NCBI RefSeq assembly: GCF_009914755.1
Contig: NC_060943.1
Source of the DNA: the human T2T-CHM13v2.0 reference genome, Homo sapiens
Reading direction: 5' to 3' (one strand)
Length of the DNA stretch: 64,000 bases
Part shown: piece after piece, positions 1-64,000 of the stretch
Layout of the letters: every line of letters starts with the position of its first letter
Position numbering within the stretch: the stretch's first letter is position 1
The notes under the pieces: generated by a model
What the model was told of the DNA's origin: nothing
The model's input: the letters and a program-made list of their open reading frames with translations, nothing else
Databases searched by the model: none
Position numbers and translations under genes: made by a program

Positions 1-264
<264 letters not shown>

Positions 265-615
265 TGATTGAATTTTTTTTTTTAATAGAGACGGCGGGGG
301 AGGGTGGGGGGGGGTCTCACTATGTTGCCCAGGCTGGTCTTGAACTCGTGGCCTCCATCATTCCTCCAGTGTTGGCCTCCCAAAGTGTTGGAATTAATAG
401 GCCTGAACTACCACATCTGGCTTCTAAACTGACTTGTTAGGCCAGGTGTGGTGCCTCATGCTTGTAATCCCAGAACTTTGGGAGGCCGAGGCGGAAGGAT
501 CACTTGAGGTCAGGATTTCAAGATCAGCCTGGCCGACATGGTGAAACCCCGTCTCTACTTAAAAAAAATATAAAAATTAGCCTGGTATGGTGGCAGGTGC
601 CTGTAATCCCAGCTA

Positions 616-871
<256 letters not shown>

Positions 872-1158
872 CTAGGAGCTATTAATAGAAGTTTCATCCT
901 GTTCTCTCCCAGCTCCCGCCTCTTTCCATCTCATCCTTCAGCAGCCTTCTTTGCTATGCCTCTCTCTGGCTTCATGGTATTAGGGGTGACTTGGAAAGAA
1001 GCAGGGACCAGAGGAATAATATTCACTGAGTTTGTGTAAAGAAAAAAGCTTTCCTTGCCTCTAGCACCTTGCAGCTCTTTTATTCCACCGCCTAGATGCA
1101 ACAGCAGAAATCATCTTTGCAATTCAAGGCCTAATATTCTGAATATATAAGGAGCTCC

Positions 1159-2891
<1,733 letters not shown>

Positions 2892-3609
2892 CTAACCAGT
2901 CACAGTGGCTTACGCCTGTAATCCCAGCACTTTGGGAGGCTGAGGCACGAGGATCGCTTGAGCCCAGGAGTTCCAGACCAGCCTAGGCAACAAAGGGAGA
3001 CCTTGTCTCTATAAAATAAAAAAAGGTTAGCCAGGCGTGGTAGGACATGCCCATCTTCCCAGCTACTCAGGAGGTTAAGGAAGGAGGATCTCTTGAGCCC
3101 AAGAGTTCAAGACTGCAATGCGCTATGATTGTGCCACTGCACTCCAGCATGGGTGACAGAGTGAGACTATGCTCTAAAAAAAATTAGTCAATAAGAGAGA
3201 CCCCAGAGATCTGTTTCGTCCCTTCTAACAGGTGAGGATGCAGCAAGAAAATGCCTTCCATGAACCAGAGAGCAGGATCTTGCCAGACACTAAATCTACT
3301 GGTGCCTTGACCTAGGATTTCCCAGCCTCCAGCACTGTGAGAAATAAATGTCTATTGTTTATAGGTATTCAGTTTGACAGATGGTCTTATTTATATGTCT
3401 GGACTCTCAACCGTGATGTTTGGGGTGCTGGGAGCCTCTCTCCTCAAGATTTCTCACCCTGCAAGAGGTAAGCCTGGGCTCCTTCATCCAGTGTCAAAGG
3501 GTTTTCAGCAGCAAGAAAGTGAGAACAGCAGTGACAAGTTCTTTTTGTTTAAATTTTTTAAACTAATTATTAATTTTATTTATTTATTTATTTATTTATT
3601 TTGAGATAG

Positions 3610-3798
<189 letters not shown>

Positions 3799-3888
3799 TG
3801 ATCTTGACCTCCTGAGCTCAAGCAATTCACCCACCTTGGCCTCCCAAAGTGCTGGGATTACAGGGGTGAGCCACTGCACCCGGCCTAA

Positions 3889-4029
<141 letters not shown>

Positions 4030-4896
4030 TGAGTAGCTGTGATTATAGGCACCCGCCATCATGACCAGATAATTTTTGTATTTGTAGTACAGGTGAGGTT
4101 TCACCATGTTGGCCAGGCTGGTCTCGAACTCCTGACCTTAAATAATCCACTCACCTCGGCCTCCCAAAATGTTGGGATTATAGGCGTGAGCCACTGCACC
4201 CGGCCTAATTATTCTTTTTTGGAAACGGGGTCTCACTGTGTTGCCTACACTGGTCTTGATCTCCTGGGCTCAAGTGATCCCCCTACAGTGCCGCCTCCCA
4301 AAGCACTGGGATTACAGAGGTGAGCCATCACGCCCTGACAAAGCTGCAAGTTCTTGAGGCCAGGAGCTCAAGGCCCAGGCTCAGAACTCATGGGACATCA
4401 ATATGTCTCATTCTATTGGCCAAACCAAGTTACAAGACCAGCTCAGATTTGAAAGGAGGAGGATCGACGCTATCTCTTGATGGAAGGAGCTGCACAGAAC
4501 TCATGGCCACTTGTATTCGACCACACACCTTTTCACCTCTCAGGTTGGCAAAAATAAAACAGTTTGATAATGCATGGAGTTGATGAGGCTGTGGGAAAAC
4601 AGATACTCCCCATTGTTTCTCCTGGGGGTGTAAACTGGTACAGCCCTACGAGAGGTAATTTTGCAATTGCTCTCAAAATCACAAGTGTGGCAAAACCTTC
4701 GTCATTTTCCAAAACCACTCACCACGTCCAGGAACTTGGTGCATGCGTGAAATGATATGGTCACAGGGCTCTTCATTGCAGCATAGTTTGTAACGTCAGA
4801 TGGGAAAATACTAATGCTACAAGAGGTGCACTTATCCAGCGGAAAAAGAAAGAAGAAACTCTTCATGCAATTCAGGTTACATTATGGCCAAGTTCA

Positions 4897-5262
<366 letters not shown>

Positions 5263-5370
5263 TTAAATAACTTGTCTGGGCTGGGTGTGCTGGCTCATGC
5301 CTGTAATCCTAACACTTTGGGAGGCCAAGGTGGGAGGATTGCTTGAGCCCATGAGTTTGAGACCAGCTTA

Positions 5371-5757
<387 letters not shown>

Positions 5758-6435
5758 CTAGTCATGAAGTGTCAGGCGCTGCTCCCTCCTCCCCAAACTC
5801 CAGACTTGGCTGAGGGACTCTCTGTCCCATCTTCTCACCTCTCCTGCACCAAAGGGTTCTTGGTTTACCTGGGAAGGATGTGAGCCAAGTCCCCAGACTT
5901 CTCCCTGCCCTAGCACCCCATTGAGAAAAGCCATCTCCCATCCCCAGGCTGCTATCTTTCCTCCTTAGGGTTGGCACCTTCCAGAGTCACCTCCTTGATT
6001 GTACACACTGATTGAGGGGCCCCACCTGGGATTCTGGGAAGCCTGGCAGGCCTGTGGGTGACCTTGAACTCGTCCTTTCTCTCGCTTGAGATCTCTCCTC
6101 TGAGCCAAGAGGGGAGGTCAACCTCAACTTGTCCCCTTAGCAGCCTTATTTATATTGCTAAATAACGATGATGATGATGATGACAACGACAATGACACAG
6201 CAGTTACTGCCCACTGTTCTAAGTGCTCTACATAAATCAACTCAATCCTCACAGCAGCCCTTCGATGGAGGTCCTCCTAGTTGCCCTGTTTTACAAATGA
6301 GGAAACTGAGGCCCAGTAGGTAAAATGTCTTGCCCAAGGCCACTTAACTTGGAAGTGGCAGAACTGGAATTTGAACTCGGGTTGTCTGGTTCTAAAGCGT
6401 TCATCACCCCTCTGGACGGGTGTGTGGTTTTCTTA

Positions 6436-6801
<366 letters not shown>

Positions 6802-7602
6802 TTACAGCAATCCAGGCCCTGGGCTACACCCATTTAGCAGATAAACACACTGAGGCCTGAAATAGGGGAAGGGACATCCCCAGAGTTACACCTCATAGGA
6901 GGAGCAGGTGGGGTGTCAAAGCCCATGAAGGGTGGACTTGCCAGGCACCAGGCTGGAAGGCCCCTCATGGGGTGGTTGAAATTGATCTTATTCCCACTGA
7001 ACAAGTGTGAAAATCAAGGTGGCCCAGGGAGGAGCAGGAGGAGAATGACACGGGTCTCATCCAGAGAGGGCAGATCAATTTCCCTTTTGGTGCAGCCCTG
7101 TGCTCAAGCCAGAGACATTTGGGTTCAAATCCTGGTTGTGCTGATTTTCTTATTATGTGCCCCTGGACAAGGCCTTGACTGCTGTGAGCCCTGGTTCCCT
7201 TTTTTGTAAAAGAGGGAACCCCAGGGCTGATTTCAGTTGTACTGGTTGTTAAAATATTGAGGTATGTCCAGATTTGGTTGATAAAATTCCCCTGCCTGGA
7301 GGCCTTGAGTGCCCTGATGGCATCTCTGGGTCCTCCCAGACATCTTCATATTCTAGAAAGATGAGGGAAAGACCGGGTCCCTGGAGGCCAACAGGCTGCT
7401 ACTCTAGCAAGTGGGCAGGATTGTTACTACCAATACCCTGGCCTGTATTGACAGGTGGTCAAATATTTTGAGTATCCTCCGTGGGTGGGGTTAATGATAA
7501 TGGCTGGTAGGACTACTGTAAGGATTTAGTGAGCTAATGTGTGTAATGAGTGATGAGGCAACCCATTATTATTTTATATTATTATTATTATTTCTTTTTT
7601 AG

Positions 7603-7941
<339 letters not shown>

Positions 7942-8584
7942 TGAGACGGAGTCTTGCTCTGTCACTGGGCTGGAGTGCAGTGGTGTGATCCCGGCTCACT
8001 GAAACCTCCGCCTCCCGGGTTCTAGCAATTCTATTCTCCTGCCTCAGCCTCCCGAGTAGCTGGGACTACAGGCATGCACCACCACGCCCAGCTAATTTTT
8101 TGTATTTTTAGTAGAGACAGGGTTTCACCGTGTTGGCCAGGATGGTCTTGATCTCTTGACCTTGTGATCTGCCTGCCTCGGCTTCCCAATGTGCTGGGAT
8201 TACAGTCGTGAGCCACCGCGCCAGGCCCTAATTGGCTTTTGCCATCCAGTGTTGGGCCTGGCCTTCTCCCGCAAGGGTGCAAAACAAGTTGGTAAAGATC
8301 AGAGAAGCTGGATGGGTAAGCCTGAACTGTGAAGTTAGATTTATCGGCAAAATGATGGGGCTCTTCAGTAACCTCAGGAAATGCCTTGGATATAGCACAG
8401 AGTTCAGCTTTAGTTCCAGAGACATAAGAAATCTGAGGACCTCAGTGTCGTTAGACAGCCTGGTCTTAAGGGGATAAGTTTTTATAGGTTGAGGTTGTGA
8501 AGCAGAAAGGAAAGGGGTGTTAGTGGGGAAAGACATCAGAAAAGAAAGAAAGAGAAGGGTTAAGAACCAGTAGATAAGGCCTGA

Positions 8585-8770
<186 letters not shown>

Positions 8771-9352
8771 TAATTTTTTTTTTTTTTTTTTTTTTTTTAG
8801 TAGAGACAGGGTCTCACCATGTTGGCCAGGCTGGTCTCGAACTCCTGGCCTCAAGTGATCTGCCCATCTTGGCCTCCCGAAGTGCTAAGATTCCAGGTAT
8901 GAGCCACGGCGACTGGCCCACCTGTCTAATTTTTAAATTTTTTTAAGATGCTGGGTCTCACTATGTTGTTCAGGCTGGTCTTTAACTCCTAGGCTCAAGC
9001 GATCCTCCCACCTTGGCCTCACAAAGTGCTGGGATTACAGGTACGAGCCCCTGCACCTGGCCACAACCTATTAATAGTAATAATAATAATAACAACATGT
9101 CCCCCTGTCCTTCTCTGGCCTCACTGAGTAGTCCCAGGCTTTCCCCACATGCCTCTCAGGACTTAGTTTCCCCATCTCGATGCTCTCTCAGTCCCCTCTC
9201 TTGCTGGGTGTCCCAGTGGCCAGGATGGTGGGTGGCACCACTATCTTCCCGGCCTATTTGCTCTCCCTCTTCCGGGGCTGCTACCCTGGCCAAGGCCCTT
9301 GAATAAAAGGCAAGGGCACCTGTGTCCTGCTTCCTTCTCTCCTGCCTGGATC

Positions 9353-9406
9353 ATGCTCTGGCTCTCTCTGCCCTGTTGCTCCTGGGAGCACTGGCTGCCC
9401 CAGCAG
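9353..9406 (+). pseudogene. LU gene exon 1: signal peptide M(x)LALSALLLLGALAAPA(G), ATG out of frame by 1 nt
   Basis: gatcATGCTCTGGCTCTCTCTGCCCTGTTGCTCCTGGGAGCACTGGCTGCCCCAGCAG|GTAAG. TATA-like AATAAAAG at 9302-9309. Confidence 0.75.
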
Positions 9407-10258
9407 GTAAGCGCGTCATGGTCCATCAGAAAGGGAGAGGGTCGGCTCAAGGTCACATGTGGTGTTGGGAGTCTGGCTTCAGAGTCTGGGCCCCAGGTCC
9501 TTCCAACTGGGCTCATTGTCTAGCAGGCAGAAGAACAGGGCAGCTGAGAACCTAGTTCTGGAACCAGGCTGCCTGGGTTCAAATCCTGACTCTGTCACTT
9601 CTTAGCCGTGTGACTCCAGACAAACCACATAACCTCTCTGTGCCTCATTTTTTCCATGTGTGAAGTGGTGACAATGCCCCTGCCTCAGACAGTTGTTGAG
9701 ACATTGGTTGAATCCACACGTTTGAGGAGCTCAGAACAGTGCCAGCCTGGCAGTGGCTCTGTTTGAGGGTGAGCTCTGCTGGATTATCCAGGAGCAGTTA
9801 CTGTTACTCTTTTACCTCACCTGCCTGTCTCCCCTTTGGCTCTAATTCTGCCACCTTTGCCTGAGTTGGGAATTAAGTGGTTTGGATCCTAGCCAGGACC
9901 TCACTGTGCGATCTTGAATTGAAACCCTAAACCCAGCAGCTCCCACTTAGAGATTCTGTGATTCTCATCTCCAAACCTTTGTCTGCGTTGTTTCATCGAC
10001 TTGGAATGCCATTCGCACTCCTCACAACAAAGAAGGTTGCTGATCTCCCAATGGCCCTCCCACCTCAGCCCTTAGTCCTATTCTTTTTTTTTTTTTTTTT
10101 TTTTGAGACAGGATCTCACTCTGTTGCCCAGGCTGGAGTGCAGTCGTGCAATCTTAGCTCACTGCAGCCTGAACTTTTGGGCTCAAGTCATCCTCAGCTT
10201 CCTAAATAGCTGGGATTACAGGCATGAGCCACCATGCCTGATTAGTCCTATTCTTGAA

Positions 10259-10260
<2 letters not shown>

Positions 10261-10301
<41 letters not shown>
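10261..10301. repeat. (TG)n microsatellite
   Basis: About 20 uninterrupted GT units. Confidence 0.95.
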
Positions 10302-10303
<2 letters not shown>

Positions 10304-11130
10304 CTTTGTCCTTCTCAAACTGCAGAGTCTGATCACTGTTTTCTTCCTTGCAGGAAGCTCTAAGACATGTCCAGCCTGCTCTTTGCTGTGAACCTGCATT
10401 GAAATAACTTGTCCTTCTGCCCAGGACTTCTGCTTGTTTAGCCAGATGCAGCTGGGTGGGGGACCGGGCTGGGGACTGGACAGGGGCTGGGTGGAGAGAA
10501 TGGACAAAGGCAGTGGGTGGAAGGGGGGCATGGATGAGCCATCCTGGGACTGGAGATTGCCAGCCCTGCCTCATAGCTCAGCCTGGTGCTACTGGGGTAA
10601 AGGGCAGAGGGCAGCTGAACAGCAAAAGAGGCCCTGGATTGGCCAGGGGGATGGCTATAGAGTGGGCAGAGGTCCTGGAGGGCTTGGAAAGCAGGGGCCC
10701 TAATCTCCCTTCCTCAAACTCTATCCCTAGAAAATGGGACTCTCATTGAGAAGGGGTCATGTGTGGCCCCTGGAGAATGCTAAGAAGGTGTCTACGCCCT
10801 GACCTACAGCCCCCATGCAAGCCTCTGGGTCAGCACAGCCTCTTGTGAAAACAACTGCAGCCACCTTCCCCAGTAAGGTTTGTTGGGAGGACCTCAGGCT
10901 CACACACCAGGGTAGGGTGTCATGGGGACCCAGCCTCAATTTCCTGCCTCACAGCTTTTTGTCTGGCTGATTGGGGCAAGAAGGAGACTCTCAGTTTTCT
11001 CATCTGGAAAATGGGTGTGATGTAGGTTTTAAAGGGTGTTCATCCCCTAGGCTGGCACATGGTAGACACTCCTTTTGTTGCCATGTTTATTTGAATACTG
11101 GGAGGCTAAAGAGAACTCCAAGCTCTTTTC

Positions 11131-11165
<35 letters not shown>

Positions 11166-11488
11166 GAGACAGAGTCTCACTCTGTTGCCCAGGCTGGAGT
11201 ACAATGGCGCAATCTTGGCCTACTGCAACCTCCACCTCCTGGTTCAAACGATTCTCGTGGCTCAGCCTCACGAGTAGCTGGGATTACAGATGTACACAAC
11301 CACGTCCGGCTAATTTTTGTATTTTTAGTAGAGTCAGGGTTTCGCCATGCTGGCCAGTCTGGTCTCAAACTCTTGACCTTCAGTGACCTGCCCGCCTGGG
11401 CCTCTCAAAGTGCTGGGATTACAGGCATGAATCTCTGTGCCCCGCCTCTCTTTTTGTCTTTAATAGAGGGGCTCCCCTTGAAGGCTAG

Positions 11489-12005
<517 letters not shown>

Positions 12006-13139
12006 GTGGTGACAAAGATCACTTTTCGTTGCTTGGTTATTTCTTCTAAGAAGGAATTTGTACTTGGCAGATGTAGCAATGGGGAGAGGTAGCCATCCTT
12101 TCAAACAAGTGCGATTTCCCTCCTCCTAATTTGTGTCTAATTGCCCTCCTAAATTGTGTCTCTCAGCAAAATAAAACCCCCAGGTTCAAGTTACGAGGTG
12201 GGCATGCTATTCAGTATATAAAATGCCAGGTATGATTATAACTGCATTAATTTTTTTTTTAGACAGTCTTGCTCTGTCGCCCAGGCTGGAGTGCAGTGGT
12301 ACAATCTTGGCTTACTGCAACCTTCACCTCCTGGGCTTGAGCAATCCTCACACCTCAGCCTCCTGAGTACCATGGCTACAGACATGTGCCACCATGACTG
12401 GCTAATTTTTTTTGCATTTTGTAGAGATGGAGTTTCGCCATGTTGCCCAGGCTGGTCTGGAACTCCTGGGCTCAAGTCTTCCACCTGCCTCGGCCTCCCA
12501 AAGTGCTGGGATTATAGGCATAAGCCATTGTGCCCAGCCTCGGTCTCAAACACTCCTTGCAGCCCCTGAAAACTTATTCTGGGGCCAGGCGCAGAATCAC
12601 TTTGGAGGGAAATGATCTGGATTGTGGGAGTAGAGGCAGTGAGAGAGGGAGGGCAGGAGAACAGAGGCCTAGTGAGGAAGGATGGCTGTAGGGGTGTTCC
12701 TCAGCCCCCACCCCGCCCTGACTTTGTCCACTCCCACCAGAGGCAGGGCCCAAGGCCAAGCCCAACACTGTGAAATGTCACTACTGTTCCAGGAATAAGT
12801 CGGCTCCATGAACTGCACTGGGAAACAGACTGCATGTGTCACCCTCCACGGGACCTGGAGTAGAGGTAAGGGCCCCTTCACAGGAGGTGATTTTTGTGGC
12901 AGGTTTCTTCCCACCTGCACAAATAAGGCTTGAGCTTCATTTGTACGTGCGTCCTGGTTATGTATTGCCATTTAACAAATCACCCACAGGCCAGGAGCAG
13001 TGGCTCACACCTGTAATCCCAGTACTTTGGGGGGCTAAGGCGGGAGGATTACTTGAGCCCAGGAGTTCAAGACCAACCTGGGCTACATAGCAAGTTCCCA
13101 TCTCGAAAACAAAAACAAAAACAAAAAAACCCCAAATCA

Positions 13140-13620
13140 CTCACAAGGTGGGTGGCTAAAAATGACAATCATTTAATGATCTCTTCCAGTTTCTTTGGTT
13201 TGGGAATTCAGGAAGAGCTCCTCTGGAGAGTTCTGAGTCTCTCGTATGTTGTAGTCAGAGGGTGTTAAGAGCTGGAACTGCTGGGGCAGGAACAACCAGG
13301 GGCTTTCTGAGCATCTCTTGCATATATGTAAGCACAGGCCTTTCTATGTGGCCTCTCCACATTGGTTAGATTGAGCTTCCTCCCATCATGGCTACCTCAA
13401 GGCTCTTTACATGGTGGCTAACGATTTCATTCAGCAAACAAAGTTACAGCTGCTTGGTCTTTATGTCTCAGCCTTGGAAGTCACATAATGTAACTTCTAT
13501 TCTGCTTTATTGATCAAAATGGTCACAAAAGTTCCATCTGGTTTCAAGATGAAAGAGGCATGGACCCCACCTGTTGATGTGTCATAGATTTGCAAAGGTA
13601 TTTTTAAATCACCAGTATGA
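13140..13620 (-). mobile_element. Old MLT1-type MaLR LTR fragment
   Basis: MLT1-like blocks such as gtggctaaaaatgacaatcattt, agccttggaagtcacataatgtaacttc and ccccacctgttgatg. Subfamily not assigned. Confidence 0.55.
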
Positions 13621-15464
13621 TTTGCAAACAGTTGGAGGAGAGGCCTTTTCAGCAAAAGATTTATAATATAACCACAGTAGCCAGAGGATAGACTAATTAT
13701 GAAGCCAATCAAAGGATCGAGAGCAGTAGCCTGGGCTTCTGCTTTTGGCAGTATGGTGGACTCAATCCTCTAAAAGGTCTTCTGCTCCAAACAGTGGCAC
13801 ACTGGGAAGGTGGAGGACTGAGACAGTGAAATAGAGGAAGTGGCCCATCATGGTTGGGAGGAGCAGTTTATCACTGACATTGCTTAGAATTGCTGGTACT
13901 ACCTGGTGATAATAAAAAGCAAACTGATTTTTAGTTGGTTTTATGATTTAAAAAAATTCTCTATAGGCTGGGCACGGTGGTTCATGCCTGTGATCCCAGC
14001 ACTTTGGGAAACTGAGGCGGGTGGATCACTTGAGCACAGGAGTTCGAGACCAGCCTGGCCAACATGGTGAAACCCCATCTCTGTTAAAAATACAAAAATT
14101 ACCTGAGTATGGTGGCACACACCTGTAATCTCAGCTACTTGGGAGGCTCAGGTAGGAGTGAGCCGAGATTGTGCCACTGCACTCCAGCCTGGGTGACAGA
14201 GTGAGACTCTGTCTCAAAAAAAAAATTCTCTATAGACACTAAGCCCCTTGTAGCCTGTTCCCAGGCTGGACTGCTCCCACTCCCTTCCCCTGCTTGGTAT
14301 GCCACTGTTTACAGATAAACAAGATCCTGTACAGAAATATTTTTCCACACTTTTTGGGGTTGCAGAAAGTTAAGAAAATGTCCACGTGTCCCTAAGCAAA
14401 ACAAAAATGTGAACAGAAATCATAATGGGAGCAGTGAGAAAACATGGAAGGCATGGTGGCCTGGGAGCAAATGCTGATAATAACCTGCTTTAGGTAAACA
14501 GGTCTTGGGCTGGCAGCATGCTTCTGGAATTTAGATTCCCACATAAGCAAGGGACCTCGGACAGAAGCCAAAATGATCCCTGGTCAGTAGCACCTCCTGG
14601 CACTCAGTAGAATCAAAAGCAATTCCTTCCCAGGGAAAAGCTCCCAGGATTCCCACAGATGAATATCAACCAAATATGAGCTCACAATCATAGTTCATGA
14701 AACGCACAAGGAAACAAGCCACCATGAGTGATAGCAGAAATAACAAATCACAGATACAGACCTGTGAGGAGCTCAGCTATTGTAATTATCAGCTGTAGAA
14801 CATAGCGTACCGGCACGTGATATGTCTGAAGGAATAAACTTAGAATCACAAATGTGAGCAGGCAACAAGAGGTTGTAAAAACTGACCAGGTAGATTTGAA
14901 ACTGAATCATATAGAACTACTAAGATGGCAACTTTCAGATAGCGAAAGATAGACATCAAGTTGGAAGGCTTGGACTCTGAGCCTCTTGTTGCAATCTCAT
15001 CTCATTTCCACAGGGGGTCCCCAAATTCTGAAGGGCTGTGCTACACCAGAGGTCTGCAACTTACATGAGAATGCCACCCTGGGTCCAGAAGACTCTGGAT
15101 TTCATCTCACCGCTAAGCCTGAATGCAACTGCCTTACTCCTACACATCCAGGTGCTTTGACCCCTGCCTTCCTAAAAACCCAACCTTTCTTACCTCCCTG
15201 GATCCCCTATGCTCTTTTCAAACCTATGTGTTCCCAGGGTGTCCACACTTCCTACGATAATGCTCCCAATGAGTACAGTTACCCATACACACACACACAC
15301 CACCTGACACACTCAGAAGCAGAACATCTATTGGCACATATCCACAAACATCCACATTTACATCCTAGCACCCAAAACAAATATGCAGAGGCACACAAAT
15401 TTCTAAACATGAACATACTCTGAACATATTATGTGAGTGAGGTTAAAGATCCACGTTCTCTTTA

Positions 15465-15788
<324 letters not shown>

Positions 15789-16010
15789 TTAACAAAGAAC
15801 AGTCACAAGAAGTTTTGTCTTCCGCAAAAGTGATATGCTAATTGAAATAGTATTTACTGGGGCCACAGTTTATTAAGCAATTCAACCAACTGAACAGAGG
15901 GATAGACGTTTTAGAGGTGAGAAAGGCAATTTTCTCTGGATACAGCTGCATTCCCTCAGCTCCAGAGATGTAGAGGAAACTTTGTCAGAAACTACACCAG
16001 AAAGGACCAT

Positions 16011-16011
<1 letters not shown>

Positions 16012-16068
<57 letters not shown>
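16012..16068. repeat. (TC)n(TG)n compound microsatellite
   Basis: Directly visible at an Alu tail. Confidence 0.9.
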
Positions 16069-16310
16069 TTTAGAGACAGAGTCGCCGTCTATTACCCAGG
16101 CTGAAGTGCAGTGGCATGATCATGGTTCAATGCAGCCTTGACTTTCCAAGCTCATGCAATCTTCCCACCTCAGCCTCCTGAGCAGCTAGCACCACAGGCA
16201 CACACTGCTACACCCAGCTGATTTTTCAATTTTTTTTTTAGAGGTGAGGTCCTCCCTACGTTGCCAAAGCTGAAGAACCATTCTGTGATGCAAAAGAGAG
16301 TGTGTTTACT

Positions 16311-16623
<313 letters not shown>

Positions 16624-16715
16624 TTACTGAATTTGCAGGCAAAGCCGAAACATTCTCACCTTAGCTTCTTCAAATCTCCAGCTGCCAGGAGTTTTCCTTT
16701 TTTAAACTAAGCAAT

Positions 16716-16749
<34 letters not shown>

Positions 16750-17164
16750 TGAGACAGAGTCTCTCTCTGTCGGCCAGGCTGGAGTGCAATGGTGCGATCT
16801 TGGCTCACTGCAACCTCTGCCTCCTGGGTTCAAGCGATTTTCCCTGCCTCAGCTTCCCAGGTAGCTGGGATTGCAGGTACCCACCACCAAGCCTGGTGAA
16901 TTTTTGTATTTTTAGTAGAGATGGGGTTTTGCCATGTTGGCCAGGCTGGTCTCGAACTCCTGACCTCAGGTGATCCACCTGCCTAGGCCCCCCAAAGTGC
17001 TGGGATTACAGGTGTGAGTCACTGTGACCAGCCCTGAGCAGCGGATTTAATTAATTATCACAATGAAGAAAAAAGGCTGACTTGGGAGCTCGAAATTTAC
17101 AAGATGGAAAGAAAAAGGGCAAAATAGGAAGACTAACAACAGAAATGTGGGACGCGGAATTTTT

Positions 17165-17745
17165 GCACACATGATCCCTGTGGACACAGACACAGAACAT
17201 ATCTATGCATGGACACACAGGCTTTCATATATATGACATGGGAAAGAGACAGGCATAAACACCCACAAACATACAAAAGCACAAAATATACACAGGCAAG
17301 CTGAAATACATTACCAACATCCATGAACGTTCACATCTGTATACCAACATATATATATATACAAGCACCCCCACACCTTGATGGAAACACAGACACACCC
17401 AGCCACAGAAACACACACATACCCATAAAACCAGCCTTATACACATACACATAAACACACGCCTTTGTTTATACAGACACGCAGGTAAACACCTACTCAC
17501 ACAGTGTCCTGCAGAGCTACAAAAACACACATCCCTGACCTCCTGCAGACAGTTTCAGAAACACACAGACAATTCAACACAGGAAGGCACAGCCAGATGT
17601 GCACACAGACTTAACAGGCCTGCAAACTTGCACACACAAATGGCATTCTTGCAGAAGTGCGCACAAAAGGCACTTTTGCGCACTCATGGGCACATACTGA
17701 TGTGCCTGGAAACTCAGCTCCATGCACGTGCATGCACACTGGTTG
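17165..17745. repeat. CA-rich low-complexity tract directly upstream of LU exon 2
   Basis: Degenerate acacac/acatac runs over about 580 bp. Confidence 0.7.
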
Positions 17746-17778
17746 TCTTCCATCCAGTTCATCTTCCTCTGTCCCCAG

Positions 17779-17910
17779 GTCCTCATGCAACTGTGACCCA
17801 CACCAAAGCTGAGACCACCGACTGCTTCACCTGCTGAGACCTCCACAGCTGTGGCCCCCTTCCATGCCCAGAGGATAATCACTACTGCCTTCAGATGGCA
17901 GGCATCACAG
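17779..17910 (+). pseudogene. LU gene exon 2: GPHATVTHTKAETTDCFTC*DLHSCGPLPCPEDNHYCLQMAGIT
   Basis: ctctgtccccag| acceptor and |GTGAGT donor, 132 nt. Five Cys of an LU N-terminal half. In-frame TGA at 17835-17837. Confidence 0.85.
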
Positions 17911-18124
17911 GTGAGTGCCCATGGGGACAGAAATAGGGCTTGGGGTACAGCAAGACCTATCCTCACTCTCCCACTTTGCTGCCTAGCTTCAGCCATTGTA
18001 GCCTTTTCCTGGACATGCAGGGCAGAGGCTAGGGTGCAGTGGAGGGTGTGAGTTTGAAATCTGCTGCCATAGTTGTTTAAGTTACTGCTGAATAACAAAC
18101 TGGCCAGAACTTAGTGGCTTAACC

Positions 18125-18355
18125 AGTCATAAAAAGACAAATACTGTATGATTTCACTGAGTTATCTAGAGTAGTCAAAATCATTGAAACAGAAGATAGA
18201 ATGGTGGTTGCCAGAGGTTGGGGGACGGGGGAATGGGAGTTGTTCAATGGGTACAGAGTTTCAGTTGTGCAAAATGAGTTCTAGAGAGCTGTTACACTCA
18301 ACAATGTGAATATAGTTAACATTACTGAATTGTGCACTTAAAAATTGTTAAGAAG
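18125..18355 (+). mobile_element. L1M 3'-end fragment
   Basis: aaaagacaaatactgtatgatt...gaatggtggttgccagagg...gggtacagagtttcagtt...gaattgtgcacttaaaaattg. Confidence 0.75.
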
Positions 18356-18431
18356 GCCAGCCGGGCGCAGTGGTTCATGCCTTTAATCCCAGCACTTTGG
18401 GAGGCCAAGGCCAGCGGATCATCTGAGGTCA

Positions 18432-18644
<213 letters not shown>

Positions 18645-18647
18645 TTA

Positions 18648-18770
<123 letters not shown>

Positions 18771-18859
18771 CTATTTTTTTAAAAAAAACATTAAGAGGGT
18801 ATATTTTATACAGTGTGATTTTCAAAAAAAAAATCACAATTGAAAAAAAGCTTCTTGGA

Positions 18860-19315
18860 TTAGACAAGTATTTGTTATTTCTCACAATTCTGCAGCTGAC
18901 TGGGCTCAGCTGGGCAGTTCTTCTGCTCTAAGTGGTAAAGGCTGAGGTCACTTATGTGATTGCATTCAGCTGGGAGCTTGACTGCACCTGGAATGTTTAA
19001 GACAGCTGGGGAGAGCCTCGCTCCTCTGAGCTCTCACTAGTCAGTTTCCTAGCTTGAGCTTCCTTATAGTACGGTGGCCGGCTTCTGAGAAGGAAGAAGT
19101 GGGAACAACCAGGCCTTCTAAGGGATAGACCCAGAACTGTCACAGTGTCACTTCTGCCACAGTCTATTGGTCAGAGCAAATCCCAAGGCAGGCTCAGATT
19201 TAAGGGGTGACGTAACAGATTCCACCTCTTGATGAGAGAGTGGCAAGATTATGTTGCACAAGAGCATGCAGGATGGGAGATACAGTTGTGGCCATCTTGG
19301 TATCTACTACAACAC
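18860..19315 (-). mobile_element. Old MLT1-type MaLR LTR fragment (its other end is at ~18060-18125)
   Basis: ttctcacaattctgcagctgactgggctcagctgggcagttc...cacagtgtcacttctgccac...ccacctcttgatg. Confidence 0.6.
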
Positions 19316-20081
19316 TCTGGGCAGGCAGCCCCACTTAAGGCTCCTGTCACTCTCTCCCCATAGAAGGAAAAGTGGACTCTTCTGTAAACGGGAAGAGGAG
19401 TTGAACTTGAAACCGGCTCTTTGCTATCTTTTTACAGCATAAAGAGACATAGTAAAGATAGTGTTCCAGGCTCCAGTTCTGGACATTTCTGGGATCTTAG
19501 AGAAGTTTCTTACTAAGTCCATGAGGTGCTCATAGACAGGGTGGGGAGACCTCACAGATACAGAGCCACCCTATTAATTGAAACCCTAAGGAGAGAAGGC
19601 AGGGGATCATGGAAGGCTTTCTGAACTATGTGATTTTTAACTGTTGTTGTTGTTTTGAGACAAGGTCTCACTCTGTCACCCAGGGTGGAGTGCAGTGGCA
19701 CAACCTTGGATCACTGCAGCCTTGACCTCCTGGGCTCAAGCGACCCTCCCAAGTAGGTGGGACTGCATCACTATGCCTGGCTAATTTTATTTTATTTTTT
19801 GTAGAGGCGGGGGGTCCCACTATATTGGCCAGGCTGGTCTTGAACTCCTGGGCTCAAGTGATCCTCCTGTCCCAAAGTGCTGGGATTACAGGCATGAACA
19901 ATTGCCCCAAGCCTGAACTTAATGTGTCTTAATGAACAATGACCAGCTTTGGATGTATTATGGGGAGATCTCAGGCAGAGTGAATGCCATCAGGGAAATA
20001 CTCAGAGAGATTTGGGGAGTTCGGTTGGGTGGTGGGTTGTGATTGCCTTTCCTCACTAGCCTGGCCTCCATCTCTCTCCAG

Positions 20082-20246
20082 GCTTTGGCGAAGGTAACCC
20101 TGTCTCCTGGAGAAACGGTTTCTGCGTGACCTCCAAGGACTGCAAATTTGGCAACTCCATCTATGCCCTGACCTATGGTGTTGGCTTTGGCTTCTGCGTC
20201 AACACCACCTGTTGCCAAGGCAACTACCAGGAGCCCACCCCTCTCG
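20082..20246 (+). pseudogene. LU gene exon 3: GFGEGNPVSWRNGFCVTSKDCKFGNSIYALTYGVGFGFCVNTTCCQGNYQEPTPL
   Basis: ctctctccag| ... |GTATG, 165 nt, open frame. CC motif of an LU C-terminal half and an NTT sequon. Confidence 0.85.
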
Positions 20247-20514
20247 GTATGCTGTCACCAGAAAGCAGTCAGATGGGTGGCCAAGGAGGTGGTGGGTGAC
20301 TCTGGAGGCAGAGTTGAGGAAGGAATGCAGGAAGGAACATCACTCAACCCCAACCAGGCTGCCCTCAGGCACCCTGATCCCAGCTTGGGAGGAAATCCCA
20401 CCAAGGTCATGACAATATTAAGTTCGTGACAATGTGGTAGAGCCTAGGAGTGCACTCGGGGCCCCGGGAGGTCCTGAGATTCCTTCTGACTGACCTTCAT
20501 CCTCTTCTACACAG

Positions 20515-20661
20515 CAGCTCATCTGGCCTCACACACCCTGAGTGAGATATTGTGTCCTACATGTCCTGGGAGCTACTTGGAGCCCTGCAATTCCTCCTTC
20601 TACATGCAGTGTCCCAGTGGGGAATCTGAGTGTGTCCAGCTGGACCTAACGTCTGAAGAAG
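20515..20661 (+). pseudogene. LU gene exon 4: AAHLASHTLSEILCPTCPGSYLEPCNSSFYMQCPSGESECVQLDLTSEE
   Basis: NAGNAG acceptor (CAGCAG 20512-20517) and |GTAATG donor, 147 nt open. Cys pattern CxxC..C..C..C of the second LU domain. Confidence 0.88.
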
Positions 20662-21127
20662 GTAATGGGGACAGCACATGTGTGTGTGTGTGTGTGTGTG
20701 TGAAGAAGGTAATGGGGACAGCATGTGTGTGTGTGTGCACATGTGTGTGTGCACGAGTGAGCCTTAGCACGTTAGATTTGGATACTGGTGTGCTTGAGTT
20801 TGGAGTCTCCCCTCCACCCTTTACTCTGTGTAGCTCAAGGCAAGTGACTTTATCTCTTTGAGCCTCTGTTTTCTCTTCTGGTAATTGGGGATGGTAGACA
20901 CACACCTTGAAGGGCGTTGTGAGGACAAAGTGAACTCATGAGGGAGGTGACAGAGTAAAGGGCATAAGAACAGGACTCTAGGGCCAGGCTGCCTGGGTTC
21001 AAATGCTGAATCCACCACCTGAGCTGGGTGACCTTGACCAGGTGACTTTGCCTCTCTGTGCCTCAATTTCTCCATCTGTAAAAGGGGATAACTTGGTATG
21101 CAACAAGTTCTTTAAAAAACAGGGGAG

Positions 21128-21527
<400 letters not shown>

Positions 21528-21893
21528 TCATAACCTCGTCTCAAAAAAAAAAAAAGAAAAAACAACAACAAAACGGGAATAACAACAGTCGCTAAGTCCT
21601 AAGACTGTTGTGAGAATTGAATAAGATAATCCACTAAACTATATCAGTGCTTTCTGAAAGAAATGTAATGTAAGACACGTGTGTAATTTAAAATTTTCTG
21701 GGCCAGGTGTGGTAGCTCACACCTGTAATCCCAGCTCTCTAGGAGGCCAGGATCGCTTGAGCCTGGAAGTTTGAGACCAGCCTGGGCAACAGAGGCAGAC
21801 CCTATCTCTACAAAAAATTTTCAAAATAATTAGCTGGGCCTGGTGCTACGGCCTGCAGTCGCAGCTACTCAGGAGGCTGGGGTGGGAGGATCA

Positions 21894-21983
<90 letters not shown>

Positions 21984-22139
21984 TTAAAAAAAGTTTTTAA
22001 AAAAGGAAACAAACATTGCACACGAGTGAAAACACACCTGTAACATACGTGTAAGGTAGAAAGAGTGACAACGAGAGAGAGACAGCCGTGACCAGCTCCC
22101 AGCTCAAAGAAAAGAACATTCCTGATGAGCTTTCACGAA

Positions 22140-22570
22140 GGACATGGACTCGAGGGGCTCGCGGGCCCTGTGCGTGTGCAAGGCGCGCGCGTGTGCGCTT
22201 GGGTGCGCGCGGGGGTGGCCTTCTGCCTGCGCGCGCCCCCACGTCCCCTCCTTGCACCCTGTCTCCGTCTCGGCAGGCGGCCGGAACGTGAACGTACGCG
22301 GCTGCGGCTCCCGAGACCTGTGCAGCGCCCTGGACTGGACCCACGGGCTCTCTGTGCTCCCAAGACACTGGCTGTCGAGCCACTGCAGCCCCCACCGCCG
22401 CGCCGTCCTAGAGTCCCACTGCCGCTCGGGCGCCGCGCCCGGCCTCCGCCTCTCCCTCCCGGTTCTGGTGGTAGTCCTGGCAACCGCGACGCTGTGCTAA
22501 GGAATCCCGCCTGGACCACCCCGCCGCCCGGGAGGCCCCCTCCACCTGCTTGTTCGGCACGTCGCTAGAT
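22140..22570. promoter_or_regulatory. CpG island over exon 5 of the LU gene
   Basis: Dense CG dinucleotides (e.g. ggcgcgcgcgtgtgcgc, cgccgcgccc) in an otherwise CpG-poor, non-Alu context. Confidence 0.8.
22277..22500 (+). pseudogene. LU gene exon 5: GGRNVNVRGCGSRDLCSALDWTHGLSVLPRHWLSSHCSPHRRAVLESHCRSGAAPGLRLSLPVLVVVLATATLC*
   Basis: ctcggcag| acceptor, RGC..LC motif, small-residue omega region (SGA), then a hydrophobic tail and TAA at 22498-22500. Confidence 0.88.
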
Positions 22571-23833
22571 GGTGCCCTGGCTCCCCTCTGCTGGGGCAAT
22601 GCGGAGACCTGGAAGCCTCTGGTGAGAAACTCAGGAAGCAGGGATGAGCTTCCTCCCTCAGACTAGCGTTTCCCAAAGCCAGACCTTCTGCTCCAGACTC
22701 AGGGCTTACTCAAGGCTAAGTCCTCTTTCCTCACACCAGGGTCCCAAAGGCCATGCCTCCATCAGCCTAGGGTGTGTCTTCCCCGCTCAGACTAAGGCCA
22801 CTCACCTGCTGCTGAGATCAGGCGTCTGCTCAACTAAGTTGGGGCGGGGCGCTATACCTCCCCCCTCAGATTAGCACCTTCCCCAAGGCCAAACCTCCTC
22901 CCTCAGAAGAGGGCTGTTCTTCTTCCTCAAGTTACTAAGCCTCCTTCTTCAAACGAGGGGATACCCAATATCCGGCTGCTCCCAGACACCAGGGATGTGT
23001 CTCTTCTCCCACACATTGACAAGCAACTTCTCTTTTGTTCTCCCTGTTTGGGGTCTAGCAAAATCCTGGGCAGCCAAGGCGGGGCTTGAGGATCCGATAC
23101 ACCCTCTTCCAAGGTTTTCAGAGCAGCCTCCTCCACCCCCACCATGGGCCAAGACGGGGCAGGGGGCATGGGTGGGGTGAGGAGCCCCTCTTCTGTGTGG
23201 GCCCAATCTCCCAGCTGTAACCAGATCTGAATGAATCACATCTCACAATGCCAAGTGGTTTGAGTTTCCTTTTTCTGAAGTTTTAGCCTCAAAGAGGGCC
23301 CTGATGTGGTCCTCTCTCCTCTGAGGCCAGGGGAGGTTAAGTTACTTCAACTGGTGAACCTGGAGGGGACAAACCGACAACAGTGTCTGGCCAGGGTGGG
23401 CATAAGACCAAATGCTGCATCTGGAACTGAACTCAGAGGATTGAGCGGAGAAGTGAAACTGGGTTGCTCACCACAGGCAGAATGCCAGGAACCATTTGCT
23501 TTCTGCTGAAAGTGGCTGAGCGCAGTGGTTCACGCCTGTAATCCCAGTGCCTGGGGGCTATGACAGTGGGAGGGAGGGCTACCTAAGAAATCACTCCAGG
23601 CCATGCACCAGACAGATTAGGCGGCGTGGCTCTAGGGGGCTTGAAAGAGACCGCCCCCGCCAGGCGCAGTGGCTCCCGCCTGTAATCCCAGCACTTTGGG
23701 AGGCCGAGGCCGGCAGATTACTTGAGGTCAGGAGTTTGAGACCAGCCTGGCCAATAGGACGAAACCCGTCTCTACTAAAAATACAAAAACTTAGCCGGGC
23801 ATGGTGGCGAGTGCCTGTGTTCCCAGTCACTCA

Positions 23834-23995
<162 letters not shown>

Positions 23996-24619
23996 TTAAC
24001 ATTCATCTAACAAATCTTTATCAGTCACAAGCTATGTATTCTTTTGTAAATGAGACACTGGCGATACAGACAAAATTCTGTGCTCTTATGGAAGTGGTAT
24101 TTTAGTGGAGGAGACACATAATAAATAAATATCACATATCGTACATCACATATCAGTGAGTACTAGGAAGGAAACAGTGCGGGGAAGGAGAATGGGGAAC
24201 GCTGCCAAAGAGATATGATCTTATACATGGTGAGTAAGAGCCTCAGTAAGGTGACGTAAGTAAAGACCTAATTGAGGAAGTAAAGACCTACGTGGGGCAA
24301 GGGAGAAGGCCATGCAGTTGTCTGAGGTGGGGGAGGAGGACATTCCAGGCAGAGGGAACTGGAAAGGCAAAGGCTCCAAGGCAGATGCAGTAAGAAACAG
24401 TTAATGTGGGTCAGACGCAGTGGTTCATGCCTGTAATCACAGTGTGATTTTGGGAGGCTGAGGTAGGAGGATTGCTTGAGGCCAGGAGTTCAAGACCAGC
24501 CTGGGCAATATAGCAAGATCCCATCTCTACAAAACATTGAAAAGTTAGCCTAGCATGGTGGTGGACTACAGGTATAGCTGTAGTCCCAGCTGGTCAGGAG
24601 ATCAAGACCATCCTGGCTA

Positions 24620-24901
<282 letters not shown>

Positions 24902-25361
24902 TCACAATTTATCTGCAGTGTAGTCTTGGACAAGTTTCATAACATCTCTGAGCCTTGTGTTCCCATATTGTAAGGTGTTATTGTAAGGTACATTAAGCAC
25001 AAGGCTTGGCCCACCCTAAGCTTTCAACCAATTGAAATAGTCATGTCTTCAGGTTGTTAATCATGAGGACTGTGCTATTATTTATCCACATTGTATAGAG
25101 GAAGAAACTGAGGCTGAAGGAGGCTAAGAGACTGCTAGTATGAAGAACATTGGGACTGAACACACATCTGTCTGACTCTAGAAGATAAAATTTCCCCCCC
25201 TTAAACATTAAGAAAATGTCCAAATATACACAAAAGTAGAGAAAATAGTATAATATCTATGACAGACTGATACCCCAATCTATGATGGGACCAAAATGTG
25301 ACTGAGCCCAGAGCCCATAGCAGGCGCCCAGGAGATGTTTGCAGCTGGAAGCAGTCATTAA

Positions 25362-25703
<342 letters not shown>

Positions 25704-28591
25704 TAGGCCTGTCTCGAATTCCTGACCTCAAGTGACCCGCCCGCCTTGGCCTCCCAAAGTGCTGGGATTACAACGTGAGCCACTGCTCCTGGCCTTTCCT
25801 TTGCTTTTACCCTCCCTCCTTTGCTCTTTCTCTCTCCCTCCTTCCTTTCTCCCTTCTTTCCTCCTCTCTCTCTTTCTCCCTCCTCTCCTTCATACTTCTT
25901 TCTTCCTTTCTCCCTTCTTGCCTTCCTATATTCCCTCCCTCTTCCCTTCTTTCCTTTTTGTGCTGAGACATTTAAAGCAAATCCCAGATATCATATTTCA
26001 CCCATAAATACTTCCCTGTGCATCAGAGCCCATGCTTTCGACTCTTGTAGGACGGACACATCCTTTCTGGGAGGGAGGATGGAATAAAATAAAGCATACT
26101 GAGAGCTTAGCATAACCCACACCCATCCCTGCCTGTTTGCAGAAGGCCTAGAATATCCTAATCCTTCAGGGGAGATCTCCCTTCACCCATGGATCTGTGA
26201 CATTCTTCTAAATCCTTCATAGAAAGCTCATATCAAAAGTGACTAGTTCACCTGTCTCTACAAAAAAATCAAAAATTAGCCTGGGTGTGGGGGCACACAC
26301 CAGTGTTCCCAGCTACTCAGGAGGCTGAGGTGGGAGGATCACTTGAGCCTGGGAGGTTGAGGCTGCCGTGAGCTGCGATCGCGCCACTGCACTCCAGCCT
26401 GGGCGACAGAGTGAGACCCTGACTCAAAAAAAAAAAAAAGTGACTAGTTGAATATGCGTACAAGAGACATAGCCACAGAGCTCAGCATAGTGGTTCAGAG
26501 GATGTACTCAGGTTCCAGTCTGTCTGGGTTCGAAAGCCAACACTTTGCCAGTTACTAGTTGTTTTTTTGTTTTTGTTTTTGTTTTTTACCTTTGGAAACA
26601 GAGTCTCACTCTGTCACTCAGGCTGGAGTGAAGTGGCGCAAACTCAGCTCACTGCAGCCTCTGCCTCCCAGGTTCAAGTGATTCTCCTCCCTCAGCCTCC
26701 CCAATAGCTGGGATTACAGGCGTGCCACCATGCCCAGCTAATTTTTGTATATTTAGTAGAGATGGAGTTTTGCCATGTTGCCCAGGCTGGTCTCCAACTC
26801 CTGAGCTCCGGCAATCTGCCTGCCTCGGCCTCCCAAAATGCTGGGATTACCACCATTTTGTGAGCCACTGAGCCCAGTCACTAGTTCAGTTACTAGTGGC
26901 CTCAGGTGAGTACCTTGACCTCAGCTTTCCCATTTGTGAAATGGGACAATAGTGGTTCCTGCTCACAGAGTGGACACAAAGGTTGAGAGAGTCCACACAT
27001 ACACAGAACTCAGAACAGCGCCTGGAATTCAGAGTTCAACACAGGTAAATGGTGGCCCTTACTGTCATTATTGGGGAGGGGGAGTGCCCTTTGGGTCATG
27101 GGTCCCGTTTCTGTCTGTTACCCAACATGGCCTCCCGTTGTGAAGGTTGCCTACCCCAAGGTATGGGTGTGAAGGAACCTGGGGGTGGTGAGGAAGGAAG
27201 CAACATCTCTGCCAGACTGGAGTCTCGGGGGATGGGTCCCGGATATGACCTGTCCTGGCTGAGTCCAGAGTCCATGGCAGGTGGTCAGGAAACATTTGTG
27301 GAAAACAGTCATTTAATGGTCCTGGAATCTGCAGGGGTAAAAGGGACTTTGGGGATGGGGTGGGGCTAACCTGGGTGAAGAATTTGATGTTATTGTACAT
27401 TGCTAATTTTCCATAGGGGCATACATGTAGGCATATTATTCAAGTTTTAAAATTTTACTATAAATTATTTAAAACAAACAAAAACAAATAAAGAATAAGT
27501 GGAGTCTCTTGGCACTCAGTTGAAAGACAAGAAACATCAAAACATTTGAAATACATACCCAGTGGCCATAGCTGTCCCTGGCCACAGCTCCTTTCCTCTC
27601 TCCTCACCTGAGATCACCTCTATCCTGAACATGGTATTTCCAATTTTGCCACCTACAGGCATGCTTTTGATTTTTTTTTTTTCAGACAAGGTCTCACTCT
27701 GTTGCCCAGGCTGGAGGGCAATGGTGCTATCAATAGCTCACTGCAGCCTCAACCTCCTGGGCTCAAGTGATCCTCCTGCCTCAGCCTCCTGAGTAGCTGG
27801 GACCACAGTCATGTGCCACCATGCCCAGCTCTTTCTTCCTTCCTTCCTTCTTCCTTTCCTTTCCTTCTCCTTTCCCTCCCCTCCCCTCCTTTCCCCTCCG
27901 CTTCTCTCTCCTTTCCTTCCTTCCTTTCTTTCTCTCTCTCTCTCCCTCCCTCCCTCCCTTCTTCCTTTTTTTTTTTTTTTTGAGATGGAGGCTCACTCTG
28001 TTGCCCAGGCTGGAGTGCAGTGGCATGATCTCAACTCTCTGCAACCTCCGCCTCCCAGGTTCAAGTGATTCTCTCAGCCTCCCAAGTAGGTGGGACTACA
28101 GGTGCATGCCACTGCTTCTGGCTAATTTTTTTTTTTTTTGTATTTTTAGTAGAGACGGGGTTTCACCATGTTGGTCAGGCTGGTCTTGAACCCCTGACCT
28201 CAGGTGATCCACCCGCCTCGGCCTCCCAAAGTGCGGGATTACAGGCATGAGCCACCATGCCCGGTTCCTTCCTTTCTCTTTCTGGTCTCCCTATGTTGCC
28301 CAGGCTGTTCTCAAACTCCTGAGCTCAAGCAACTTTCCTGCCTCGAACTCCCAAGGTGCTGGGATTACAATTATCAGGGTGAGCCACTATGCCCAGCCAC
28401 CTTTAATTTTTTAAGGAAAGTTTTCTCTTCTTTTCTGCTTGGCTCTCTCCTCACCTTTCTCTTCTCTCCCCCACAGACTCCTTCATAGGGGTGCTCATAG
28501 CTCACTGCAGCCTTGATCTCCCGGGCTCAAGTGATTCTTCCACCTCAGCCTCCCACGTAGCTGGGACCACAGGCATGCACCCTCATGCTGA

Positions 28592-28768
<177 letters not shown>

Positions 28769-30438
28769 TGATTCACCCTTTCTAATGGCTGTGTGGTGTG
28801 GTTTCCATGGCCTATGGCATGGATCTACCAACATTTATTCAGCAGTCATCGTCCTATTGAGGGGAATTGACGCTGTTTTCTCTTTTGTCCCTCCCACTAT
28901 GAGAGATGCAGCAGTAAACATCCTCCTGACAAGACAGTTATCATCTGTTATGTGTCTCTGTGTCCTGAATAATTTCTAATGAATTTTAAAAGTTTGGGGC
29001 AGGTGCAGTGGCTCACACCTGTAATTCCAGCACTTTGGGAGGCTGAGGCTGGTGGATCACGAGGTCAGGAGTTCGAAACCAGCCTGACCAACATGGTGAA
29101 ACCCTGTTTCTACTAAAAATACAAAAATTAGCCGGGCGTGGTGTTGCATGCCTGTAATCCCAGCTACTCAGGAGGCTGAGGCAGGAGAATCACTTGAATC
29201 CAGGAGGCGGAGGTTGCAGTGAACCAAGATTGCACCACTGCACTCCAGCCTGGGCAACAGAGCAGGACTCTGTCTCAGAAAAAAAAAAAAGCTTGGATAT
29301 CATATCCCTTTCATGCATGTTTTAAAAAATTCAAAAATGTGTAATTAAATGAAATTGAAAGTTACACTTAAAAATTAGAAGTAAGAGGCCAGGTGCGGTG
29401 GGTCACACCTGTCATCCCAGCACTTTGGGAGGCCAAGGTGGGAGGACCATTTGAAGTTGGGGGTTTGAGACCAACCTGGCCAACATGGTGAAACCCTGTC
29501 TTTACTGAAAAATAGAAAAATTAGCCAGGTGTGGTGGCGGTCACCTGTAATCCTAGCTACTCCGGAGGCTGAGGCAGAATCGCTTGAACCTGGGAGGCAT
29601 AGGTTGCAGTAAGCTTAAATCATGTCACTACACTCCAGCCTGGGTGACAGAGCGAGACTCTGTCTCAAGAAAAAAAAAAAGAGAGAAGAAGTAAGAAACA
29701 GTGAAGTGGCCCTCACCTCCCCGGGTGTGCCCCACTCCCCATGTGCCATTTCCATCCAGATGGGGCCCCCTAGACATCCTTTTTCCCCTGCAGGCTCCAG
29801 GGAGTGGTCAATGAAATTCCTTCAGTCATGAAAAGTTCCATCAGATAGATCTTTAGGAGCAGGGGTGCTCAACTGAAGGAAATGTGTGCGTTTAATTCAT
29901 TAATAAGTGTTGTCAGATTTGCCTCAAGTGTTTCATCTGGGGCCTTCCTGCATGGAGAACACCTATTTCTCTCCATCAGGCCGAATCCAACTTCCCAGCC
30001 ATCCCTTCTGCCTCCTCCCACCCTCTCTCTCTGAACCTTCCAAGGTCACAACGTGGGGTTCTGACCAGTGTTGCGCTGAGCCACGTGGGGCCTGACACAA
30101 AAGGCACTATTTACCCATGCCCCTCTGTCATGGTTTCATTTTTGTTTTGTGTTTTTGAGACAAGGCCTGGCTCTGTTGCCCAAGCTGGAGTGTACTGGCT
30201 TGATCTCAGCTAAATGCAACCTCCGCCTCCTGGGCTCAAGCCATCCTCCTACCACAGCCTCCAAAGTAGCTGGGGCTATAGACGCCTGCCACCAAGCTCA
30301 GCTAATTTTTGTAGAGACCGGGTTTTGTCACGTTTCGCAGGCTGGTCTCGAACTCCTGGGCTGAAGCAATCCGCCCACCTCGGCCTCCCAAAGTGCTGAG
30401 ATTACAGGTGTGAGCCTCTGCACCTGGCCTTCATGTAA

Positions 30439-30774
<336 letters not shown>

Positions 30775-31579
30775 TAAAGTAGTCAAAATAATATTGAAAA
30801 ATTCTTGAGTGGGTGTATTAAAACTCACGCTATTTCAAGTTAAAATATTTTAATTACAACAATATAAAATGTATTATAATTTTATTTCAGCTTAAGTTAA
30901 TTAAAAATTATTGAACATCATCACTTGGTTAAGAGAAATTGTCAAGCGTGGAGATTCTCTCAATTGAAAATGAAATAAGCCAAGATGTAGATTTTGAAAA
31001 CATTATTGATGAGTTATTTTTCCATCAAAGCTGGAGTGTATATTTAGGGCTTGGTGTGGCATTGGTCTTTATTTAGAATTTTGATATTTTGTTCATGAAA
31101 ATATCAGGGCTGGGCACGGTGGCTCACGCCAGTAAGCCCAACATTTTGTGAGGGCAAGGAGGGTGGATCACTTGAGGTCAGGGGTTTGAGACCAGCCTGG
31201 ACAACATGGTGAAACCCTGTCTCTACTAAAAATACAAAAATTAGCTGGGCATGGTGGCAGGCGCCTGTAATTTCAGCTACTCAAGTGGCTGAGGCACGAG
31301 AATCGCTTGAACCCGGGAGGCAGAGGTTGCAATGAACCCAGATCACACTCCAGTCTGGGCGACAGAGGAAGACTCTGTCTAAAAAAACAAAAGAACAAAC
31401 CATGGATTTTTTGGCATTAATTTTTATTAGTTAAAATATTGCATTAAAAATTGCATTAAAATATAATTTATCTCAATGACTCAATTTTTCGCACTCCCTT
31501 AAATTTTGCACCCAAGGCCAGTTCCTCATTGTCCTTAGTTCTGACCAAATTGAGTCACTGAATGTAGAAGAGTCCCACC

Positions 31580-31995
31580 TCACTCCTGGCTTGTTTCTGG
31601 AAAGCCTGTGGGTTGGCTGGGCTCAGCTGTATGGTTCTTCTGCCCCCCATGTGGTGTTGGCTGGGGTTACACCTGTGCCTGCATTCAGCTGGAGCTCATC
31701 TGTGGCTGAAATGTCCTGGATGGCTTCAAGCTCATCTCCATGTGGCTGCAGTCTCTACATGAGGTCTCTCCAGCACGGTAGCAGGACCTCTTTGCATAGT
31801 AGTTCTGGAGAAAGAAGGAGAAAACAGGAGCTGCCACCTGTTAAGGCCTGGGCTTGGGAGTCCCAGAGTGTCACTTCTTGTGACAAAGAATGTCACCAGA
31901 CTGGCCCAAATTTAAGGGAAGGGGAAAGAGACTCTGCCTCTTGCTAGAAAGAGTGGTACATGCCCACAGGGAAGGGAAAATTGCCAGTGGCAGTC
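31580..31995 (-). mobile_element. Old MLT1-type MaLR LTR fragment
   Basis: ggctgggctcagctgtatggttcttc...gcattcagctggagctc...cagagtgtcacttc. Confidence 0.55.
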
Positions 31996-32114
31996 TATCC
32001 CTTCCCCAAACCCCTTCCCCAACTGCCCACCTCTATCCTCTTGCTTGCTTTTTCTTTGTTTTTCTTATCATTACTTGACACTATCTTAATTACTTTTGTT
32101 TATAAGCTCCATGA

Positions 32115-32525
<411 letters not shown>

Positions 32526-32671
32526 TGACACTATCTTAATTACTTTTGTTTATTCTCTACATATTTAAAAAATATATAAGCTCCACGAGAGCAAGGGCCT
32601 TCTGTGTCTTATTCATCACTGTATCAGTACCTAAAACTGTGCCTAGCACCTAAAAGGCAGCCAGTATTTAC

Positions 32672-32705
32672 ATGAATGAATGAATGAATGAATGAATGAA
32701 TGAAT
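32672..32705. repeat. (ATGA)n tetranucleotide repeat (L2 tail)
   Basis: atgaatgaatga... about 8 units following L2 3' sequence. Confidence 0.85.
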
Positions 32706-33634
32706 CCCTGAGGACTGACTTCAGGTTTACCCAGGTTGTGGAGAGTGGAGAGAAGGTGGAGGCCACCACATGTAGATATTCCTAGGAAAGTGCTTTAGAA
32801 TTTCTAAGAGACACAGAGAGAAAGGGCAGGGAGGAAAGGAGGCTTGGGAGTGGGCAGAAGAAATCGTTCAGGGACTGTCTTTTTCACTGCTGTGTCTCCA
32901 GCCTCGACCAGCCAGGGCCTGACTCACAGTAGGTGTCTGGAAAGCATGTGTTGAATGAATGAACTTTCTCCAAAAATCCTTCACTGACTCCACCCCCACC
33001 CCCAGGCTGGGTCAGGCAACCCCCATGGCTCCCACACCTCTCTGGGCAGCTTCAACCCCATTGTAACCACTGTGGGTCATCACTGTCTGAGGACGGAGGT
33101 GTGTTCCCTACAAGACTCAGAGTCCATAGGGTTGGTGCTGTCTCAGTCACCACTGGGTCCCCAACATCAACCAAGGGGTTCTTGGAGGTAGTAAGTATAC
33201 TTTGCATCAACCTCCTCTCTGTGGGGCAGAGCCGTCCCATCACTGCTGTATTCTCACCCCGGAGGGACACAGAGTAGACACTCACAAATCACCTTCATTG
33301 ATTCTAAGAGAGATTCGTTTTCCTTTTTCTTTTCCCACATTTTAACAATTTTTTTTAAGAGACAGAGTCTCACTGTTGCCCATGCTGAAGTGCAGTGATG
33401 TGATCACAGCCCACTGCAGCCTTGACCTCCATGGCTCAAGCAATCCTCCCACCTCAGCCTCCTGAGTAACAAACCACAGGCACACGCCACCATGCCTGGC
33501 TAATTTTAAAATTTTTTTGTAGAGATGGGGTCCCCCTATATTGCCCAGGGTGGTCTCGAACTCCTGGGCTCAAGCAATCCTCCTGTCTTGGCCTCCCAAA
33601 GTGTTGGGATTACAGGTATGAGCCACTGGGTCTG

Positions 33635-35982
<2,348 letters not shown>

Positions 35983-36923
35983 AAATTGAGTTTATTATTG
36001 AACGAATGAAAGTTCTCTCTCAACTCAGGTTCTTTGCAGAGGCTGGTCCCTTAGCCTGGGATGCAACTCCCTAATGTGCCATCTGGCTCACTCCTACTCA
36101 TCCTTTGGATCTCAGGTCAGGTGCCCCCTCCTCCAGGAAGCCCTCCCTGACTCCCAGGCTGAGTCGGGCTTCCTCCTTTGTGCTCCCACAGCCCTCTGGG
36201 GTCCCCCATCCCAGTGCTGCCCCCTCTGTCATCATTATCTTGGGATGGATCTGACTCCACCACTGGACTCTGAGTCCTGTGGGGGCAGAGCCTGGCTGTC
36301 TTGTCCATTGCTGCGTTTCCAGCATGCAGATAGGCAGGGTGCAACCCCTCTCTCTCTGGCTGGTGCTCTCAGGAGCTGCTAGGGGCATCCCTGGGAACAT
36401 GCCAGTCTGCATCGGTGCATGTGTGCAGGTGGCAGTGGCTCTCTTTCTTGGTCCACAATCATCCTGGGCTGCAATAATCTCCATTTTCTCGGGCCTGGAG
36501 CCCCTGAAGCAGTGCCTGGGTTTGATGCATCTCTGGAGCCCTAGCTGCTGCAGCAGAATGAATGAGGTTCCTGAATGGAGTCAGTGGGTTTCGGGGTTTC
36601 TGTATATGTTGTCAGTGTGTAACTGTGTCTCTTAAAGTCTGCACATCTGTGTCCCGGAATGTGTGTGTTTGCGAGGCTTTGGTAAGTGTGTGTTTGTCTG
36701 AGTCTTGCTTTCCTTCAGTGACTCTGTTGTTTTGTTTCGTTTAGAGACAGAATCTTGCTCAGTCACCCAGGCTGGAGTGCAGTAGCATGATCACGGCTCA
36801 CTGCAGCCTTGAACTCCTGGGCTCAAGCAATCCTCCCACCTCAGCCTCCTGAGTAGCTGGGACTACAGATGTGCACCATCATACCTGGCTCATTTTTTTT
36901 TTTTTTTTAAGAGATAGGGTCTT

Positions 36924-37275
<352 letters not shown>

Positions 37276-38704
37276 TCAAGCAAACCTCCTACCTCGGCCT
37301 CCCAAATTGCTGAGATTACAGGCGTGAGTGAGCCGCCATGCCCAGCCACGAAGTAACTCTGTATTTGAGGCTCTTTCTGTGTCTTTCCCTTCTCTCTTGG
37401 GCCAGGGGTGCGTGTCCATGCATTTTGGGAAGGAGTCCTTGCTGTCTGCTGGTCTGTGTGCTCGGTGTCCGGGGAAGTCTGAGAACCATGTTGTTCACTC
37501 TCTTCAGCTCTGTGTGTTTGTGTCAGTCAGTGAGAGCATGAGTGAGTCGTGTGTCTTTTGCCCTGCACCTCCCTTTCACCTGTGGCTTAAGAACTCTGTA
37601 CTATGCGGCCAACAGCCCACTCTTCCCCAGCTCTCAGGGTGGCTCTGAGCTAGTCTATTCCCCTTCTGGGCCTCTCTCTCCTTCTCAGTTGTTCTCAGAG
37701 GCTCCTTTCCAGAACTGGCCTGCAGATGGTCAGGAAAATCCTCTGAGTAGCGTTATTGTAAATTCCCTACAAGAGGAGAATGGAGAAGGCCCTGTGGAGC
37801 CTGGCCTGGGCAGAGAGGAAGCCCGGAGGGGAGACAGGACAGAGACACTTATAAAGGACAAGAAGGGGCCGGGTGTAGTGGCTACACCTGTAATCTTAGC
37901 GCTTTGGGAGGCGGCATAACCTGAGGTCAGGAGGTTTGGGAGGCGAGGCAGGCGGATAACCTGAGGTCAGGAGTTCAAGACCAGCCTAGGCAACATGGTG
38001 AAACCCCACCTCTACTAAAAAAAAAAAAAAAAAAAAAAAATTAGCCAAGCCTGGTGGTGCATGCTAGTAGTCCCAGCTACTCAGGAGGCTGAAGCAGGAG
38101 AATCACTTGAACCCAGGAGGCGGAGGTTGCAGTGAGCCAAGATTGTGTCACTGCACTCCAGCCTGGGTGACAGAGCAAGACACTGTTTCAAAAAAAGAAA
38201 AAAAAGAAATCAATGACTAAATTATTGGGCTTACAAGATAGCAGATCAGCCTCCCGAGTAGCTGGGACTACATGCATGCACCACATCTGGCTAATTTTTG
38301 TATTTTTAGTAGAGATGGAGTTTCACCACATTGCCCAGGCTGATCTCAAACTCCTGGCCTCAAGTGATGCACTCGCCTCGGCCTCCCAAAGTGCTGGCAT
38401 TACAGGCGTGAGCCACTGTGCCCACCAGCAATGACCGAATTTGTATCATCAACTTTCACACTTCTCTGGGGAACTGACAGTCCCCTGGGTGGAGGGTGGA
38501 GTGGTAGCAGGGCCAAGCCCTTGGAAACCAATCTGTGAATCTGAGACTTTGTCCTTGGGGGGTGATGGAGACCATGGAGGATTTTGAACAGGTCTTGGTG
38601 TTAGAAAGATCTCTCTGGAGTCTTCAGGGGAACTGGAGGGCCCAGTGTGAGTGGGTGGTGACCCCATGAGCAGCTGGGGCTTGGGGTCCCTGCTCCACCT
38701 CCGG

Positions 38705-38810
38705 GCCCCACCCCCTGACATCACTGTCGCATTATTGCACCAGGTCTGGCTGACCAATAAGCTGCTGCTTGCTATGATAATGGGTCCTAGCAACGGTGTC
38801 TGACCTTGGC
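38705..38810 (+). promoter_or_regulatory. Putative TATA-less, germ-cell-type promoter of IRGC
   Basis: CRE-like TGACATCA 38716-38723, CCAAT 38754-38758, RFX X-box-like GGTCCTAGCAAC 38783-38794, nuclear-receptor extended half-site TGACCTTGG 38801-38809. Confidence 0.55.
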
Positions 38811-38874
38811 TAAGAGGGAAGGAGATCCTATCAGTGGGGAGAGTGTGAGGGGAGAGGGAGAGCCTGCAGGGCAG
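38800..38874 (+). other. IRGC: Probable non-coding first exon of IRGC (5' boundary approximate)
   Basis: Strong donor GCAG|GTGAGT at 38874/38875 follows a motif-rich promoter. It pairs with the acceptor at 41224, 66 nt before the ATG. Confidence 0.7.
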
Positions 38875-39061
38875 GTGAGTCCCCCAGGGCTCTCTCGCTG
38901 GGCCCCTGTGCGTGGGCGGAGCAGGAGCTTATGGTCTAATCCGGACCCCCTCAGCCCAAATTCCAACCACTGACTTGTCTGCCCCTTGCTGCCAGGACCT
39001 GTTCCAGGTTCCTACTCTTCCCACCGCAGACCATACTAGGGAGAGGGCACACCCAGGATAG

Positions 39062-39382
<321 letters not shown>

Positions 39383-41290
39383 TAAGGACATATTTCTGTG
39401 GGGGGTGGAGTGGGGTAGCAGAGGATGGGGTGAGTGGTAGGAGGTGAAGAGACGGGGTGCAGGGGGCAAGGAGACAATGCAGGAGGCAGGGACATGCAGC
39501 TGAAGGGAGAGTAGCTCTCTAGGTGGGTGAAGGAGCCTGGGGACCTGGGTTGGGGTCCTGGCTATGCCTCTGGATGAGGAGACCTCATTTGTCTTGTCTG
39601 AGCCTCAGTCCTTCTCCCTGTCAAATGGGGACAGTGATCCCAGACATGAGCAGCTCTCCCAGGGCACCCTGAAGACCCTTAGTGAGTAAATGTATTTTAG
39701 AGATGATGGGCCAGAGGAGGGTGAGTGGGAAGAGGGAGGACCAGGGAAGCTCCTGGTGAGGAGGAGGGATCTGAGGGGGGACCATCACGACAGGAGCTCT
39801 GGGCGGTGGGAGGGGAACTGAACCCCGGGAGGCAAGGGCTGCCATGGCAGGGGTGGGGTTTCATGGAAATGACTCCTGGTGTCCAGGTGGTCCCCATGTC
39901 TGGCTTCCCGAACCCAAGGGCGTCTGAACCCAAAGTCAGCCTAGGGCTAGCTGAACGGGGTTTGTGGGCATCACAGCAGCCCTGCGAGGTGGGGAGGAGT
40001 ATCCCCCACGGGGCAGCTGAGGCTCAGACAGGGCGAGGACTTGCTCAAAGTCACACAGCTAAGAATATTACTAATGATAAGAATAATGACGATGATGGTG
40101 ATGCCAATGACACGAGGCACCTGCCCTGAGCCAGGCGCCGTTTTATGGGCTGCTTTATGTCATAACTCATTCAAGTCACAGAGATCCTAGGAGGTGGTTT
40201 GCCAGGATTGTAGGTATCATTCTCAGTGTTCAGATGAGGAGAGTGAGGAGAGAGTTAAGTAACTTGCCTCACATCACTCAGTAAGTATGTGGTGGAGCCA
40301 GGATTTGATCCCAGGCAGTCTGGCTCCGGGTCTGGGTCCCCTCCACCCTACCCTCCAATCCCAGCCACCGCAGGAGTGCAGCTGTTTCCTCTGAATGGGC
40401 CTGTACCACCCTTTCCTATGCAGCCCTGGCTATGTAATTTGCCCTGGCTATATAATTTGCAAGGCCCAGTACGAAATGAAAATATGGGGCCCCTGGTTCA
40501 AATATTATAAAGAATTTCAGGCCAGGCATAGTGGCTCATGCCCTTAATCCCAGCGCTCTGGGAAGCTGAGGCAGGAGGACCTTGATCTCGGAAGTTCAAG
40601 ACCAGCTGGGACAACATAGTGAGACTCCCATCTCTACAAAAAATTTAAAAAGTAGCTGGGCATGGTGGCATGCGCCTGTGGTCCCAGCTGTTCAGGAGGC
40701 TGAGGTGGGAGGATTGCTAGAGCCAAGGAGATCAAGGCTGCAATGAGCCATGATCGTAGCACTGTGCTCCAGCCTCGATGACAGAGAGACCCTGTCTCAA
40801 ACAAACAAACAAACAAACAAACAATTTCAGCTAGTGTCAGCAGAGCATTAAACCAAGCACTGGGCCATTCTAAGCACAGAACCCTCCAGGGCACACATAC
40901 ACCCAGAAAACTGACCTGTGCCTAGGTTACCCTGGAGACTCCAATAGTGCTCCAAGAGGCTGCTTGGTGGTCATGCCCATTACCCAGAGAGGTGCTTCAT
41001 TTTGCCCCTGGTCACACAGCAAGTTAGTGGCAGAAAAGGGATGTGAACCTGGGCCTGCCAGACCCCAAAGCCCTCTAACTTGTGCCAAAAATGTGTCCCC
41101 AATTCTTGAAGGAAAAAGAGAGCTGTGGGCTTCCAGGGCGACTCCCTTCACATCCGTGGTATCTGTCTCTCCCTGCCCCATGCCAAGGCCCAGGAGGTGT
41201 GAATGGCTCCCTTCTCCTCTGCAGGCGCTGAGGATCACGCATCCTGTGACTCTCCCCTGTCCCCCGCCACCCTCTGAACCACTGGCCACC

Positions 41291-42682
41291 ATGGCTACTT
41301 CAAAGTTGCCCGTGGTGCCTGGGGAGGAGGAAAACACCATCCTTATGGCCAAGGAAAGGCTGGAGGCCCTGCGCACAGCCTTTGAGTCGGGTGACCTCCC
41401 CCAGGCCGCCTCTCACCTCCAGGAGCTGCTGGCCTCCACGGAAAGCATCCGCCTGGAGGTGGGCGTCACGGGCGAGTCGGGCGCGGGCAAGTCCTCCCTC
41501 ATCAATGCCCTGCGTGGCCTGGAGGCCGAGGACCCTGGCGCGGCTCTCACGGGCGTCATGGAGACCACGATGCAACCGTCGCCCTATCCACACCCACAGT
41601 TCCCTGACGTGACCCTCTGGGACCTGCCAGGAGCCGGCTCTCCAGGCTGCCCGGCTGACAAGTACCTAAAGCAGGTAGACTTCAGCCGCTATGACTTCTT
41701 CCTGCTGGTCTCCCCCCGCCGCTGCGGGGCCGTCGAGACCCGCCTGGCCGCTGAGATCCTGTGCCAGGGCAAGAAGTTCTACTTTGTGCGCACCAAGGTG
41801 GACGAGGACCTGGCGGCCACGCGCACCCAGCGGCCGTCGGGCTTCAGAGAGGCCGCTGTCCTGCAGGAGATCCGAGACCACTGTGCCGAGCGGCTGCGGG
41901 AGGCCGGCGTGGCTGACCCTCGCATCTTCCTGGTGTCCAACCTCTCGCCGGCCCGCTACGACTTTCCCACGCTGGTGTCCACCTGGGAGCACGACCTGCC
42001 CTCCCACCGGCGCCACGCTGGCCTGCTGTCGCTCCCCGACATCTCGCTGGAGGCCTTGCAGAAGAAGAAGGCCATGCTTCAAGAGCAAGTCCTCAAGACC
42101 GCCCTGGTGTTGGGCGTCATCCAGGCCCTGCCGGTCCCAGGGCTGGCGGCCGCCTACGATGATGCGTTGCTCATCCACTCACTGCGTGGCTACCACCGCA
42201 GCTTTGGTCTGGACGACGACTCGCTGGCCAAGCTGGCCGAGCAGGTGGGCAAACAGGCAGGTGACCTGCGCTCGGTCATCCGCTCCCCACTGGCCAACGA
42301 GGTCTCGCCTGAGACTGTCCTGCGGCTCTATTCCCAGTCGTCCGACGGCGCCATGCGGGTGGCCCGCGCCTTTGAGAGGGGCATCCCTGTGTTTGGGACG
42401 CTGGTGGCTGGCGGCATCAGCTTTGGCGCTGTCTACACCATGCTCCAGGGCTGCCTCAACGAGATGGCTGAGGACGCCCAGCGTGTCCGCATCAAGGCCC
42501 TGGAGGATGACGAGCCGCAGCCGGAGGTCAGCTTGGAAGTGGCCAGTGACAATGGCGTGGAAAAGGGGGGCTCCGGGGAGGGAGGTGGGGAGGAAGCCCC
42601 ACTCTCAACCTGCAGGAAGCTCGGCCTCCTTCTTAAGTACATTCTGGACAGCTGGAAGAAACACGACTCAGAAGAGAAATAA
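41291..42682 (+). CDS. IRGC: Immunity-related GTPase cinema (interferon-inducible GTPase 5), 463 aa, CDS in a single exon
   Basis: GCCACC-ATG-G Kozak at 41291 and TAA at 42680-42682. Translation [15 protein letters not shown]... has G1 GESGAGKS, G3 WDLPG and G4 TKVD, typical of GKS-type IRG proteins. Acceptor cttctcctctgcag ends at 41224. Confidence 0.98.
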
Positions 42683-42683
42683 A
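42678..42683 (+). terminator. AATAAA polyadenylation signal overlapping the IRGC stop codon
   Basis: ...GAG AAA TAA AGAG: the hexamer at 42678-42683 contains the TAA at 42680-42682. Confidence 0.55.
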
Positions 42684-43075
42684 GAGTGCAGCCCCGCCCC
42701 CCTGCCTCACCCACAAACTAAGTCTTAACAAAATCCAAATTACCAACAAAAAAGGCCGATGTGGTGAATGTGAGGGCTGCAGTTGCCTGGGGGGTGGGTG
42801 TGGAGGGAGCCTGTGTCCCTGGCAGGCAGGGGAGCCGGCGTCCTGGGCAGGGCAAAGGAGGGGGCACTGGGGAGGGGAGGAGGGAGGCAGGTGGGCCCAG
42901 GGCCAACAGGGGTGTAGTGAAAGGGGACAGGAGTGCCCTGGAGAGGGAGGTTGGAGACATGGATGGTGGGCCCAGGGTTCCCTGGTGGTGTCTTTCTCCC
43001 TGGTCCCCAAGTGGCCAGGAGGAATTTGTGGGGCACAGGACAGCAGGGCCAAGACAGGAGATTGCATCCTGCTAA

Positions 43076-43222
<147 letters not shown>

Positions 43223-43265
43223 TAAGTAGCTGGGATTATAGGTGAGCACCACCAAGCCCAGCTAA

Positions 43266-43640
<375 letters not shown>

Positions 43641-44662
43641 TAAACAGGTTGGGGAGAGTGGGCATCCGTGCCTGCCTGCTGCCTGGGAGCCATGGAGGGG
43701 TAGGGGGTGGCAGGGAGAGGGAGGCCAGGCGGCCACAGGGCTCACCTCCGTGTGGTGCTTGAGAAGACAGAGAATGGCATGGTGAGAGAGTGACTGGATG
43801 TTTCCATGAACATCGGAGGAGAGAGGAGGCCGACGATGCAACTCCGTGGCCTAGCATGAGTCTTACTCCAGAAGGAGGGCGGGTGTGTCTCAGAGCAGGA
43901 AGGCACATGGTGTTGAGACATCTGGCGTGTCTGTGATTGGGAAGAATCCTGGTCTCTCCATGATTAAAAAAAATTTTTTTTAGAGACAGGGTCTTGCCCT
44001 GTCGCCCAGGCTGGAGTGCAGTGGCGTGATCACAGCTCTCTTCAGCCTTGACTTCTTGATTTTGATGCTGTGAGTCTAAGATTGTGACTCATTTGCTGAG
44101 TCTGGGGTCACCTGTCTCTGTGGGATTGGGTCGGGGTGTGCGCGTGTGAATACTGGGACCTGCTGAAAGGCCCTGGGTCTTAACGGGAGGGCAACTATGT
44201 GTTGAGCTTTCTGACCAGACTGGTCAATATGGAGAAACCCCATCTCTATTAAAAATACAAAAATTAGCTGGTGTGGTGGTGCCTGCCTATAGTCCCAGCT
44301 ACTAGGGAGGCTAAGGCAGGAAAATCGCTTGAGACCTGGAGGCGGAGGTTACAGTGAGCTGAGACTGTGACTCCGCACTCCAGCCTGGGTGACAAGACTC
44401 TGCCTCAAAAAAAGAAAAGAAAAAAAAAAAGCTAAGTTTAGAGATTCATGTCTACATTTTTATTTTTCACTTTGACACACTCAAACCTAACTTTCCCCTG
44501 CTCAAGACCAAATTAAAAAGTAACCATAACAATAAAAGTCATAACAATGCCCAGAGTGTCTGAGGCATCACCAATAATAATACTGAGAGTGTAACCACAC
44601 GCAAGGCTAAGTACTTTATATTAGCTAACATTTATTCATCACTGCTAGGTACTCCTGGTTCA

Positions 44663-45089
<427 letters not shown>

Positions 45090-45121
45090 TTATGACATTG
45101 CTGGAGACCATCAACAATTAA

Positions 45122-45468
<347 letters not shown>

Positions 45469-45800
45469 TAAATTCTGGTTTTGGGCAGTTTTAAGATCTA
45501 ATTTCAATGTCTTTTCTGTAGACTGCAGTCACTTTTGGGGTGAAACAGGGAATCTGAACATGTATGTCTCAAAGTTTGACTTTGTGGCTGGGCGCAGGGC
45601 TCATACCTGTAATCCCAGCACTTAGGGAGTCCGAGGCAGCAGGATCACTTGAGCCCAGGAGTTGGAGACCAGCCTAGGCAACATGGCGAGACCCTGTCTC
45701 TACAAAAAATACAAAAAACTAGCCAGGCATGTGGCACGCGCCTGTAGGCCTAGCTACTCAGGAGGCTGAGGTGGGAGGATCACTTGGGCCTCAGAGGTCA

Positions 45801-49165
<3,365 letters not shown>

Positions 49166-49908
49166 TGGAGAGCTGTGTGCAGTGGCTCACACCTGTAATC
49201 CCAGCACTTTGGGAGGCCAAGGTGGGTGGATCACCTGAGGTCAAGAGTTCGAGACCAGCATGGCCAACATATAGTGAAACCCCATCTCTATTAAAAATAC
49301 AAAAAATTAGCCAGGGGTGGTGGCGGGCACCTGTAATCCCAGCTACTCGGGAGACTGAGGCTGGAGAATCACTTGAACCCGGGAGGCCAGAGGTTGCAGT
49401 GAGCCGAGATTGCGCCACTGCACTCCAGCCTGGGCAACAGAGCTAGACTCCGTCTCAAAAAAAAAAAAAAAACAACCTGTGGGCCTATGCCTGTATTCCC
49501 TTAGGCTTTCCCATGGTGGTTGTGGATTGGCTATTTTAAAGAAAACACGCTTGAAGGGGGAACTTATTTACATCGCTCTGATGTTGACCATCCCATAGGG
49601 CCATGGTCAGCCACTGTAGGATGTTGTTGGATTTTGGATTGGTGAGATGAGGAACAAGTGGGCTAAACTGCAAGCCACAAGGGGAAGGGGAAGTTTTACT
49701 AGGCCAAGGTGATGAGGTTTCGTTGAGTTTCAAACAATGTATGTCAGGCCTAAAAGTGGATGCCAAGGCAGCAAGTATATTGTAACACATTTATGACAGG
49801 CATGCAGAGGGATTGGAGAATGGGTAACTCAGGGTGAAAATACTCCCTCCCCTGTTCTGCTAAGGGTCACCACGTTCTGAAGCTGGAGAACTAGGGGTCA
49901 GGCAACCC

Positions 49909-50482
49909 ATGGCAAGTACAGCCCAGCCAGCCCTCAGCCAGTTCAAGATACTGATGCTGTCGTGAGAGGCAGCCAGGGCTCTGACGGAGGCCCGCAAGAT
50001 GGGGAATCTGCCAGCAGTTGCTGCCAAGTTGCAGGCCACACTTTGTTCACGGGAGAATGCAGGCTGCACGCTGGCACTACCAAGGGCACAGGCTCAGGCA
50101 AGTTGACCTGTCAATATCATGAGAGGCTACGAAATAAAGACCCTAACTCAGCCTGCATGGCTGTGATAGAAATGGCTGTGGACCCTACACCCTACCCGCA
50201 CCCACGGTCATCATCAGACCGGCCAGGCATAGGCACGCCCACTTTTTAGGCTGACAAGTACCTCCAGCAGGTGCTGCTGGACCGTTACATCCTCATTATC
50301 ATTGCATCAGAGCATTTGACCACCGGCCATGCCCAGCTGGCTCGCGAGATCCTGCAGCAGGGCGTTTCTCCTTCCTCTGCTCCAAGATGGAGTTTGCCAC
50401 CCCCAAAGCTGCCACCCCAGCACCTTCTCTGAGGAGAGTGGGCTCAGCCAGATCCTGGATGGCTGTCAACAGTAGCTGGAAG
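49909..50482 (+). pseudogene. IRG-family (IRGC-like) GTPase pseudogene, coding exon A (N-terminus and G domain)
   Basis: Across frameshifts it reads MASTAQPALSQFKILMLS*EAARALTEARKMGNLPAVAAKLQATL / RLHAGTTKGTGSGKLT..DPNSACMAVIEMAVDPTPYPHP..DRPGIGTPTF*ADKYLQQVLLDRY..AQLAREILQQG / RFSFLCSKME / PSTFSEESGLSQILDGCQQ*LE. This is colinear with IRGC in the same window. Confidence 0.9.
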
Positions 50483-50853
50483 GTCAGGGACATGCTCTGG
50501 GGTACTGGTGGCAGAGAAGGAGAGCCTGGACCCTTGAGATACTGCCCACCCCTTCCCCTTCGTCTTCCAGCAGAGGCCCAGAGTGGGAAAAGAGGTCACC
50601 CCCGGTACCAGCGCATGACTGAACTAGACTTTGTAGTGAAATAATGCTTTTTAGCTGCCATTCCCTAACAGTCGGCACTTCTCAGTCACTGGTGATAGAG
50701 ACCAATCGCTTGCATTAAGGAGAAAGAGTATGTATTGGCTCATTTATTTGCAAAGTTAGAGGATTGCAAAATGCTATGTGCCCAATGCAGACCTGGCACC
50801 TGTGGATGATGGTGGCATTTAACATTTATTGAGGCTCAGCATAGGTCAGGCAC

Positions 50854-51270
50854 TGATATGGTTTGGATCTGTGTCCCCACCAGATCTCATGTCAACTTGT
50901 AGTTTGTAGTCACCACTGTTGGAGGTGGGGCCTGGCGGGAGGGACGGCATCATGGGGGTGGTTTCTCATGGTTCAGCGCCAGCCCCTTGGTACTGTCCTC
51001 ACAATAGTGAATCTGTTGTAAGAGCTCGTGGTTTCAAAGTGTGTGCCACCTGCCCCCTCTTGCTCCTGCTCTGGGCATGTGAAGTACCTGCTCCCAGTTC
51101 ACCTTCCGCCATGATTGTAAGTTTCCTGAGGCCTCCCCAGAAGCCGAGCAGATGCCAGCACCATGCTTCTGGTTCAGCCTGCAGAACTCTGAGCCAATTA
51201 AACCCCTTTTCTTTATAAATTACCCAGTCTCAGGTATTTCCTTACAGCAATGCAAGAACCGACTAAAACA
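50854..51270 (+). mobile_element. MST-family (MaLR) solo LTR inside the IRG pseudogene intron
   Basis: TGATATGGTTTGGATCTGTGTCCCCACC...GCAATGCAAGAACCGACTAAAACA, with a near 5-bp TSD ggcac/gacac. Inserted into a MIR. Confidence 0.85.
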
Positions 51271-51561
51271 GACACCATTATGAACTCAATTAATCACCAC
51301 AACACCCCTAGGAGGTAGGTACAATCATCACCTTATTTTGCAGACAAAACAGATGCCCAGCAAGCTTTAGCAACTTGTCCAATGCCACACAGGTGGTAGA
51401 TGGCAAGGCTGGGATCTGAACATAGGCAGCCTGGCTGCAGGGCTGACATTCTTAGGCCAAGTGCTGCGCTCATGACAGGCGCTTGAGCCCAGGCAGCTGC
51501 CAGCACAACATGGCCTGCTCCAGTGTAGAAGCTGATTGAGCGGTGCTCATGTTTCCTGCAG

Positions 51562-52166
51562 TGGAGGGTGAGAAGGATACCAATGTATTCCTGTGTCTGA
51601 ATTGAAAAGCGTGAGTTCCACCTGCTGGGAATGATGAAGGGACTGGAGAGCCACAAGCAGCAGGCATTCCTGGTGGCCAGGCCCATCTTGCAGCCCATCC
51701 TAGAGCAGAAGGCCTCCCTGCAGCAGTATATCTAGCTGGTGTCCACAGTGGCCTGCTGGCAGCATCAGCCTGAGTCCTCTGCTGGATGTAAAGGGGGTGG
51801 CGGGTGACCGGTACATACTTACCCACTGTTCAGAAGGCTACTGCCAGTTTGACTCCTCTGTCAAACTGCCTCAACGAGCCAGCCCCTGCACAAAACCCTG
51901 GAGGTGGGACAGGGCCTTTGGACCAAGGTCACCAGATCACCACGGTGGTGGTGGTGGAAACGCTAGGCCGGATTTCCAGAGTGCCTCATTTCACCCATCC
52001 GGGCATCCTGGTCACCTGCAGCACCTCCTTCACCACCATCTACCGGATGCTTCACACGCCCCTGGATTTGGCAGCCAGGGACACCAAGAGTGTGCTGATT
52101 CAGACCTTCCTTGGCAACACTGACCACAAGATCACAGGTGAATCCAATCAACAATCTCAGCCCTGA
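51562..52166 (+). pseudogene. IRG-family GTPase pseudogene, coding exon B (C-terminal helical domain)
   Basis: tttcctgcag| then VEGEKDTNVFL / EFHLLGMMKGLESHKQQAFLVARPILQPILEQKASLQQYI*LVSTVAC / DRYILTHCSEGYCQFDSSVKL / GILVTCSTSFTTIYRMLHTPLDLAARDTKSVLIQTF...QP*. Aligns to [47 protein letters not shown]. Confidence 0.88.
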
Positions 52167-53263
52167 GCTGGGCCAGCAGGAGGTGGTAGGTTAGGGCTGG
52201 GAGGGCACAGTTCTCTCTGTCCCCAGCCTTGTGCTGAAAGGGGCTGGGATGGAAGAAACTGAAGCTCCAACTCTCCTGGACTGAGTTGCATGCTGTCTGG
52301 TGCCGTCTTGCCTTGGGTCTCCCATCTTTCTCTGGCCGTTGCCCCCACCACCTTTCCTACTCTGGCAAACCCCCAAATCAACCAGCAGGAAGACCCCCTG
52401 GGGAAGCAGGGGTGGGGATGAGACTTGGGGCAGACATTTTGACAAGGCAGGGAAGAGCTGGGTTATCTAGCTGGAGAGGATGGTCAGGAGGGTTCTGTAG
52501 AGATCACGACAGTGGGGCAAAGGATTTAGAAGCATTTCGGTAAAAGGGCAGTGAATGTCACAGCTCTGAAGGGCCTCGAGGATGATCTTAAATGTTGGAA
52601 TAATGGCCAGAGAGGGGAGGCTCCTTGCCTACTACAGTCGGTCAGGAAGTGGCTGTGCCAGAGCCTGTGCTGGGCCTCCTGTCTCCCAGGCCTCAGCCCT
52701 CTGTAGAGACTGGCATTCTATCCACTTCTGGCCTGACCTTCTCTGGCCCTGCTGAGTGCTTTCTTCACTGACCCCCCGCCCCCCCTCACTTCAGTTGTTT
52801 CTCACAAGGCCCTGGATCCCCATGGTATGAAACACCAGGGCTGTATGGGATGCTTGAAAGCAGGAGGAAACCAGGGAGACAAATATGTGCCACGGGCGGC
52901 AGGGGGTGGGGGAGGGCAATGGATGAACAGACTCAGCCAGCTGGACTGGAGCTGACTGCTTTACTGAACGATGGATTAATTTGGGGTGGCGAGACCAATT
53001 TGGAGACATACTTTGGGAAACCTCAAACTAAGATCATGTACTGTATTTAACTGAGCAGATGAGGGTTGGTACTGTACCAAATCGCAGAGTGGATTTAACT
53101 GAGGGTAGGTTCTGGATTTACATTAAAGGTGAGGGTTGCCATTTCTAAGCAAGAGTAGATGAGGTTTACGAGAGGAAAGCCACTGTATTTAACCAACAGA
53201 AGGCACTGTCTGTACGGGTGAGGCATGGTATTTGGATTAAGGGTAAGTACTTACTACATTTAA

Positions 53264-53612
<349 letters not shown>

Positions 53613-53898
53613 TAACTGGGCATTTAACCCAAAGGCAGGTAACTGTCTTTAAGTGAGAGCAGAAGACACGAGGGTAGTTGCTGTACTCAGCTGCACCAGT
53701 GTATTTTCCCATCCAAAACATACACAGGGGAGGCTTGATGCCACCCCAGGAAACAGAATAACCCCTTCTAGGGACTTCTTAGCAGAGACTGATCTCCATC
53801 TGCCCGCAAGGGCTGGGTGTCCAATTTGTCCTGCTTCCCAGAGCTGCATGGTGGGTAGAGGAGTAAGTGGAACATAAGAACAGGCTTGCATGACTGTG

Positions 53899-53904
53899 TT
53901 TATT
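53899..53904 (-). terminator. Proximal AATAAA for SMG9
   Basis: Plus-strand TTTATT about 425 nt downstream of the stop. More distal candidates lie at 50825-50830 and 50743-50748. Confidence 0.65.
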
Positions 53905-54327
53905 TGAACCACCAGATCTGTTCCAATAAAGAGCTCTCCAGACCCTGCCTCACCTTACAGGGAAGGGCTTAGAGTCAGGGAAGAGGGGCCTGTTGCTCCT
54001 GTCCCTGAAAAAGGAGGTCAAGATGGAGCCCGGGCTTCCTGGTGACCATTCAGACTCCTCCCACTGCTTGTCCCTGTGGAGGACACAGGACGGGCTACCC
54101 CATCTCAGGTTTGGGGTGGGATCGCTCACAGTCACCCCCGGAACAGCCCCAACTGAGGGTGGGGGGCCTGGCCCTGGACACCTCATGTCTCTGGGCCGGG
54201 AAGCCACGATCCCTCATCCATCAGGCCTGCTGCCGCTCTCCACCCCAGCGGGGGATGGACATCTGTGCTCCCTCGCAGTACACTGCGGACCCAGGAGGTC
54301 CCCTGCATGACATTCCTCTCCTTGGCC

Positions 54328-54406
54328 TCAGGCCAGCAGGCGGCTGTACTCTGCCAGAGCAGAGGACTTTCTCACCCCATCCCAGATCCGGGCAGCGTAG
54401 TGGAAC
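54328..54406 (-). CDS. SMG9: SMG9 last coding exon FHYAARIWDGVRKSSALAEYSRLLA*
   Basis: ctcacag| acceptor, 79 nt to the TGA (plus-strand TCA at 54328-54330). Recognised as the SMG9 C-terminus. Confidence 0.94.
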
Positions 54407-55589
54407 CTGTGAGGAGGCCAACAGTCAGGGCTGCCTGGCCGGGGCTCCCCCCAGCCCAGCACCAACCCGGGACAGGTGGAGAAACTGAGGCCCCTTTTAT
54501 GACCTGAGATGTGACTCTGAGCCTCTTGGAACCCAATCTCCTCGACTGGGATACAGGGAGGATCCTAACAGTGATGGGAGGTGGCCCAACTTTTCTTAGC
54601 TCACCCAGGTTATGCAAAGCTGAAGGTTCCAGGGCTTGGACTAAGACCTCAAGTCTCCACCACCTAAACTTCTCCCACTCCACACAGTGCTGGCTTTGTG
54701 GGTGAGGGTTCAGTTTCCACCTCCCTCCAGAGTCTTACGACATAGAAAACATCTAACAGCAGCTGCACAACCCACAATCTTCTCCCTCTCTCCTCTGGGT
54801 CCTGGTTTAGACCAATGGCAGGAGCAGAGCTGGGACTCAAAGCTCTGCCCCATCTCTGCCCTACAAGCCCTGAGGGGCTTCCTGCTGCTTTGTCTGCACT
54901 CCTGACCCCTTCCAGGCACAGCCAACTGCAAACAGATGTAGGGAGCCAAGTTAGAGAGGCTGCACCCAGTTAAGCTATTTATCTTTCCAATTTTTCTCTT
55001 TGAAGTAAGATGAGGAAGACCTGGACTCATATGCTGAGAGCTCTGGACAAAGAAGTAATGTAAAGTAGGGGCCACAGAGCTAGTGCCGGGCCAAGTGAAA
55101 GCAGGGAGAGAAAGCCAGAGGCAGGAAACAAGACAAATGCAGAAGTGTGAAGAATGAGACCCTGATGGCTTCCTGGTTCCCATCTGCTGCAGGGCCCTGC
55201 TTTCTGTGATCAGGTCCCTGGAATAAATCTTCCTTAAGCTAAATCTGGTCACTGGTCCTACTCCTAGCAATCAAATGACTCCTAGCCACAGATGTGTGGC
55301 CTTGCTATGTAACACTTTTCCCCGAGCCTAAATTTCCCCACCAGGAAAACTGGTGACAAGGACCTACATGATGCTGGCTGATTAGGAGGATTCAAAGTCA
55401 CAGGAAACAGCATGTTGCCACATGGGTGAGATGCTTACAAGACAGTAGCAATCATCACTGTTCCAGAAAAGGAACCTGGGATCTGGAGAGGAGGGGCTTC
55501 ACAAGGTCATGCCGATCTAAGGGACGCCCCCTTCTCTCTACACCAGGGTGGGGTGCCTCAAATTGACCCCCTCTGCAAAGAGCTCTTAC

Positions 55590-55734
55590 CAGTTCTTCTC
55601 GGTGAGGATCGTGTGTGACAGCTGTGGCCGGGCCATGGACATCACTTGGCTCCGGAGCTTGCTCACCAAGGACTGGAAACTGGGGTGGCCACGATACCCA
55701 GGCAGCAGGGAGAAGAGTGGGCTGGAACCAGGTC
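55590..55734 (-). CDS. SMG9: SMG9 penultimate exon GPGSSPLFSLLPGYRGHPSFQSLVSKLRSQVMSMARPQLSHTILTEKN(W)
   Basis: ttccag| ... |gtaaga, 145 nt, phase 1 to 2. Confidence 0.93.
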
Positions 55735-56055
55735 CTGGAAAGTTGGGGCAGGGAGGGTAAGAGGGATAGACTGCCAGGGTCTTTCTCCCAGTTAACAGCA
55801 TCCTGGGCTTCAAGGAGCACCTGAGAGTTCAGCCCCGGCTGAGCTCTTCCTGTACTTCTATGACTCTGAAACACACTCCTAATAAAGGGTCCACACACCC
55901 CAGGAACAAACCAGGATCTTCTCTCAGACCAGGTAGGCTCCACACTGCTCCCAAACCAGGGCAACCCATGTCGCCTCCTAGACCAGTGGGTGCTGGGTCT
56001 CTCTCTGATCAGGATAGGACTTGTCTCTCCATGAACCTGTTGAGGGTAACTGTAC

Positions 56056-56184
56056 CTGCTCTTGGTGGGTTTTCACTCTCTGCTTCACTGTCCATGAAGG
56101 GTACCAGGAATAAGTTGACCTCAGAGTCCAGGAAGTCAGGTGGAAGCCCCGGGAAGACATTGCATTGTAACATGGACAGAGTTC
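56056..56184 (-). CDS. SMG9: SMG9 exon GTLSMLQCNVFPGLPPDFLDSEVNLFLVPFMDSEAESENPPRA
   Basis: ctccag| ... |gtacag, 129 nt, phase 1 to 1. Confidence 0.93.
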
Positions 56185-56357
56185 CTGGAGGAGAAAACGC
56201 TTCAGCCTTCAGGTACCATGTTGTGGGTTTGGGGAGTGGGAATTGTTGACAGTCAAAGCAGGATCAGGAGACTAGTCTGGGGGTAGAGACTGACCCACGG
56301 GGTTGGATCAGGAATTAGGAGGCTGACTAGCTTGGGGGGTGATGTGGGAACCCTTAC

Positions 56358-56465
56358 CCTTGTAACGCAGGTGGGAGTGGGCCATGAGCTGGTCAATCAT
56401 CAGGTGCATCTGCCGCAGCTTCCGAGGACAGAAGTCCTCTCGGCGAGCTTTGTTCTGCAAGAAGA
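56358..56465 (-). CDS. SMG9: SMG9 exon VFLQNKARREDFCPRKLRQMHLMIDQLMAHSHLRYK
   Basis: ctcag| ... |gtaagg, 108 nt, phase 1 to 1. Contains the G4-like NK motif. Confidence 0.93.
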
Positions 56466-57120
56466 CTGAGGGTGGGAAGAGACGGGCCCTGTCAGGCAGA
56501 CATCGCTTGGCTTCATGGACTCCCCTTTCTCACCCCAAAGACCTGTTGTTACCCCTGAGTTCAGATCACTGTGTAAATATTTATATAACTTCACTTCACT
56601 TTAGCACCAGGCTCTGTGTAGGGCAATGCTGGGGACCCAGAAGTGAGTCAGGTCTGATTTCTGCCCCTAGTCTCTTTGAGGCCCTAGCGAGGGATCATAA
56701 AATGAACTGGGTCTTTGAAGAAGAGTAGAGCGGAGAAAGGATGAAACAGGCAAAGGAACGGCATGTGCAAAGGCTAGAGGAGGGAGAACAGGTGGACGGG
56801 GCCACCCAGATGAACCCAACCTAATACTCACTTCCTGAGTTGGGAGATTCCAGGGACCCAGAAATAGGCAGACCTGGGGCCTGTCCCATTCCAGACACAG
56901 GCTCAGGGGTCATGCCCTCAACTGTCAGGATTGGACCAGGGCAGTGGGAACTTGGAAGGAGCAGCTAATCCTTTTTGACTTTGCTCCTCACAACTCTCAA
57001 AAGTGCTCCACCCAGAACCCCACTCCTTCCTCTCTCTCCCCTCTTCTCCAGCGTGCTCCTGACTTTCAGCCCCTCATTTTTCCTCCTGCCCACCCCTCCA
57101 GTCCCCAGAAAGCCTCTCAC

Positions 57121-57227
57121 CTAGGTGGGGGTAGTACTCGGTGCCTTCATCGGAGCCCGATGAGCTGCTGGACTCGTGGCTGGGGGATGGGGTGGAGGGC
57201 TTCACCATCTCTGCTGTCTGCAGGAAC
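57121..57227 (-). CDS. SMG9: SMG9 exon FLQTAEMVKPSTPSPSHESSSSSGSDEGTEYYPHL
   Basis: ccccaag| ... |gtgaga, 107 nt, phase 2 to 1. Confidence 0.92.
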
Positions 57228-57459
57228 CTTGGGGTTTGGGGTGAGTGGCTGTTGCTCTTGCACTTGCACCCCAGGTCCCACAGCCTGGGACAGGGGCTTC
57301 CTTTGAGATTCTGATGAAAGCTACAGCCATGCTCAGAAAAATACCATATACACACCATGTTTCTCACAATTTCAGAGAATTCAGAGATAATCCTCTCAGA
57401 TACCAACCCATGGACTTACCAACTGTATAAATTCTTTGAGTTTACTGTATTTTTTTTTT

Positions 57460-58068
57460 AAAGGCTATTTTTTAGAGCAGTTTTAGGTTCACAGCAAAAC
57501 TGAGCAGAAAGCACGTAGCGTTCCCACACAACCCCTGCACATGCACAGCCTCCCTGACTATCAACATCTCCAACCTGAATGGTTCATTTAAGATCCATGA
57601 AGCTGCACTGACACATCATTATCACCCAAAATCCCTAGTTTACATCAGGGATCACTCTTGGTGCTGTACGTCCTACAGGTTTGGACAAATGTATAAAGGT
57701 GTGTGTCTGCCATTATAGCATCACAGAGTAGTTTCACTGCCCTAAAAATCCTCTGTGCTGTCCCTATTCATCCCTCCCTCTCTCCAACCCCTGATCTTTT
57801 TACTGTCTCCGTAGTTCTGCCTTATCCAGACTGTCTGTATAGTTGGAATTACAAGTATATAGCATTTTCAGATTGGCTTCACTTGATCTGCATCTAATGA
57901 TCCTCTATGTCTTTTTATGGTGAGATAGCTCATTTCTTTTCAGTGCTGAATAATATTCCATTGTCTAGATGTGCCACTGATGATTTATCCATTCGATTTA
58001 CTGAAAGACATCTTGGTTGTTTCCAAGTTTTGGCAATTATGGATACAGCTGCTATAAACATCTGTGTG
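57460..58068 (-). mobile_element. L1MC-like 3'-end fragment in a SMG9 intron
   Basis: ttttagagcagttttaggttcacagcaaaactgagcagaaag...agtagtttcactgccctaaaaatcctctgtgct. Confidence 0.75.
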
Positions 58069-58130
58069 GCCGAGCACGGTGGCTAACGCCTGTAATCTCA
58101 GCACTTTGGGGAGCTGAGGCGGGCAGATCA

Positions 58131-58406
<276 letters not shown>

Positions 58407-59796
58407 TTATTTTAAAATAATTTTTTACAATAGGTTAAGAGTACATAAACCTGTTTTCTAAGGTAAGGGATAATGGGATTGCTAAAATACAGGGACATTC
58501 TCCTCATACACACACAAACACATCTACAATCTCAAGGGGCTCCCCTACTCTGAGAAGCCCACCTGTAGACAAGACCTTAAAAACAAGGCTCTGCCATGTG
58601 CCGGCCTGAGCCAATACTCCTACCAGAATGTAAACTCCCCAAGGAGTTTTATCTGTTTTCTCTCTTTTATCTGTTTTGTTCACACCTGTGTCCCTAGTGC
58701 CCAGAACAGTGCCTGGCACACCTAGATGTGAATGAATCCCAGATGGTGGTAGGAATGGGTGTTTCAGAATGAAGTCACAGCTCAGCTGCATTAGATCTGG
58801 TCAGAACAACCAACTCCCCAGCAAGCCTTTTTTGCTGTTGGCCAGACCCTCAGCTCATCCCTGTCCCCAGGGTTACTAATACAAACATTAAGTTTTCTCC
58901 ATCAACTGCTTACTATGTAACAGGGACTAAGCTGAATGCTTTAAATTCCTTAACTCACTGAATCTACACAACATAATGCTGCTGATGAGGAACTGAGGAG
59001 GAAACAGACACATGCCCAGTAAGAGCTAGGATTCAAAGGCACTACCTAGCTCTGAAGGCATCTGCTTCCTAATTCCATTTCTCCCCTCCCTATAAGCTCC
59101 TGTCCCTTCCTTCTGCCTGGTCCGTGTGCCCAAAGCTGTTCCCCCCAACACCTCCCAGCGGTCTCCTGGGGCCTGAAGCCAGGAAGAGCCCTTGTGGCCA
59201 TAGGTTCTGAGCCAGTCTCTTCTGGAGGCATTTCTGCAATCTGTGGCTGCTTCAGGCAGGACTCCTGCCAGGTCCTGCCTCCCTGAGTACCAACAGGAGG
59301 GCACACGAGCCTGAAGGAGATGAACAGCAAAACTCCACGGATCAGACAAGCCAGCTCCTCATGCTCCTTATTCAGCAAATTTGTAGTAAATATTTACTGT
59401 GTGCCAGGCACTGTGTGAGGTGCTGGGGACCTTGCCCTCCTAGGGCTTACATTCGAATGGGGGAGAAAGATCATAAGGAAAGCTACAGTATCCTATTAAG
59501 GAGAGGTAAATGCAATGAAGGAAAACACAGAAGTGAGGGAGAGTAACAGGGGATGCTATGTTAGATGGTCAGGGAAGGCCTGAAGTTGACTCGAATGGCA
59601 CGAGGGCGAGAGTCTGAGGAGATCTGCGGGAAGGGTATTTCCCACTGAGGGAGGCGGAGTGCAGAGGTCCTGGGCTGCAGGAAGAACAGCCATGAGGCCC
59701 TGTGGCTTTAATAAAGGGAGTGAGGGCAGGTGCGGTGGCTCACGCCTATAATTCCGGCACTTTAGGTGGCCGAGGCAGGTGGATCACCTGAGGTCA

Positions 59797-60126
<330 letters not shown>

Positions 60127-60332
60127 TTATTCTGGTAGATATGTAAAGTCAGTGGAGGGCTGTGTGTGCGCGCAGTGCTTTGAGGGGGAGGTTAGATGGG
60201 AGTGATTTGCTCCAACTTACATTTTAAAAGGATCCCTCTGGCTGCTGTCCCTTGAGTCAGTGGCTCAAGTCTCTGGGCCTTTGTCTCCTGCCTCATTCCT
60301 CCTCCCCACCCTCCAACCCCTCAGCTCCTCAC

Positions 60333-60418
60333 CTGTAGAGACTGAGGTCTGTGAACCAGTCCTGGACAACAATCACCACATGGCAGACCGTGAAAAGGAA
60401 GGCAGCAATCTGGAGTGA
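60333..60418 (-). CDS. SMG9: SMG9 exon SLQIAAFLFTVCHVVIVVQDWFTDLSLY(R)
   Basis: ctcag| ... |gtgagg, 86 nt, phase 0 to 2. Confidence 0.93.
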
Positions 60419-60857
60419 CTGAGGGTGGGCAGGATGGAAGGGAGGTGAGGACCTCTTCTGCCCAGACTAATCAGGAGTCCCTGATCCCAGGACTCAGTTC
60501 AGGAGGCAGCAAGGCAAGGAGCCTTCAAGCAGCTACTGTGTGCCCAGCACTGTGATGGCACTTCCCTTACAGGCCATCCCTAACTCAGGAAAGGTGGGAA
60601 TTATCACCCCCATTTTACACAGGCAGATGCTGAGGCGTCAAAGGGGAGGGGGTGGGAAATGACTTGCCTGAGGGGCAGAGCCAGGAGTTGAGCCAGTCCT
60701 GACTCTCAGTGTTGTCCTCTTCCTATAGCCCTTGGGGCAGCCAGGGCTCTTCTGAAGCAGAAACTAAGTGGACCACCCACACCCAGCTCTCCAGATCTTG
60801 GGAGGATGGGGGTGGGGATGTAAAACCTCAGTCCTGGGCCTGGCTTGGCTCCCTCAC

Positions 60858-60953
60858 CTGCATTTCAACGTAAGTGTGGGGAAGGTTGTACTCTGGAGGC
60901 AGTTTGCGGTCATTATTGATGAGATGGTCTAGGATAGAAGGGCTCAGGATGGG
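60858..60953 (-). CDS. SMG9: SMG9 exon PILSPSILDHLINNDRKLPPEYNLPHTYVEMQ
   Basis: ctgcag| ... |gtgagg, 96 nt, phase 0 to 0, in frame with neighbouring exons. Confidence 0.93.
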
Positions 60954-62842
60954 CTGCAGCAAGGAAGAGAACAGAGTGTCACTCAGATACCCAAGTTTCA
61001 CACGCTCAAGGCAAATACATTGTCTATCTCAGGACAAAACAAGGTCAGAAACAAAGGCAGGCAATTTCTAATTAGAACAGCAAAAGGAAGTTAAAGAAAA
61101 AAAACTCAAAGCTGATACACTTTTCCAGCTCCTTTACAAATCACTGTTGCTCGCAAGCACCTCATGCCCAAAGAGAAGAAACTGCTTTGTGCTAATGAAT
61201 TTTTAACGTTTACTCAAATGAGTCATGTCCCTTAAAGGCTCATTTTGTTGTCAGTTGTTTCATACGCTTTCAAAACTTTGCTAAGATAATTACTTAGGTA
61301 AAAAAAAAAAATAATTAGTGTGAAAACTGGTGAGAATTTTAAAAACTGCATCAGTATGTATAAGAATCAGTGGTGAGCTCACCGGACTTTTTTTTCTTAA
61401 AGGAACATTCAATCAAAAAACTTTAAGAGCTAAATTAAATTAGCTTGATAGTCTACTGGCTTCTTACTGCAGTGAAATTCTTTTAGAAAGGGGCTTTCAC
61501 AACTGCTCGCGTTCTCAAACTCCAAACATTGAGCAGTGCTCTATTCTGTCTTGTTTAACTTCCGTCCTCCTCTTCACAGGTCTCTGACCCAGACCACAGC
61601 CGGTTTGGTTTGTCTCCAGGTCTCCATGGCCCCTGCACAGGGCCTGGCACACAAGGCTCACATCACATTTGTAGATTTTCCACTCTGTGTCATCAATGCC
61701 ACAGTGACCAGAACTCTGTTCCACCAACTATGAGTGCCAACTAAAGGGCCAGGCCCTGTGCCCCAGCTCTCACCCCCAGAGCCAGGGCTCTGCTCTGAAG
61801 AGCTTCGGGCAGGCAGGGAGTGGGAACAGACACGGTGGCAAATCACATGCTATGGTGGGAGGTGCATATGGGCAACAGTGGAAGGGGAGGGCTTCTGAGA
61901 GGAGGCCACACCCCAGTGGAGTCTTGAGGAAGAAGAAGGCGTTAGCCAGGCAAAAACGCAAGGCGAGAGCCTATTGTACTGATAATGGTATTAATTGCTA
62001 AGGGTATTTAGCACCTAACTCCTGTTGGGTGCTGTCATTAGGACTTTACTTGCATCGATGCACTGAAACCTCACAAAACCCCTATGAGGCAGGCAGTATT
62101 GTTTTTCCCACTTAAAACTGAGGAATGAAAATAAATAACTTGACAAGGTCACACAATTCGTTGGTGGTTTCAGGTAAAAACGGGATATGCGAAGTCCAGA
62201 GAAGAGAGAGATCAGTGTGTGTGTGCTGGGGGTCTGGTGGCTCCTCCAGAGGCGAGGATAGGCAGTCTGAGGGAGGCAAGCCACACCCTCCGAATGCCAG
62301 CTTAAGGAATCTGGACTTTGCCTGAGAGGAAGGGAGAAGCCGAGGAAAACTGCCAGGTAAACGCAGGACCAGTCAGTGCTAACGACAGTGACGAGCCTGA
62401 GCACTAACCTTGTGCCAGGTCCTGGCCAAGCACTTTGCCTGGATTGTTCCACTGAATCCTTGAAACTCCTAAGAGGCTAAGTACAGTTACCATCCCTATT
62501 TACAGATAAAGAGCTGTGGTTTAAGGGAGTTTAAAACTGAAAGTCACCCAGCTGGTAAGAACTAACAGACAGGATCAGAACACACATTCTCCAGGGCCCA
62601 CACTTTTCAGCACTATACTAGAAATCCTTTAGGCTACTGTGTAGAAGGCGAATGAGATGGGGGCAAAAGTGACAAGAGACTAAGGGCCAAGAAAAGACAC
62701 AATTTGCCCCAGGGCAGCCAGTATGTCCATGGCTTGACTGGAAGCACATGGAATCCACGCAGGGTTCTGGCTTAATCACATTCCAGGAAGAGGCTCAATG
62801 CAGGATGTGGCAGGGTGGGGCAAAGGCAGGCGGGGCTGGCAC

Positions 62843-62954
62843 CTGTGTGTCCAGGAAAACAATCCGTTCTTGGGTAATAAAGAAGTCGATGCCACTGGTC
62901 TGGTTGCCCCCTCGTTCCTTCATTTCAGCGCTCTGGGCCCGGAAAACATAAGTC
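62843..62954 (-). CDS. SMG9: SMG9 internal coding exon (R)TYVFRAQSAEMKERGGNQTSGIDFFITQERIVFLDTQ
   Basis: ccacag| acceptor, |gtgcca donor, 112 nt, phase 2 to 0. Contains the Walker-B-like IVFLDT. Confidence 0.93.
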
Positions 62955-64000
62955 CTGTGGAGAGGAGCAGGCAGGGGTGTGTGAGAGCTCTGGTTCTCAG
63001 CCTTGGATGCATCCGAAGTGTGACCCTGTGAGCTGAGCATGTGAGCCGTGGTGCCCTGCCTGCTCCCTAAGCTTTTCATCTGTGGCCCATGTCAGGGGGT
63101 GGGAGGCGGGGGTAGTGCATGTTTTGAAGCACACAATTTCACTCCTATCCATAAAGAGATCCATTAGTTCAATTAATGAAGCCAGTACACTGAGGTGTTG
63201 AAGGGCAGAGACTCCGCCAGTCTGCCAGGATTCAGATCCCAGCTCTGCCTCTTCCTGGCTGTGTGGCTTTAGGCACACTCCTTAACCTTTTTCCATCAGT
63301 TTCCTCATCTATAAAACGGGGATAACCACATGATCAAAACTCTGTGTATTACTGTGAGGTCGGTATGTGTAAAGCCCTTAGAATGGTGCCTGATATATAA
63401 TGATATATACTTTTAGCTGTTAATTATCAAATAAACCTACTAGATCCCAGGCATTGGAGAGAGAGCACTGAGTGCCCTCCACTCCCACAGTGAGAGAGAG
63501 TTTGGGTCTTGTTCCCAGCATCTTCCCCTGTCAGGTGAGTCTCCCTCACTTCTACGTGTGCTGGGTGCTGGGAATATGAGGGCAAAGCAGGCAGAGCAGG
63601 GCCGTGCCCTAAACCACTAAGTTCAACTTGGTGACTCTGTGACTTGGGCAAAGTGATTTTACCTTTTGAAATCTGTAAAATCAGGGTAATAGTACCTACC
63701 TCTCAAGGGGTAATTTCTATCTCCCCCCAAGATGCATAATCTGTTGTCTGACACAAAGCAGGCATCCTTCCACTTTACAAACACTATACGGAAAACCTCC
63801 TATTTGCCAGATACCAGGATATAGCAGTGAACAAAAAAGACTAAGTCGGCTTCTGTGAAGCTTCTGGTCTAGTTTACAAATTACCAGAAATCAGTAACTG
63901 TGGGTGTTAGAAAGAAGAGGCGTGCAGTGCTCCAAGTGCAGATTGCTTAGTTGGTGGAGCCAGAAAGGGCTGCCCTGGAGAGGGAAATGACAATGCTGAG

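What the first reader, a model, noticed from the sequence alone, without database searches (positions are those of the whole stretch)
49840..52166. A second, decayed IRG GTPase gene in tandem with IRGC
Seen in sequence: stitched across frames, 49909-50482 and 51562-52166 align end to end with IRGC 7 kb upstream. Matches include GNLPAVAAKLQ / [19 protein letters not shown] / [16 protein letters not shown] / PSPYPHP, DRPGIGTP / [16 protein letters not shown] / [17 protein letters not shown] / [17 protein letters not shown] / SHRRHAGL and SFTTIYRML / SFGAVYTML. It has its own ATG (49909) preceded by a polypyrimidine-AG at 49864, mirroring the IRGC layout. Established: the human IRG repertoire is usually given as IRGC, IRGM and the divergent IRGQ. 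Inference: a further GKS-type IRG lineage, highly diverged from IRGC and inactivated long ago (stops at 49963, 50247, 50473 and others, plus several frameshifts). It would be a fossil of the primate loss of IRG-type cell-autonomous immunity genes.
Basis: partly seen in the sequence, partly recalled or inferred. Interest (0 to 1): 0.85.

Follow-up and report, generated by a model that had tools for sequence, protein, structure and literature searches.

The report
Human fossil of unnamed IRG gene
This is a broken, single-copy human relic of a two-exon immunity-related GTPase gene that database gene models show intact in cats, cattle, pigs, bats, marsupials and platypus; it was likely lost at or before the origin of primates and marks a branch of the family that seems to have been overlooked.

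Summary
49909-52166 is a dead IRG GTPase gene (score 237 against a shuffle maximum of 50; 4 stops, 8-12 frameshifts). It is not a decayed IRGC copy. It is the human ortholog of a separate, unnamed gene whose predicted proteins are intact in carnivores, bats, ungulates, mole, marsupials and platypus (57% identity to hyena, 34% to IRGC). Trees reject placing it with IRGC (p 8e-8) or with IRGB-like immune IRGs (p 1.5e-6). The 1,079-bp gap is a phase-1 GT-AG intron shared with those orthologs, whereas mammalian IRG frames are described as single-exon. A whole-genome search finds four human IRG loci: IRGC, IRGM, IRGQ and this one. Decay (about 0.11-0.2 substitutions per site, against 0.08 for the median local Alu) and the lack of any named primate, rodent or rabbit ortholog suggest loss at or before the root of primates. 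No immune role is shown. Ten literature searches found no description, but key reviews were not available, and Bekpen 2005 mentions an unshown, IRGC-related partial dog gene that may be this one.

The parts
49840..49864 (+). Polypyrimidine tract and AG: likely splice acceptor for an upstream non-coding exon (not located), as in IRGC
   Evidence: Sequence. The flank 49810-49917 matches the joined stretch of the Myotis fused model at 53%, E 7e-6
49865..49908 (+). 5' untranslated part of the first coding exon
   Evidence: Matches the N-terminal extensions of yak and hippo models, e.g. yak 49867-50034 at 63%, E 2e-12
49909..50482 (+). Coding exon 1 of the pseudogene: N-terminal helices and G1-G4. 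Stops at 49963, 50247, 50473; frameshifts near 50059, 50109, 50131, 50358-50402
   Evidence: single copy in the genome
50483..51561 (+). 1,079-bp phase-1 GT-AG intron splitting the codon equal to cat A202 / IRGC E204
   Evidence: Joined exons align without a gap. Three exon-1 read-through proteins of other mammals leave their spliced relatives at this codon
50854..51270 (.). 417-bp solo-LTR-like repeat (TG...CA ends, 5-bp target duplication with one mismatch at 50849-50853 and 51271-51275) inside the intron; MST/MaLR name recalled
   Evidence: 7148 candidates, best 39 others 78-80% identical; ends
51276..51460 (.). Old SINE-like repeat split by the LTR-like insert (its other part lies just before 50854); MIR name recalled
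   Evidence: 20 other genomic matches at 69-85%
51562..52166 (+). Coding exon 2: G5 and C-terminal helical domain. Stop at 51733; frameshifts near 51600, 51757, 51869, 51946, 51981; terminal TGA 52164-52166
   Evidence: The C-terminus matches the end of the panda model
41291..42682 (+). IRGC, the intact sister paralog 7.2 kb upstream, with a single-exon reading frame
   Evidence: supplied annotation
50715..54406 (-). Last exon (long 3' UTR) of SMG9, lying antisense over most of the intron and all of exon 2
   Evidence: Supplied annotation; minus-strand AATAAA-type sites at 50743, 50825 and 53899

Best explanation
This is a unitary pseudogene: the single, multiply broken human copy of an unnamed two-exon IRG GTPase gene that is a sister paralog of IRGC, appears intact in gene models of many other mammals, and was likely inactivated at or before the root of primates. 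Shown: the human copy cannot give a GTPase, because the first stop is at codon 19 and G1 is flanked by frameshifts; it groups with the intact laurasiatherian proteins; it carries their intron. Inferred: it arose by tandem duplication with IRGC before monotremes and therians split, probably before the turtle split, and it decayed neutrally for about 0.11-0.2 substitutions per site while SMG9's 3' UTR came to overlap it. Inferred for the intact protein: a GKS-class, non-myristoylated IRG that binds and hydrolyses GTP and would assemble on membranes in the GTP state, as Irga6 and Irgb10 do (established for those proteins; recalled). My odds for its role in species that keep it: interferon-inducible defence about 55%, testis or sperm role like IRGC about 30%, other 15%. 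None of these is tested.
For: Of 230 fetched proteins, the best scores are hippo 724 and hyena 714 against IRGC 271; all top 50 belong to this clade or the turtle genes closest to it. Identity is 217 of 379 to hyena. Careful tree of 26 rows: pseudogene inside the eutherian clade 100/100, plus marsupials 100/99, platypus 100/98, turtles 95/91, then IRGC 87/98. AU rejects pseudogene+IRGC (8e-8) and pseudogene+classic IRGs (1.5e-6); larger quick trees agree. Synteny: Myotis and polar bear models fuse IRGC to this gene. Intron; read-through tails match the human intron start, E 6e-4, 2e-3 and 7e-5 for 3 of 4. Only four IRG loci in the human genome. In 24 orthologs G1 ends GKST in 22, G3 is WDLPG in 18 and G4 is RSKVD in 22. 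Cat protein: IIGP E 1.5e-90, Irgb10 structure E 5e-74. Age: 61 of 92 deeply conserved sites kept, against 93.5-100% in 19 intact orthologs; simulations; Alus.
Against: The orthologs are automatic gene models; I saw no transcript or expression data and no non-human DNA. Synteny rests on two fused models and matching flanks. With a free long gap, the hyena protein chose one 1,079-bp gap (4 nt off register) but the hippo protein chose two other gaps. The human donor is GTCAGG, a weak consensus. Age depends on assumptions: retention runs 0.655-0.747 over 12 settings, and K 0.08 gives 0.79 +/- 0.04, so an anthropoid-age loss is disfavoured but not excluded; 14 of 55 Alus are at 0.125 or more. AU does not reject a duplication inside mammals (p 0.094). 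Absence in rodents, lemurs and afrotheres is absence from a capped protein search. No ISRE lies between IRGC and the pseudogene.
Confidence: 0.88

Rival explanations
1. One reading: an immune IRG that died in the anthropoid contraction of the IRG system 40-50 My ago, together with the chromosome 5 cluster.
For: PMC2644816 (passages) dates the cluster loss to 40-50 My. The strictest site filter gives retention 0.71-0.75, within 1-2 SD of the K 0.08 simulation. The gene evolves faster than IRGC (72% against 93% for artiodactyl-bat pairs).
Against: 0 of 43 mammalian clusters listed are named from primates, rodents or rabbit, though IRGC from colobus, mouse, mole-rats, hamster and rabbit is in the same database. 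The human-fragment search found 7 proteins among 38 candidates; the 4 named ones are laurasiatherian. Central retention 0.66 and 19-24 gap events point to K 0.14 or more. It is not in the classic clade.
Confidence: 0.15
2. A duplicated or processed pseudogene of IRGC, interrupted later by a 1-kb repeat insertion.
For: It lies 7.2 kb from IRGC on the same strand with a similar acceptor-ATG layout, and the gap does hold two repeats.
Against: AU p 8e-8. 34% identity to IRGC against 57% to hyena. Only a 24-bp DNA match to IRGC. The gap has GT-AG ends, joins in frame and is shared with other mammals.
Confidence: 0.02
3. The gene is the mammalian survivor of the fish irgf subfamily, keeping the same ancestral intron.
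For: PMC1297648 says fish irgf genes have one intron at the end of G-domain helix 4, the region where this intron falls by alignment to Irgb10 (helix number recalled). AU does not reject a clade with three fish IRGs (p 0.057).
Against: The free trees never join them. One cod model stops matching three codons earlier than the mammalian junction, which hints at a nearby but different position. The fish rows were not verified as irgf. The paper's figure was not available.
Confidence: 0.15
4. The human sequence has a residual job as part of SMG9's long 3' UTR or as an antisense RNA.
For: Exon 2 and most of the intron lie inside the annotated SMG9 last exon (supplied annotation).
Against: Both exons are riddled with indels, CpG o/e has fallen to 0.27 against 0.68 in IRGC, and no sense transcript is annotated. 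Overlap alone shows no function.
Confidence: 0.07

Closest known systems
IRGC / Irgc1 (IIGP5, cinema)
   Same: Neighbour on the same strand, GKS-type G1, IIGP domain, no MG start, acceptor just before the ATG, sister clade (87/98).
   Different: 43% identical to the cat protein; intronless frame; far more conserved (93% against 72%); intact in human and mouse; testis-expressed and not interferon-inducible (PMC1297648).
Classic mammalian immune IRGs (IRGA, IRGB, IRGD; structures of Irga6, Irgb6, Irgb10)
   Same: Colinear full-length domain and G motifs (E 5e-74 to Irgb10).
   Different: Separate clade (AU p 1.5e-6); clustered on mouse chromosomes 11 and 18 with single-exon frames, ISRE/GAS promoters and often MGxxxS (PMC1297648). 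IRGA and IRGD were not positively identified among my tree rows.
Fish irgf
   Same: One coding intron in the helix-4 region of the G domain (PMC1297648).
   Different: Not grouped in trees; the exact intron codon may differ by three.
Human IRGM and IRGQ
   Same: The other degraded or modified human IRG loci found by the same search.
   Different: IRGM is GMS-type, truncated, on chromosome 5 and lost its frame in anthropoids; IRGQ keeps an open frame with altered G motifs. This locus has no open frame.
RefSeq/UniProt 'interferon-inducible GTPase 5-like' models and the partial ninth dog IRG of Bekpen 2005
   Same: The database models are the orthologs. [quoted passage not shown]
   Different: The models carry an automatic name that confuses them with IRGC. 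The dog sequence was not shown, so identity is untested.

Membership tests
IRG / p47 GTPase family | IIGP domain (PF05049), colinear with p47 GTPases over about 400 residues | tested here: met
   Human fragment E 1e-10; cat, platypus and opossum proteins E 1e-88 or better; alignment over the whole length
IRG / p47 GTPase family | Intact G1, G3, G4 motifs | tested here: met
   Met in orthologs: GKST 22 of 24, WDLPG 18 of 24, RSKVD 22 of 24. Eroded and out of frame in the human copy
IRG / p47 GTPase family | IRG fold | tested here: inconclusive
   Sequence match to solved IRG structures; the structure prediction had not finished
GKS class versus GMS class (IRGM) | Lysine, not methionine, in G1 | tested here: met
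   Lysine in 23 of 24 orthologs, arginine in 1, methionine in none; human GKLT
IRGC subfamily | Falls in the IRGC clade | tested here: not met
   AU p 8e-8
IRGC subfamily | Testis-specific, not interferon-inducible | not testable with these tools
   No expression data
Classic immune IRGs (A/B/D/M) | Falls in their clade | tested here: not met
   AU p 1.5e-6 against four IRGB-like or unassigned classic rows (labels); IRGM apart
Classic immune IRGs (A/B/D/M) | Reading frame on one long exon | tested here: not met
   Phase-1 intron
Classic immune IRGs (A/B/D/M) | Interferon-inducible promoter (ISRE/GAS) | tested here: inconclusive
   0 ISRE and 1 GAS-like site in 42769-49908 (13 in the window), in a decayed, repeat-filled region; promoters of intact orthologs not available
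Fish irgf | Intron at the same codon at the end of helix 4 | tested here: inconclusive
   Same region by the paper's text; one cod model suggests a three-codon offset
Fish irgf | One clade with fish irgf | tested here: inconclusive
   Not in the free tree; not rejected, p 0.057
Unitary pseudogene | Disabled reading frame | tested here: met
   4 stops, 8-12 frameshifting events
Unitary pseudogene | No functional counterpart of the same gene in the genome | tested here: met
   Whole-genome searches
Unitary pseudogene | Intact ortholog at the syntenic place in other species | tested here: met
   Tree; synteny indirect, from two fused models and matching flanks

The most novel reading that the evidence does not exclude
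Mammals have a further IRG subfamily that nobody has named: a single-copy, intron-split, amniote-wide GTPase beside IRGC that still serves interferon-driven cell-autonomous defence in cats, cattle, pigs, bats and marsupials. It was missed because both human and mouse lost it, possibly in one event at the base of Euarchontoglires, and it is eroding again in canids, whales, panda and rhinoceros. It would be the closest living picture of the immune gene from which the sperm gene IRGC split, and a candidate for host differences against vacuolar parasites such as Toxoplasma in cats and livestock.
Probability: 0.3. Interest if true: 0.75.

Novelty: new variant of a known kind. Interest (0 to 1): 0.55.

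Why it matters
The human IRG count in print is two plus IRGQ (PMC1297648; PMC9192921), and all IRGs but IRGC are said to sit in the clusters syntenic to human chromosome 5 (PMC2644816). This fossil adds a fourth human locus. More usefully, it points to a conserved gene in livestock, cats, bats and marsupials that a field built on mouse and human could not see and that databases label like IRGC. It breaks the rule that mammalian IRG frames are single-exon, gives IRGC a sister that may keep the ancestral role, and offers a direct test: interferon induction and parasite-vacuole loading in cat, pig or bovine cells. The human copy itself makes no protein, so medical relevance is low.

Tried and rejected
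Alignment to IRGC with a free long gap misplaced the middle, with two gaps through repeat DNA; only the GT-AG join or closer orthologs fixed it. A cause of death by insertion was considered: the LTR-like and SINE-like repeats lie in the intron, and a 300-bp repeat at 49497-49798 ends 65 bp before the acceptor, so none breaks an exon. I first took that 300-bp repeat for part of a provirus; five fetched copies share only that unit and Alus, and Pfam gave only rve at E 0.16 nearby, so this was dropped. The ESM Atlas gave IIGP clusters without useful taxa. The representative search with a rodent tandem IRG gave outgroups only; none of the new rows printed matched the cat protein best. Structure prediction did not return. 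Careful trees of 93 and 50 rows timed out and quick trees were used; the careful tree has 26 rows and leaves out IRGM and IRGQ as long branches. Ten paper searches found no description of the locus. No tRNA in the window. Earlier scan findings were not available.

Full report
1. The observation. IRGC translates from 41291-42682 as 463 residues. tblastn against the window finds a second hit at 50049-50363 (E 8e-14) and weaker ones at 49909 and 52002. A frameshift-aware alignment to 49701-52400 scores 237, covers IRGC 1-402 and has 127 of 370 identities. Forty shuffles reach at most 50, the reverse strand 42, and 20 other tiles on both strands at most 60. One of four unbroken fragments matches Pfam IIGP above its cut-off (E 1e-10); the other three do not. 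Against a profile of orthologs there are 19-24 gap events, 8-12 of them frameshifting, depending on penalties.

2. The gap is an intron. It starts GT at 50483 and ends in a pyrimidine-rich CAG at 51561 (1,079 bp). Joining the ends gives a valine codon and no gap against IRGC or the orthologs; the split codon equals cat A202 and IRGC E204, phase 1. Three proteins from other mammals (two unnamed, one Hipposideros model) are exon-1 read-throughs and leave their spliced relatives at this codon; a fourth, fox-like one leaves earlier, probably at a frameshift. The tails of 3 of these 4 match the start of the human intron (E 6e-4, 2e-3, 7e-5), so the intron itself is orthologous. Several other gene models wobble at the junction. 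Against this, a free-gap alignment recovered a single 1,079-bp gap with hyena (4 nt off register) but not with hippo. Inside the intron lie an old SINE-like repeat (20 other matches) and a 417-bp LTR-like repeat with a target duplication (copies 78-80% identical). The names MIR and MST are recalled.

3. It is the ortholog of a different gene. The 76-residue human fragment found 7 proteins among 38 candidates at 59-67% identity: hyena, hippo, a bat, raccoon dog and three unnamed. The hyena protein then listed 120 of 774 hits, of which 43 are mammalian clusters: 35 laurasiatherian, 6 marsupial, 2 platypus, and none named from primates, rodents, rabbit, afrotheres or xenarthrans. IRGC from colobus, mouse, mole-rats, hamster, rabbit and sengi is in the same database. 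Scored against all 230 proteins then held, the pseudogene prefers hippo (724) and hyena (714) to IRGC (271). The careful 26-row tree puts it in the eutherian clade (100/100), inside marsupials (100/99), platypus (100/98) and a turtle clade (95/91), with IRGC as sister (87/98). AU tests reject grouping it with IRGC (p 8e-8) or with four classic IRGs (p 1.5e-6), labelled by closeness to Irgb6 and Irgb10 structures. They do not reject a duplication inside mammals (p 0.094) or a clade with three fish IRGs (p 0.057). Quick trees of 93 and 50 rows agree. Synteny is indirect: Myotis and polar bear models fuse IRGC with this gene, the joined Myotis stretch matches human 49810-49917 (E 7e-6), and the human C-terminus matches the end of the panda model. 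A search of the whole human assembly with the cat protein finds four loci: IRGC, this one in three pieces, and two that match the known places of IRGM and IRGQ. Exon 1 DNA is single-copy. It is therefore a unitary pseudogene.

4. When it died. At columns conserved in laurasiatherians, marsupials and platypus, 19 intact orthologs keep 93.5-100% of residues; the human copy keeps 61 of 92, and 0.655-0.747 over 12 filter settings. Simulated neutral decay with CpG decay, indels and realignment gives 0.79 at K 0.08, 0.73 at 0.11, 0.68 at 0.14 and 0.64 at 0.17; about 20 gap events need K near 0.17-0.2 under an assumed 1:10 indel ratio. Without a CpG term K is about 0.2. The 55 Alus of the window have median non-CpG divergence 0.08 (range 0.025-0.205; 14 at 0.125 or more, inflated by subfamily differences). 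With recalled calibrations (AluS 35-45 My; human branch about 0.12 to the primate root and 0.14-0.16 to Euarchontoglires and Boreoeutheria), decay began at or before the root of primates. PMC2644816 (passages) dates the IRG cluster contraction to 40-50 My in anthropoids; that date sits at the edge of my range, disfavoured but not excluded. One loss in the ancestor of primates and rodents, or separate early losses, both fit.

5. How it works. The human copy does not: the first stop is codon 19, G1 is flanked by frameshifts, and CpG has decayed (o/e 0.27 against 0.68). Exon 2 now lies antisense in the SMG9 3' UTR. In 24 orthologs G1 ends GKST in 22, G3 is WDLPG in 18 and G4 RSKVD in 22, none is GMS-type, and the switch-I word TGVVEMT is kept in all 19 laurasiatherian rows. 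The cat protein matches Irgb10 over residues 13-398 (E 5e-74). The proteins I viewed start MA or similar, with no MG myristoylation signal. So the intact protein is most likely an active GKS-class GTPase that assembles on membranes when GTP-bound (inferred from the family). It evolves faster than IRGC (72% against 93% for artiodactyl-bat pairs; 60-62% against 83% to marsupials), and models from canids, whales, panda, rhinoceros and one bat show deletions or truncation, which may be decay or annotation error. Faster change, repeated loss and closeness to reptile IRGs (54% cat to turtle) lean to defence; sisterhood with IRGC leans to testis. No ISRE lies upstream in human, but that region is decayed and full of repeats. 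Expression was not testable.

6. Comparison with what is known. [quoted passage not shown] That dog gene may be this one. The irgf intron is in the same region, but one cod model stops matching three codons earlier and the trees do not join the groups, so shared ancestry of the intron is open. PMC9192921 (one passage) repeats the three-gene count. The naked mole-rat preprint 10.64898/2026.10.14.758906 (passages) surveys Irgc by Kcnn4-Smg9-Irgc synteny and names no neighbour in what I read; its supplements were not seen. PMC9308196 (passages) only lists Premzl's data set. Ten searches found no description of this locus. Hunn 2011 was not held; Premzl 2012 and Li 2009 are recalled and were not read; two .doc supplements and the figures of PMC1297648 could not be read; GENCODE and Ensembl could not be checked. 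I put the chance of a prior mention at about one in three.

7. Verdict. A real, unannotated unitary pseudogene that exposes an unnamed, intron-split IRG subfamily at least as old as the monotreme-therian split. New variant of a known kind; interest 0.55.

Noticed in passing
window 47400-48650, minus strand: Decayed retroviral pol-like fragments broken by Alus and simple repeats (integrase-like words near 47600); Pfam rve only at E 0.16.
   Followed up: partly
window 49497-49798: A discrete 300-bp interspersed repeat (153 candidates, 70-76% identical) that ends about 65 bp before the pseudogene's acceptor; family not identified.
   Followed up: partly
window 50715-54406, minus strand: SMG9's 3.6-kb 3' UTR runs over the dead gene, with AATAAA-type sites at 53899, 50825 and 50743; the distal ends may have become usable after the loss. 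Plus-strand sites at 53122 and 53925 could be the old gene's poly(A) signals.
   Followed up: no
proteins P0127, P0128, P0150, P0156, P0157, P0159, P0177, P0189: Orthologs from canids, baleen whales, panda, rhinoceros and one bat show internal deletions, truncation or a probable frameshift, which suggests repeated independent decay.
   Followed up: partly
proteins P0002 (Myotis lucifugus), P0031 (polar bear): UniRef entries named IRGC are fusions of IRGC with this neighbouring gene; likely annotation artefacts, though tandem IRG transcripts are known in mouse.
   Followed up: partly
one search hit list: No afrotherian or xenarthran ortholog is named, although sengi IRGC is in the database; a further independent loss is possible.
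   Followed up: no
window 10119-23254: A PINLYP-like transcribed pseudogene (supplied annotation) lies 16 kb upstream of IRGC, a second gene remnant in the same PLAUR-SMG9 interval.
   Followed up: no
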